Shown: positions 1 through 64,000 of the stretch, in pieces
Layout of the letters: each line of letters starts with the position of its first letter
Position numbering within the stretch: the first letter of the stretch is position 1
Assembly (NCBI GenBank): GCA_973895155.1
Contig: OZ316892.1
Location: 4,238,510-4,302,509, forward strand
Length of the DNA: 64,000 nt
DNA from: Marsupella aquatica
Lineage: Eukaryota; Plantae; Marchantiophyta
Reading direction: 5' to 3'
Notes under the pieces: generated by a model
What the model was told of the DNA's origin: nothing
The model's database searches: none
What the model saw: the letters and a program-made list of their open reading frames with translations, nothing else
Made by a program: the position numbers and the translations under genes

Positions 1-639
1 TCGTAAGAAAACCAAGACAAAAATGACTCCCGCGGAGACATCCATACTTGCATATCGAGGAAAGTCAATTAGAGAGAGAACAACGGAGACGAAGAGTATC
101 CATCTCTTTGAATTGACTGAGATATCCGATTTTGGAATAGTCATTTGCAATGGGGCTGTCCGTCTTGTGATGGCAAGAAATGATAAAGCTACAGTTTTGG
201 AGAGATAAAAAATTCTCGGGTGTTTCTTTGAGAAGAACATGAAAGTTAAAGAGTGTATAGAGGGATTGGTTCTGCTAGTCAGCGACGACCAACAGGAAGA
301 CAAAATAAGCATTTGTTTGGATCGAACGCAATATATAACCTTCAATCAGCCCAGAATCAATGATCTTCTAGGTGCAAGGCACGCCTTGGAAAAAGTTACT
401 AGTGTGGAATCTATCCTTCCGATCCAGAGGGATCAACGGGAGATTTAATTTGTCAATACATTATTGACGTACTTGAGTTCCAGAGAGTTCCTTTCAACCA
501 GGGATTTCGCTTGGGAAAGGCCCCGCCAGTGAGCAAGGTTGAAGTATACTTGGCGGAGAATCTTCTGAAAGTAATTACCTCAGTGAATGTCGGGGCTCTA
601 TTCGATTCTTTCCTCAAAGAATATAGTGCTGTGAATATA

Positions 640-1110
640 TTTAACAGCAAGTCATTTTTTGTTGAGATATCACGTTGTCATCTTGCACCGGACCACATCA
701 AGTGCCGAGAGTGGAATCAGGATTACACAGATAGGCTAAAGAATTCACTCCTCTCTCATTCGGCTATAAAGTTTGAGAAGCGATGCTGCTTTTTAGTCCC
801 TGTGAAGTGGGTTCAGTCGGAGGCCGACAGAGATCCCGACTACAATGGGGCGCCCTACGATTCATCGCCAAAGGAGGAGGACATTATGACCAGTCATTTT
901 TGGATACTCGGAGGCCAGCACACAATAATGGCGTACAAATTGCTAAGAGAGGACGACAAAGTCAGCCAAGTTGTACGAGACGCTTGCGGTACTGTAGAAG
1001 CTGTAATGTTTTGGGCAACGCTCAACAACGACAATAATGTTCATTTGATGGGATTATCGAAAGCTCTGAACCACTGTCATCAAACATCAATGGAAGAAGG
1101 ACAGTTTCTC
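640..1110 (+). other. ParB/Sulfiredoxin-like N-terminal domain within the polyprotein
   Basis: FFVEISRCHLAPDHIKCREWNQDYTDRLKNSLL...FWILGGQHTIMAYKLL follows the ParB/Srx pattern (P..Q.R.......L..S then hhh.GxH/R), similar to DGQHR-type members. Confidence 0.55.
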
Positions 1111-2109
1111 ACCATTGTACGACAGTGTCGTAATATCTGGAACTCATTTGGGCGGCCTGGATCACATTATTGTCATCCAAATTGGAAGGTATATAAATAT
1201 CCCTCTTCGATCACATTATCATTTAAACTTTTGTCACGCGAACGGTCGCGTCAAGCTTAGAATTGTCATGTTTCCATTGTTTTTCAGGTATTTATGAGAG
1301 CTACGAGTTTTGTTTGCCCATGGGCTCAAATGGGGAAGAACGAAATGATGAAATTTGGAGAATTGGCTCCGTTTCTCTTTACAATGGAGGACGAAACATT
1401 CAAGAAGTGGATGGAGGTCTACGAACTATCAAGGACAGGAGAGCTTGTAATTTACAACAGAATTTTATAGAGGGATGCCATCAAAATTGCGGATAATCCA
1501 TGTGCTTATCATCTTCTGAAGAAGACGTTCCGTTCTTGTCAAGGGTGCTCAGACTCGGTTCTTCGAAAGGCAGCGGAATATATGTTGAGCGGAAGACTGT
1601 CTATACTCAAAAACCGAAGCATCAAAGTGAAATCTAGGAAGGCGAGGAAGTCCTCTGAGGCTCCAGTGTTGTCAACGACCAGCATGAGTTTGGAGCAATT
1701 CTGTATAAAGAAGAAGACGAAAGTTGAGTTTGAGATTTTATTATTGAGTAAACTCAACGGGGAGACATCCACCCGGACGGAGCTGAAAAGTCTGACAGAT
1801 TCAGCGCAGAAATTGCGGGTCAAAGGAATGATTGATCGCTTTAAGCTCAACAAGATGGTGCTGAAGCAGTTGAGACATGCGATGAGTGGTTATCTGAAGA
1901 AGTGCTTAAATGTAAATATTAGTAATGATAATTTGTTGAAGGAGATCGACCCTATATTCTACAGGTTGGTGGAAGGAATACAGAAATCAGTTGATAGTCA
2001 AGGAAACCAACTAGTGCGGCCGGTCGGTGAGAGGCTGAAATTGCGATCCCTACAGGATATACAAAATGCTGGGTTTGCAGACTGTATCATACGTGAAGAC
2101 AAGAACCTT

Positions 2110-2725
2110 GCGAGCTTGATTTATTTTGATCCCTCATCAATGGGAGATTTGCGTCCGCCAAATTGCTCATTCTATGAGGGGTTATTTCGTGCTACTAGCG
2201 AGATAGGGGCAAAACCACACCATGTGGTTATTATTGTAGCCTCTCTCGTTGAGTCTTACTTAATCAAACGGGAATTAGGGAAGTACACACACTACGTTGC
2301 TGTCGATAGCCATTATATTCAGAAGCGGCCGAAGGAGAAGAAGCTTATTGTAACCTACGCTTTTCACAGCTTGGCCTTCAGCACAATGGGCGATCCACAA
2401 GCCCTCGAGTTCCAATTGGTCTCCAAATATCAGATTGAGAAGATAGCCAATTTTGAAGAGAGCGGCGAGTTCACGACACCTTCCCCAGAAAAGATACTTC
2501 CATTCTTTGAAAGTATTGTTAGTCAATTCGTCCAATGTGGGGAATGGGCTATATGCTTCGGTGAGGGAACAAACTTGATCCAGTGCTTAATGGTAAGTTT
2601 TGAGATTTATATTTTGGGGTTTCAATTTTAAGATTATTTAGATTATTATATTCTCAATTAATATTGTGAACTAATTTCGGCTTTTTTTACAAGATGCTGG
2701 ATCCAATGTAAAATATTACTGCCCT
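2110..2725 (+). other. Degenerate beta-class amino (N6A/N4C) DNA methyltransferase-like domain
   Basis: SLIYFDPS (motif IV-like, cf. LIxxDPPY) precedes PEKILPFFESIVSQFVQCGEWAICFGEGT-NLIQCLM/DAGSNVKYY (cf. xEKP..L...I...T..GD.VLDPF.GSGT...A...GR..IG), which is the beta-class motif order. Key residues are diverged. Confidence 0.4.
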
Positions 2726-3142
2726 GTGGCAACGCATAGGGAGTTGTCTTGTTTCTTGCAACACACCACGGCGACAATTGATACAACGCTGTCATTGATT
2801 GACCCAGTACGGGCTAGTATAGAAAAATGTATAGATAAATTAATGAAGTACCGTCCATCCGTAACTGCTCTCAGGGCTGATGTTTTGGATGTCCTCCACG
2901 AACAACATATCCCTGATAATATTTGTAATCAAATATTGCAAGAGTATGCACTCTCTGAAGATTCTGATCGATTGTACATTCGACCAACGGAGTACCCTAG
3001 TGGGCCAATCCAAGGTAAGTTACTTTTGAAACCTCTTACTTTTTATTGCGTCACGCAAACATGCGCGTGGACATTCATAATATTTCTTTTCACGCGAATA
3101 TGCGCGTGAGTCATTCTTATCAAATGATCTGATTTTATTCAG

Positions 3143-4040
3143 ATCAAGTCGACTGCGGCTTCAATGTTGAGGATGCAGGGAGCAATGGTGATGCGGATGG
3201 TGAGGGGGAAGGTGACGTGGAAAGTGACGCGGATGGGGATGTCAATGACCAAGATCCAGAGTGGATGACCGATACGCAGAATGACATCGGAGATTCCGAC
3301 AATAGAGGAGATGAAGAGAGTGACGGAGAGGAGATGAAGGACGCTGAGGACGAGGAGATGGAGGGTTCTGAGGACGCTGAGGACTCTGATGAAGAGGCCA
3401 CACAAGAGCCTCGACATGAGGTGGACCGAGAGGAGGCGACCCGGCAGGAGGAGGCCAGAGAGGAGGTGGCCTGGCAGGAGGAGGCCCGGCAGGAGGCGGC
3501 CCGACAGGAGGAGGACAGGCTGGAGGAGGCCCGGTAGGAGGCGGCCCGGCAAGAGGAGCTTCAAAAGAAGGAGGCGGCCCAGCAAGAGGAGGCGTCCCGA
3601 CAAGAGGCGGCCCGGCAAGAGGAGCTTCAAAAGAAGGAGGTTAAGAAGAAAAAGGCAGCAGCTAGAAAAGCAACTGCCGCGAAGCAGAAGGAGAAAGCCG
3701 AGGCTGAGAAAGCCCAGGCTGAGAAAGCCCAGGCTGAGAAAGCGGAGGCTGAGAAAGCCCAGGCCGAGAAAGCCCAGGCTGAGAAAGCCCAGGCGGAGAA
3801 AGCGGAGGCCGAGAACGCGGAGGCTGCGAGAGTCCTTTTAGTGACAGAGGGAAATAGGGCCAAGGCGGAGAGTGTGGCGGCTGAGAGGCTGCTGGCCGAG
3901 AGGATGGCGGACGAGACCGCAAGACCGGAGAGGGTGGAGGTGGAGAAGTTGGAGGCAGAAAAGGTCGATTCCGCAAGACTGGAGACAGAAGAAGCCGCAA
4001 GACTGGAGGCAGCGAGGAAGGAGGCCGAGAGGGCCAAGGA
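3143..4040 (+). repeat. Coding low-complexity block: D/E-rich segment, then QEEA(A)R and 15-bp AEKAQ/AEKAE tandem repeats (coiled coil)
   Basis: Repeated gaggcggcccggcaggag and gctgagaaagcccag units in frame with the polyprotein. Confidence 0.8.
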
Positions 4041-4949
4041 TCTTTCGCTTATTCCTAAGGCACAACGTCTACCAAAAATAAGGCTGAATTTGAAGAAGCC
4101 TTCTTCACCCTCAGTTGCAGTTAAGAAGAAAATATTAGACTATTTTCTTCGCCCGGAGTTTGAATTTAACGATCCACCCTTAAGTACGGTCTTGTTGGAT
4201 GATTGGAATAAATATTCACCGGAGCAGCTCTGAGTCCAGGCAGTCCTTGCTTTGCAATATTGGAAGGGTCTTTTGATTACCGAGGAGAAGACTGCCACTG
4301 CATCCAGAATGGAGACAATCATCAATAATGTCCGCTTTTCCGAGAATCGAGTGCAAGACCTGGGAATGTTTTTGGCACCAGACTCGGCTCAAGTCGTTAA
4401 GAGACTAACAGCTGACTTGACCCGACCGGGTTCGTGGTCTCGACCCCGATATATTGCAGAGGTCACTCGCGCAGAAATTGTGGCACCGGATATTTTGGAA
4501 TCGGATTCCCAGATTGTGGAATATTTGAATCAAATGCCACAACCATTTGAAGGTCTTCCCGCCTCATCGCTCCAACCTTCGCAAACTGGTCCGATGGAGC
4601 GATCACTGCGGTCTCGAGGAGGGCTGAAGGATGTTGTTGCGATTGAGGCACCCAAGAGATCAGCTGCAAAAAGGCCGGATCCACCCAATCCAAAGGTCAT
4701 TCGCAAGCTATAAGCTTAAAGTTTCTATTATAGACGTCATTATTTTATTATTGATTTGTTATTGTTTCTGTTTTCTGAGGTAGAACCCTTAGGCTACAAC
4801 CTCAGTACGTTATTTGAAGGCGTACTGAAATCTCTATTTTTTGCAGTTTTTTGAAAATTTGGCTAGTCGAATAGATCAATGCCTTGATCCTTCTAAGGAT
4901 ATGGAAGAGCTATTGACCAAGTTCTTACAACACTCGATCAAGAGGAAAC

Positions 4950-5530
4950 ATATGATGTGTCTGAGACCGCGCGAGTTGCTCACCGATGATATAATTAACG
5001 CTTATTTGAGTTTTCTCGAACTGATTCTCGATAGAGTTGGAAAGTCAGACCTTGTCAAATTCTTCCAAACACACCATTTTGAGCTTCTCTCCATGGATCC
5101 TACCATTTTCGACGAGGAGAGAGCAGCTTGGACAAAAGGAGTTTCCGCTAAAAATCAATGAATACGACAAACTGGTCTTTCCAGTACACAATGCTGTGAA
5201 AGAACATTGGTCATTGGTAGTCTTGTATCCGAAGGAGAAACGGCTGGAGTACCTAGATTCTCTAGTTCATAATCGACAAAATCCTGGGGTGCTAGATATT
5301 GTTGGGAAGTACTACGCCGACGAAATTGGCTGAAGAACTGGTGTCAACTTGGATCTCTCAGGTTGGGAACGGATATATCGGAATGATATTCCTCACCAGA
5401 GTGACAGCCACAGTTGTGGTGTGTTTATCTTGAGATACGCCAAGTGCTTGTGTCAAGGAAACGAAATTAATTTTTCCGCGGATCAAATTGAGAAATTCCG
5501 TAGGGAGATAGTCTTGTCGTTATTTGACAT
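4950..5530 (+). pseudogene. Ulp1/SENP family (peptidase C48) SUMO protease domain
   Basis: LRPRELLTDDIINAYL, FPVHN..EHWSLVV, YLDSL and PHQSDSHSCGVFILRYA give the His-Asp-Cys triad and the oxyanion Gln. There is one frameshift (~5150) and one TGA (5331). Confidence 0.9.
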
Positions 5531-5979
5531 GGACTTCCGCAAGCCGACGTCCGCAAGTAACCTAGTTACCGGGATCCGTGCTGCTATGATTGACATTTCC
5601 GGCGGAATTCCAGCACTGAACGACCGTCTTGTATAGGTAATACACTTCATTTCAGTGTCTCTCTTTGTAGTCACGCGACCGTTCGCGTTATAAACTTATT
5701 TTCATTTCTTAATGTTTTACAGAAGCCTATCCTGAAACCCCCTGATCGAGTATCGAAGGCACCAGTCCGGAAGTCCGGTGATCGTCTGGAGGCGGGAAAC
5801 AAACAGACCGTTCTAGTACGTTCTCCAAACCCTGCGGCACAAAAATCACAGGTACAGATGGCGCCTAATCCATCGGCAAAGAAGTCACCGGTTCATAAGA
5901 GACTTGTAATTTTCGATCTGAATCGGGTACTTATCTGGTCAGAGAAGATCAGCCCTGGGATGCCCATTCGGTCAAGGGG

Positions 5980-8900
5980 TGTAGCAAGGTGATAAAGAGA
6001 TAAATGACTATTTATTCCTTAACAACTCGATTTCGTTCCGGTTAGGAGTGGATAAGATCGAAAAGACCTAATTAACACAATTTGAGAAGTTTACACCAAT
6101 ATTCTTAGGTTGGAGAGATTTCTAATGATCTCCTTAACATAAGTGTTTAACCACAAACTCAAGTGGGTAATCCTTAAGATTCACAGTGCAATAATAAAGA
6201 CTAGAATTAACAAAGATTGAAACTAGAGAGAGTAGATAGGAGTTTTCAAAGTGCAAGGGAATTGAATTTCTGACCATCACCACTCCTTCAATAAGGATTA
6301 TGGTCTAATTTAAGATTCAGAAATCAACATTTTCTATGCTTTTTGATTTCTCGTAGCAACTCTTCTCCATCTCTTGAATTTAGAAGATATGAACGTAAAT
6401 CAACCCGGGACACTTTTCTGGTCCTGTTGAGGACGGTACTAGGATACTCGAATTGGCTTACTTCTCCTACAATCCTTAAGATTGCTTGGTTGAGTTTTGT
6501 GCAAATGTCAATTTCCTCTTTGGTGAATCTTCCAAATGTATTGGTCACAAATCTCATTGATCTTCCAATATCATTATAGGCACACTCTAGCATTCATTGA
6601 ACATTTCACAACAACTCAAGGGTTGCTAAACTTCTTCCTTTTACTCAACCATGGTAAAAGAAAGGAAGAAAGACATAGATTCCTTCAAAGGCAATGAGGA
6701 AATCAAAATGTATGTTTTTTCTCTCTCGGTTGACTTTGGGTTCTTCTCCTTTTGTACTAAAAGTGAAGATTATGAAAAGACATGCCTCTTCAAAATCCAA
6801 GTCTAAAGAAGTATGTAAATAAAAGTAAACTATCCTAGTCAAAAATAGATTAGAGACTACAATGGATACATCAACAAAATATTGGAGTCTACTTACTCAT
6901 ATGCTAGTCTACATAGCCATTTCTAAGTCTAAACTAATGTGGCTCTAACTCTCTAAATATGACTCTATTCTGGTCCTAGCTTTTGGGAAGGAACCTCCTC
7001 AGGGTTAGCCATGGCAAGGGGTTCTGGTCGAAGGAAAACTCCTTGCTGGCCAGTGGTAAAAGGGATGGACGGGTCAATATCCATGTTCTCCTGATGGGCA
7101 CTTGGGTCATGAGAATAGGTGTAAGAATGGGAGTGGAAGTGTGTACTGGGAGTGGGGAAACCAGGAGGGTTGAGGGGTGATGAGGGGCCAGTGGAATAAA
7201 CTCCTTCATGAGGACTAGGAGAGAAAGATCTGGTAGTAAAGGGAGGAATCTCAGTATCAGCTAATAGCTCCTCTGTAGTCAAGTCACTCATCTCCCTTAA
7301 GGCTTCACAGGTCTTTGAGAGGCCTGTAAGTGCTACATCCACCTTGGTACTCACATCTACCACTAAATGGTTAATCTTGGAGAAAAGGATGGGTGTGGTG
7401 TTCTTGGCCAAATACTCATCATAAATTTGGGCCTTAAGAAGATCCAGAGAAGCTATCTTAGTCAAAGGCTCAATCAGATCCAAAGATTGAGTGATATTGA
7501 GTTGGAGAGTATGCTCAAGCTCATTCTTCTTCTTACTCCTTTCCAATTGCTGTTTGAGTTCAGATACCTTCTTCTTGAGGAACTCATTCTCCTTCTCCAA
7601 CTTCTTCTTATCTGTGGCATCACTCATGGTGGAGATCTTCTCAAGAATCTGCCCTGGTTTCACTCCTAGCTTCTGAGAAATGTCGGTGATGACCTTCTCC
7701 ATCATAGTGGTCTTCCTCTTCACCTTCTGGAACGTGTCTGAGATGATCTGGAAATCAGCTAGGGTGTCTTGGGAGGCATGGCCGGGTGCATCCGGACATT
7801 CAGCCGGGTCGACGAAGGCCGGGTCGGAAAAGTCCGGGTCGAGGTTCCGGGCAGCAGACCGGGTCTTTCGAGGATTTGTCTCTGCTGGTTTCTCATCCTC
7901 ACTGTCATCAGAGGTGGCCTGGGTGATATCTGGATCTGTCTCTCCATACTTGATGAAGTTGTACTTGGCCAATAGTAATTTCTTCTCCTCTCTGAACAAA
8001 ACTCCTTCAAAGCTATATAGATGTACCAGGTAGCAGGATAGGGGAGTAGGACTCTTGTTGGATAGGTTCTGTACCAACTTCCTTATCAAATCAAAGATAA
8101 GCTTAGCCCAGTTGACTTTTCTTTCTCCCTTGTAAGCAGCAACAATGGTAGAGCCAACTCCAACAGTAACTCTTCTTGGCTTCTCAGGGTACAGTAGGGG
8201 TAGCAGAAAGCTGAAGACTCGTCTCAGATCAGGATCCAAACATTTAGAAACATTGAACCCGTCCTTACTGTTGATGGCTCCTTTGAAGTAAGGAAGGATT
8301 AGGTTGACAGCTCTCCCCACTGGACCTTCTCCTTCATCTTCCAATACAAAAGCTCCTGCAATCATCATCTGAGTCCATCGCTCAGGTCGGCCTCTGGAGG
8401 TATCCTTAAACTCAGCCGGATACTCCTTAGATCGGATCTCTCTGATCATATCTTCGCTCTGATAACTCCAAGATAGCTCCATCAGAGACTCACAGCCCAT
8501 CCTGAGCAAAGACTCCCTCAGTTTGACCTTCTCAGCTTCACTGTCCGAAATAGCTGGCCTCAGAATTTTCATGGCAATAGGGACCTCCTTTCTCTTCGAT
8601 CGTCTCACAGGGGCTTTAACCGGAGTAGGTGCAGGTGATGTTGAGGTTGAATGCCCCTTAGAGATGCGAGAAGTGGACATTCCGGTTGGATCCGTCCCTT
8701 GCTCCATAGGACTTATCGAAGCAGAAAATGGATTCCAAATAAATGGCTTGCCTCCTCGTCGGCGAGCTCTACAATGCTGCGACTTCAGAATGGTCAATCT
8801 CTTCGGTGTCGACCAATGGTAGAAATGTCCGGGTAGACCTGGCTACGGCGTTTCTGATCAACTGACAAGAGCTTCTGGAAACATTGATCAATATCCCGTC

Positions 8901-9576
8901 AATCAAAATTCAGGTGCATCGAACGTGGGGCAAAGATAGACTCAAACGGGCCTGCAATGTGGATGTCCGGATCGACCTGGCCTTCGTTCTCATCACCGAT
9001 GTATGCACGATCAAAATCTCAAACTTCCTACCTTCACTCCCAGCGGCGGAGTAGGCATTCCCCTCACAACGAATCAGTCAGTACCCTCATATCCAGGCTC
9101 TCATCAAGAAATTCAAGATTGGTCCTATAATCTGGACCCAAGATCCTCTACCAAAAGGGTAGAGCCTCCTCACTCTACTGCTTTAACAGCCTAATGCACT
9201 CGGGAACTCAAAACCTACTAAGTTCGGCTTTGAGAGGTGTGAGAGGCCGGATCGACTCTCCTTCCTTATATCCGGATTCTGCTGTGGTCGTGCCTGTGTT
9301 TGACTTATGGTTTTAAAAACTTTGGCAATGGACATCTGTTGTTGAGTAGAGTCTCGGTATAAGCTTTATATCTCATTCCAGGTTTATAACAAAAAGTTCT
9401 GGGTCGATCCTCCTTCTCTAATATCAATCCGGGTTGACCTCAGATGGGCTTGAAAGTCTCATAACACTTCATAGTAGTCTTCAGGTCCCTCTTTAGCCTC
9501 ATTTGAGATCTTAAACTTAAAAATTCAAAAATTTATGGCTAGTTAACCCTTCCTTCATAAACATCCTTATCTCACA
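5980..9576 (-). mobile_element. 3597-bp solo-LTR-like insertion (TG...CA) with AGGGG target-site duplication
   Basis: Begins TGTAGCAAGG and ends CCTTATCTCACA (imperfect short inverted ends). Flanked by AGGGG at 5975-5979 and 9577-9581. Precise removal restores the host reading frame. No gag/pol and no terminal direct repeats are seen. Confidence 0.8.
6965..8797 (-). CDS. Intact 610-codon retroelement-associated protein of unknown function (likely ATG at 8707) with a coiled-coil C-terminal half
   Basis: Uninterrupted ORF. Motifs RGRPERWT, FLLPLLYPEKPRRVT, VNWAKLI and PTPLSCYLVHLY resemble (from memory) a repeat-derived hypothetical protein family abundant in Marchantia. TATA-like ccggatataagg lies upstream at ~9263-9275 on the minus strand. 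Confidence 0.7.
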   Translation of the reverse strand: MTILKSQHCRARRRGGKPFIWNPFSASISPMEQGTDPTGMSTSRISKGHSTSTSPAPTPVKAPVRRSKRKEVPIAMKILRPAISDSEAEKVKLRESLLRMGCESLMELSWSYQSEDMIREIRSKEYPAEFKDTSRGRPERWTQMMIAGAFVLEDEGEGPVGRAVNLILPYFKGAINSKDGFNVSKCLDPDLRRVFSFLLPLLYPEKPRRVTVGVGSTIVAAYKGERKVNWAKLIFDLIRKLVQNLSNKSPTPLSCYLVHLYSFEGVLFREEKKLLLAKYNFIKYGETDPDITQATSDDSEDEKPAETNPRKTRSAARNLDPDFSDPAFVDPAECPDAPGHASQDTLADFQIISDTFQKVKRKTTMMEKVITDISQKLGVKPGQILEKISTMSDATDKKKLEKENEFLKKKVSELKQQLERSKKKNELEHTLQLNITQSLDLIEPLTKIASLDLLKAQIYDEYLAKNTTPILFSKINHLVVDVSTKVDVALTGLSKTCEALREMSDLTTEELLADTEIPPFTTRSFSPSPHEGVYSTGPSSPLNPPGFPTPSTHFHSHSYTYSHDPSAHQENMDIDPSIPFTTGQQGVFLRPEPLAMANPEEVPSQKLGPE

Positions 9577-10355
9577 AGGGGTGTGAGACAGATGCACAAG
9601 GTTATCTATCCAAGGCCTGATTTAATGGAATTTCTTGAGAAGGTGGCAGATCTATACGACATTGCGATCTGGTCGTGCATGTTCAAACGGAATATTCTAT
9701 CTTGTGTAAGGCTGATACTTCGACCCGAAGTTTTGAAACGTATTAAATTTATATGGGGACAAGAATCAACTCGACTTATTGGGAAGAATAATAATGACAT
9801 CCCCTTATTTGTCAAATATCTCTCGGACATTGCCGCCGATATTAAAGATTACAACATCGAGAATGTCATTCTTATCGATGACGCTGCATATAAGACGAGC
9901 CTTAATGACTTCTATTCATCGCTGTATCCCGATGCATATTCTGGGCTTGATGATGACCTATTTTTTAGAAAGAAACTATATCCATATCTATGCGACATGT
10001 CAATTGACAAGTTGACATTCCGCGAGCTCCTTAGTGGATATGGGATTCCAACGTTCTCTCAAGAAAATCTTGAGAAAGATTATATTGATAAGACGAATCT
10101 TTGGAGGAGAAATGTGATCATTCGTAATTAGGGGAATAAAGACCATTTAGAAAAGTTTGACGAATTTATGAAATACTTATCTGTCGAAAAAGACCGTGCT
10201 ATAGAAGCCCGAGATAAGTCCAATAAGTAAACATTTATTGTTTATTATCAATTATTATTTATAAATTGATTGAAATTGAACTTTTGGGAGTGATGCGCCC
10301 GGTCGCGTGGTTGTTTGCAATTACATAATATGAGAATCGAATTGTTCATTTACAA

Positions 10356-11063
10356 GTGTCTAAGTGGAGCAGGTCGCGTCAACTTCTAGTTTTAGGACTG
10401 GAAAACTTCCTGTGCTCTGTTTCAAAATATACTCCTCAGCTCAAGTCAACACCCGGAATTCGTATCAAATCTCTATGTGTCGTTTCGAGGCCGCATCTTC
10501 ATGATCTTATAAAATTCTGTTATGATCATTTTGATGTGATGGTCTGGTCTATTCTCAACGATAAACTGGTTTATCAGATACTTTCAGAAGTGTTATCGAG
10601 CACCGACCTGTCGTAGCTGATATATGTGTTCACGCGGGATCATTGCTGGAATCTTGGTTATGTGAAGAAAAATTATAAGACTGTTGTCTTCAAATCTATC
10701 GAGAGACTACGTGATATGTTTCAAGATTATCAACCAAAGAATATAATCCAGATTGATGCCTGTCCTTCCCATACATGCCTGACAGCTGTATGCGGATTAT
10801 TGTTCGCTAAGTCGTTTCAAGGATCATTGGATGATGTCTTTTTGAGGGATGACCTCATTCCATAGTTACGAAAGCTATCAAATTCAGGGCTTTGTCTTGT
10901 GTTCGCTAACAAGTTCGATTATCCCATCTGGTCGATTAGAAATCTACATCAAGATTGGGATCTGAACGAGGATATATGGGAGCATCTGTACGTGCAGAGA
11001 CATGCGGATCAAGTTCTTATCAAGCACTTCAACAGACGTCACTTATCAATGGCCAGAGTGTAG
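10356..11063 (+). pseudogene. FCP1/NIF-like paralog copy 2 (catalytic DxDxT lost)
   Basis: LLVLGLENFLC..RPHLHDLIKFCYDHFDVMVWS..FKSIERL..NIIQIDA, with in-frame stops at 10614 and 10863. The C-terminus DYPIWS..QRHAD..FNRR matches copy 3. Confidence 0.75.
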
Positions 11064-11176
11064 AGGATGTTTTCTCTGTAATATGTGACGCGACCATTCG
11101 TGTGACTACATCCATACGGGCTCATGCATCTTCTTGTGTTTCTTTATAGGAGATTCATTGCAGCAGAGAAAATGGG

Positions 11177-12025
11177 CTCATAGTTTTAGACGTGGAGCAT
11201 CTACTCTGTTACACTGCACCGCATTCCCAACTGATGGCGGTCTCAACTGGAATTTGGATTGGGAATATATACGTTTTTCCAAGGCCTCATCTTCACGAAT
11301 TCTTGAGATTCTATTTTGAGAATTTTGATGTAGGGATCTGGTCCTCTCTTGGGAAGAACCTTTTAGATCAGATTTTAGCATCTATTTTTACTGCGATGGA
11401 AATGGCCTCATTTAAGTATATTTGGGATCAGTCTCATTGTTACTTATGCGATTGGGTGACATCAAATAAGCGGATATTTTTGAAGTGTTTTGAGAAGGTT
11501 GGAATTTATACAAAGGCATATCTGCAGCAAAATATAATGCTTATCAAATCCGATGCATTTCATGCTTGTTTAGATCCTGTTGTTGGATCATTATTTCCGC
11601 CCAAATATTTTGGGTCGGTCGACGACAGTTTCCTGATTAACTTGTTGATTCCGTATCTTAGCAAGCTAGCAAACTCTTGTGAGCCGCTTGTCATTGCCAA
11701 TGGAAGAGATTATCCAGATTGGTCAGTTAAATCTATTTTTAGAGATTATGATTATAATCATACTCTATGGGAAGACCCTGTGATTCAGAGGCATGGAGAT
11801 AGATATCTAGTAGAGCAATTTAACAGACGCCCAATTTTGGACGCTTCCAAAATAAATAGTCGGCATGAGATCAGATTAATTTGTATTGTCGTTCTAGAAA
11901 CTATTTGTAAACTCCTTATATACTGGTTATCATATATAAAGGATCTCAAAGATTTATTTCTCTATTATTATTATTCGCGTGAGCATGTCTCTTGGTCCCG
12001 TCAAGTTGGATTGGTTAAAATGTGA
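11177..12025 (+). pseudogene. FCP1/NIF-like paralog copy 3 (catalytic motifs degenerate)
   Basis: LIVLDVEHLLC..FPRPHLHEFLRFYFENFDVGIWSS..WDQSHC..FLKCFEKV..DDSFL..LIPYL. Similarity to copy 2 ends near 11835. Confidence 0.75.
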
Positions 12026-12995
12026 CGTTGCAGTCATTTTCAGGGTTTCACGCGCAGCCACGCGTCATGTCGCCCCCTTTTTATTAAAATAATAATATTT
12101 AGTGATTTTCGGAATTTCCAAAGTTCGGTTTTCCTTAAATTGGGGTTCATGATGCTTTGGGCCACATATGTAAATGAAAAGAACCTGGTTGGCCAGAATA
12201 CACAAGTCCTACTTGCTATGAATTTCCTTCTTGCAGCCTTGTCTTTTAGGTTCAATTTATGTTTCCTGGAGATGGGGTCTCCTACTCCAACTTGCATGCA
12301 AAATCAGGGTTCTTGCTTGTAGAATTCAAAGTGTCACAAAGCTACATCTTCTAAGTACATTTACAGGTACAAGAATGTGTGGTTCACAAGAGGTGGGTGA
12401 TATTGTTAGTGAGCGTAAGACTCTACCGGAGGAGGCATTTCAGAACATTTGGTGCGCTTCATGTTACATTATGCAATAATGAGTTGCTGTTGCTGTGCTT
12501 GCATCAAATTGGGCCAAATACATGTGGTGGAGTTCATTTGGCATTGTGCAAAAAAGTATCATGCTGGCTAACATCAGAATTTGAGCAAAAGTATATTGAC
12601 AATATTTGAGCAAATGAAGCACCAAATATCAAACTCAATTTCTGAACAGTATTTACCTAAGTATTATTCACACAAGGCCACTGACAAGTAGTGGTGAATT
12701 TGGTAAACTTATATCCCACTACATCCCATTTATTGTTACACAATTAGACTTAGTTAGTCTAGTTCTGGTGACGAGGCCTATTGTGACCAAAATAATTGTA
12801 ATTACATATGTTTTCTCATCATGAATCATTTTTTACTGCATGATTTAGTATCATCTTCATGACAGTCAAAATGAGTTCTCATACAGGAATGACCCAGCCA
12901 TTTGCCTGAGTACTAGTGAATTTTGGTTTCCCCCCGGGTTTCCCAGTCTCATTCGATGGTCATTGCAAGGTTCTCTTGGATTTTCGGTATCGATA

Positions 12996-13161
12996 TATGA
13001 TCATTTGACTTCTCAGTTTTGCATATGTGGATTCATAGGCACTTAACCTTAAATTTGTAACCACCACAAATAAAATTGTTTTCAAAGATTCATAGAGAAT
13101 ATTTTTGAGGTTGAGTGTCTATGAATGCACATATCCGAAACTGAAAAGTCAAGTGGTCATA
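12996..13161. mobile_element. MITE-like inverted-repeat element
   Basis: ~58-bp imperfect terminal inverted repeats: tatgatcatttgacttctcagtttt... versus ...aaactgaaaagtcaagtggtcata. Confidence 0.7.
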
Positions 13162-13807
13162 AGCGGAAAGCAATGTTGATGTGGCATAGAAGGGGAGGTT
13201 ACGTTTGTGACTCATAAGCCAAATAACTAGGGGAATTTAAAGGTTTTTCCTTATAGCCTGGGTGGCAGAATACTTTGTAAAGGAGAAGATGATGAGAATC
13301 TTCCTGATCAAACTTTGTATGTTGATTTGTGCGAGTAAGAGCTACCTAGATTTCTGATGGTAAGATATTCCTACTACTGGCTACTGGGATGTTAAGTGGG
13401 CTAAAACAAACAAAAAAACCTGGCAACTTTTTGTATGAAGTAGCCAAGTTAGGTGAAATGGATTGTTTTTGCTGCCAAAAAAGGCCACGTGTCAATTCAA
13501 ATGGTCAGGAGAGCTCCCTACTGTCTTCCCAGAGCAAAACCTGGTGTACTCAGGTTACTAAAATAAGTCAACAATGTTTTCAATAAAGTAAAAAAGTGCT
13601 AGTATTTTGTTCTCTCCTAACCTGGTGGACAGTGGAGATTTAAAGTTCAGTAGTGTTTGCACAAACAATGGATGAGTCATCAAAACGAAGGATTTGGACA
13701 CTTGGACAGGGAAGGGAGCTGGCCATGCCCTAAGTCAGTCATTACTCTAACCGTAATGAGGGGGATGCCAAGGCAGGGCTAGTGACTAGTCAGTGCTATA
13801 AGACAAA

Positions 13808-13927
13808 TGGTTTTATCGTGGGATAGAAATCCATTCAACTTGACACAATTGGTTTTATCATGGGATAGAAATCCATTCAACTTGACACAATTGGTTTTAT
13901 GATGGGATAGAAAATCCATTCAACTTG
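13808..13927. repeat. 42-bp tandem repeat, ~3 copies
   Basis: Unit tggttttatcgtgggatagaaatccattcaacttgacacaat. Confidence 0.9.
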
Positions 13928-15028
13928 CGGGCATATGTCACATAGCACAAGACAAAATCATTTCAATTTTACCGATTGTCTTTTTTACCAAGAATCTTCC
14001 AGATTGACCCATGCATTCTCCTCGTCAACTAGATAACATATGCTGTTCTCTTTCTTTGTTTTTTGGCGCTAAGGAAATATTTCCTTTGTCTTTTGTGGAG
14101 TCTCCACTGACTTTACCTTTTGTCATGTTGGGCCCTAATCTTGTTTAGTTAATTAAGTGTTTGCTTGCGAGTAAAGACCCAGATTGTTTTACTCAACTCA
14201 TGCATACAAGTTGCATAGCATCTCATTCGAAACTTTCTCAAGTGACTACTTGTCAAAGCGATGTTTATATATTGGCTCATAGCCAAATATGTCACTTACC
14301 TTTGTATTGGTAGCAAACTATTTTTGGGTGGGAATCTGGCAAAATTGGCCAAAGAAAGAAAGCCTCTGCGCTGACGGGAAACAGGGAGGCAAAGAACTAA
14401 GGCAGGATCTGAAATGAGCGAGAGTTGAAATGAGAAGTTAAATAGGGGATGAGCTTGGCCAGATGGAACAGCTATGTAGGGGCAGTCGAGAAAGTATTAT
14501 TTTGAGTTTAATTCTATGGCTACCGTAGCAAGAGTGAGGGTGGCTTTACAGGCCTTGGGGGCACTTGTGATATATTTTCACCAATTCAAAATTGGAGGGC
14601 CACATCTTGTCCAGGCCCAAAATAATTTGAAATGAAATTAAACAAATGCAAATCCCTTGAATGAAGGAACCCAAAGTTTGGAAACTACATCTTGATCACC
14701 CGTTTAAAATACTACTAGATAATATAGAGTTGTACGTAACTAAAGAGGATGATAGACACAGTGAGGAGTCCGATTACAGGCTAAAATTGCTAAAATTGAG
14801 TACCGTAAAGTCTGTGGAGAAGTTGTTTAACCCAGAAACTACCAGGTGAGATATATCCTCCACAAGTGCTGCATGCAGGTGGTCTCTATTCCTTCAAAGT
14901 TTAGTTTGTCTTGAAGTTTAGTCTCGTATGAAATCTGGGTGACTTTTAGGGGAAAGCAAGTCTAGGAGGCCTAAACACAGTTTCTCCCAGGTATAGGACA
15001 CTTACTCACCTGTGAACTTGACTTGAAA

Positions 15029-15277
15029 TTCTGGTTGACTCCTCTGGTTTCAGCCACTATTTACAACTCTAATTAGTCAAATGCGGTTTGCACAGTGCTC
15101 TAGATAGTAACTGATGTGAGCTTAAATAAGATGACTAGGGAGTTCTGGTTGACTCCTCTGGTTTCAGCCACTATTTACAACTCTAATTAGTCAAATGTGG
15201 TTTGCACACTGCTCTAGATAGTAACTGATGTGAGCTTAAATAAGATGACTAGGAGGTAAATAAGATGACTAGGGAGT
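15029..15277. repeat. 114-bp tandem duplication
   Basis: ttctggttgactcctctgg...gatgactaggg starts at both 15029 and 15143. Confidence 0.9.
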
Positions 15278-15452
15278 TGACAAGTCTCCCTAACAACTGG
15301 ATTTCAATGAGTGTGCAAGCTAGTGCGAGAGTGATGAGTTAGGCGTGGAAAAGGTGCATAGTGGCACCTTTAGGTCTGTCATTTTGTTTGGAAAAAATGT
15401 CACCATAATTGAATGGCCAGGAAAGCTTCCGGCCAGATCAATAGTTCATTAA

Positions 15453-15870
15453 CAAACCATGAAACAGAATGAGCAGGATTGCATTATTAGTGTTTAGATC
15501 AGATAGATAACCCATGAGAAAGAATGAACTACAGTGGATAGGGACACCATGACAAAGAATGAACTATGTTTAGGTAGCTAGAAAATGAAACCATGAGAAA
15601 GAATGAACGGGATTGCATAAATTGTATTTAAATAGATGGATAAACCATGAGAAAGAATAAACTGGATTGCAAGTGTTTGAAAGATAGATAAACCATGAGA
15701 AAGAATGAACGGGATTGCATAAATTGTATTTAAATAGATGGATAAACCATGAGAAAGAATAAACTGGATTGCAAGTGTTTGAAAGATAGATAAACCATGA
15801 GAAAGAATGAACTATGTTTAGATAGATAGATAGAGAGACCCATATTATACTGTTTAGATTAGATAGTAAA
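15453..15870. repeat. Minisatellite of ~45-55-bp units upstream of STR
   Basis: Recurrent core aaaccatgagaaagaat(g/a)aac, about 8 copies. Confidence 0.85.
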
Positions 15871-16532
15871 TCACTTCACATCTGCATTTCCTTGGCCCCA
15901 GTGCTTGTCGCCATAGCCCACTGCTCGCAGGAGCTCCGTTCTCGACGTCGTTTGCACTCGAGGACAGAACTTCGTTGGTGTTTAATTCCTCGAACGATGT
16001 CTTTTCACAACGAATACACCAGATTTTTGAGCGAGACTTTGTTTTGACCGCCGAGAACTGAAAATCCCCGCACCTACTCCGGATTGTAAGGCATCAGCGG
16101 CGGCGCTGAATAATCTGAATCTGGCTCGCCGAAATGCGAGCTACGTACTAAAGCTTTGCTTGTAAAGTGAGGGATGGGAACCTTGTGTGAACCGGGTTCT
16201 AATTTTGTCGAAAAGTGTATCGATGCGAGCTCGGTAGTAAGAGCTCGTTGCATCTAGATTGAAGCTTCAGATTCAAGAAGGTGCGATTTCTTGCGCTGCT
16301 GTACGTATTGCCTTTGTCAGTAATTATGCTGAAGTAGAATACAAGTTTAGATTAAAGAAGGCGCAATTTCACTCTGCACTTTGGAAATTTTTAATGCTAG
16401 CTTAGAGGTTCAGATTCTGAAGATTGCGACTCAATTCAAGCTTTACTTTGAAATTTGTAATGCTGGACTGAAGGTCTTTAGATTCACGGACTGGACGGCA
16501 GGGAATCGAAGGACAGGAAGTTATTGAAGAGC

Positions 16533-19500
16533 ATGGCGTCTCAAGAGATTGAACGGTGGCCAAGTTTCAACTTCCCGCAACTTGCTTCGGCGGAGCGGAC
16601 ACACCCAAATGAGCATCAGGAGCAGCCCGATGTCTTAGCTACGGAGCTTGGCAACCTGGAGACGCTTCTCGCAATAGACGACAATCTGGCGCGGTCGCAT
16701 GCGACTCCTGAAATTCACTATGACGAAAAAGGTCAGGGACGAGCAGGACACAATTCTACGACGCGTCTCACTACAGACGACAATTCTATCACGCCGCAGA
16801 AAAGAACTCCTGACAATTCTCACTATGAGGAAAGAGGCCAGGGGCGAGGAGGTCACAATTATTCGACGTCCCTCACTTTAGACGACACTTTAGAAGACAC
16901 TTTAGACGACACTTTCATGCCGCCGAACGGGAGTCCTGAAAATCACTATGAGGAAATAGGACACAATTCTAAGGCACCTCGGGACCCGTTGCTGCATCAC
17001 ATCCGTGGCACCGGCGTAGAGTTCCAGGACCTATGCTACACAGTGGTAAAAAAGCAGAAGCAGGATGGGGTGTGGATCAAGCGCGAGGCGCATCTTCTCC
17101 AGGGAATCACGGGGGCTGCTTCCAAGGGGGAAGTAACAGCAGTCCTGGGACCGAGTGGAGCAGGCAAGTCCACTTTGATGGATGCTTTGGCCGGGCGCAT
17201 CGCCAGTGGAAGCTTGGGAGGAACGACCACGGTAGATGGACGGCTTGTCACCCCGACTCTCATGAAGAGACTGTCTTCCTACGTCATGCAAGACGATCAA
17301 CTCTTTCCACTGCTCACCGTTTGGGAGACCCTGTGGTTCGCGGCAGAAGTGCGCCTGCATCGGGGCATATCACGTGACGAGAAGCGAGACCGAGTCACAA
17401 ATCTCCTAGATCAACTCGGGCTCACAGTGCGTACTCGATCGTTAACTGCTAATTTAGCAATTCTGCCTTTCCATTCGCATAGAAATTTGTATGTTTGGCG
17501 TGTTTAAATGATCGATGACAACTCTAGTTAACCAACAAATCAACAGCAAAAGAATTTTTAAAACGCATTCCGTGAGTACTCACCGACTCTAGCGCGAATC
17601 AGATGCGCTTTAGTACGCATACACCGGTGGTTACCTGAGCCACAAACAACAAACTCAATTATCCCATTCCTACTGGAGTTTAAGCCAGTTCTATTTAGCC
17701 TGATTCGAACCAACAGAACTCAAATAAAATCATATTCGAATAGAATTTTGCTCCCACTTAAGAATATGCCGATCGGCCTGGGGATTGGATATTTGAGTAA
17801 AATTGTTTACCAGCCTGAAGGGGTTAGTGAGGACATTGATTCATGCTGTCAAACTCGGAAGTTAAAATTCAGAGATTGCCCTCGGGACAAGCCTACTGCT
17901 AGATGAGTCCAGAAATTTTGGAGAGAAATTTTGGAAACGCAACGTTGTTTATCTATGCATGCATAGGCAGATCGCCAGAAAGATAACTTCGCTGAGCAAA
18001 GATGAAATTGTTCTGGGGTTAACAGAACTGGTGCCTATGTACCACGACTTGCTTCCTCGATCAATTGGTGGACTTTGACTGCAACAAGTTAGTTTCATAA
18101 TAACGTAAGAGAGTGAATTCTATGACGTACATCTCTGACCAAAAATCGTTCTCTCTCGATCAGACAGCACAAAATACGTATATTGGAGACGAGAAAACAA
18201 GGGGAATCTCCGGCGGGGAAAAGAGAAGAGTATCGATTGGAGTGGATATCATCCACGGCCCTGCGTTGCTGTTCATGGACGAGCCTACAAGCGGTCTTGA
18301 CAGTGGAAACGCGTTCAACGTCATCGAGAAAGTGCACCGCATTGCCAAGGCGGGAAGCACAGTGATTCTCACAATTCATCAGCCTTCTTTTCGTATTCTG
18401 CGGTTCGTCAATCGTCTCATCGTCTTGGCAAGGTACCGTGTAATTCCTACAGCTCATTCAGCTGTATTGTCGGAACGATTGGCCCTGCTTTCCTAATTTT
18501 ATCAAATCACATTTGCGTATTATTTTTCCGTAGTTGATCATAAATGTGGAGCTTTAAAATCTGAATATCAGAGAGCGTGAATACTCAATCTAAAGTAAAG
18601 ATGATGTGTCTTATGAATTGAACAACTAAGTGCTATCTTAGATTACTCGGGTAGCAATGGTGGGTTCAATGACTTTTAATGGTCAACAAAACATAATAGG
18701 AGCAAATTCAACGAGAAACGCAGAAGCATTTGTTTCCGTCCGCAGGCTTGGAGGTGGTTGCCGAAGATGTCTGATGGAAGCCCTTGCACAAACCAAGCCT
18801 GCTTACAGGACTCCAAAGGCCCCTAGGATTTAGAAGCTCGACAGAGCCTGCAGTTCGAGATAATCCAAAGTGATTGGCTTCAAGCCAGTGAGAAACTTGT
18901 GGCTCTCAGACAACAAAGAAACTTCAACGGGCTGTGGTACTGATCATGCGGATGGCGTGGATTCTGCAGAGGGCAATTGATATACCAGGGAGGTCCAAAC
19001 TACCTCTCTACACACTTAGCTGGATTCGGGCGCGTAGTGCCTCGTGCAGAGAACCCGATGGAGTACCTTCTTGATGTAATCCAGGAGTACGACAGTTCCG
19101 CTCATGGGATAGAGCCTCTTGTGCTGTACTATAACGACGGCACCCAGTTGAACCCCAACGATCCCGAGTTTTCAACAAGTCCTGTAAGAGGCAAGAGAAC
19201 CGCAGTTAGCGAATTCATGCAGAGGGAACAGCCCCCCATGCCAGAAAGAAACATGACATCGGAGACGATATTGTCAAAGATCGCGCATCCATTCCTGCAC
19301 TTAGGTAAACCAAAGACACCCGACTACACTTTCGAGGCGATGGAGGGCGGCTACGGGCTTTATGACGATACAGATGACGGATATGATCATTCGCTTGATA
19401 GAAGCCCGAAACTGGCCTCCCATTTCTACAAAGGCCTCATAGAAGGTCTGGCGGACAGATTCTTGACCCCAACCTGGACGTCCCCCAGAACGGGCACGAC

Positions 19501-21377
19501 GCCATCGCCAAGGCGACGAAGCTTATCAGCGCTGCATTTTAGAACGACGGGCTTGCCGCCATCGCCAAGACGAAAGAGCTTATCAACGCTGCAACTTAGA
19601 ACGACGGGCAGGCCGCCATCCCCAAGGCGAAAGAGCTTATCAACGCTGGCACAACTTAGAACGATGGGCATGCCGCCATCGCCAAGGCGAAATAGCTTAT
19701 CAGCACTGCAACTTAGAACAACACCGCACAGGACACCATCAACAACTCCCCACCGTTCTCCTTCAACGACTCAGGTCAGAGTTGAATCATTCGTAATAAA
19801 AAATAAATTGAAGTGTACGATATACTCTGAATCGATTGAAAGAGAGTTCATTTGAGTTGACACTCCAACTCGACAATTGGCAACTAGTTCGCATGATATT
19901 CAGATGCCAATTTTTCACTTGAATGATATTGCCAACCAGGAAACAAAAACTCCTCAAAGTTTTACCAGATCGAAGGCCAGGCTAGGGAGCGGCTGTCACT
20001 TTCATAGCTCAAAATACTTGACGAATTCGAATAGCTGAAGTCCCTGTCATAACTCAGAGATTCACTGTGACATTGTATTTCAGTGAAGTTCTAGATTAGC
20101 GAATAAACTAACCTGATCCTCAGTGTTACTGCAGTTTCCTCAAACTCCAGAACTGTCCGACCGCGTGATGACCTTGGAAACGGACAACCCAATTATCTCT
20201 AAGCGAGTGTCGACCGAAGCCACGGTCAGCGAGAAAGACTACGACCTGCCTAAACAAATCCATGAGGAGAAGTTTGCCAATATCTGGTGGCGAGAGGTTC
20301 TCATCCTTATGTTTCGTAACGTGAAAAACTTCCAGCGTGCGCCGGAGCATTTCCTGTCCCGGCAGATAACGGTCACTTTAATGGGCTTTCTGCTTGCTAC
20401 TTTGTTCATAAGAGTAAGACACCATTTGTCAGACCTGGACGGTGTCAATTCCATCATGTCCTTCTTCATCTTCACCGTCACCGTATTCTTCTTCTCCTCC
20501 AACGACGCCGTACCTGCATTCATTATGGTAAACAACGCTCGCGAGCTCAAACGACATATAATCTCCGGGAATGTCCCTCTAACTGTGCAGTGGATCGATA
20601 GAATTCTTTTCTGTGGCTTGAGTCATGAATACTCACCGATATTGTCGAGAACAGGGGTTTCAGTGTCTTCTATGAGCCTTTATTGACAACCAATTTCAAA
20701 TTGAGAAGGAGTTTTGGTGAATTCTGCGTTATGTGCTGATTTTGGGACTGGTTTCTTGTCGATCGCAGGAGCGACTCATTTTCATCCGAGAGACGTCGCA
20801 CAACGCGTACAGAGCGTCGTCGTATGTGATAGCCAACGCCATCGTGTCCATCCCGTTTATAGGAATTCAAGCCATGACGTTCACAGTCATCACATGGTGG
20901 GCGCTGGGATTTAAGGACTCAGGGATGGAGGCATTCTTCTTCTTCTTCCTCATCCTCTTCGTCTCGCTCTTTTGCGCAAGCTCATTTGTCATGTTTGTTT
21001 CGTCTGTTGTACCGAACTACGTTCTCGGCTACATGGTTGTCGTCTCTTTCACGTCGCTCTACTTTCTCATGTGTGGATTCTTTATCCAGCGCAAGCAGAT
21101 CCCCACGTACTGGATCTGGGTGCACTACATCTCCACACTCAAGTATCCCTACGAAGCCATGATGCTCAACGAGTATGGCAATCCAAATCATCAGCTCTGC
21201 TACTTCCGTTCTACAAATGGCGAATGTTCTTTAACTGGCAAAATTCTTCTCGAGAAGCTCAATATCACTCAGCTGACCAAGTGGGAGAGCTTATGTATCC
21301 TATTTGTCATGGCCGTCTTCTATCGCTTTCTATTTTATTGCGTCCTCCGGTTCGGCACCAAAAACCAAAGATCATGA
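16533..21377 (+). CDS. STR: Half-size ABCG transporter, STUNTED ARBUSCULE (STR) type; exons 16533-17426, 18164-18432, 18970-19774, 20135-20527, 20769-21377 (989 aa)
   Basis: [19 protein letters not shown], Walker [22 protein letters not shown], signature [64 protein letters not shown]|[19 protein letters not shown] and an ABC2 membrane domain are all characteristic of STR. All introns are GT-AG and in phase. Confidence 0.9.
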
Positions 21378-21499
21378 ATACATCTTATTCATGACTGGTC
21401 ACTTTTATTTTGGAGTCGTTTGTACTATACTTAATACTTTCACAGTATTCCCCGCGGGATCATTGTATCGATAGGTTATCTTGCTCTCACCTAAATTTC

Positions 21500-23450
21500 T
21501 CGAGCGTGAGTGATGAGGTTGTCCCTCTTGATCGATGTACAGAGTCCGTAATCCACCATCAGCTCGAGCTTGTTGAGGATTACATGAGTAGATTCAATAA
21601 ACATCTGGTACAGACCACATTTTCCTTGAGCGCAGTTGTTATTTCAGGATCTCGTGGCCTCGAGATTCAATTTTGATGACGATTTCACGGTTGCACAGAA
21701 TTCAGAAGGAAAACTCTACGAAGCTATGCTGGATGCCTTCGGTTTGTTGAGAAGGTTGTCGAGATGCTCAGTCACGATGATCTTCTTCAAGCTGAACAAT
21801 CTGTCATGGATTCCTTCATATCACTCACACCGTGTATGAACTTCTGAACGCTCATTCTAAAATTCCTCTCACAAATCTGTTGCACGGGAGTACATCAGAT
21901 TTATTCGTTCCTTCATACATTCATTATTGGTCGACAGTTGGGCAATAGGGCTCGTCGATAACGATCGTCGACGTTTCCACATGCCCAGTAAACAATGATG
22001 CTCTGACGCCGTAGGCGCGTACAAAATCATGCTTCAACGTGCCTGGACTTTTGTCAAGAGATTGACAAAGGTGTCATTACAAAGGTCTAAGGAACTTTAG
22101 CACAAGGCAGAGAAGCGACTTAACAGCGCATGTCCTTAAATCTTCTTCGGAATCTGATATATCACAACATTGGAGAGAATCAAATTTGGTACAGGATTTA
22201 GTACATACATTGTTGACAAATTTCTTCAAATCTACATTCACGTCAAGTGTTCGCATTGTGTTCCAGAGAGCTACGAGGAATCACCAAAGTGGTGACAAAT
22301 GAAATGAAATATCCCGTCACTTGAAAACGTTTCCATTATTACGAGCTTCTCATCACGTCTAAGCATCTGATTTCAATTTAACAATTTGTGCATCATCCAT
22401 CTAAACAGAGCTTGGTGCCTGAGGTTTCTGGAGGACACTTGAACATCCCCTACTGATTTATACATAGTGAACTGGCATGTTAAATTGCACGAACTTTTAT
22501 GCCGCGCTCTGCGATGGTGGCAAAGTCCTGCAGTCTCTCGCTCAGATGAAATAACTCCTTGCGCTCACCTCTCCAACTGATATCCAGGCTCTTTTCGAGT
22601 AGACCTTCCGAAGCAATGTTCAGAAAACTGCTTGGATCGAGTGTAACGAACGTTAACAAGACGTACTGTTTGAACGCTGGATGTGAAAGTAGACAGCGCC
22701 CTTTCTTGGATGGAGAAGTAATTCGGCCATTGCCTGTTTTTATGTGAATATGATAATCTGACATGATCCATCGTTTGTGATTTCAGAAGTGGTGAGTAGC
22801 TCCAGAGGCAACGATCCACAGATTCATGCTACAGTGCGAACTGTTTCGACAAAGTCAAATGACTGAATACTACTACGTGGAAAATGAGAAGACAAAAATC
22901 GAACAATTGATTCTAGATCAGGATCAGGTCGAGATACCTCAGCACTATTGATCCTCTCGGTGATTGCCTTCATAATTGCTGGATTCGGTCGCCAGCCTTA
23001 GCTTCGAGCGCAGACGAGGAAGTTTGTACCAGCACTTTCCCTCCTTGTGTCCCGGCAGTCCGCAGGAGGTGCACTTGTCTCGTTTGCTGGTGGTTTGAAG
23101 TGCGGAGCCTCTTTCCCTGTTTCGTCTCTATCTATCCTCCCACTGACGTTATTTCATTCATGAGCGAATCCTTGGCAAATCCATCTCCCTCCGCATCTGT
23201 TCTCTCTTGTTGAGCGCCCCGTACTCGAAGTAAGGATCAAAGCCATCAACGAACTGAACCACCTGAATTTTGTCCTGAATGATGATTTCCATCGAAGCAC
23301 AGTGATCGAGAGCAGCTCGATACGTGAAACAGAACTGTTCAACATCTTCGCGCTTGTACTTGCAGCGAGCATAGCTATTCCAGACTTCCAGAAGGTGACA
23401 AGGCCCTTGTGTTTGGCACGTTTTACAGCAAAAGACTGAGTTGCTCATGA
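21500..23450 (-). mobile_element. Degenerate Ty1/Copia LTR retrotransposon internal region (gag, protease, probable integrase remnants)
   Basis: Minus-strand CX2CX4HX4C zinc knuckle CTSCGLPGHKEGKC (23032-23073), then WIVASGATHHF (Copia protease, cf. WILDSGASxHM, ~22790-22820) and IKTGNG. Many stops; the lower boundary is uncertain. Confidence 0.7.
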
Positions 23451-23745
23451 TGAAGACTCGAGATGCAAGAATGCAAGGTGCGAGAATTCAATGTGTCAAC
23501 AATAGGGCGTGTCAAAGGACATAAAACGTTCTTACTGCCAGGACACATTTGCTATGGGCTACTAAAATAGGTACCCCATGAGGACATTTGCTATGGGCTA
23601 CTAAAATAGGTACCCCATGAGGGTGGTACATCCAGCAAATAAAAGTCTTAACCAAAAGGACTCTGACGCGCACTAATGACAACTTTGTATCGAGACTAGG
23701 GTGGGTTAACGTTTACAAGAAATTAGGGGCCCATTGTTCTCTTAG

Positions 23746-26700
23746 TTTTTTTTTATAAGGTTTTTTTTTAAATAACCATTTATTCCACATGAACCCCACT
23801 GATGGGGGCACCCCGCAAGCCCAGAGGCAAAAGAACCCCATAAAGGGAAGAAAGACATAGGGGAATCCGTAAGAGCCAAGGAGAGCCCACAGTCATGGAT
23901 GAAAATACCATCAGAGAGTCACCAGACCCAAGAAAGTCAGCATGACAAGCATCCATAGGATCAACACTAAGCCAGACGACGGCGCAGAGCGAATCGCCAT
24001 GAAAAGGACCCGCAGAGACCCTGCGAGAGGAAGGCTCAGACTAAACTTAATACCAACAGATCGAAGCAGAGAAAGACTAGATGCGGGCCTCCAAATCTAA
24101 GTCCGCCCAGCACTACAAATTGACTCAATATAATAATCCTACTCCTCAAAATTCTATTACTTTCAATTGTCAAGAGTTCCTTGGCACCAGAGAGTCGAAG
24201 TAGTCTTTGAGAGTGGCCCGCAGCAGCTGCAACTGCAGTGAGATGGTCGAGCGTCTCGGAGATGACAAGATTTGTTCTCTTAGTTTTATTCACTATAAAC
24301 CCAAATGCCCATGTGTTGCACAATTAGCAAGGGCAACGCCCAGAGGGTCAAGCAAGGCGAGGTGAGGCGAGGCGAGGCCTAGAGAGCAAGGGCGAGACCA
24401 GGCTGGTGAGGCAGAGGGCAGGCAGGGCAGAGAGGGTGCATAGGGAGGCAGAGAGGACAAGGGAGAAGGTGGCTGAAAAATGTCTTTCATCTAATTCCCA
24501 TGAATTTCTTCTTTTTGCCTCAAAAAACTCAATGAAATCCATTCAAAAAGTCAGAATACAAAGAGGGGGGCCCAAAAGGGCCACCACCCGAGGGGGGGGG
24601 GACCGAACGTCGAAGTGCCGCAGCTGGTGGAGCCGGAACCAGGTAAGAAGCTGAGCCTCCGAAGAGGCAGCCAAACAAGAGATTTGGAAACTACAAACAG
24701 GAGCAGCACACTCCAAAGACCGGCCAGTGAACAGGGACCGGCGAGGTCCTGAATAGTGGGTCCGCGCTAGAAAACTAACAGTCTACCAGTAGTGCAGCCT
24801 CAAAACCCGTAAAACTAAAAAGCTCATGGTGGGTGTGGCGCCCGGTGTGGCGGGACTGGATGAACTTGAAGGATGTCCTCATGAACTGTGTGCCAAAGGC
24901 CAATCCAAGTACCATAAACATGTCGTGGTGTGCTTCGGCAAAGGTGATCTGCCCAATCCGAATGTTGGCCCGGCCGGTGTTTGGCCCAGTTGCGCTTGAG
25001 GTAAATGCTGAGGCGTTGCCAAGCCTTTTGAATGACACTGTGAGGATTGGGTCTAGTGTGTTCAAAGAAATGTTTACACCGATCCTTCCAAATGTGACAG
25101 CAGAGAATAGCCTTGAGTAGATGCCAAAGTTTCGCTGGGATGTCCCACGTTTCCGGAAGTGCAGCCCCGACAAAGATGTGAACAGGACTGGAGTAAGACT
25201 TGGCCTCCCTAAGAGAAAACGCACTGTTGAAGTGTGTCTTGTGCCCATATCCAGACCAATTGTGACACTGGGCACTCAAAGATACAGTGGACAATATCTT
25301 CGTGTTGGTTCAACTCGCATCTGGTGCACCAGGTAGCCGGATCAGTGGGCCGTAAACAAGGGAATCGCCAATGTTGTGATGTCGGGATACGATAAATTAG
25401 CTGCCACAAGTAGCAGGTCTCTCGAGCAGCATGGAAGGGGAGCCAGGTGCGAGTCCAGAGGGTTTCAAGGTCAGGAATCCAATTCAACCGTAATGCCCAC
25501 TTATGTATGGCCTTGTGTAAAGTTCCGGGGGGTCGGCCTTGGATTGCCCTTAAATGTGTGGTGGACGTATTCAGGAACGGAAGCCCATCCTTCCATTCAT
25601 ACTGGAGCAGAGGTGCTAGATGGCCGGTGGGCCGCCCGATGCGAAGTTGATGTGCAGCCTGAGCGCCCTACTTTCTGATCAAAACCCTGTGCAGAAGTGC
25701 CTCAGGAGGTGGAGCGAAAGTGTCCAGTTTGTGGAGACAATTGTTGATCACCTGGAACATCCGCTTTGCGGCTGTGGTATCCTGGGAAAATTGCCATTGC
25801 GTTGTAATATGTTGCCTCAAAGTTATGAATTCCCAAATGCACAGGTTACCATCCGAAAGCCATGCTTCCATGAAGATGGGGAGCCGTTTGGTAGGGTCGT
25901 TGTGGAGCTCCGGGACTCTCTTAAGATTGGCAAGCATCTTGCGATAGGCCCAAGCACAATTTCGGGGTAAGATCACCCTAGGCCCGTCCTCTCACCTCCG
26001 GAAGGCGCCCCGTGTATCTAGGATGTCTTGCATCAATTTGAAACCCGCCCTCTTAATTCTTCTCTGCGGGTTGCTGTGGCACTTCGCCCCGATGGAGTTA
26101 ATGTGGTTGAGATGAGGTCTCCAGAGGGGGAGGTGCCCCCATGCTTCCAAGTGATCCGGTGGTGTGGGCCGCAAATGCTACTTGGCGACGTTCCAGGCAG
26201 TGCAGACATTGACCCAAACTCGTGAGCCGGCTTGTGGAAGGGTGTGGCAGTGTGTAAACGCCCACGTGAAGTCATCAGGCCCCCATTTTTTCATAGAAAG
26301 TTGCTTAATTTGGGATTGAAGAATGCGTCTCAAGGGATGATCAGGGCCAAATTCATCATCGCGGGCCACCCTAATTGATCCAAACTCCCATCAGCCAAAG
26401 CCCAGATGATGAAGCTCCCAGCTAGAGCTCTGAATTGTGCCACCAGGGAGATCAGGCCTAGCCCCCCTGGCTCCTGGGTTTGGTGATAGTGGCAAAATCA
26501 ACCCAGGCCCTAGTCTTTGTGTTTTGCCCTGCCCACACGAATGCTGTAATTTTCTTCTGCAAGCTGTCTAACGTGCTCAGCTGCCCTGCCCAGACAGTAA
26601 GGGAGAACCATAGAGTGCTTAAAACCAGGTGATTTGCAATTGTAACCCAGGCTATCAGCGAACCTGAGGTCTTACGAACCTGATCCAGTTTCGATTCCAG

Positions 26701-27275
26701 CTTTTCAGAGAGATTATGAACCATTTGATGTTCTGAAATCTGCTGTGCTAGAGGTATGTCGAGGAGCTTAGTGGCGCAAAGTTCATCTTCCCACTTCCAT
26801 GGCAGCCGACGAAATTCAATAGGGATACATCGTGGCGAAATGTAGGCAGCCTTGGTTTTCTCCCAAGCACAAAACGAGGCACAAAACAGGCCTGATGCCA
26901 TGCCAAAGCGGTCAAGCACCAACTTGCTTAGAACTGTCCATGAATTGCATCGCTGCCCGAATGAGTAAGGCTAAATCATCCGCAAACAAATTGTGAACAT
27001 TATGGACAGCCAAGTGTTGAATGTCAACCCCTTGAATGGAGCCCCTGCAGACTTCTCTGCTCAAAATGCAGCTGAGGGAGTCGATCGCGATGAGAAATAG
27101 CAGAGGGGACAAGGGACAGCCCTGTCTCACTGACCGAGCGAGCTTAAAGGGTGATGCCATCCTCCCGTTGATCAATCCTGCCGAGGATGCAGAGGCGTGA
27201 GATGCCTTCAGGAAACGCATGAGAAGCCCAGCAAACCCCGTCTTCTCTAGGATTGCAAGCAAGAAACATGAATTT
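23746..27275 (-). mobile_element. 5'-truncated, frameshifted L1/Tx1-type LINE (RT, zf-RVT, 3' region, poly(A)-like tail)
   Basis: RSVRQGCPLSPLLF, LFADD, ITKPRSQGG and CTRCELNQHEDIVHCIFECP on the minus strand. The T-run at 23746-23770 may be the tail; the link between 23770 and 24780 is inferred. Confidence 0.8.
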
Positions 27276-27437
27276 CTTTTTGACCAGATGGCAATTTGTA
27301 AACAAACAATTGGGCAGAATGGGCAGAATGGGTGGGATTGGATATTATAGTGTGTAGACAATGTTAAATGTGGACCATATAGTGAATGGAAATGACTGCA
27401 GTTGGCTTTACAATAACTTGGGGGCTCATTTGGGTAT

Positions 27438-27661
27438 GGTGTCTAGATATCCTACATGGCAAGCAATGGACCCCCAAATAAATACTGATGTGGAGTGTTT
27501 GTCTTGTCTAGAGTTTTAAACCACTTCACAGGTGGTCCAAATATTTAAAGGTGTCTAGATATCCTACATGGCAAGCAATGGACCCCCAAAATAAATACTG
27601 ATGTGGAGTGTTTGTCTTGTCTAGAGTTTTAAACCACTTCACAGGTGGTCCAAATATTTAA
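27438..27661. repeat. 112-bp tandem duplication
   Basis: ggtgtctagatatcctacatgg...ccaaatatttaaa is repeated. Confidence 0.9.
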
Positions 27662-28667
27662 AAGCTCTGGCTCCTTGATTCAAGGGATTTGCATTACATA
27701 TTGAACTTACTTCATTTCAAAAGCATTTGGTTTAATGTTCATCTATCTTTAGAACAGGAAGTGGCCCTCTTAGGTGGAAAAAACTCACTAGTGTTTGGAA
27801 GTCTTGCAAAGATGTCATGCAGTGATTTTGTGCTGAATCACTGCTGCTTTTGTGTCAGATCATCACTTTTAAAATATTTAATCATCCATATATTTGACCA
27901 TAGGTATCCAGTGTTTTTTGTGTCCAATGAGACATTTGAAAATTTTGAGCACAGATCAGTACTTCAGGTTAACTTCCCTTATTGGTGGGAGTTTTCCAAC
28001 ATAGGTTGTCCAGATTGCTATTGACATGTCTGACTGGGACACTATTGCTTTTCAAACACCAGAACACACAGATAGCAAAGAGTCTTCAGCAGATGGACCA
28101 GTTGATGTCTAGGTCTCTCTACTTAAACTATCTTCAAGCTTGGTTCAAATGAATCTACAGTAAGTTACTTTTAGGCGACATATATAATCAGGTATACCCA
28201 GATAAAAAGGGAAATCGGAAGTTCTTTTTCATACTGAGATTTCATATGAATTAGTTGCAATGAATGTTTGCAAGAAGGTCAAATAGATGGTGTGCTCTAT
28301 CTGAGGGTGGCAGTATATATTTTGCCACTCGTTTATACATAAGCAGTTTAATTGCTTATATTACAGAATGTTTGATTTACGCTAAGAAGGATTGTTTAAT
28401 TGATTCTAGTTTAATTGCTAATTTGCCATCTTTTCCACTCTTGGTTATGCAAAGTGATTATAGTCAAGCAATTCAACTGTCAGCATCCTACCAGGATTTC
28501 CTAGGAGTGACTGGGGGGGGGGGTTTAACTGAAGTTGGGGATGCAAGTGAAAATTGGGGTTAAGGTGAGTCTTTGAAAATGGCGCAGCAGGCTTGAATGT
28601 TCTCACATCTATTTCTGTTCAAAGAAGGAACACTCAAACTTGTAATAAGCAGACCAAAACCAACTAA

Positions 28668-28801
28668 ATATATAATTAGACCAAAAAAGAATGTCACCAA
28701 AAACGAATGGTGAAATATATAATTTGACCAAAAAAGAGTGTCGCAGTAGTACATCGCATATATAATTTGACCAAAAAAGAGTGTCGCAGTAGTACATCGC
28801 A
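28668..28801. repeat. ~42-bp tandem repeat, 3 copies
   Basis: Unit atataatttgaccaaaaaagagtgtcgcagtagtacatcgc. Confidence 0.85.
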
Positions 28802-30399
28802 CTTCAGATAATTATGTATTCTGTTTAAGGAATCTCTTAATTAAACCTACACTAGCCAAACTGCCACTAGCCATTTAAAACGGGGAAGTGTCCAAGACTG
28901 CTATCTTTTCCACTTTTCTCTCATTCTTCTCCTCTTCCCTTCCATATTGCTCCATTCCCTTCCACATTGCTCCACACATTTAGGAAAGGATACTATTCCA
29001 TTCCATTCCATATTGCTTCATAAGATACTAATGGTGAAACCTAGTGGAACCAAGTTTTTGTCATGGCTACTGGTGGTTTTTGGGTTGTTTAGGCTTACCG
29101 TAGCACCACTTGCTACATTGCACCAATGTAAGTGCATTCTTCCTTCATTCATTCAGCATTTCTAATGTCTACACTAACGATCAATTAGACAAAGTTTTCA
29201 GTTCCCACAAGAGTTACTTTCATTACAAATCCGACTGTTTCCTCCAGGATGATTTCTGTCAACAACTTTTGTTTACAACGTTGAAGCAGGGAACGGAGGC
29301 CTACTATAAACAGTAGAAGATAGGGAATCGAAGCTTACCCACCTGATCGAGGATGCCAGGAACAGAGAACAAACACAGCAAGCTGCTCAGGAAGAGGTCC
29401 TGAAGCGCTGGAATCTCATAGGGGAGTAGTAGTTACAGGGGAAGCAAACGAACCCACTATGCATCAAGCTTATTATCTAAGCTTGAGTTCACCTCCAGGG
29501 AGAAAAGTAGCGTTGGGAGTCAAGCAAGGGCCTTCTTCAACAGCTGCTCCTTTCGTGGGGCGTCCCGTTACTTCAGCATTTGGGACGAGCAAGAGAGAAG
29601 AAGTGTCATTTCCAGCACGACGTGGCTGAGGGATACGTGGAGTTGCTGACGTTATTGGAAATGCTCGCTCGCTAGACTATTCTCTTGAGACCTTTCGTGA
29701 TGCAGAGGTGCCCAAAAGTTGTGGAGAATTTTGTCTGGACTGGAAGACGGATGCAATGATACAGAGGAGTTGTGAGACGGGCACCAGCTTGCGAGTTGCG
29801 GTGCTTGTCGGTGTTTAGTGGACAGCAGAGTTGCTTTGCGGCTTCTCTGTGAGGGTGGACACTCTTGCACTGCCTTCGACCTCAAAATTGGGTTTCAGGT
29901 TCGTAAAAATTCAAGATTCTTGGGACCATTTGCAGTCGAGTCTTTCCCGATTTGAAACTACTGTGTGCGATAGTGATAGTTAGCATCATGGATTATGTGA
30001 AAAATGAAACCTCGTAATGTGAAGTAGAGTTGTCTAGTTATTTTCTGGCAGAGTTGGATTGAAATGCGTTCTTGATAAAGGTGCAGGAAGACTTCGAAAA
30101 AATTTGGTCAGCCTACCCATGGGAAGAGGACCTGACCTTCGCACAAGAAGTGTGCGAAGTATGCGATGAGGTGATTTTTGTCAAGTTTCAAGCTCCCGAA
30201 GTTCATCCAAACTAATATATCTTGTGTTTATTTCTAAGACAGTGTGTTGTATATAGGCACCAAGCGTATATACTTCTGCTTTAACTCGGAATCGTTTCAG
30301 GTTTCTGAAAGCATCTCGGAGATAAATCTGGCTTGCTCGTGTTTTGGAACTATTTCTTGGCAACTTAGACAACTTAGAAATATATTCATAACGGTTACA

Positions 30400-33300
30400 G
30401 TAGACGTGTAATTTCCTCTGAAGCCCATGATTCAAAACTGTCCGTGATAGTCTCCTATCATACGGCTCCCAATCCGGACATACTTTGCAACCCAAGGATC
30501 AGCTTGGTAAGTTTTCAGATTGGGAATTTTCTTAGGTTTGTCATATAAGATATCCGTCTTCTCGGAGTAACAGAACTGAAGACCCTGATTGTTGAAATTA
30601 TAAGGACGAGTAAAGAGAAGATGGGAATACACTGTTACATGGCACCATTCTATATTTGTGTAATTTTTAAGCCTTAGAAGCATGTGTCCAACACCGTATT
30701 TGACAACGGGTACGTTTTCTAATTATGTAAAGGTAACGTGAGGCAAGATATCACGTGCCTTCGAGTACCTTATGTGACTCTCAGGAGAATTTTTGGAGAA
30801 CGTAACAGATGAAAAACAATTACAGGGTGGCTTCAGGGCACTATGCACGGATCAAGAGAGTAGTTAGCGATAGTGACATACAGTTGACACAAATTCATCG
30901 TTCTTTTGATGAGGTAGGAAGTGCGTTTTCTAAAAATCTGAAATCGTTAAGTATTTTGATTGAAATTGCATGCATTGTAATTCAGATCAATGACAGGTAG
31001 TACTCCGCAAACGGATTTCAAGCTTGGATCCGAAGATATGTCCGTCAATGAATAGATGTATCTGATCTCTTCCGACTGCAATTATAGTTACTCATCTGAG
31101 GACATCTGGAAGGCAAAGATGGTCTCGCCACTTTAACGTAGACTTCCTTTAAACAAAAATAGATTTGTTTTATTCAGTATCTGCTTTGTTCTGTCTTCAG
31201 GTCGAAGTCCGTAAGGTTGCAATGGGTCTCGCCAATAAGCAACGAAAGGATTCCCATGGTATTTGCTTTCTCGACAAGGTAAGATTCTCGAGAGCTCTGT
31301 CTTCTCAATGTTTCAGTTGAAGGGCTTGAATTGCAGTTTCTAATTGTTGGTCAACTCCACCCTTGGTATGGTTTATTTTTCTCACCTTGCTGCCTTTGTT
31401 AGTATGCAGGTGAAGTTCAGTGAGTTCATAGCCAGGCATCTGGTGAAAAAGAAGGGTGCTTGTTGGAAGCAGAGACTGGTGAGCTTCTAGGTAGACACAA
31501 GGGGTTCTGTTTCTACACCATTGGACAACTGTAAGGGATTGGCCTCTCCAACGGACCTTGGTATGTAATTCACATTAACTTGGAGCCCGCAGACTGATGG
31601 GAGGGAATGCAGCGGCTCCCTGGGAAATGGGTCCCATGCTGTTGTGCTTCTGAGAGATCAACAAAGAAATGGTATAGTAGTCTTCTTGCACTAATTGAGA
31701 TGGCCAAAAAATTAACGGGCCTTTTGGAATTATCTACGATGGCTGTAATGCTCCCCAGAAAAGCGTTTGTCAACTTGAATGTAACCTCTATGATTTCGAA
31801 AAAGTTATCCTGGTGCCTGTAGGTTTGTCTGGCAAGGGATGTGGATCACAATGTAAATTTTGTTTCAGATAGATTCTTTTACAGCACTGAAGCGGCGTTC
31901 AGTTCGGGTGGGTTCGTTCAACTGGGCACCTGGATCCCTTCCCTCGACCTTGGTGAACCTTTGCTGCAAGGTACGTAACCGATTACATTCGGTGCCGATA
32001 GGATTCCTGGTTCCTAACCAAAAGTCTCTAATTAAATCTTGTGAAATGTCGGTGTGAAGGTTTGGAGCCACCCACGAATAACTACATGCTCATAGTCAAC
32101 ATTTTCATTTCAGTAGATGACTCGAAGCTTAGTGCCAGTTCCTTATTGCCTCTATGGGTCCATAGTTTGAAATCCATTACTGAGGCTTGCCACTTCGACA
32201 AATGAAATAGATATGAGATACCTGAAATCTAGTCTTAACCTTCCAAAGTTTGATAGACCTCAATCACTGGTGTCCATGTGAGAGGCGATTAGGGAACCGC
32301 CAGATAATCTGGAGAGATGTTTGGCCGCTTCCCAAATTGGAATTTCTGTTTGCTCCCTCCCCAGTGGTCAATTTGTGCCCACACTAGTGTCTTATTAATG
32401 TTTTCTGTAGGTCATAGAACGACATGTCCCCTAATATATTTTTGCAAAGCAGACTCTGGAGTGTAAGCAATGAGACAGTGTTGTGCCATTGTTATATGTA
32501 GGTCAGTCATGGTGCTCTCTCAGATTTCTACTTTTAATTATCTTCAGAATTCAGCCATTTATGAGTTCAGTAGATTTTCCTTTAGCTCCGCGACTTAGTG
32601 TACCGAACTCTGTTATAAAATCATCGAGGAAAGTAAGTTGATCTGTGTTTGCGGGTCGGACATGGTCCACGATTCTATTACTGCACGATAAACTTCGATG
32701 AATCTGCTTTTAGCGGGACGATGGCGATGGCAGATAGCCAAAACTTCTCAACGGCAGTAGTAAACTTAGCAAGGATGATCAAGGCCTTGCACCTGGGCAG
32801 TGTGCCGCCTTATATCAGGATGGCGTCTGTATGGTTCCGGAATTATATTCCAGGCTTGAGGGGAAGAGATGTGCCTGAACGTTTCTGCTAGAGCTTTAGA
32901 AGTAGCTGGAGTGTGCAACAGTCCTCAATTTTTGAAGGATCGTAATGGAAGTAAGCATAAGGCAGGTAGAATTGGTACCAGGGGGTAGTGCAGTTGTTGA
33001 ATCTGGAGAGGAGAAACGCTCAGGGATCAATTCTAGCAAGAACGGGCCAAGGCTATTAAAATTATTCAAAACACAGGCTTGCAAACTGAGAAACACACCA
33101 AAGAAAGTGATGCAGGTGTGTTTCCTTTCTCTTTGCTGTCAAGACTGTTCTCCTGGTTACGAACTCAATAACCACAATTGTTACTGCTGTGGAATAGTAT
33201 GTGATGTCTTGCATTCATAAGAGTGAGTTGAGACAGCCCTGACAGACGAATTGTTTCCAGGATCTGACGACAGATTTAATGCCACGTTTGACAGAATTGT

Positions 33301-33400
33301 AAGTGCGAAGTTGCACTTCTAGTTCCAACACTGGTAGATCCATGATCGTCATAGGAAAGAGTGTTGAAAATGCTTGGGAGCTTGTGTATTGTAAGGAGAG
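30400..33400 (-). pseudogene. Highly decayed group II intron RT/maturase-like relic upstream of domain V
   Basis: Ordered degenerate motifs: LRTYNSVKRGIKSVVRSWKQFVCQ (RT1/2-like), TILQK-KIEDCCTLQLLLKL (~32890-32945), GT...ILAK....VEKF (~32741-32810), FLDDFI (~32617-32632, YADD position), IRGW (32068-32079, domain X-like). Confidence 0.5.
30435..30468 (-). ncRNA. Group II intron domain V-like hairpin
   Basis: The minus strand reads GAGCCGTA-TGATAG-GAGA-CTATCA-CG-GACAGTTT. It is 34 nt with an AGC triad, a perfect distal stem, a GNRA loop and a 2-nt bulge; the basal stem is partly decayed. Confidence 0.7.
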
Positions 33401-33567
33401 AGTTTACGTGTACTCCACTTCTTTACTTCCCACTCTCAACTTCATGCAAGTTGGGAATCAGTTGTTCAGGACTCCATCTAAAACTAGGTGAGTACATCAC
33501 TCATCAAAACGCCTAGCACAATTCGAAGTTCATTCAAAATTTGAAAAATTCCCCATGCTTGTCTTGC

Positions 33568-33693
33568 TCACAAGCTTGATTAAATATCAAAACTTTTTGC
33601 TACAGGACAAATGAAGCTTATGGTTTCACACCACAAGCTTGATTAAATATCAAAACTTTTTGCTACAGGACAAATGAAGCTTATGGTTTCACA
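33568..33693. repeat. ~62-bp tandem duplication
   Basis: cacaagcttgattaaatatcaaaac...atggtttcacac occurs twice. Confidence 0.9.
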
Positions 33694-34095
33694 CTAAGGA
33701 GTAGATCATGAATGGTAGACTTCTATCACATATTATAATATAGATTATTAAAATTATGAATTGGTAGACTTCAAGCATGAATTACAGTATGGATTACAAG
33801 GTTTCCCTGGCTTGGGTTTTGGGCGAGTTGTATGGCCTCTCTGTGGGATTGGCATTGAGTTGTGTAGGTGTTGTACCCACTTGTAAATCCTATCTTGCAA
33901 GAAATAACTTCTTATGTCTATCCATGGAAGAAAATATTCCTCATTAGATTTCCCAAAATGCACTTTGATCTCACTTGCCTTCTCTCAAAAGGTATTGTAA
34001 ATTATCATATAGTCACAAATTATCATATAGTCACATGGAAACAAACATCTAACAATGTTTTTTTTTTCAAATAATTTTAAGGAGAAATCTGTACC

Positions 34096-34190
34096 TGAAA
34101 CCCCACAGCAAGGGTAGTCACAACAATTGAACCCAAGATTTATCAGTCTCCACTCAGACTAACTACCACTAAGCCATGCCTCTCTGGGCT
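34096..34190 (-). mobile_element. tRNA-derived SINE-like head (second copy at ~34893-34991)
   Basis: Minus strand has A-box-like TGGCTTAGTGG and B-box-like GGTTCAATT. Two similar copies both end in gccatgcctctctgggc on the plus strand. Confidence 0.55.
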
Positions 34191-35950
34191 TCATCTAACA
34201 ATGTTTAATGTGGTTCCCCAAATATTTTTCTTCAAATTTAGATCTTGTAGCAATTTGAGTTCCAGAGTACTATAGTAAGCTGCAATCGCACTACTGTAGG
34301 TTACAATGAGGAGGAACTATAGCGCAACATTCACTAGCTCTTTACAAACATGGCACATGCAAAAATTAACTTCAACTGGACTATCAGTTTTCCACCGACA
34401 TGGTGCATATCATTCCTTCAAACCCTAAATATACCTGTGTGAGCCTCAGCCTATGCCTACTCTTTTAGCATTAGGTTAGAGTAGTAGCTAATGGTTTCTA
34501 CCAAACTTGACACTGAAATGCTAATCGCTTAAACCTGGCTTACCCTAAATTTTGACACAAAAGATGTTCGGAATTTTTCTCTTACACTGGGTCTCTTGCC
34601 TTTGGGATCCTGTCTCCCCGTTTGACCCTTTTTGTTCTTTGGAAGTGTAATAAATCTAATTTGAGGGCCTCTTGAAAACCAAGTGCAACACTGGAGAGGA
34701 TATGGATGGGTTTGGTGGGAGCAAATCAGAAGGTTTGTTTGTCTTGAAATGTTCAAATCTTCAATCGCCAGTAACAGAATTAAATGGTTTTCTTAATAGT
34801 ATCCTCCAAACTGGATTGAATTGATACACCTAATTATGAGTATGAATTAGTATTTCTTCTTTTTACTTTCAACATTTTAATGAAAAAGTTGCGAAACCCC
34901 ACAGAAAGTGAATAGTCAATCACAATATTTGCACTCTAGATCTATGAGTCTCAACTCAAGTGAACTATCACTGAGCCATGCCTCTCTGGGCATAAATTAA
35001 TATTACTAACAGTGACAAGAGAATAGTGCTTTTTAACAATAATTCATGTGTCCTAAGGCCAGGAATGGTCATGCTTGGGACACCCACCTTCATTTCATGG
35101 TCAAACACAATTTATTTTTATTTGCATGATTTCGTTTTATTTAGGTACATTAATTCATGAGTGCACCTGACAATTTGCCTTCAATACAATTAGTGTGATT
35201 TTAGGGTTGTAAAACTAATTGCGGCAAAGTGTAGATAGTGTGCTCATCAAATTATATATCTCTGGCGGTAATTGCTGCACATCAAAAAGCAAAAGCACAC
35301 GGTGTAAGGATCTACGTAGCAAGTGCCCATAGGTTGAATGGACTTCACATATTACAGTAAACTGGGTTATTCTTTTTTATCACTGAATGTGGTTCCTTCT
35401 ACATATCTGGCTGTTCGTTTTTATTTGCAGTACAATAGCCCAAATTATACTGAGTTGGTATGGCCCAGTCTCCACTGAGTAGGTTTGTGTGCTTCCGTGG
35501 GCCTTATTGCCGTTTGATTCAGGTTGGTCTTTGGACAAAGATGCTATTATAAAGATTCTGATGTGACCAATCAGAGCAAACAGGTACACCTTTGTTTGAT
35601 TGTTTCCAAGATTAAAGTTTGTGCAACAGTCTTTTTGAATTCCAGTCCTCATCTCTGGAATTTCAAGAACCAATGACCTGAAGCCACGATTACATTGTAG
35701 AAATTGTTTTTTATTTGTAACACCCCACTTGCCAGATTTGTATTGAAAATCTGTTTGGTACCCATGATACACTTGTTAGAAAACTCTTTGCAGGGATTTT
35801 TTGGGAGGGGAGACCCCCAAACACTTCATGACGAATAGATGTCATGATATTCATGGTGTTTCTTTCGAAAGCACAATTTACTGACTAGAAAATTACAATA
35901 ATAGAACGAAACCAAACAACAGGTAGGTGCAAATCGAGGAAACCAAACAC

Positions 35951-36363
35951 CTTCGCCAACGCATTTCAGTCACCTCAGTCACCTTATAGCGTGCTCAAGC
36001 TCGGGCCGTCTATCGTCGATCTCTGACAGTGGGTGCTAGTGTGACTCCGCAGCGGCTAGCCCCCCTAGAGGACATTCCTGTCCCACTTGCCGATCTAGTT
36101 TCGACACTTGATGTAGACCACTAGCTTGTTTGCCACATTTGCTAGGAATGATGAGGACCTTGGTCCATTTGCGGTAGTTTTAGTTCCTCTTTCTTGGTTT
36201 TTAGAGGTTTCCTTTTGCTCACTTCTTTTAGTTCCTCTTTCTTGGTTTTTAGGGTTTCCTTTTGCTCACTTCTTTTGCGTTTGGTTTTGTCCACTTGGGA
36301 CCTCTCTTGTTTATTCTTTTGTACTCTATTTGGCCTTTTTCTGTAAAAAGTATGTGTATATTT
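35951..36363 (+). mobile_element. 5'-truncated copy of the CRE-type retroelement at 48857-51403, with 7-bp TSD CAAACAC
   Basis: Near-identical to 51001-51403. CAAACAC is present at 35944-35950 and 36364-36370. Confidence 0.9.
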
Positions 36364-36486
36364 CAAACACATCCTAGAGATGTTATTTTCCCAGCTTCTA
36401 AGAGATTTGGACATGTTTCCCCCTATCAGAATATGGCATTCATTTGCACGGTGAATTTGGGCGGGGTTTCCGCCCTCCCTTCACTA

Positions 36487-36990
36487 GGAAAAACACATCC
36501 TGGACAGGGAGGAGACAGTAGTTTTAAGGATGGGAAGAAAGAGCTGAGGCAATACATATATCACATTGCCTAAGCGCCAAACATTGGAGGGGGTAATAAA
36601 AGCCGGTCCATGTGTCATGAAACCGCCTTCCCAGATAGAATAAAAACTCATCTCACACAGGAAAACAATGAAGTCGCCAAACCTTTGAGATGGGAATAAA
36701 AGGCCGTCCAATGATTATAGTAAAATGTATGCCATTGAGGTAGGGGGAAAAACACATCTCACACGGGAAAAAGAATGAAAGTGCCAAACGTTTGAGAGGG
36801 CAATTAAAGGCAGTCCATGGGTCACACCAAGCTCCCTCTCCAATGGTAGTAGAAGAGAAAATTCGTTTCCCACAAAAAGAATGAAGCGCCAAACCTTTCA
36901 GAAGGTAAGGAGTCCAGTCCAGTCCAGTCCAGTGCCATAGCGACCTGCCTTTCCCGGTATAAAAAGAAAATCATCTCACACGGAAAAAAG
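36487..36990. repeat. Diverged ~110-125-bp tandem array, 4-5 units
   Basis: Recurrent aaaa(c/t)(a/t)catctcacacgg..aaagaatgaa..gccaaac..ttgag. Confidence 0.75.
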
Positions 36991-39902
36991 AATGATGTCA
37001 ATGATATCACTGTGAAGTTGGACACGGTGTGACCGATCCGGGCAGGGGCAGGGGCAGAGGGAAAAGAACGAGGTGACATTGGGGACTGAACAATATATTC
37101 CCTGCTGCATGTGAAACAGTTGAAAACGGGAGCCTGTCACGCCGGGAGGGAGGCAGACAGAATCTACAGTGCGGAAAACAGCGTCAGTGACGGGAAATCG
37201 AACGACAAGCAGATAAGCATCCTTTCTCTTCCCTTCTTCCTTCCCTTCCACCTTTCAACCTTTCAACGTTCCGCTGCCCGAGCGATTGCAGGAGTGCGGA
37301 CTGAGGACCGTGACGAGAAAATACTCCACAGCCGTGAAACGCGCAGAGGATAAGAAGAGCATCTGCAACGACCCTCCTCGTGCTGCTGCCGCTGTCGGCT
37401 AAAACCGAAGCGGCTCGTCGCAAACACATAATTTATCTTATTTCTGCCGCTCCTGCTACCCGCCCGCGTGCCTGCCCTCTGCCCGCTTCTCACAAATTTA
37501 TTTCAGCTCCTTGCCCCCCATCCCTGCAGCCAGCTCCCGCGAGAAAACCGAGGACGCTCTTGGTTCCCCCCTACACTCTCGGTACCTACTTTTGCCGACG
37601 AAATTAACGAAGTAATAATAAAGCAGATCAACACGACAATCATCCGTAAACTACAGTCGTGAAATCAAATCAAACCCCTTCTTTGAGCCCTCTAATACAC
37701 CAGAATCGAAATACGAGACAGAGAGACAACGGGCTGCCGGGCGGAAGGGGGAGGCTCAAACCAGACCGGGACCACTGGGGCAGCTGGGCAGGTCGGTCAC
37801 AACTGACCGTTTCGTCAGCGGTCAGTCAGTCTCTCTCCGCAGGGGAGAGAGGGAGCAAACAAGCAAGCCAGGGCGATTGGCCAGGACGACGGGCAGTCGA
37901 GCACCGCAGCCGCACAGCGGTACAAGACAGTCGGTCACTCGGTCAGGTCGGCGGAAACCCGTCTTCATCAATGACTGCCATGAGTCTCCTCTGACGCAAC
38001 ACGACTGGCCTACGGGCACAGCTACTGCCCAACTCATTCAATATTATTTTCGGATACGGTCCGGTGGACTACCCTCCTCCGCGGCTACATCTAGAGCATC
38101 ATGTCACTCCATATAAAGCCCCTGCGACAAAAAATTGGGTAGACAAGTGACCAAACATCCCTACTCGCCTCCAGTAGCTCTGTAGCTACCACTCTATTGC
38201 TACAGTCTCCGATAGTCTGTTGGCGTCGCAAGCAAGCACAGCAGTGAGCTGAGGGAACCTTTTGTATAGTTTACTCAAAGAAAAACCATTAAAGTAAGGC
38301 TTCATGGTACGTTTTTTATTGCACAATACAGCCCTCGTTGACCGTACTTTTGACCTTTTCTGGTGGAATAATGAGTTTAGCAGACGGGAAGCCACGAAAC
38401 CGTGTGCAATATCTGGGAGCCAATGACATTAAATAGTATTAATAATTTTCCGTTCTTGAGGACGCCGGATCGGGACCATCGAGGGAGAGATGGACGGGCG
38501 AGAATGCCCGCTTATTGATGCTTTTTATACTACTGCGCGGTATTAAATGGGTTCACTTTCAAATCTTTAAAAAGGTTGAAAACGGACCCGTACCACGGAG
38601 GGAGCAATCATTTTCACTCACGGGCATGCGCAAATGAATCATTTTCAGAGTGAGCTGGAGGCGTCGATGCGGGGAATCGGCGGCCCGGGGGGCATCTCCG
38701 CAGCGAGGATGCGTAGAGCCGTGCAGCTCGGCAGACCGCTCTCTGCCGCGAGACTCGGGGGGCCTATGCCCTATAGGCCTATAGTGACTGTCCTTCCCTG
38801 CTGCCCGCCTGCCTCCCCTCGATGGCCGCCACATCATCCATCGCTCCATCTGCCCGTCGGCGCTGCCGGGCCGCCCGGCCGCCCGCCTTCAGCCACGACA
38901 ATCCCGCCTCTCTCTCTACCGTATCTCTCTCAAGCTTTTTCTGCGCAAATTTCGCTCGCTCGCTTATGACTCATCGCTGTATCCAAATCTCGTACTAAAC
39001 AAGCACTGCTGCCAAAGCCTCTAGCAGTACTCTAGTAGTAGGACTCTCTCTAGCCTCTTCCCCTAGGGTAGAGCATGATTTTGGCTCTCCCCTGGGGCAC
39101 CTAACTCCTGCCCGCGGGCAGTCTAGGAAAGTTCTCGCTTCGCGCCTCGACTACCGCCCACCCACGTCTCCGCTCACCTCCGCTCGTTTTCTCTGCCTCT
39201 AACGAAAAGGGTAACAAGGCGCTGTAGAGTGCAGGCAACCCTCCTTAATTAATAAGTGCGGCACTATGCGAGCCACAGCTGGTTTTTGTAGGGGTTTCAT
39301 GAGTGGAATAAAAGGGGTACTCGATCACAAACACATCCCTACTTACTTTATATTACTTTATAGTAGTCTATAATAATAATTCACGACACTGTTCATGTCT
39401 TACTCTGTTGAGTGAACATAAGTCATAATTTGGATAATATAAAATTTCATTGTTCATGTGGTTCTCGGCTGAGTGAAGCCATAGGTCATAATTTCAGTTG
39501 TAACAATAAATTTTGATATTTAAACTTTGCTAGTGAATAGGAACACTCATGGGGAAGTCTGGGAAGGGCGTTTTCATGTGCATGGGCACGGGTATTGGAT
39601 CTAATTGAGAGTCTCAAACCTTCATACTTATGGATGGTGGCTTTTGGCCAGAAACAAATGAATATACCTTGTATCAATTTTGTTGGAGCTGGCCTTTTCT
39701 TTGAAGACTGCTTTTTGTTGGAGCCTCTACTTTGCATTATGGGAGGTCTCCATTCAAATAAAATGGCTTATTCAAGAATCACTGATGATCTCCTCTCTAC
39801 CAGCAACCCAGTTGAATTTGAAGCAAGGATTGGATGCAAGGCTTTGGAAGCAAATTCTTCAAATCCTCTTCCATGACTGACTTATGTGGCCACCTATACT
39901 TA

Positions 39903-42270
39903 AGTGGGAAAAACTATCTAGATTCCACCTCTCCATAAAGGCCTTCCCAAGTTTGGCAAAAATCAGCTAGGGTCTTCCATTCACCAGTTTCCCACCTAGT
40001 CACATATTCCATTCACCATGATCTTGTTGTATCATTTAAATCTTGGGAGATAAGTGGTAAAACTTATCTACAGTAGATTCCACCTCTCCATAAAGGCCTT
40101 GCCAAGTTTGGCAAAAATCAGCTAGGGTCTTCCATTCGCCAGTTTCCCACCTAGTCACATATTCCATTCATCATGATCTTGCTGCATCTTTAAATCTTGG
40201 GAGATCAAGTCCTCTAAAGCTGATTTGGGACTACAAGATAAAAGGAAAACCTGGCCATTATCCTAAAGCACTAGGGAGATCTAATGGTCAAATTAATCTG
40301 GAAAATGCTTAGCAATTCTCTTTAACATGAGGTGACATTGGGGACCTTAGCTGAAGAGTTCTATCTACCCATGGTCATTTAAATTTTTTTCAAGATAAAT
40401 AGAAAATTCATATGACTTACTGAAAATCTTTGATATATCAATCACAACTCATCAAAAGGTCATTTTCTTTTAACCCCTTTTCACCATTTTCCTTGTTTGT
40501 TTTAAGTGTTAGTTTTCTGTTTTTCATTGTTTTTACATTTCAGGGTTTTAGTTCGTTCTCTTTACCTTGCATCACAAACACAAATAGTCATGCGTGGTGT
40601 GTCTTGTCTAACTGACCATTCTTGTTTGTGACCAATATTGGGTGTCTCTAATCAAAGCATGAGCTCAATAAAATCCTCTAAACCTTCCTCCATGGCCAGC
40701 GTGATTATATGGCTAGAGCCTTTTTTGTGGCAAATAATTGCTAGATTCCACCTCTCTTGTCACTTTTAGCAAGAATTTGCTTCATCCTGTGCTCACTCCT
40801 ATCCATAGACTCCAATAGCTAGAATCAGGGCGTCATCCATAAATCTGGCGAGATCTAACAGTAAAACTTAAACGACAAAAATTGTATATGGAAAAGGAGA
40901 AAAGTTGGAATTTACCCTGCCATTTCCAGACTTTGATGCAAGGCAGGGAAGGAATGAAACTGTGAGCTTTAGAACTTCAATCTTCAAACCTTCTGTCAAC
41001 CCTGGCTTTAGTGGGTACCAGAGTTTTTCAATCCCCAAAATTTGCTAGATTCCACCTCTCTTTGCCACTTGTAGTAAAATTTTGCTAGCTTTATTTTTTT
41101 GTCTTCCATTATCCAGTTTCCCATCAATCCATAGACCCCAATAGCTCAAATCTGGCTGTCATTGTTAAATCTAGGGAGATCTAATGGTCGATGTGGATCT
41201 AGGAAATTTACATATGGGAAAAGAGTAAACTTTAAAATTCACACTGATTTTTTTGTCTTCCATTAGCCAGAGACCCCAATAATCAAAGTTTGACTGTTAT
41301 CATTGGCCGCAAATTAATCTAAAACAATAAGATCAATAAATCCCTAGCCTCTAAAGGACCATCCCACATGTGTACAGCGGTTAAAATACCTAAACATTCT
41401 CCTCCTAGCCCAACGTCTCGTTCATTGTGTATAGCAGAGTCGTGTGATCTTTATTGATAACCCTTTTGCTTTGGAGACCTTTGGTGCTCTTGGACCGGTT
41501 TCTGCTAGCTTGGGCCGTTTTTGTATAGAACAAAGGTTGTATCCCCCAGTCTTGGTCCTCACGGCCTTCTTTAGGCAGAGAGGTTCTATTGCTCTTCAAC
41601 AGGCCCAGGGTTTCACCATTCTTTGTAGGGCAGAGGCTGTAGATTGAGGGTGTGTTGGCAGATCCCTCTGCCTGACCCCCCTTGCAGTTTACTCAGGCTT
41701 CTCAGTTTTTTCCAAGTAAGGTTTTAGACTTCTCTTTTCTTTTGTTGGCTAGTTGTTCTTTGGCGTTTCTTTTCTGGCCTCTTGGGCTGGTTGGTCTTCT
41801 TTGTCCCTTTTGTGGTCATTCCCTTGTCCTTTCCCCCCATTATTGGGTTTTTCATCTTTAGAATCCTGTCTCCCCCGTTTGGCACTGTGATATATATGCA
41901 ATCAAAGCATGAGCTCAACCCAAATCCTTGGAACCTTCTTCCATGGCTGACTTATGTGGCTACTAGAGTTTGTTTTGTGGCAAGATGTGTTTGTTTTGAG
42001 GCAAGATTTAGTTAGAATGTCCCCTCGCCGAAATCGCTTGGCCACTTCATCATTTGTTTGTCTTCCATTAGCCATAGACCCCATTAATCTAAAACAATTA
42101 GATAAAGAAAACCCTTGAATCTAGAAGGCCGTCCCACATGTGGGACAGTGGTTAAAACACCTAAATCATGCTCCTACTGGCCCAACGTCTCGTTCAATGT
42201 GTATAGTGGAAGAGTCCTGTAATGAAAGCATGAGCTCGAGAAATCCTTGGAACCTTCTTCCATGGCTGGC
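39903..42270. repeat. Degenerate complex tandem array (150-bp duplication plus longer related units)
   Basis: Recurrent tagattccacctctc (~39919, 40073, 40742, 41046), aaagcatgagctc (~40654, 41903, 42225) and cccaacgtctcgttca (~41409, 42181). Confidence 0.75.
41447..41898 (+). mobile_element. 3' fragment of a second, diverged CRE/RLE-type non-LTR retroelement inserted in the array
   Basis: PFALETFGALG...LTAFFRQRGSIALQQAQGFTILCR aligns with PLALEIFG...LTTHFRQRISVTLQRAQARAVYRR of the 50431 ORF, followed by a T-rich 3' region. Confidence 0.75.
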
Positions 42271-45200
42271 TGGCTGATGTGGCGACCACCGAGATCACTG
42301 CCCAACTCGAGTCGACTGTAGTGCAGGTAGGAGTGACGTAAACGATACGGATGTCTCCCAATCCGATGTACAACGGAGTAGTAGTTGTTAATGATAGCGC
42401 TCATGATTAATTATTCCTCCTCCATCGACTGCCACTACTGGTTTCGCCACCCCCCGTGTTGGACTCTACTCCACTCTACTGTAGTGCAGAAGACCTCCGG
42501 CATACAGTAGGATTGTGGGATCTGGGCAAGAGACGTGACAGGCCTTGGGCCTTGGGAGTGATGATCAAGAGAGAGAGAGAGAGAGGGGCAGGGGGGGTCT
42601 TGGCCAGGGTAAATTAACGTGTTTCCTCCTTTTAAGGAAGCTGGCCAATAGGGCCTTTGCAAATTTCAACGCTTTGGGTGAGGGAGTATTTGCAGAGGCC
42701 CTATTGGCCAGCTAGCCTCTACAGTGAGTTGGGGTTGCTGTCACGGGTCAGGGCCTAGGACTGAGGTTAACCTATCAGGCCTTGGGAGTGATGAGAGACA
42801 CACTGAGAGGGCCTTCTAAAGAAGTTGGCCAATGGGGAGTCACAAAATCTCCCACAATTTCAATCCTTTGATGGGGTAAAGGTTTTCAAATCTATTTTTC
42901 ACTAGCCTCTTCAGTGACCTGGGGTTACTACGACTTAGAGGACCAGGGAATATGATCATTCTTAACAGCAAAAAGTTACAGACTGTGATTTGGTAAACCT
43001 TGAATTCTGCTGCAGTAACATTCAACTTAGTAATTCCAATATATCAAGTTTTGAGGTTTCTGACTCCCTAATATCAGTTTATGTGAAGGAGAAGATGTTA
43101 AGATGTGGTTAAACACTAAGTTTTAGTCCATACAATACTTCAAAAACGGAATTTCAAAACACAAGATTGATATTCTGGCCTTTCCTTTTTTCCTGAAATG
43201 AAAACAACTGTGCATTCAGACTGTTGAGAATTCCAGCAACTACATACACACAAGAAACCAGGAACAAGATCACACCAATGCCTTGAATACGTGGTTCACC
43301 TTAGTCAAGGCGAACCACATATTCAAGGCTACATCCATGAAAATGCAATAGTCTTAGTAAGCTTTGACAACCATAGTCACACCAAACCTCCAAGTACAAG
43401 CTCCAAGCTTGCTCCCTCACAAATGAGCATGAATCTCACCGAGGAGCTCTCCTTTGGCCCTCTATATGCTAGGGCACTCTAGTATTCTAATTCTCATTAA
43501 GTCCCTAATGTCAATTACACTAATAAAGGTTAACCCAACTCTTAAGAGTTAACCCTAACACAGACTTGGGATGAGGAGCTAACAAGAGACAAGGGTATCC
43601 TTCAGGGTGATGTTTGCCATTTGCTCAGGTAGCCAATGTCACCTTGTCTGAAGGAAAACCATGCTCACATCACCTTGTAAACACTATCTTTTCAGGCTAT
43701 CCATTGTTTGTAACTTGTGAAATGATAACACAAGAGTGATATTCTGGTCTTTTGTCATTTCCTGGAACCAAAATGTCTTAGGGATGTCTTGCATGTCTTT
43801 GGTCCTTTGCAAATCGGCCCTCAAATGAACTCGTGTCATGAGTTGAGGCAGCAAGAGGGCGGCAGTCCTGATGGCGTCTTTTGTGGAGAAACAAAGGCAA
43901 GGGCCGGAAAATCTCCGGCCCTTGAGGTCCCGAACCTTTAAAATGTAATAAAACAAAACATTTGATTTTAACTTTTTTCCGACATCTGTGGCTTGGTGAG
44001 GGCCACAGTTTTCAGGACTCTTGCACATGCAAGACAGTCCTTAATGTCTTTGCAGTTCAGGCGCAAAACCGACATGGCACTTACTAGAGTGGTTAAAGGT
44101 CTGACCTGCCCATCTATTATTGGGGGTTATGGTAAGGAGAGGCACTTGGCAGGATGGGACAGGCCTTTGGGCTTGGGAAAGATTAGGGCGAAGCTTTGCT
44201 CCGTCGAGTCTAGTCTCCCCTTAGTCCCCCAAACAACCTTTTGTCCAATCCTGGTGCTTGCAACGACTAAATAGACATGAAAATAAAACATTTTTGGGTG
44301 CATGTGAAAACCTGGAAAGAATTTTCTTGTATAAATTTTAAATTTCTGATGACGTAACACATGTGTAGAAACACTGGCTTTCAGTGAATACATTGTTTTA
44401 AAATATTTTAAGATGCAGAACTTGTGATTAATATTCTGGCCTTGTATTGCTTCCTAAAATGAAAATAACTACTGTTTTGCACAGGTCCTGCACCAACCGG
44501 GGTGGTACTCAGGTTGTGGCAATAGCTCGCCCATCCGTCAGGAATTTAGGGACAGGGCGAGACGGGAAGGACTCAACATGCCTTGGGACTTGGGACAGGG
44601 TTTGGGGCTGATGAGAGAGAAGGGTCTCTGCTCTCTAGGTTGGCTCTAAATTTAGACCAGCTTTGTTGGGTTGGGTCCCCCCAAACAGTGGTTGTTGGTA
44701 GTCGTGAGGTCAATGAAGGGAGATATGTTTTGGGAACTTGCAATGTCGAGATGATGGTCCCATTTAATAGAGACGCGTCCTCATCCTTCAAATCTATCTC
44801 AATGTGGGGCTTAGGATTTTTTTCCGTTTTTCTTTTCTGTTGGATTTAGTTGACCATTTCGGTTTTCCTTTGACCATCGCCCACGTGAACGAGTAGAACA
44901 AAGTTTTGTGAGGTGTCATTCGGAGATTGGGATTTGGCTAAAACAGGTTTGTGGGTTAGGTATCAGTTCGTCTTTTCACAAAAAACAAAAGAAACCTCTC
45001 ATCCTTCAAAACGCTCAATATTGGAGGGCACAATCCCAATGAGAGGCGGCCTTAAATTATTACAGCAAACTTGTTTAAGAGCTATGAGCAAAAGTTTGGA
45101 GAACAGGCACTGTTTCTCTTTTCGGTTCTGAAAAACATTTGGGCAAGGAACATCCAGCGAAATATGAATAGGTTAAATGGCAAACGAGCAAACTAAGAAT

Positions 45201-48200
45201 GGGGAGAAAATTGAGTCTGGAGTGTTTGTAACTATTTTCCTCTCGAGCCATTGTAAGGCAGGAGGTTTCGCTTAACAAAACACTGTCCTTCAAATCAAAC
45301 ATCTTATGTCATGAACAAATGTCGTATATCAGAGAAGCAGAATGATGCTCTGATGGGTGACAATGTTTTACTTGAGCACTCAATCGACTTGGCATATATT
45401 TTTTCATTTTGTGAAAGGAGTGTGCGGCTTCCCTTGGAAATAAGGTCTGTTGTAAATTCTGATATAGGCATGCAAGCAACTTGATTACCCTAGGTTTAAG
45501 GAGTACCATTAGATATGAGGACTCACCCTCTTAATTCCATGGATTTGGCCACTACGAGGTGAAATTAATTTTTTCTTTGTATTGAGTCACCACAGAGTTT
45601 CCCTAGTACAATGGGAACATTAGGTTTCGGGAAAGGATGCAATGGATCATCTTTTTGCACACTAACAATGTGAGGGTTTGTACAAAGGGAAATTGCTATC
45701 TGATTAGTTCGTGATTTTGTCAGAATGTTCTATGAGAGGGTGGTCCAAACATTATAGCTCTAGTAAGAGGTCTACGAGGTCTTTAATAGCTCAGGATATC
45801 TATGTTAGTATTTGTTGACAATGCACTGCACTTTCTTTTGAAAGCACTTTGTACTGAGAAGTAAAATGGAATGCCAAAGACAGAGCTGGGCCCAGAACGA
45901 AACTTTTTAATTATCATTTTCCATCCGACTTCTGGAATCTTATATATCAACTGTTTAGTGTCATATCTGTGGTATAATTTGTTGTGCAGCTGGTTTCCCT
46001 TTGTCTTCCCCCCCCCCCCCCCCTGCCCCTGCCATCTCTCTTGGCTTGGTTTTGCAGCAACAACAATAACAACAAAGGCATACTTAGAGCTTTCCTCGAA
46101 TTGGGTGTCTAAGCTAGCTAATAACTAAAAAGCAAAAGGTCGTGTCCAATCCGTTTTTTAGTTATTGGATCTATGTTTGAGAGAGAATATATAATTTTGA
46201 CTTTCTACTACTTTGTTGCGGGGTTCTCAAGATTGTCATTTAAGGTGGTGTGAATCTTATCTCTAGTGTGAAGGAAAATAATCCAGGATCGTTGGGCCTG
46301 AGTTTCATTTGACCATGAGTCTAGTACAGTACCTTATCAATAACCCATGATTTACAATAGTGAACAGCTATTTTCATTTCACTACCTTCCAGACCTCCAC
46401 GGGAGGCCGTTGGTTCTTTCTCCAGCAAATAATCTTTCCAAGTCTATTCTTCCAGTAGACAACGTTTATATTAGGCCAAATATTTGTGAAGCGCCTTTGG
46501 GACATTTCACCTCATATAAACTTTCTGATCCTGTAGTGTCTGAAATTTCAATTTCCAATCCATTCCTCTAAATGGCGTGCTTATTTTTACCGCTTTTGTG
46601 AGGTAACAAACCAGATTAAGACAATGGGAAACCAAAACAGGAGTGTTGTCAGACTGATGTTTAGTCATTGCTTACATTAACCAATCCCAGTAAGCTTCAG
46701 AGATACTCTTAGAATGTTACTCCATGCCAAGCAAACCCTGGTCCTATGGTGTTTTTAGCTGACCGGGAGATCCCAGACAAGTCACTGACGAGATTAGGGG
46801 CAACACCCAAGACATTCAAAGACGCTGATCCTGTCCCACTGGGGTTTTGGGGGCCGGCAGCCCGGGTGCACATGCGATAGGGGCAGCGCAGTGTCATATT
46901 CCACATCGTATTTTCTCCGCAGAATCCGTTCCTTTGCCGTCCTCCCCCCTTTTTTCCAAAAAAAGAAGAGGATCCGTTTATCACTCTATCGAAGTGACCG
47001 AGACCTGGGTCAGAATGGGAACGGGACACGCAGCGCATCCGAACAAAAGATTCATCGGCTTCCACTGCGCTACTCTTTCTTTTTTTCCCCCTTCCCCCAC
47101 TGATGGTAGGCGGCGCCATTACTCATTAACCGTCCAGTACGGCCCGGGTCTCGCTGCCCCTCTGTCGCGCTCCCTCGCACGCTCATCGCTAGGCTTGCCT
47201 TCAGCCTGCCCGCCCGCCTTCATGCCCGCCCGCCCGCCCGCTGGCGTCGCAGTACGATACGGCCCCCATGTCCGAGTGGACGCTGATCCTCTCCTACGTA
47301 TGCCCGGTACGGGACAACGTTCGTTCCCCGTAACGTACAGAACGCTGATATATACCTACTGTCCATAACTACACAGGGCAGCCCATAATTGCGTACCTCT
47401 GGAACGCCATCATTGCCGTCGATCTGCAAGGCGGCAAGATCAGCCCTCCTGCGCAAAAGTTTTCGAGTTCCCGATTATTGTATTCGTATGCCCGCGAAAC
47501 TTCTTGCCCATGACGTGCACGAACAAGATACGTACGTGGGGGACCCGCCGCGGGGGGGAGGTGGCTGGGACCTCGTTTGTACTCTTTACTGTGGCCGCCG
47601 CTGAGGTAACAAGGAAGAAGGATCATAATTACGGGAACCAAACCGATAAGATCAGCACGACAAAACTCCTCCAAACACGATTGTACATGCTTGCTGCTAA
47701 TGGAAGTAGCAAGAGGTCCGGTTTGCGGATTGATGGTAAATAAGTGGACTATTTATTACTGTCGACTGAGAACATCATTCAGGTGACAAAGATGGGGAAA
47801 GGACAAGGCGGACAGAACTGACAGGGCATGGGGCATTGCGATTGGTCCGACCCACGAGACGCCGACTTATTGGGGCAGGAGTGCAGTGCGTGGGAGGTGT
47901 CGGTAAATTTCACGTGAAGACCGCTACTTTGGAAAGGCAGCTAGCGGTAGATGTGGCTAGCCAACTAAAGATAGCTGTGCTCAATGCGCTGAATTGGAGA
48001 GATGATAGCAATCGAAGTTTTACTAATTTGGGACCTAAAGAAGCGACGCATCATTTTGGCGCAGGGGTAGCTCTGGTACCGGGCTTGTTGGGTACGATAC
48101 TACGATGGGTTTGGGCGAGGCTGACCGAGGGCACATCACGGGGGACGTGGCCGGGCCACCGGCGGCGCGAATACCAAGTGTTGACTTGACCCACCGGTTG

Positions 48201-48856
48201 GGCAGGGCGGTATTGGCGCATGTCGTTGCCCTTATTAGTAGATCGATGGAAGAATCTCGGCTAATTTGGAGGCGAACGGAGAAACGGCAGAGAGCGGAAC
48301 GTTCTTATCACGCAAGCGATTAGAAAGCTTTGTGGTGCGCTCTAGAGTGAAGTAGGGCTAGAGTGATAATATCTTCGAGCTTCGGTTTTGCGCTCGTCAT
48401 GGTATTTTCGAAAGCAATTTCTGGACTGTCTAATTGGAAGGCTCAATTTTGGTAATGGAGAGTTGGTTCCCAACAGATTCCCCTTTGTGACCTCCTGTGT
48501 AGTTGACTCTGGAGGATTGTAATTTTTGCCGTTGAGTAGGGCTTTCCTTCCTTTGCAGTTGGTGTGGGACTCTCTGGCTTCTTTGGCTTTTTTGGCTCTA
48601 AACCCAAGTGTTCACTTGACCCTTCCAGTCAGCAGAGAGGTGTTGGTGCAAATTGTTGCCCTTATTAAATGGATAAAGGAATGGGAGCTAGATTGGGATC
48701 AACCAAAGAAAGGGGTATTCAATCGTCACACAAGCAAATGTTTTGTTTGAAGTGACGTAATACGGTGATACAATCATGGAGCTTCAATGTTGCTCTTGTT
48801 ATGGTGTTTTTGAACCAATTTTTGGAGTGTTTAATTGGATTGCTCCATTTTGCGTG

Positions 48857-51403
48857 GCTGGTGGCCCCTCTGGCTATGTCTTTGAGCATTTTCGTGATTT
48901 ATTCCCCCCTGAGGATCCTTAGTCTGGTTTTACTGTTTTCTTCTCCTTTTGCCAGTGTATTGCTGCCGGCCGTTTGCCTCCTCCCGTCTCTCGGCTTTTG
49001 AGTGCTTCTCGTTTATTGGCCATGGCTAAGTCTTCACCGGGTGTTCGGCCCATAGCTATTGGAGAGGTTTTTCTTCGTCTGGTGTCTCGCGCACTTTCAT
49101 CGCAGTATCGCTCTGCACTATCGGATCATCTCTCTCCACATCAGTTTGCAGTGGGCGTTCCTGGCGGTTGTGAGACAGTTATTGCGGGTATTCGTACTAC
49201 CTTGGACCTCCACCCTGATTGGGTTGTCCTCCAGGTTGATGTCTCCAATGCTTTCAATATGGTTTCTCGGGTAGCAATTTTTCGTGCTTTGAGGGCAGCG
49301 GATCCAGACATCCAGTCCCTTATCCCCTTTGTCCATTGTTTTTATGGGTTCGAGGCCCCCCTCTTCTATAGTCATCACACCTCTACAGGAGCGTATACCA
49401 CTCTTTCTTCTGCAGAAGGTACACGTCAGGGTGACCCTTTGGGTGGGCCTCTTTTTGCCATTGCACATTTTACTGCTTTACGAGAAGCCTCCGCGGCCCA
49501 CCCCCAGTGTATCTTCCCCTCCCTTTCAGATGACACCCACATCATTGGTCCACCTGTTGCTGTTACTTCTGCCCTCGCCACCCTTTCCACCCATTTGTTG
49601 GGCCTCGGTTTACGAGTTCAGCCGGTGAAGAGTCGTGCATGGAGTCCAGCTGGGTTACCCTCTGATCTTGCGCTTCCCCCTGGGTTCTTACGTCCTACCG
49701 ACGGTCTTTGGGTCCTTGGCTCCCCAGTCGGTACCACCTCCTTTTGCTCATCTTTCATTGCTGACGCTCTCCAGGCTGCCTTAGCCCCTACTCCTATGCT
49801 CCCTAAGTTAGCAGACTCTCAGGCAGCATTTGGGTTGTTGTTGAGATGCATCCACCCTCGTGCGTCCTATTTGGCTCGGACACATCCCCCTACCGAGGAT
49901 CTTTATCTACACCTTCGAGCGTTTGATGTCTCCATTCGTGAGACTTTGGCCTCTCTTTTAGGGCCAGGTACTTTACTCTCATCTCCGTGGCTTCATCGAC
50001 AGCTCAGTCTTCCTATTTCTCACGGTGGTTTTGGGCTTACTTCCACTGAGCGCCTTGCACCTTTGGTCTTCTTGGGCGCGTGGGCAGCCGCCTTCTCATT
50101 GTTGGCTGATCGTTTCCTTACTGAGGATCGACCTTTTTTACTTTCATCCCTCATGGAGGTCGAGGAGGGTTCCCTCCCATTTCAGGTTCATTTGCGCACG
50201 GCGCGGTCATCATTACCCGATCCTGTTCGAGCTGCGTTACCTTCATTCCAAGAGTTTTTATCCTTGGACCCCGTCCGTCTTCAGGCAGACCTTGCTGGGC
50301 GTATGCACGCTTTCACCCTTTCCAGCATCCTCACCGAGGCACCTGACACGGACCGAGCTCGGATTCTTTCTTCTGGGGGAAAGGCGCAGGAGGCTGGCTT
50401 TAGGCCAATCCAGTCATTCCTCACCTGCGGATGTCTTCAGCGGAGTTTGCGACAGCCATGCATCTTCGTATGGGCTTGCCCCACCCACTTCTTGCTGGTT
50501 TACCTCCTACTTGCAGTTGTGGGAAGCCTTGTGATGCCACAGGTGTCCATCTTCTTCGATGCAGTTTGGGCGGCGAAACCATTTTTGTTCACGACGCTGT
50601 GAGAGATGCGACTGCTCAGGTTCTCTCTGGCTCTTTGGTCTGCGCGCGGCGGGAGGTGGTGCTCGAGTTACCTGGTCCTCCATCACAACGGTTACGGGTG
50701 GATCTTACCATGGTCCGTGACGGTCACCGTACTTTGGCAGATGTAGTGGTGGCAAACCCATTGTGCCAAGACATCATTGGGACAGCGGCAACAACGGCAG
50801 GGGCAGCAGCATCACGAGCAGCAACAACGAAGGAGGCCAAATATGCTGCACGAGCTTCATCTGATAGCTTCTTGCCCCTTGCTCTTGAGATATTTGGGCG
50901 TCTCCATCATCAGTTCAACGGGCTTCTTCGCCAAGCTGCTCGGGATGTTCACGGCCGGATGGGTCCCACCGGGCCCCCGCTATCTGTTTTGACCACGCAC
51001 TTTCGCCAACGCATTTCAGTCACCTTACAGCGTGCTCAAGCTCGGGCCGTCTATCGTCGATCTCTGACAGTGGGTGCTAGTGTGACTCCGCAGCGGCTAG
51101 CCCTCCTAGAGGACATTCCTGTCCCACTTGCCGATCTAGTTTCGACACTTGATGTAGACCACTAGCTTGTTGCCACATTTGCTAGGTATGATGAGGACCT
51201 CGGTCCATTTGCGGTAGTTTTAGTTACTCTTTCTTGGTTTTTAGGGGTTTCTTTTTGCTCATTTCTTTTAGTTCCTCTTTCTTGGTTTTTAGGGTTTCCT
51301 TTTGCTCACTTCTTTTGCGTTTGGTTTTGTTCACTTGGGACCTCTCTTGTTTATTCTTTTGTACTCTATTTGGCCTTTTCCTGTATAAAGTATGTGTATA
51401 TTT
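48857..51403 (+). mobile_element. CRE-clade non-LTR retrotransposon (RT + CCHC + restriction-like endonuclease), 5'-truncated, one frameshift at ~50380
   Basis: AGGPSG..FEHF, RPIAIGE, QFAVG, DVSNAFN, QGDPLGGPLF, LSDD, LGSPVG, GAGGWL.A.P, CSCG..CDATGVHLLRC, HDAV, RVDL, ADVVV, KEAKY, PLALEIFG. The 3' UTR contains a ~47-bp duplicated unit. Confidence 0.9.
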
Positions 51404-52499
51404 GTTTATTTTGAGTAATAGCACAAACCAAATCTTGAAGGCTCTTGGTTTTAGGGACTGGAGACAAATTCCTCTTTCATGACCCTCCTGTATGGTTTCC
51501 CCTTGTTTTCCCCTCTTTATTGTGTCTCTTACTTTGGGATCTTGTCTCCTGATTTGGTGCTATTTCTTCTTTGGCAGTGTAATATATATGCTCTCCTTTA
51601 ACTTCATACTGAACAAACAGGGTGAACCCAAAAGTGATGTTGGATTCTATCTTCATCTTTTGTCATCTAATAAATACACCTTGCACCAGAATTTGTCATC
51701 AACAAGCATAAAACCTGTTTTCCAGGCATTCTCCGTGACACGGTTGGCTTGGCCACCTTGTTGAACAATCGAAATTGTTGAGAAGTTCGATGAATTCAAT
51801 ACCATTCGCAATGGTGATTTTCGAAAGAGAAAGTCTATCCCCTAGGGAGCAGTGCAAGACCTGGAAAATAACAAAATAACTTGTAAAACAAAATGTATGA
51901 TATAATATTTTTTTTCTCAAAGAGATTCCATTCATAAGAAAACGAAAAGAATAAGGCACTCACAAATTCTTCCAGTTACCATTGGACTGAAAACCTTGGT
52001 TGAAGGGGTAACGTCTTATGTAGCTTACCTCTAAAACTCAAAAATAAGTGTTGCTTCATGATTGAGAGTATGTTCCAGGAGGTATACGACAAGAATGTGG
52101 GATCAATTTTGAAATGCCCCCTTCTCATCGCTTTTCCAACAACGAAGTAAACCTGATTACGTAGAAAGCTTCACCAAGAATCCTGTTTGACATTCGAAAC
52201 AAATAAAATTATATTGTTTCGAGTCTGCCTTTTCTACAAATGTTTACTGGCCATTGACTCCATCATCTTAAGAAATCTCGCTTTTCCATGGACTTTTCGA
52301 GAAAGAACATGTCTATGGAGATTTGGGTCCTTTTCTCTTGGCTTACAGATATAAGACATGACAAGAAAATGCACCTATTCTTTGTGTATGACACATTAGT
52401 AATGGAGCTCACTCTACAATCAAAGATGCCATGGTCAAGTGACAGCCAGGCTTTTCTTGCAGATAATACTATGGATAGCTCCAGGAACACTAACATTCT

Positions 52500-52985
52500 T
52501 CAGGATCTCAATGTCAAAAGAAATGATCGATATGATTAATATTGCAAAACCTTAATTGTGGGATTGGATTGTGTGATCGGATTCCCTGACTTATCTGCCA
52601 TGCTTTTAGTCTCTTTCTTTCTGTCCATTTTTTAGGATCTCAATGCCAAAAAGAAAACTCACTATTTCTATCATTCAGATGGCACAAAAATTGTGGGAGT
52701 AGATTCCCTGACGAACCTGCCAAGCATTAGTGTTTTCTCTTTTTATTTCTGTCCATATTTTAGGATCTCAATGTCAAGAGAAATGCCCCACATCATTCAG
52801 ATGGTAAACACTTGTGGTACTAGATTCCCTGACTAACCTGCCCAGCTTTAGCGTTCTCTCTCTTTCTTGCTCTGTCCATTTTCTAGGATCTCAATGTCAA
52901 AAGAAAATGCACTATATCAGTCAGATTGCAACTTGTGCCATTAGATTCCCTGACTAACCTGCCAAGGTTTTGGTTTTCTCTTTCT
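52500..52985. repeat. ~125-135-bp tandem array, 4 units
   Basis: Recurrent ggatctcaatg(t/c)caa..gaaa...gattccctgac...ctgcc. Confidence 0.85.
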
Positions 52986-54835
52986 CTCTCTTTCTCCCAT
53001 AAGAAACTAGTGGAATCCTAAACAAGTCTTAGAAGGTGGATGGTGCTTTCTAGTAAAATACTTTGGGTCAAGAACACTCCATTTCCTTACCACCTACCTG
53101 TGCCTCTGCTTCTCTTACATGTCCAGTGTAGAGCCTCAAACAATGGGTCCAACCTCTAAATTTACCAACCAATCCTCCATAATATGAACATGTAGTAGCT
53201 CCAATTGTTAAAACTAGCATGAATACCCGTGCACTTGCTTTCCATACCATAGTACATATGTCTCTCTACTCACAAGCATAGTTTAATATAAGGAAATGTT
53301 AAGAGTTATAATGGCCTCTGGTATAACACTCTGGAGATGGTAGACTCTAATCACAAATGATTTATGGACTCAACAAGAGACACAATAACAATGCCTCACA
53401 CTAAATTGACGCATTACATAATAGCTGTAGCAGGTTAGAAGACGAAGGAATGAATGAAAAACTTGCAGGCAAAGGGTAGCCATACACAAGAAGCAAAAGG
53501 TTGAGCACAAAGTAACCACTTCTAGAAGAAGTTTCTTCGTTCTACAGATTATCTACTTAGTATGACATACATATAAGCCCCCACTAAAATAAATTTCATC
53601 TCCTCCCCTTTGCTAAAGAACGAGTATCATATGGAGTGAACCCTGCATTTCCCTGTCCGCTGTGGACACACCGAATGAAGCCAAATGCCTATCAAAGTTC
53701 TCCAAAGTCCATACATTACATCTTCTATTATTTCGTGTCATTTCTGTATTCAAGTAATCTTGAGCAAGGCTATTTGCTGGATTTTTCTGGCAAGAGTGCA
53801 TGAGAACATTCATTCCCCAATTTCCATCTCACTTGAAAGACCTAGCCACTTTTGGCGGCCCTTTTTGTCTTAGACTAAATGATCATGTAACGCTAGCCAC
53901 CTTGGCCAATGGTCAGAAATCAATCTAAGATAATTCCATGAGGAATGTTTTTGGCATCTTCTCCTTCACATCCTATAACGTTAGCCGGCTTGGCCAAAAA
54001 GGGAAAAATCTTAAAAAATACCCTCGCTAGTGGTAGGCTGATAACCCTTACATTGAGAGCTAAACAACCTACAAATGGGGGATGGCAGCCTTTGTGCCAA
54101 CCACTAGACTCACCTTCTCCAAATCCCTCCTCTTACTAGTGCTGAAGCAGAGCCTCATTAGGTCACCCTATATCCCAACACATGTCATTAATAAGGGCAC
54201 GGACAATTTCCTCCATCCATGCCAATCTTTCGCCCATGAGTCACCATGTGAAATAGGCGCTGGTCATCTGGGTGCATATAAGATCCACTTTACACATAAT
54301 TATTGGCAGGGAATAATCTTGCTGTCTCTTTTCCTCTACCGAACAGATGCCTCTGGATTCTGGCACCACAAGTTGTCTCTGGCGTTTGTGTGCTTGCTAT
54401 GTATGTTGCTGTCCTCCCTTGGTTTCGTTGAGGCCCTCACAGATGGAGGTGGGTGACTGGGTACCATTAGTGTCAAGCAACTTACTCTGTTACTTGCCTT
54501 TTACCATAGGTCCATCTCAGTTCACGCAGATTCAGTGTGAAATAAAATAAGGAAATATCCAAATTAATTTTCAGAAATGTACTACTCCCTCCAACCTAGC
54601 AACCTAGGACCAGGTCACTGTTGACCATGTACATATGGATTCGCTTTTACTAAGGAAGAATGCTATCTGAGTACATAAATGTATTTTAGCAGTCCATCTG
54701 GGTTTACCCTAGTTCATCTAGTCATGTCTTTGAACATTTAGGTCCATGGGGCTTCACTTTTGAAGCAGGGCAATTCCAATATCTTATTCTCCTGTTTTTG
54801 ATTTCAATCCTAAAACTACTCTGTAGACTGAAAAT

Positions 54836-55004
54836 CAGAGGGATTTGCTCTATGGGACCGCAAAATGAAACCTATTACTTGATAGGTCCCCTGAGTGTAT
54901 TACTGATCCAGATTGTTGATTGACTTAAATCAATTTACCCAAAATTTCAGGGGTTTGTCAAATAACTCAATTCATTTTGGGTCCCATGAAGCAAATCACT
55001 CCTG
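54836..55004. mobile_element. MITE-like element with ~33-bp imperfect TIRs
   Basis: cagagggatttgctctatgggaccgcaaaatgaa versus ttcattttgggtcccatgaagcaaatcactcctg, with AAAAT on both flanks. Confidence 0.65.
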
Positions 55005-58000
55005 AAAATTATGTGTTTGCATTACATTGCTACGAAGATACGTCGAAGATTCTATAAATTTACATAAGAAAATTCTTTATTCTTTCAAAGGCTTCTTTTC
55101 CATCTTGAAATAATTTAATCATTATTTAGCGACTGTGCGAACTGGTATGACACTAGGGAAAAAGACGTGTGGTGTAATTCTCACTTTTTCTGTGGGGGGG
55201 AGGACGGAGTTAAAGGGAATACTGGACACGAGCTATAGGCTAGCTAGCAAAGGAGGGGAGTAGCTGTCTTGCACAGCATCAAATGCTGCAAACAGCAAGG
55301 AGGCTGTCAGGTTGTTGGCCTGGGTTTTGTTAGGGCATATGGAAACCGGAGCCTGGGCGAAAAATCACAAACAACAAAGGTGAAAACGAAAGGTGGTAAG
55401 CTTTCTAGTCAAGCTGGTAAATTAGGTCCAACTAAGCAGGTGGAGAATGTTCCCTACTTCCCACTAAAGAGATGCTTAACCCACCCTGGGGACATGGCGA
55501 CATCGTCCTCTTGCAACACTTGCAAGCTCAGCAGCAATGCATGTCTTACGCTTCATAACAAGAGCAATAAATGAGAAATGTGTGCACCCCCAATTCAGGG
55601 GCCTACGAAGACTCAATCGAATCTCCCATAAATCCACAAGCATGTAAACCACAAGGGTGACATGCGTGTTTCACATGGGCCATGGAACTTTGAACTTCAC
55701 ACTGCTGTAAACTAAACTGGACCAATAATGAGAATAAAATAATAATCGGGATGGGGGCCTAAATTTAGCTCTGGGTGGGTGAGAAGTTTGTTTGTGAGCA
55801 CAATTTAGCACGCAAGCAGGCTTTTCCAATAAATTGGGCTCTGAATTCTGTCGCTTATGAACGACTAAAATCTCGTTTGACTGAAATGTTTAGTTGAATT
55901 ATGAGCGTCCCATTATTAAGTGTTCCAAGAGAGAAGGGGACGGTGCCGCTAAAATGAATGCACGACTTATTATTATAACTGGACTCCATAACCGCTCATC
56001 AACCAAACCAGATTGTCAGTGACCGACAATCTATCTGTTTTTACTCCTCCGTATTCTTATTTTGCCCAAGTACGAGGCTCAATCAAATAAGGCTTTGGTT
56101 TACTATTTCCTCAACTTTGACCCTTTGTTTTTGTTTTCTTGCTTGAAGAATATGCTTTGTCAACACGAACGAAATTCCGAGGGACGACAGCTTTTCCTAT
56201 GGACAAGCATGGAAACTTGCATTAATATTGTTGCTTTCCGCCGTCTTGATCATGCCTGCATTTGGGGGAGGCATTGCAGTTTGCAGCTATGGTTGCCTTG
56301 GATGTCCATGAACATCAAAATAACTTAGGAGGTACAATGGTCACCCTTTGAGTCTATTGGGTCTCCCACTCTATACTCCTGATCTATGTTTATAAATCTT
56401 GAATTTCCAATACAGAAATTTGAGTCACCATAGTCTCCACCTTGTGACGCCCCGTGCAACTTGTTGGGCTGCTTAGGTGAGGGAAACCCCACATTCTTAA
56501 AACGAGAAGTAAGAGTTCAAAACACCCACAAAATGGCCAAACTGGAACCAACAAATTACACACACGAATGCTGAATGGAAAGATCCACTGTTCTAAGTGA
56601 AAATGAATGATTTTGGGAGAAGGAAAATGAAAACAACCAGCATTACACTGTTTGGGGGCTTTTTGCCCGTGTGTGTGTGGGCAATAAAGATTTTTGGGCT
56701 TGGGTAAAGAAACCCTCAGTATATTCTCACTTTTTTGACTAAATTTGTGACTTCCAATGCTACAAAACACGTGATGTGGAACTATATCTTCAATGTTTTT
56801 TAGTGAAAAATATTGCCCTCGAGTTGGAGTCAGGAATACAAAAGGAATTCGGTCACCTTTCTTAGACCAGAAAAAGGAGCATCAACTGCGAGACTTTTTT
56901 AATCAAATAATACCACCAAGATCAGAGGGAAGTATAAAAAAGAAAGAGTAGCGAGCATCATCCGGTACAGTACTCTACTCTACTCTACTCTGGGAAAGAG
57001 ACCAGAGAAAGAGGGGGCACGGAGATCAATCATGTAAACAGTGGTGTAGCCAGTGTAGTAATTAATTAGGTACCCTTGGGAAATGACCAGAGGAAGAGGG
57101 GGCACGGAGATCAATCATCAGACTCCATTGGGTGAAGACAAAGCGAGGAAGAGTAGTTAGTAGCCCAACAAAATAATACGCAAACTAGGGTAATTTTTAA
57201 GCTTTGCTAGTTTAGCCAAGCCGGCAAATGTCACCTGGTATGAATGACAAGATGCTCAAAGTATTCGTTGTGTAATCCCTAGATTAATCCTTGACCACTA
57301 GATCTCCCTAAATTTCAGGATGACCATCAGATTCTCGGTAATGGGTCTGAGTCTAGGCGATAATTTGACTAATCCAAGACGAATGGATCGAGAGTTTTTG
57401 TCAAAGTTGCGAAGACTTTGCAGTGCGGTGGAATTTGGGGAATTCTTACCACACACAAAAACCGCTGGATAGAGAGAGAGAGAAGGAGGATGATAAAGCC
57501 TCCCCACACGGTGACACGGGAGGGGAGAGGTATCGAACTTGATGTGCATACGATAAGAGAAAGCTGCCCATTAATATATGGGTTGGGGAGGGTGCCATGA
57601 ATCCATGGGACTAGGCAGAGGGGGCTGGCACATGGCGTGGCCCCTCAGTGGAGTGTGTCATAAGGCGTGTACCTATTTACCAGCTAGAGAGAGAACGAAT
57701 TGATCATGAGAGAGATTAGCCAAAAGCAGGAAAATGCTTAGGGTCATAATTGCTGGGGTCAGCTAGAGAGGTAGAGAGAGAGAGAGAGCGGAGGCATCAC
57801 CAAATAAAAGTAGCACTTGATTCGGGGCCCATCCGCACAAAGTCTGACTGACAGACAGACACATAGAGAGAGAAGAGTGAGTGTATATTTAAGATTAATA
57901 AATCTACCCCATCACTACCAAATGGAGAAATTGTTGAACGCAATCCATGATCTTGATACAACTTCTACACCATCCATAATCTTTACTCGCCTGGCTGTCT

Positions 58001-58965
58001 GCAACTACCCATCCGTTGCACATAAGTAGAGGGGAGGCTTGAATTGGGTCCATTGATCCTCACCCAACTCTGGCCCTGCCCCAAAAGTTACTTCTAGACG
58101 CTTCACCATAGTACATCGGTCCTAACTATTAGCTTCATATTCCGATCGATTACTAGGTAGATACAGCTGCTTGAATGAGGGTTGGATGCCTGGCTTCCTT
58201 GGACGGAGTTTCCCTTCAGCCTTTTGCACACAAAAAAACTGCTGACATGAGTTACCGATGTAAGAATCTGCGTATCCATCGCCTGCTCTATCTTAGTGGG
58301 GTTTTCTCTTGCAGGGGGGCAAAGAGGAACCGCCACGGCCAATATTCCAGGAAGTAGGCCAAAGGGCTCAGCCTAGGAAAATCCCAATGATCAGCACAAC
58401 TGCTTTGATTCCATGCCATAGCTAGCATGATGAAATGATGAAGATGATGACCCTTCAAATAGCTTGCATGCAGCTTTCCTAGCAACAATGATTATTAACG
58501 AAGCAGTTGAGTTGCAGATTGTATGTGGATTGTTGGAGGCCAGGTTGTAGGCTACATTTCAATTTTCAACATCCGTCAAAAAAGTCTTCTTGCAATAAAT
58601 CCCAGAAGTCGCAAGGATGAATTACCATTGCCCTTCGTAAGTTTTTGAGAAGACTAGTGATACAGCCTACAGCCGGATTCCCAAAATTCATTTTGTATAG
58701 AGATTTCGTTTGGCTTTATGATTTAAAATAATGTTCCTTTACCCTCTTATTGTCATCCCATCGCATGCCATCCCACCCCCTCACTTCTATGAAATGAATG
58801 CAGCATACCGTCAACTATAAAGCACCAAAGTACGTCTTTAAACCATAAATGAGTGCAACACACTAAATCTACCATTTGCAAAAAGGTGTTATATTACAAG
58901 TGGAACAATACGCACCACTTGAGGGGGTATGACGCATTTTTTTTTAAACTCAAAAGCCCGAAACA

Positions 58966-59040
58966 GGTGGTGCAGCTCAAGTGGCCAGAGCATGGGGAGC
59001 TGGACCAGGAAATCTGAGGTTCAATTCCACCACTCTCACT
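58966..59040 (+). mobile_element. tRNA-like SINE head or tRNA pseudogene
   Basis: A-box-like AGCTCAAGTGG and B-box GGTTCAATTCC with tRNA-like spacing, but no clean cloverleaf. Confidence 0.5.
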
Positions 59041-60639
59041 GTAGAGGAGGGGGCATTTGTCTGGATGGGTGGTATCTTGCTGCAGGTGCTTTATTGCCTT
59101 GTCTGTCTGCAACATACTCCCTGTCGAAGGCATTTCACACCAATTCCTTAGCTATTGGTTGCTACTCAGTAGGGTTTGCAACTACAGGATTCTAGTGTGC
59201 TTTTTGGCTCTTGACCTCTTTGGCATGCCTAGGTTTTCTCCATGTTTCTCCCCTATAGTGGTTCTTTCACCTATGGGATCCTCTCGCCAGCTATGGCTCT
59301 TTCTGTTGTTCGACAGTTTGATACAACCCAGTCGAAACTATATAAACTATATGTTCCAGAGCCCTTACTTAGGGTAGGCTTCTAGACCTAGTGTAATATG
59401 GAGTTTGGTTTACGGAAATGGCGATGATAATATATTCACATCTATTTAGATTGAATGAAGAAACCCTCCGGTTAGTGACAACTATGATAGTGTTGTGAAG
59501 CAAGGCGTTGTGATTAACCTCATATTTCTATTAGGCAGGTCTGTAATGTTGACTAGTTTGGGGGACAGGAAAATAAAACACGTTAGTGCCAACACTAATA
59601 ACGGCGAGGAGCAGTAACCCCTCTTTTTATAGAAGTTGCAGCTTCGAAAGGAGTCTGCTCCCTGCCCGCGTTCTGACAACGTAAGGACGCCATCTTTAAC
59701 ATCCAAGTAATACGGAACAGGGGTCAGGAATATTTCCGCCCTCGGGCAGGCGAGGTCGAGACGGGACGGACATTATTATTGTACCGCGCCTGCGATGGAG
59801 GCACTGATTATTAACTGCCCGTAACTCGACCCGTCCTTTGGCCCGCTCGCAGCGCACCGGGTACGCCGACGAAGGAACTGGGAATCCCGTCCCTTGTACG
59901 CATGGCCCGCCGCCTCGAGTCTGACACCGCGCCGAAACCTGCGGTGTCCCGTGACAGGACCAGGTCTTGGTTCCGTAACTAGAGACGACGCCGGGGCAGG
60001 CAGACGGTCAGCAGGCAAGCGGGCGGGGAGCGGGGGGCCACCGGGCAGGAAGGCTGTTGCGTATGCAGTATACGTCTGCCGACTTTTTTCCTCAGAGTAG
60101 TACATTTCTTTAACAAATGACGAGGAATAACGCATAAGAACACGGACTTGTTGTTTGCATTCTCCTGTGATCATTTCTTAGGGTTAAAAGCAATGTGCAG
60201 ATAGAAACGGAGAGATTGGTCAGTATTTTCTTTAAATGGTTATGACAAAAAGGGAAGGACCATATTTTATGCTATACAAACAAAGTATAATAAAGGGCAA
60301 ACAAAAGAGGGACAAACACCTTACACTAGAAAGGAGGCAAAGGCAACCCCGAAACTGAGGAAGAAGGAGAAGAAAAATGGGAAAATGAGCTATCAGTTCA
60401 CTACTGTAGTCACATTGAGTTTAAAAGCAATCTGTGGATAGAAAAGTCACTCTTTAGATGAGGTAGATCAGAAGTTTTTAGGAGTTTGATGTCAGATTTC
60501 TTAGTTGTTTATCATTTTAGAAAATGATGGAAGGCTAGAATATTGTTCCTCTGTGGTCAATTTTTGAAACACCGAATTGGGTGAAAAGTAAATGCTTACA
60601 AGATAATTGTCAGGATGTTTATGAAAACTTTAATGACAG

Positions 60640-61330
60640 AATTCTTTCGAACTTACACAAGGACAGAAAATATTTTAGAATGGCCTTCCTTCCTGCGTGG
60701 CACCTGAAGCTGGGCCTGCATTGCTGCAGAATATTTATCAAATAAACGGGTGTGATTTCAGTATCTCCCCAAACTACTGTATGATTATTTACATTAGGAC
60801 TAGGTTGTGAGGCAACGCGAGAATATTTAATTGTAAAAACTGGGCCCATACCGAAAAGGCACGTTTACTCCAGGATGCTCTAGGTATTTCTTCAATTTTA
60901 ATGGTCAAGGTTCTACAAGGACCCGAAATATTCCCTAGACGGCCTTCTTTCCTTGTTTGCACTTGAAGCCGGGGCTGCTATCTATTTCACACGAAGTGGT
61001 ATAATTCCAGTGCGTGCACGAAACAATAATGATTATTATTATTATCTACACTATGATATAGTTGAAGGCTAGAATCTCACTGTAGTTTCTAAAACAATGT
61101 ATACATTGAAAAGTCATTGTTTCCTCCGGGATGCTCACAATATATCGTAAAATTGACATGACAAAATGTTTCACAAGGACCCCAAAATCCATTGCGAATG
61201 GCCTTCCTCCGTGCAATCGAAGCGGAGGCTGGGGCTGCACCATGTATGTCACACGTAATGGTATAAATCCAATGTCGGCAGAGAAGAATAATTATGTACA
61301 CGAGGAAATGGCTCAACCTGCATACAGTGA
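60640..61330. repeat. Diverged ~260-bp tandem triplication upstream of the ERF gene
   Basis: acaaggac...ggccttc...gaagc..gg..ctgc at ~60657-60720, 60916-60980 and 61173-61240. Confidence 0.65.
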
Positions 61331-61439
61331 AAAGTCAGTGTTTAAACCCTGATCTCAGAATATCGAACAACGGTTTAGCAGTAGGACAGGAAAGTAAATA
61401 GTTCCGGGCGTCCTGGTAATTGAAGTTGAACCTGTGACT

Positions 61440-62520
61440 ACAGTACGGAAGTGTGTATGTCAGGTGACGTGGTATACCGTAGTCTCAGTGCCCGCGCCCT
61501 GCGCTTGCTGCCCGGCAGCCCGTCCGCCCACTCACTCGCCCGAGCCCGCCCCCTCGGCCCGCCATCACCATGCCTTGGCGTCCTCAGAGGGCGGGGCAGC
61601 GGGGCCCGCCGCAAGTAGGCTCGTCATCCTCCCACCTTTCCGTCGCCACGCCCGACTCGCTATATTGCCTCTCCCCCCTTGTCTCCTCAGCACTCTTTCT
61701 CCCTCCCTCTCTCACTCTCTCCGTCCGCCCCTGTCTCCCCTCCCCGTCACGCCCACAGACAGCGCACCGCGCATCATCGAACAGTTCACCAACACCCCTC
61801 CTCCGCCTTCATTTCATTCTCCGCTGCCACCATCCTTCTCCATTCCGTCGTCGTCGCACGAGACTCGCACGAGACGGTCGACCACGATTCTCCCGAGACA
61901 CTCCTTCGTCGAGGTTTCACTGCGGGATCGTTGGTCCCTCGGAGCAGATTTGGTTCTACAATTCGAAGGAGAAGAGGGAAGAGGAAAGGGATTATAGGTC
62001 CGTGAGTTGTGTGGCGTTTTTCTTAGATCGTGAGCGGATTCGGTTTGAGGAGCGGCGGTGTTAATCGTCGAACGATTTTGGGGGACGAGAGAGGACTCTT
62101 TGTCCAGGGCTCGATCATTCCGGCGAGTGCGATCACGAGGATTGCAAGTGTGCAGATGTGCGGATTCCAAGGGTGTTAATGAGACGGTTGGTCCGGGTTT
62201 TGGTCTCGTGGATCGCGGGAGGTGGAGATTTAGGAGGATTCATTCGTTCGGACGACCGCGCGCTAGTTTTGCAGAGTCGGTTGTAGAGAAGTAGGATCCT
62301 GGCAGCGCCGGCTGCTTAAATTTTGTTACCCTGTCTGCTCCAACATTCGTAGTCTCTTATCGGCCGTAGTGACCACAAAGGACGGTCGGGACGCATTCGA
62401 GATTTCGCATCTGTTGCTAGGTGAATTCTCGTAGAGCACTGCATAGGACGAGGCTAGGACTAGAAGGCCAGGTTGCAAGGATTCCCTTCGCATCGCTGCT
62501 GCCCTCCCACTTTTGACATT
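61440..62520 (+). promoter_or_regulatory. GC/CpG-rich promoter and long 5' leader of the ERF gene
   Basis: ACGT-core element tgacgtgg (~61465), GC-rich stretch and CT-rich Y-patch (61660-61850) directly upstream of the CDS. Confidence 0.5.
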
Positions 62521-63441
62521 ATGGCCTTGCGAGATGAGGAGCAAGCGAGCAAGACTCACCAGGCAGAGCAGGGGGCACATTTCAGAGGGGTGAGGAAGAG
62601 GCCGTGGGGCAGGTTTGCTGCCGAGATTCGCGATCCATGGAAGAAGACTAGAGTTTGGTTGGGGACTTTTGATACAGCGGAGGAGGCCGCAAGAGCGTAT
62701 GATTCCGCTGCGCGGGCACTGAGAGGCGCCAAGGCCAAGACGAACTTCGTCACTCCATGCGACGATCAGAGCACCAGTCAAAGCTCCACCGTCGAGTCTT
62801 GGAGCAGTCCGAAGAACCTTCAGAGGCCTGCCCCCTCCGATTCATGGCGGATCGATCTGAACGTCTCCTTCAACGATTATGTGACACCAGTGGAGGATCC
62901 GAGCAGTAGAGCTGCAGCGAAGACCATCAGCGGGGCTCGATCTTGTCGGAGCCCTTCGGAGAACGTTGCGTGTGCTGTGTCGGGGAAACGACCTTCGACT
63001 CTTCTCTTTGAAGATGTAAGCGCCGGCGGCGATAAGCGTGCCAAAGTTGGCAAGAAGTTTGCCTCTACAGTCCCAGATAGAAGAGGGGTCGACGGAAGGG
63101 AATGGTCGGCGAAAGGAGTCGTCCAACAAGGTTTGGAGACCCGCGCCTGCCATAGCGACTGCGACTCCTCTTCGTCTGTAATTTTGGATACGGAGGCGCC
63201 CTGTGTGCCTGATGCGAAGCCGGCATCATCCACGCGATCGGGCCCCCTCCTCGACCTGAACATGCCACCTTCGGCCGAGTACTATTCGAACGATAGTGAG
63301 CCTTCTTGTGAGTATGCCGAAGAGAAAGGGTTGACCCTTCCTCCTTCTTCGGCCAGGAACGTAGAGTTTGAGAACAAAAAGGCCCCCGCGCCAGCCCTCT
63401 TGTTCGGTTGGAATGCGTTGCCATTGTGCAGTCGGGCCTGA
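62521..63441 (+). CDS. AP2/ERF transcription factor, group VIII (ERF4-like EAR repressor), intronless, 306 aa
   Basis: [77 protein letters not shown] and EAR motif LDLNMPP, plus an upstream IDLN. Confidence 0.92.
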
Positions 63442-64000
63442 GCTCGAGTTTGTAGAAGGATAAAGTCGTAGATGTAGGACAAGGATTTTAGTTTCAGTTG
63501 AGATACGCAGAGACCAACCTTAAAAGTCATCCAACCTTCGGCTGTAAGCCAGCCAGCCTGCAAACATCTTATTTTTTTCGTGTATAAGCTTGGTACATTC
63601 ACCAACGGACACTGATTTGTTCATATTGAAAAAAACTTGGGCTACCTGTGATGTCTTTGATTTCACATTCCTAGCAATCAAATCTGGGACCGAGAACTCC
63701 GGCGCCCTTATCAAACTACAATTTCGTCGGTTGTACTTGGATTCGTCTGGTTTGGTCTGGAATTCAGCTGTGATGTTGTGTTCTTTGTGCTTTCTAGTCA
63801 CAGTCGGATGTCAAGCAAAAAAGTGTCTGTGGAAGACTCTGCACTTTCCAACGAGACTCGTCCAATTCGTGTCGGGTTCGATATAGTACGCATCACTTTT
63901 GCTTATCCCATTGCAATTGTTTGAGTCGTTGGGAAGATTGTCAGATCTGCTTCCGAGATCAGTCCAGTTCAATCGTATTGTGATCGAGTCTCCACTACAG

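Follow-up and report, generated by a model that had tools for sequence, protein, structure and literature searches.

The locus

The window is the whole stretch of 64 kb analysed here, taken from the liverwort Marsupella aquatica. Its first part holds a defunct copy of an accessory gene, which belongs to a transposon-like plant element present in many copies and is interrupted by a nested insertion. The features are as follows (position 1 is the first nucleotide of the window).

1..12119, plus strand: right part of the multicopy mobile element, whose left end lies upstream of the window
1..1188, plus strand: exon 1, whose 5' part is outside the window; an N-terminal domain of unknown fold precedes the ParB/Srx fold
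640..1089, plus strand: ParB/Sulfiredoxin-fold domain; conserved R, GGQH(T/S) and N, with a matching predicted fold
1234..1253, no strand: palindrome in intron 1
1288..2592, plus strand: exon 2, with a stop at 1468; helical region followed by the greater part of the methylase fold
2020..2725, plus strand: beta-class amino-methyltransferase fold; motif IV degenerate (D kept, PPY lost)
2693..3014, plus strand: exon 3; end of the methylase fold and linker, placed by phase and by the acceptor AG of the contigs
3051..3109, no strand: two palindromes (3051 and 3090) in intron 3
3143..4695, plus strand: exon 4; acidic tract, 15-nt repeat arrays and linker; stops at 3535 and 4231
4847..5636, plus strand: exon 5; Ulp1/SENP domain, broken by a frameshift near 5150 and by stops at 5331 and 5634
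5205, 5256, 5397 and 5415, plus strand: Ulp1 catalytic His, Asp, oxyanion Gln and Cys, aligned to SENP2
5671..5690, no strand: palindrome in intron 5
5723..5979, plus strand: 5' part of exon 6, encoding a basic linker and the opening strand of HAD/NIF domain 1 (DLN motif)
5980..9576, minus strand: nested insertion of 3,597 bp with TGT...ACA ends and a 5-bp AGGGG duplication
9582..10226, plus strand: exon 6, 3' part; remainder of HAD/NIF domain 1 (Pfam NIF 35.7 bits); stop at 10129
10227..10372: predicted intron 6, phase 2
10291..10310, no strand: palindrome in predicted intron 6
10373..11057, plus strand: predicted exon 7; HAD/NIF domain 2, motif GLE (NIF 43.8 bits); stops at 10614 and 10863
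11058..11149: predicted intron 7, phase 0
11086..11105, no strand: palindrome in predicted intron 7
11150..11851, plus strand: predicted exon 8; HAD/NIF domain 3, motif DVE (Pfam NIF 50.4 bits)
12048..12067, no strand: palindrome in the 3' subterminal region, about 50 bp from the right end
12119 (+/-1): right end of the element, minus-strand terminal letters GG; depth drop, flank contigs starting at 12120

The assignment to a mobile element made in an earlier note is supported by many related copies that share a sharp right end. Summed contig depth, compared between the last high bin and the next one, drops 36- to 78-fold at about 12119 in runs X1, X2 and X4 (X5 has no cover beyond this point), and single contigs of run X1 reach a depth of 434-476 inside the element versus 16 outside. 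The left end and the transposase lie outside the window, and the mobile element is known here by its right end alone; the hallmarks of Mutator elements (MULEs) are a MULE transposase, terminal inverted repeats and a target site duplication of 8-11 bp (PMC6446971). The window copy is decaying, 18 of its 23 listed differences from the contigs being C>T/G>A, and is thus not protected at present.

Reading frame

Five introns (1189-1287, 2593-2692, 3015-3142, 4696-4846 and 5637-5722) had been proposed to merge positions 1..10230 into a single frame, and their phases (0, 0, 1, 0 and 0) are indeed compatible. Four of them are GT-AG as they stand in the window copy; the acceptor of intron 2 reads AA there and AG in all covering contigs listed, from two runs. 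With breaks written as X, this span gives about 2,020 aa with seven internal stops (206, 1468, 3535, 4231, 5331, 5634 and 10129) and two frameshifts (about 410 and 5150). The extent of the frame had to be revised: homologue P0023 aligns from its residue 13, which places the gene start upstream of the window, and the frame probably runs past 10230, where two more NIF exons can be joined through GT-AG introns of fitting phase, neither having an in-frame Met ahead of its first motif. These exons probably extend the predicted protein to about 2,480 aa encoded in eight exons. All seven introns measure 86-151 nt with matching phases, six being GT-AG in the window copy and the seventh in the contigs.

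Several lesions of this copy are absent from its relatives. Exon 1, broken by the stop at 206 and the frameshift near 410, is in one frame in homologues P0002, P0006 and P0056, and P0003 and P0005 have Gln at the position of the 1468 stop. High-depth contigs carry a sense codon at 206 and one base fewer at 11854, the latter giving a stop directly after HAD/NIF domain 3 (both among the 40 of 1,246 differences listed). The stop at 3535 sits within the repeat arrays of exon 4, which encode EEARQ and EKAQA and are predicted to form a coiled coil.

Gene models from outside the window support part of the frame. Intron 1 is present in five Calypogeia models and intron 2 in one, P0039, which aligns across it weakly (20% identity, E 3e-8) and shares with locus L001, described below, the acidic tract after the methylase fold. 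Introns 3-7 are predicted from sequence alone; among the relatives found, no homologue or gene model crosses them. The longest of 44 relatives has 489 aa, and searches for longer proteins with the ParB exon and with NIF1 returned nothing, which is weak evidence.

Domains of the predicted protein

The ParB/Srx-like domain claimed for exon 1 was recovered at the level of predicted structure. For the modelled fold of 640..1089, VIA ranks 1-8 all belong to the ParB/Srx superfamily (Z 8.4-5.5, the top Z thus being only 8.4; best match 3.1 A over 99 residues), and ParB occupies the top Foldseek rows in the PDB and viral sets, with a probability of 1.00 but an E of only 6e-3. Pfam and NCBIfam gave no ParB match in the window or in 45 homologues, and profile searches of PDB sequences returned unrelated rows only. 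Among aligned family members the ParB-type upstream R is kept in 12/12 and the N in 18/18, and xG(Q/M)H(T/S) occurs in 13/13. In CTP-dependent ParB clamps the arginine of the GxxR motif binds phosphate; this last arginine is found in none of the 13 members, all of which have T/S in its place, and a CTP clamp is therefore doubtful. The helical region of exon 2 likely holds the ParB-type DNA-reading part: in a low-confidence Atlas model of homologue P0056 (residues 215-541, pLDDT 0.54), residues 225-541 match ParB_N and HTH_ParB clusters with a TM of 0.50.

The predicted fold that follows resembles beta-class amino-methyltransferases, as had been suggested. Foldseek matched it to M1.HpyAVI (E 8e-6) and VIA to MboIIa (Z 12.1, 3.3 A over 161 residues), VIA ranks 1-19 being all beta-class or MT-A70 (Z 12.1-8.2). 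The model has the permuted Rossmann arrangement of the beta class, with motif IV before motif I, and its last strand appears to lie in exon 3. Pfam and NCBIfam found no N6_N4_Mtase match in the window or in 45 homologues. An active methylase is not what the motifs indicate: the motif IV aspartate is kept in 9/9 aligned family members and a motif-I-like F(G/S)(E/K)G in 8/9, but the catalytic (D/N/S)PP(Y/F/W) occurs in 0/9 and is absent from L001 too, so that the fold is likely disarmed. Liverworts possess a working bacterial-type 4mC enzyme, and those of Marchantia have TSPPY (10.1101/2021.02.12.428880); judged by this motif, a kinship to Marchantia DN4MT1 as an active enzyme was rejected.

The Ulp1 protease with an intact triad stands as described, exon 5 scoring 62.9 bits against the Peptidase_C48 cut-off of 20.7 in Pfam. 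Its alignment to SENP2 (E 3e-13) includes the triad, the H, D and C as well as the oxyanion Q being present in a window copy that is nonetheless frameshifted and stopped, and all 14 matches of known structure are SENP1/2/3/5 or yeast Ulp1.

The single FCP1/HAD domain of the earlier note proved to be three, all above the Pfam NIF cut-off of 21.8 bits. The catalytic motif of FCP1/SCP CTD phosphatases is DxDx(T/V). None of the three domains has it, their motifs, read in the window copy alone, being DLNRV, GLENF and DVEHL; the domains also score far under the NCBIfam FCP1 and dullard cut-offs. The best match of known structure to the third is UBLCP1, with an E of 0.0011, and the FCP1/SCP phosphatases and UBLCP1 share the NIF profile but not the degenerate motifs. 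The HAD fold was thus retained, and the dephosphorylation of the Pol II CTD that had been attributed to it is unsupported. As the catalytic motifs of both the methylase and the HAD domains are degenerate, "DNA-MTase" and "CTD phosphatase" hold as names of folds only.

Family palindromes and CpG content

The non-coding DNA of the element contains a 20-bp palindrome, TSACGCG-N6-CGCGTSA, with seven matches in the 64 kb at up to 2 mismatches. Chance was rejected as their origin by shuffle counts (mean 0.10, maximum 1 in 100 shuffles). All seven fall in the non-coding 12.5% of the element (rough p 5e-7); at the same threshold none occurs in the nested insertion or in 12.1-64 kb. In intron 3, which has two of them, the contigs show a better left arm at 3057.

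A second family has a different palindrome. Loci L001-L005 came from a metagenome scan with the distant homologue P0033 as query, a first scan having yielded no locus. They resemble the window family in the ParB domain (27% identity), in exon 2 (E 1e-20) and in having introns 1 and 2 at matching places. A 22-bp palindrome is found in them 32 times when up to 5 mismatches are allowed: 31 copies are intronic or upstream of the gene and one is unassigned. The 10 Markov controls have none. At the thresholds used neither palindrome occurs in the other family, except for one 3-mismatch match at chance level in L004.

The element also retains CpG. The observed/expected ratio reaches 0.86 and 0.98 in the element; the nested insertion has 0.42, and the six flanking blocks, leaving aside the ABCG gene, range over 0.37-0.71. 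At codon positions 3-1 the element gives 0.72 and 1.04 versus 0.24, 0.41 and 0.55 in three other mobile ORF sets; two host genes give 0.87 and 1.01. Retention is weaker in L003-L005 (0.53-0.70), and a young age of the family or a CpG-rich donor could account for it instead.

Comparison with known systems

Bacterial ParB, Noc and KorB likewise have a ParB/Srx fold followed by a helical region, at 8-16% identity, and parS-type palindromes are of similar size to the one found here; phage proteins that fuse ParB to a methylase are comparable too. Unlike bacterial ParB, the window protein has the GxxR arginine replaced and is encoded by an intron-containing plant gene, and no ParA was seen.

With the algal-type systems of Ectocarpus and Bostrychia the element shares an architecture, the likeness being architectural: a ParB-like domain with a chromatin effector, multiple copies and inverted repeats. 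The accessory protein of Sola1-1_Ec32 of the brown alga Ectocarpus also combines a ParB-like domain with an N4C/N6A methyltransferase on a transposon, and was suggested to bind the element that encodes it and to modify it (PMC12477816). It has 1,104 aa, whereas the window protein is about twice as long and has lost the catalytic motif; the main text of that article contains neither "Ulp1" nor "palindrom" and names no HAD domain, and its supplements may add domains. PAG3/PAG2 of red-algal Plavaka elements are ParB-like accessory proteins as well, with family inverted repeats and proposed self-targeting (10.1101/2025.02.11.637652). Their effector domains vary, the effector being a 2OG oxygenase, with the methylase in a separate gene with SET; the Plavaka repeats form tandem arrays beside the gene, whereas the window element has its sites scattered through introns and has Ulp1 and HAD as effectors. 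The architecture, which the earlier note did not know as described, is therefore partly published, ParB with an amino-methyltransferase being reported for brown- and red-algal transposons, and the Ulp1 and HAD tail is what stays new. The literature consulted yielded no account of a transposon in which ParB or a methylase is joined to Ulp1 or NIF; the algal supplements may list more domains.

VANC proteins bind motifs in introns and intergenic DNA of their own family (PMC5735166), and some VANCs of VANDAL MULEs (KAONASHI, KIU) carry Ulp1 (PMC13317346). The likeness comprises family motifs in non-coding DNA, a repeat-rich variable region, the Ulp1 fusion and, judging indirectly from the CpG content, possibly hypomethylation (PMC5735166, PMC13317346). 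VANC motifs are 9-nt, non-palindromic and in tandem, whereas those of the window element are 20-bp palindromes and dispersed; family-specific motifs in the non-coding DNA of the element are common to both. The VANC-associated Pfam families are DUF287/DUF1985; no such family matched any segment in the Pfam scan. Since the DNA-reading module is ParB-like, the likeness to VANC would be convergent.

Proposed role and alternatives

On balance we lean towards a self-targeting, VANC-like anti-silencing protein that docks on the palindrome of its own family. The eight exons would yield one protein of about 2,480 aa, whose ParB fold and following helical region would dimerize on the palindrome in the manner of ParB on parS, and whose methylase fold would serve as a non-catalytic DNA- or protein-binding module. 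Ulp1, carried on a long acidic and coiled-coil arm, would deSUMOylate chromatin or silencing proteins at the element, with the three HAD domains acting as phospho-protein readers or atypical phosphatases rather than canonical CTD phosphatases. As with VANC, the protein would act in trans, so that family members carry little CG methylation and stay transcribed. The anti-silencing effector proposed earlier thus gains two lines of evidence, the family-specific intronic palindromes and the CpG retention, and loses CTD dephosphorylation and the active methylase.

The palindrome-binding protein might instead serve transposition or inheritance (end synapsis, targeting or a partition-like bias), with Ulp1 and HAD tuning transposase or repair factors. 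Partition is the known job of ParB, a palindrome is present close to the right end (at about 50 bp), and ParB-like features are common to DUF3723 (Atlas score 0.96, for homologue P0056), a conserved gene of fungal Starships (10.1101/2021.12.13.472469). This is rather unlikely, as six of the seven sites are intronic and far from that end, as in VANC, and element-wide CpG retention is predicted by anti-silencing and not by a role in transposition.

Somewhat less likely again is a set of two or three independent cargo genes (ParB-pseudo-MTase-acidic, Ulp1 and NIF repeats) in place of one polyprotein. Besides the lack of outside support for introns 3-7, such a division would fit the weak donors of introns 4 (GTCATT) and 7 (GTGTAG), the stop that the exon 4 frame meets 18 nt beyond the former, an in-frame Met upstream of the Ulp1 domain, the missing palindrome in intron 4, and L001 and L004, whose possibly incomplete sequences show no Ulp1 or NIF. 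Against it stand the uniform size, GT-AG borders (one in contigs only) and matching phases of all seven gaps, the absence of a Met before the first motif of NIF2 and NIF3, and the little space left for promoters. An active 4mC/6mA writer that marks the element encoding it, on the model proposed for Ectocarpus Sola1-1, would draw on the clear beta-class fold, its retained aspartate and motif-I-like sequence and the working liverwort enzyme, but is very improbable given the loss of the PPY-type motif that the Marchantia enzymes keep.

The anti-silencing reading has a bolder form, offered tentatively: a land-plant transposon family may have built, independently of VANC, a five-module machine in which a bacterial ParB/parS-like address within its introns brings a SUMO protease and three phospho-readers to all copies of the family, erasing CG methylation there. 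If so, swapping the palindrome and its reader would re-address the machine, and convergence with Ulp1-bearing VANC would show deSUMOylation to be a general escape route from silencing. The function of Ulp1 in VANC is called unknown in a review (PMC13317346); with a further DNA reader, unrelated to VANC, that is fused to Ulp1 and has a short and evident target, the question would become directly testable in a liverwort model. Algal-type ParB accessory genes would persist in land plants with their effectors swapped and the methylase disarmed, which argues for docking rather than methyl writing as the conserved core. Targeted epigenome editing could also make use of such a reader, given its known 20-bp site and its modular effectors.

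The nested insertion

The insertion flanked by a target site duplication, which had been removed to join the two parts of exon 6, was verified by its empty site, seen as a 3,602-nt skip in three of four runs. It contains one antisense ORF of 625 codons, without a family match in Pfam or NCBIfam. A complete LTR element was rejected, there being no internal direct repeats; its ends suggest an LTR-retroelement-like insertion.

The element and its gene

The feature proposed in the earlier note, one spliced gene at 1..10230 with ParB-like, DNA-methyltransferase-like, Ulp1 and FCP1/HAD domains, is real and represents a novel variation on a type of transposon gene that was described recently; its predicted product has methylase and CTD-phosphatase folds yet fails both catalytic tests. 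The gene lies in a mobile element: summed contig depth falls 36- to 78-fold at 12119/12120 in three sequencing runs, while coverage in the fourth stops there. Single contigs of run X1 have a depth of 434-476 inside the element versus 16 outside, depth not being equivalent to copy number. The assignment as "Mutator-like", from the terminal GG, is a guess, and the transposase and left end fall outside the window. One X4 contig, at the depth of a single copy, replaces most of 11106-12119: it connects the palindrome region of intron 7 with 12119 through 10 different letters, which resembles a terminal deletion allele carrying filler DNA.

Up to 6 kb, and again from 9.6 to 11.9 kb, the window has many short plus-strand ORFs, with AT-richer gaps of 86-151 nt between them. 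Phase is kept across all five proposed introns; intron 2 ends in AA in the window copy and in the acceptor AG in all covering contigs listed from runs X1 and X4.

Introns and nested insertion of the gene
1189-1287, plus strand, phase-keeping intron (phase check of gaps)
2593-2692, plus strand, phase-keeping intron (same check)
3015-3142, plus strand, phase-keeping intron (same check)
4696-4846, plus strand, phase-keeping intron (same check)
5637-5722, plus strand, phase-keeping intron (same check)
5980-9576, nested insertion, TGT...ACA ends, AGGGG duplication
10227-10372, plus strand, predicted intron between NIF1 and NIF2, GT-AG, matching phase
11058-11149, plus strand, predicted intron between NIF2 and NIF3, GT-AG, matching phase

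The duplication-flanked insertion within the gene was confirmed by its empty site, present in 3/4 runs (depth 1,048 in X2). Its ends are LTR-like and its target duplication is 5 bp long, but there is no internal repeat. It is multicopy by itself (in X2 and X5 its depth exceeds that of the host element), and its 625-codon antisense ORF had no Pfam or NCBIfam match; it is possibly a very large solo LTR holding a gene.

The proposed single frame reads through as ~2,020 residues when spliced over the original span with X at each break, and is interrupted here by seven stops within the frame and by two frameshifts. In high-depth contigs the codons at 206 and 5634 are sense codons, loose ends skirt the frameshift near 410, and one contig over 5030-5474 has a single gap. 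The window copy is thus a pseudogene, while other copies lack several of these breaks. The gene is probably also longer than proposed: two further HAD/NIF domains (NIF2, NIF3) follow the original span at 43.8 and 50.4 bits (cut-off 21.8), with 22-37% identity to NIF1 and to one another and no Met ahead of the first strand in either. With the two introns predicted from sequence, eight exons would encode a protein of ~2,480 residues.

Domain folds and catalytic motifs

The structure model of exon 1 (pLDDT 74, 22 sequences) matches the ParB/Srx superfamily: ranks 1-8 of the VIA structure comparison all belong to this superfamily (Z 8.4-5.5; next unrelated row 4.8), and ParB ranks first in Foldseek searches of the PDB (E 6e-3, probability 1.00) and of viral models (E 4e-4). 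The exon 2 model (pLDDT 74, 16 sequences) matches the beta-class amino-methyltransferase fold, by Foldseek (E 8e-6) and by VIA, whose ranks 1-19 consist entirely of beta-class and MT-A70 entries, with a top Z of 12.1 at 3.3 A over 161 residues. Since both models find these matches, the two folds on which the earlier note had staked its reading are upheld.

Both claims are nevertheless limited by motif losses. The canonical forms are the GxxR arginine in ParB and PP(Y/F/W) in the methylases. Among aligned family members the ParB-type R is kept in 12/12 and the N in 18/18, and the GxxR arginine is replaced by T/S in 13/13; in the methylase domain D is kept in 9/9 and PP(Y/F/W) in 0/9, so that the fold stands and the catalytic motif does not. 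The Ulp1 triad is intact as claimed, His, Asp and Cys, plus Gln, all being in place in the alignment to SENP2. The FCP1/HAD domain holds as a NIF fold and fails the catalytic test of CTD phosphatases, the motifs of the three domains being DLN, GLE and DVE; the sole solved match of NIF3 near significance is UBLCP1.

Palindromes and CpG content

The 64 kb contain seven copies of a 20-bp dyad, TSACGCG-N6-CGCGTSA, against a mean of 0.10 and a maximum of 1 in shuffled sequence; the count is partly post hoc because the pattern was picked after examples had been spotted by eye. Six sites lie in introns 1, 3, 3, 5, 6 and 7, and one ~50 bp from the right end. A distant family at five metagenome loci (L001-L005) provides an independent test, L001 and L002 being near-identical and the five thus not independent cases. 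It shares the ParB exon and both intron positions, has an exon 2 that is homologous at E 1e-20 and likewise lacks the catalytic motif, and carries a different 22-bp palindrome in 32 copies, 31 of them upstream or intronic, with none in 10 controls or in the window. A palindrome that differs between protein families yet keeps to non-coding DNA is as expected if the element encodes its own reader. At L001 1232-2096, upstream of the gene, stands an array of nine such palindromes, several at 39 bp spacing; the corresponding region of the window element lies outside the window.

The element has CpG observed/expected ratios of 0.86 and 0.98; the ratio is 0.42 for the nested insertion, 0.37-0.71 for six flanking blocks and 0.96 for the ABCG gene. 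At codon positions 3-1 they are 0.72 and 1.04 in the element, 0.87 and 1.01 in two host genes, and 0.24, 0.41 and 0.55 in three other mobile ORF sets. In this comparison, uncorrected for element age, the element resembles host genes and not other mobile ORFs, which suggests that its lineage had little CG methylation through its history. Counting against this reading, 18/23 listed differences between window copy and contigs are C>T/G>A, and the signal is weaker in L003-L005.

Proposed function and alternatives

We lean slightly towards a protein that docks on its own family's palindromes and blocks silencing of the element. Docking, probably as a dimer, would rely on the ParB fold together with the adjoining downstream helical region; an Atlas model of the homologue P0056 aligned to ParB_N + HTH_ParB clusters at TM 0.50, with low confidence. 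Further contacts, to DNA or to protein, would come from the disarmed methylase, and the acidic and coiled-coil arm would bring to chromatin on the element both the SUMO protease and three HAD domains, acting as phospho-readers or atypical phosphatases. A role in transposition or partition, to which the ParB fold and the dyad close to the right end might be put, is unlikely, most of the window's palindromes being intronic.

The homologue search found one close relative (54%) and 44 representatives; 5/20 looked up were named, all from Calypogeia fissa, as is the cluster member P0056, which makes a liverwort host likely. Because many unspliced gene calls stop just beyond the donors of introns 1 or 2, these two positions are conserved. 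Intron 1 is bridged in five Calypogeia models (P0008, P0010, P0012, P0025, P0056), which are automatic gene models and not transcripts, and the P0039 alignment spans intron 2, weakly, reaching the acidic tract. No covering protein was found among homologues for introns 3-7, searches for longer proteins included. Separate genes rather than one protein are, with the frame kept across the gaps, somewhat less likely than a role in transposition or partition. An active methyl writer, as the fold might imply, is very improbable with the catalytic motif lost in all aligned members.

The silencing-blocking protein would most likely work like a Ulp1-bearing VANC. VANC binds motifs specific to its family that lie in introns and between genes (PMC5735166), and Ulp1 is present in some VANCs with its function given as unknown (PMC13317346). 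The DNA-reading module here differs in being ParB-like, without a VANC-type family match. Other reports describe Ectocarpus Sola1-1, an element that encodes a 1,104-aa protein with ParB and N4C/N6A methylase domains and a proposed role in modifying that element (PMC12477816); red-algal Plavaka elements with ParB + 2OG oxygenase adjoining inverted-repeat arrays (10.1101/2025.02.11.637652); a precedent for inactive methylase domains on transposons in DIRS1 (PMC4738411); and retrotransposon DAMs that keep the catalytic pocket (2026 preprint, 10.64898/2026.05.21.726589). No description of a Ulp1 + HAD tail on a ParB-methylase transposon gene was found in the literature searched. For P0056 residues 215-541 (~ window 640-1600), the top Atlas feature matches (0.96) are fungal clusters of DUF3723, a conserved Starship cargo gene (10.1101/2021.12.13.472469). 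DUF3723 may thus belong, broadly speaking, with the ParB-like accessory proteins.

Other features of the window

Features outside the element
13803-13928, 15029-15823 and 52488-53003, short non-coding tandem arrays, units of 42, 48-55, 114 and ~121 bp
16482-21377, half-size ABCG transporter gene (ABC_tran, ABC2_membrane)
24800-27450, minus strand, broken LINE with RT fragment
48923-51165, non-LTR retrotransposon, RT and C-terminal zinc-finger/endonuclease-like ORF
62464-63441, AP2/ERF gene

The ABCG gene, which may resemble the STR/STR2 mycorrhiza genes, has an internal 57-bp repeat exon. The 3' 390 bp of the retrotransposon at 48923-51165 are repeated at 35975-36363 with 96-99% identity.

What the first reader, a model, noticed from the sequence alone, without database searches (positions are those of the whole stretch)
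1234..12067. 20-bp palindrome T(C/G)ACGCG-N6-CGCGT(C/G)A repeated through introns and spacers of the element: candidate parS-like or anti-silencing target sites
Seen copies: 1234-1253 TCACGCGAACGGTCGCGTCA (intron 1); 3051-3070 TCACGCAAACATGCGCGTGG and 3090-3109 TCACGCGAATATGCGCGTGA (intron 3); 5671-5690 TCACGCGACCGTTCGCGTTA (intron 5); 10291-10310 TGATGCGCCCGGTCGCGTGG; 11086-11105 TGACGCGACCATTCGTGTGA; 12048-12067 TCACGCGCAGCCACGCGTCA. All are non-coding with a fixed 6-nt spacer. I did not notice the motif in the nested LTR-like insert or the rest of the window. Deviations in the CGCG cores are CG>TG/CA. Known: ParB dimers load at palindromic parS sites, and VANDAL VANC proteins target short motifs in their own TE's non-coding DNA. 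Inference: a self-recognition system in which the element's protein binds its own dispersed dyads.
Basis: partly seen in the sequence, partly recalled or inferred. Interest (0 to 1): 0.85.

Follow-up and report, generated by a model that had tools for sequence, protein, structure and literature searches.

The report
Plant transposon with self-tagging intron palindromes
A broken copy of a multi-copy plant jumping gene carries the same 20-base palindrome in most of its predicted introns, and the large protein it is predicted to encode, which begins with a bacterial ParB-type fold, likely docks on these tags to keep its own family active, a design already proposed for seaweed transposons.

Summary
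In detail: 7 of 7 copies are at the stated places, against 0.10 expected by chance. The spacer is always 6, and no copy lies elsewhere in the 64 kb. Six copies sit in five of seven predicted introns of one spliced gene; the seventh follows the stop codon. That gene is predicted to encode a >2,400-aa protein: ParB/Srx fold, a possible methyltransferase-like stretch, Ulp1 SUMO protease and three NIF-phosphatase-like domains. Sequencing runs show a multi-copy family ending near 12149. Fixed sequence, both orientations, unrelated flanks and 5 of 7 unpaired 2/19 positions point to a DNA site for a dimeric protein, not an RNA stem. Family exons keep CpG (o/e 0.85, against 0.36-0.71 in neighbouring repeats). 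Against the reading: extant copies lose the motif's CpGs faster than the rest of intron 3. The ParB CTPase arginine and a DPPY motif are missing, and no HTH, transposase or binding was shown. ParB-bearing transposons with inverted repeats are published for red and brown algae, and this scan holds 16 unchecked similar notes from this genome. Verdict: real, a new variant of a known kind.

The parts
1..12149 (+). Right-hand part of a multi-copy DNA-transposon-like element; left end and any transposase lie before the window; right end at about 12148-12149
   Evidence: summed contig depth is tens of times that of the flank in X1, X2 and X4 (not a copy number). Single-copy contigs begin at 12120 in X1 and X4, which puts the shared end near 12149 if contigs overlap by 30 letters (inference).
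1234..1253 (.). Dyad 1, in predicted intron 1 (1189-1287)
   Evidence: A 35-bp back-joint 1263->1229 appears in X1, X2 and X4.
3051..3070 (.). Dyad 2, in predicted intron 3 (3015-3142); position 3057 decayed in this copy only
3090..3109 (.). Dyad 3, in intron 3, 39 bp after dyad 2; likely a local duplication
   Evidence: A 10-bp deletion at 3093 is in about 8-9% of depth in X3 and X4.
5671..5690 (.). Dyad 4, in predicted intron 5 (5637-5722)
10291..10310 (.). Dyad 5, in predicted intron 6 (10227-10372)
11086..11105 (.). Dyad 6, in predicted intron 7 (11058-11149); reverse orientation of dyad 1 (18 of 20 identical)
12048..12067 (.). Dyad 7, 23 nt after the predicted stop codon and about 80 nt from the element's end
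2..1188 (+). Exon 1: uncharacterised N-terminal domain (broken by a stop and a frameshift), then a ParB/Srx-fold domain (about 640-1100) with GGQHT in place of GxxR
   Evidence: Model pLDDT 79.6; Foldseek best hit ParB 7bm8, E 1.2e-4; VIA Z 7.8, rmsd 2.9, 97 aligned to PadC.
1288..3014 (+). Exons 2-3: conserved helical stretch after ParB (possible DNA-reading part, untested), then a possible methyltransferase-like stretch (about 2041-2780) with DPSS, not DPPY
   Evidence: relatives. MTase tests were inconclusive: 421 of 1000 shuffles reach the real score; hhalign P 0.068, in register with the C-terminal SAM-binding motif region.
3143..4695 (+). Exon 4: acidic stretch and 15-bp (5-residue) tandem repeats
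4847..5636 (+). Exon 5: Ulp1 (C48) SUMO-protease domain, frameshifted in this copy
   Evidence: Pfam PF02902, E 6.9e-5 and 2.5e-7
5723..12025 (+). Exons 6-8: three NIF/FCP1-type phosphatase-like domains, none with the canonical DxDxT in this copy; the first is split by the insert
   Evidence: Pfam PF03031, E 8.4e-9, 4.2e-5 and 2.6e-13. Exon phases are consistent, with 4 internal stops in 922 codons.
5980..9576 (.). Nested solo-LTR-like insert; no motif; not part of the family unit
   Evidence: The empty-site joint 5972->9575 appears in X1, X2 and X5.

Best explanation
The 20-bp palindromes are family-specific tags in the non-coding DNA of a multi-copy plant transposon, and they are likely bound by a dimer of the element's own predicted ParB-fold accessory protein, which would keep active copies from being silenced. 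Shown: the sites, their confinement to non-coding DNA, the multi-copy family, the ParB fold, and the Ulp1 and NIF domains. Inferred: once docked every 0.8-2.6 kb, the Ulp1 domain would strip SUMO from local silencing factors, and the NIF-like domains, likely catalytically dead, would act on or shield RNA polymerase II CTD phosphorylation. The ParB domain likely serves as a dimer or nucleotide switch, not a canonical CTP clamp, and the methyltransferase-like part likely writes no mark. Mid-intron placement lets GC-rich tags sit along the gene without altering the protein or the splice signals. This copy is dead; inserted copies become methylated and lose the tags, so selection would act only on the transposing lineage.
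For: 7 matches against 0.10 expected. 7 of 7 in 10.8% non-coding DNA. Invariant arm letters, both orientations, and flanks no more alike than composition predicts (mean 9.2 against 8.9 of 30, 42 comparisons). Positions 2/19 unpaired in 5 of 7 sites. ParB fold in the same gene. Family majority keeps the CpG-rich arms in intron 3. Element exons CpG o/e 0.85 [0.79-0.91], against 0.42 in the insert and 0.36-0.71 in other repeats and intergenic DNA, and 0.99 in the host ABCG exons. A 35-bp unit around dyad 1 is duplicated in about 3-8% of depth in 3 runs of 2 studies (letters between not known), echoing VANC target turnover (PMC5735166, passages). Precedent: ParB-like PAG3 beside inverted-repeat arrays, with the same PDB entry 7BNR as its best hit (10.1101/2025.02.11.637652, passages; our rank 2).
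Against: No binding, methylation or expression data. Arms vary more than the rest of intron 3 among extant copies (6 of 28 against 6 of 88, Fisher P 0.038; 5 of 6 are CpG transitions). CpG retention is only slightly higher within 200 bp of a site (0.94 against 0.82-0.83). High CpG could also reflect recent arrival. GxxRxxA is not met. No HTH family matched exon 2, P0017 or P0022. The transposase, an equally good binder, is outside the window. 3 of 7 sites contain CACGCGC, the site of MULE-derived FHY3/FAR1. Only one intron could be compared across copies.
Confidence: 0.5

Rival explanations
1. The dyads are sites for the element's transposase, or for a TnpA-like transposase derivative encoded in the missing left part, used for end synapsis or self-activation.
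For: One site is about 80 nt from the right end. 3 of 7 sites hold the FHY3/FAR1 site CACGCGC of MULE-derived proteins. Transposases and TnpA act as sequence-specific activators (10.64898/2026.08.24.746577, part 1 of 9 read).
Against: 6 of 7 sites lie deep inside, in introns of the ParB gene, whereas TnpA sites cluster at termini in that paper. 4 of 7 sites lack CACGCGC. No subterminal array at the visible end.
Confidence: 0.2
2. The dyads are targets of an active element-encoded N6A/N4C methyltransferase that marks the element, as proposed for algal ParB-MTase cargo.
For: Motif order by eye and a weak in-register hhalign hit (P 0.068). Published proposal for Sola1-1_Ec32 (PMC12477816, passages).
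Against: The motif reads DPSS. The majority X1 contig over 2132-2528 differs from the window at 1 of 397 letters, while DPPY needs 3 changes there. Own HMM of 15 MTases: 421 of 1000 shuffles score as high. No Pfam, PHROG or phage hit.
Confidence: 0.1
3. The dyads recruit host factors (CAMTA-type CGCG-box binders, recalled; FAR1-type) and act as intronic enhancers.
For: Every half-site holds CGCG or its decayed form, and 3 of 7 sites hold CACGCGC.
Against: Non-coding half-sites in the element occur only as dyads at spacer 6, a geometry these factors are not known (recalled) to need. The dyad is absent from 52 kb of host DNA with at least two genes.
Confidence: 0.1
4. The palindromes are RNA hairpins that tune splicing of short introns.
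For: Six lie mid-intron, three of them 32-34 nt before the acceptor. They can fold (-4.4 to -10.3 kcal/mol).
Against: No compensatory changes, and the core letters are invariant. Positions 2/19 are unpaired in 5 of 7 sites. One site lies beyond the stop codon. Introns 2 and 4 have none.
Confidence: 0.05
5. Neutral relics: remnants of a tiny mobile unit or Helitron-type hairpins.
For: Units around the motif are gained and lost in some copies.
Against: No shared flanks. No consistent CTRR end after the hairpins: 3 of 14 flanks have one, at scattered offsets of 4, 15 and 19 nt. Confined to one element.
Confidence: 0.05

Closest known systems
Giant Plavaka (EnSpm) elements of the red alga Bostrychia with PAG3 (10.1101/2025.02.11.637652; passages read; supplements not seen)
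   Same: Transposon cargo protein with an N-terminal ParB-like domain (HHpred best hit 7BNR; our Foldseek rank 2 is 7bnr), inverted repeats of the same element, and proposed self-binding.
   Different: There: tandem arrays beside the gene, a 2OG-oxygenase effector, and a separate MTase+SET gene. Here: single dyads in the middle of the gene's own introns, Ulp1 and three NIF-like domains in one predicted protein, and a land-plant-like host.
Sola1-1_Ec32 accessory gene of Ectocarpus (PMC12477816; passages and supplement rows)
   Same: Large DNA transposon with a ParB-like plus methyltransferase accessory protein, proposed to bind and modify its own element.
   Different: A recognisable N4C/N6A methyltransferase there; here the methyltransferase is not demonstrable and lacks DPPY. 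The passages seen describe no palindrome set. The superfamily of our element is not determined.
VANDAL/VANC anti-silencing of Arabidopsis (PMC5735166; passages)
   Same: Family-specific short motif in introns and other non-coding DNA, gained and lost through tandem units, read by an element-encoded protein.
   Different: VANC motifs are 9-bp, non-palindromic, in same-orientation dense arrays. Here they are 20-bp dyads about 1 per kb. No VANC homology was seen, and the candidate binder is ParB-fold.
Bacterial ParB-parS (PMC13495010; passages)
   Same: ParB/Srx fold and palindromic sites.
   Different: The GxxRxxA arginine is absent, no HTH was detected, no ParA is in view, and the host is a eukaryote with an intron-containing gene.

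Membership tests
ParB-parS CTP clamp | N-terminal ParB/Srx fold | tested here: met
   Foldseek E 1.2e-4 to 7bm8, and ranks 1-10 are all ParB, PadC or Noc; VIA Z 7.8, rmsd 2.9, 97 aligned
ParB-parS CTP clamp | GxxRxxA CTPase signature | tested here: not met
   GxxT/SxxA in the window protein and in 19 of 19 relatives where the motif was read, of 34 proteins held (feature)
ParB-parS CTP clamp | Central helix-turn-helix that reads the site | tested here: inconclusive
   No HTH family hit for exon 2, P0017 or P0022; a conserved helical stretch is present; it was not folded
ParB-parS CTP clamp | Palindromic site bound by the protein; CTP-dependent loading | not testable with these tools
   Palindrome present; binding needs the bench
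Algal ParB-MTase transposon cargo (Sola1-1_Ec32, Plavaka PAG) | ParB-like accessory gene on a multi-copy mobile element | tested here: met
Algal ParB-MTase transposon cargo (Sola1-1_Ec32, Plavaka PAG) | N4C/N6A methyltransferase domain with catalytic motif | tested here: inconclusive
   Homology not significant; DPPY absent in this copy and in the majority X1 contig
Algal ParB-MTase transposon cargo (Sola1-1_Ec32, Plavaka PAG) | Inverted repeats of the element near the ParB gene | tested here: met
   7 dyads, 6 inside the gene's predicted introns
Sola, Mutator or EnSpm DNA transposon | DDE/DDD transposase, terminal inverted repeats, target-site duplication | not testable with these tools
   Left part is outside the window and no genome was held; only the right end was located
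VANDAL/VANC | VANC-family protein | tested here: inconclusive
   Pfam scans of the element's frames showed no such family; the left part of the element is unseen
VANDAL/VANC | Family-specific motif in non-coding DNA that turns over by tandem units | tested here: met
   within the window only
VANDAL/VANC | Protein-dependent loss of DNA methylation | not testable with these tools
   Only indirect: CpG o/e 0.85 in family exons
Helitron 3' hairpin | Hairpin about 10-12 nt before a CTRR end (recalled) | tested here: not met

The most novel reading that the evidence does not exclude
Early-diverging land plants host transposons that have turned a bacterial ParB-methyltransferase module into a non-methylating, site-specific chromatin eraser. 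It is one protein that docks on private palindromes planted in its own introns and brings a SUMO protease and three polymerase-II-CTD-phosphatase-like domains to them. This would be an anti-silencing system independent of VANC, with a protein-site code that changes from family to family.
Probability: 0.3. Interest if true: 0.75.

Novelty: new variant of a known kind. Interest (0 to 1): 0.48.

Why it matters
Sequence-specific self-protection by transposons is proven only in a few Arabidopsis systems (VANC; TnpA and Mu transposases in a 2026 preprint) and is merely proposed for algal ParB-type cargo. A discrete 20-bp dyad inside the introns of the candidate protein's own gene gives a direct protein-site pair to test. 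Ulp1 and NIF domains on the same predicted chain suggest how silencing would be undone without a new DNA mark. A family-specific binder of long sites could also be a targeting tool. The value of this one locus is tempered: it is a dead, truncated copy, and the same design has been noted many times by this scan in this genome.

Tried and rejected
No whole genome was held, so there was no genome-wide motif scan. The metagenome scan for relatives gave 1 locus, a chance match in bacterial DNA (L001). The viral scan gave 0 of 16 candidates. Protein searches with the methyltransferase-like stretch and with alignment A1 for longer proteins found nothing, which is weak evidence. P0016 among the hits is a spurious bacterial repeat protein and was left out of all alignments. 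The single-sequence fold of the methyltransferase-like stretch had pLDDT 38.9 and was not searched. NCBIfam, PHROG, PDB-sequence and phage tblastn searches gave no informative hit. The Atlas gave no answer, and no dimer prediction was obtained, so dimerisation is untested. No RNA holder was listed, which is no evidence on expression. Run X5 (small share, 82% running on unlike) and X6 were not used as evidence for habitat or spread. RNA-hairpin, Helitron-end and mini-element readings were rejected. The sigma-70 scan is irrelevant to a plant. Literature searches for a land-plant report of this design returned only the algal papers. Iyer et al. 2011 was seen only as a reference, and the Bostrychia supplements (repeat sequences, Table 6) were not seen and may bear on novelty.
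Full report
1. Observation. All seven 20-mers are at the stated coordinates. The pattern with up to 2 mismatches gives 7 matches in 64 kb against 0.10 in shuffles, maximum 1 of 100. Only a spacer of 6 gives such a cluster. A profile separates the sites (22-32 bits) from the next place (13 bits); leave-one-out recovers 6 of 7 above all non-sites. None lies in the nested insert or beyond 12067. The three core deviations are CpG transitions.

2. The carrier. Contigs of public runs laid on 1-13000 have a summed depth tens of times that of the flank in X1, X2 and X4, and single-copy contigs start at 12120 in two runs (depth is not a copy number; 40 of 1246 difference rows and 15 of 63 joints were shown). 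The element is therefore a multi-copy family whose right end is near 12149 (inferred from contig overlap). Its left end and any transposase are outside the window, and no genome was held, so the superfamily is open. The insert 5980-9576 has TGT..ACA ends, a 5-bp duplication and no internal repeat, and copies without it exist: a later solo-LTR-like insertion. An ABCG gene and an AP2 gene elsewhere in the window and GT-AG introns mark the host as a plant; earlier notes call it a liverwort, which I did not test.

3. The gene. Seven introns give one reading frame with consistent phases: 3 stops in 1287 codons over exons 1-4, 4 internal stops in 922 codons downstream, frameshifts near 445 and in exon 5, and a decayed acceptor in intron 2. 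This copy is dead. Two relatives (P0017, P0022) read straight across the intron-1 position, and many others run off at it. Domains: ParB/Srx fold (model pLDDT 79.6; Foldseek E 1.2e-4; VIA Z 7.8), Ulp1 protease and three NIF-like domains without DxDxT. The ParB signature GxxRxxA (PMC13495010, passages) reads GxxT/SxxA in the window and in 19 of 19 readable relatives. A stretch at 2041-2780 resembles a permuted amino-methyltransferase by eye, but tests were inconclusive. Its motif is DPSS, and the majority X1 contig, 1 difference in 397 letters, cannot be DPPY. Relatives are few and almost all unnamed (25 hits, one spurious).

4. Where the motif sits. Six sites lie in five of the seven introns, 28-74 nt from the donor and 32-72 nt from the acceptor; the seventh is 23 nt behind the stop. 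Non-coding DNA is 10.8% of the element, so 7 of 7 has P about 2e-7. With the insert removed the gaps are 1817, 39, 2581, 1018, 795 and 962 bp. Flanks are unrelated (9.2 against 8.9 of 30 expected), both orientations occur, the arm letters are nearly invariant, and positions 2/19 fail to pair in 5 of 7 sites. That is how a protein-read DNA dyad behaves, not an RNA stem or a mini-element. The half-sites are 11 bp apart, which suits a rigid dimer (inference).

5. Other copies. For intron 3 all 13 difference rows were shown (four runs, two studies). The family majority has intact arms, and 3057 is private decay. Among extant copies, 6 of 28 arm sites vary, 0 of 12 spacer sites, and 6 of 88 other intron sites (Fisher P 0.038); 5 of the 6 arm changes are CpG transitions, and a 10-bp deletion removes the second site in about 8-9% of depth in two runs. 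Inserted copies are therefore methylated and lose their tags. This counts against protection of all copies, but is expected if only the transposing lineage is under selection. A 35-bp unit around dyad 1 is duplicated in about 3-8% of depth in three runs, and one diverged X2 contig skips the unit around dyad 7 (letters between not known). Family exons keep CpG (o/e 0.85) far better than the insert (0.42), two RT fragments (0.57, 0.71) and intergenic DNA (0.36-0.51), and close to a host gene (0.99); there is little gradient towards the sites. Escape from methylation and recent arrival both fit.

6. Mechanism. Most likely (0.5): the element's accessory protein binds the dyads as a dimer and brings Ulp1 and NIF-like domains to its own gene, countering silencing without writing a methyl mark. 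Binding, the reading domain and the effect are all inferred. Rivals: transposase or TnpA-like binder (0.2; 3 of 7 sites hold the FHY3/FAR1 site), active self-methylation (0.1), host factors (0.1), RNA hairpin (0.05) and neutral relic (0.05).

7. Known systems. The idea is in print for algae: ParB-like PAG3 beside inverted-repeat arrays in red-algal Plavaka elements (10.1101/2025.02.11.637652, passages) and a ParB plus methyltransferase gene on Sola1-1_Ec32 (PMC12477816, passages and supplement rows). It works like VANC (PMC5735166, passages) but shows no VANC homology. It is not a member of ParB-parS proper, because the CTPase arginine is missing. Ulp1 cargo is recurrent in plant TIR elements (PMC12973397, passage). 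Methyltransferase capture by retrotransposons is a separate case (10.64898/2026.05.21.726589, abstract only). Six searches found no land-plant report of this design. PMC4738411, PMC6000157 and PMC4455052 were seen as passages. Unchecked notes of this scan describe 16 ParB/Ulp1-matching cases in the same genome, some with disarmed methylase and phosphatase cargo on Sola-like elements. They lower the novelty of this locus and suggest Sola as the carrier, but they are not evidence.

8. Verdict. A real, family-specific dyad system in a dead, truncated copy; a new variant of a proposed but untested kind. Interest 0.48.

Noticed in passing
window 5980-9576: 3.6-kb solo-LTR-like insert with a 5-bp duplication and a 625-codon open frame on the minus strand (6965-8842) with no Pfam match; multi-copy in the runs.
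   Followed up: partly
window 16534-21377: Host ABCG half-transporter gene (Pfam ABC_tran, ABC2_membrane) with a 57-bp repeat in one exon. From memory it resembles the mycorrhiza genes STR/STR2; not tested.
   Followed up: partly
window 24600-27270 (-) and 48923-51403 (+): Two reverse-transcriptase fragments; the 3' part of the second recurs at 35975-36363 (96-99% identity).
   Followed up: partly
window 62464-63441: AP2-domain gene (E 8.8e-15).
   Followed up: no
window 2-445: Domain before ParB, conserved in P0001-P0003, P0010 and P0026, with no family match; a second candidate DNA- or chromatin-binding part.
   Followed up: no
window 52488-53003: Four imperfect repeats of about 121-132 bp, unexplained.
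   Followed up: no
window 3034 and 5568-5937 (54 contigs): A subfamily about 80-87% identical exists in run X2, with a different intron 3; whether it keeps the dyads could not be read.
   Followed up: partly
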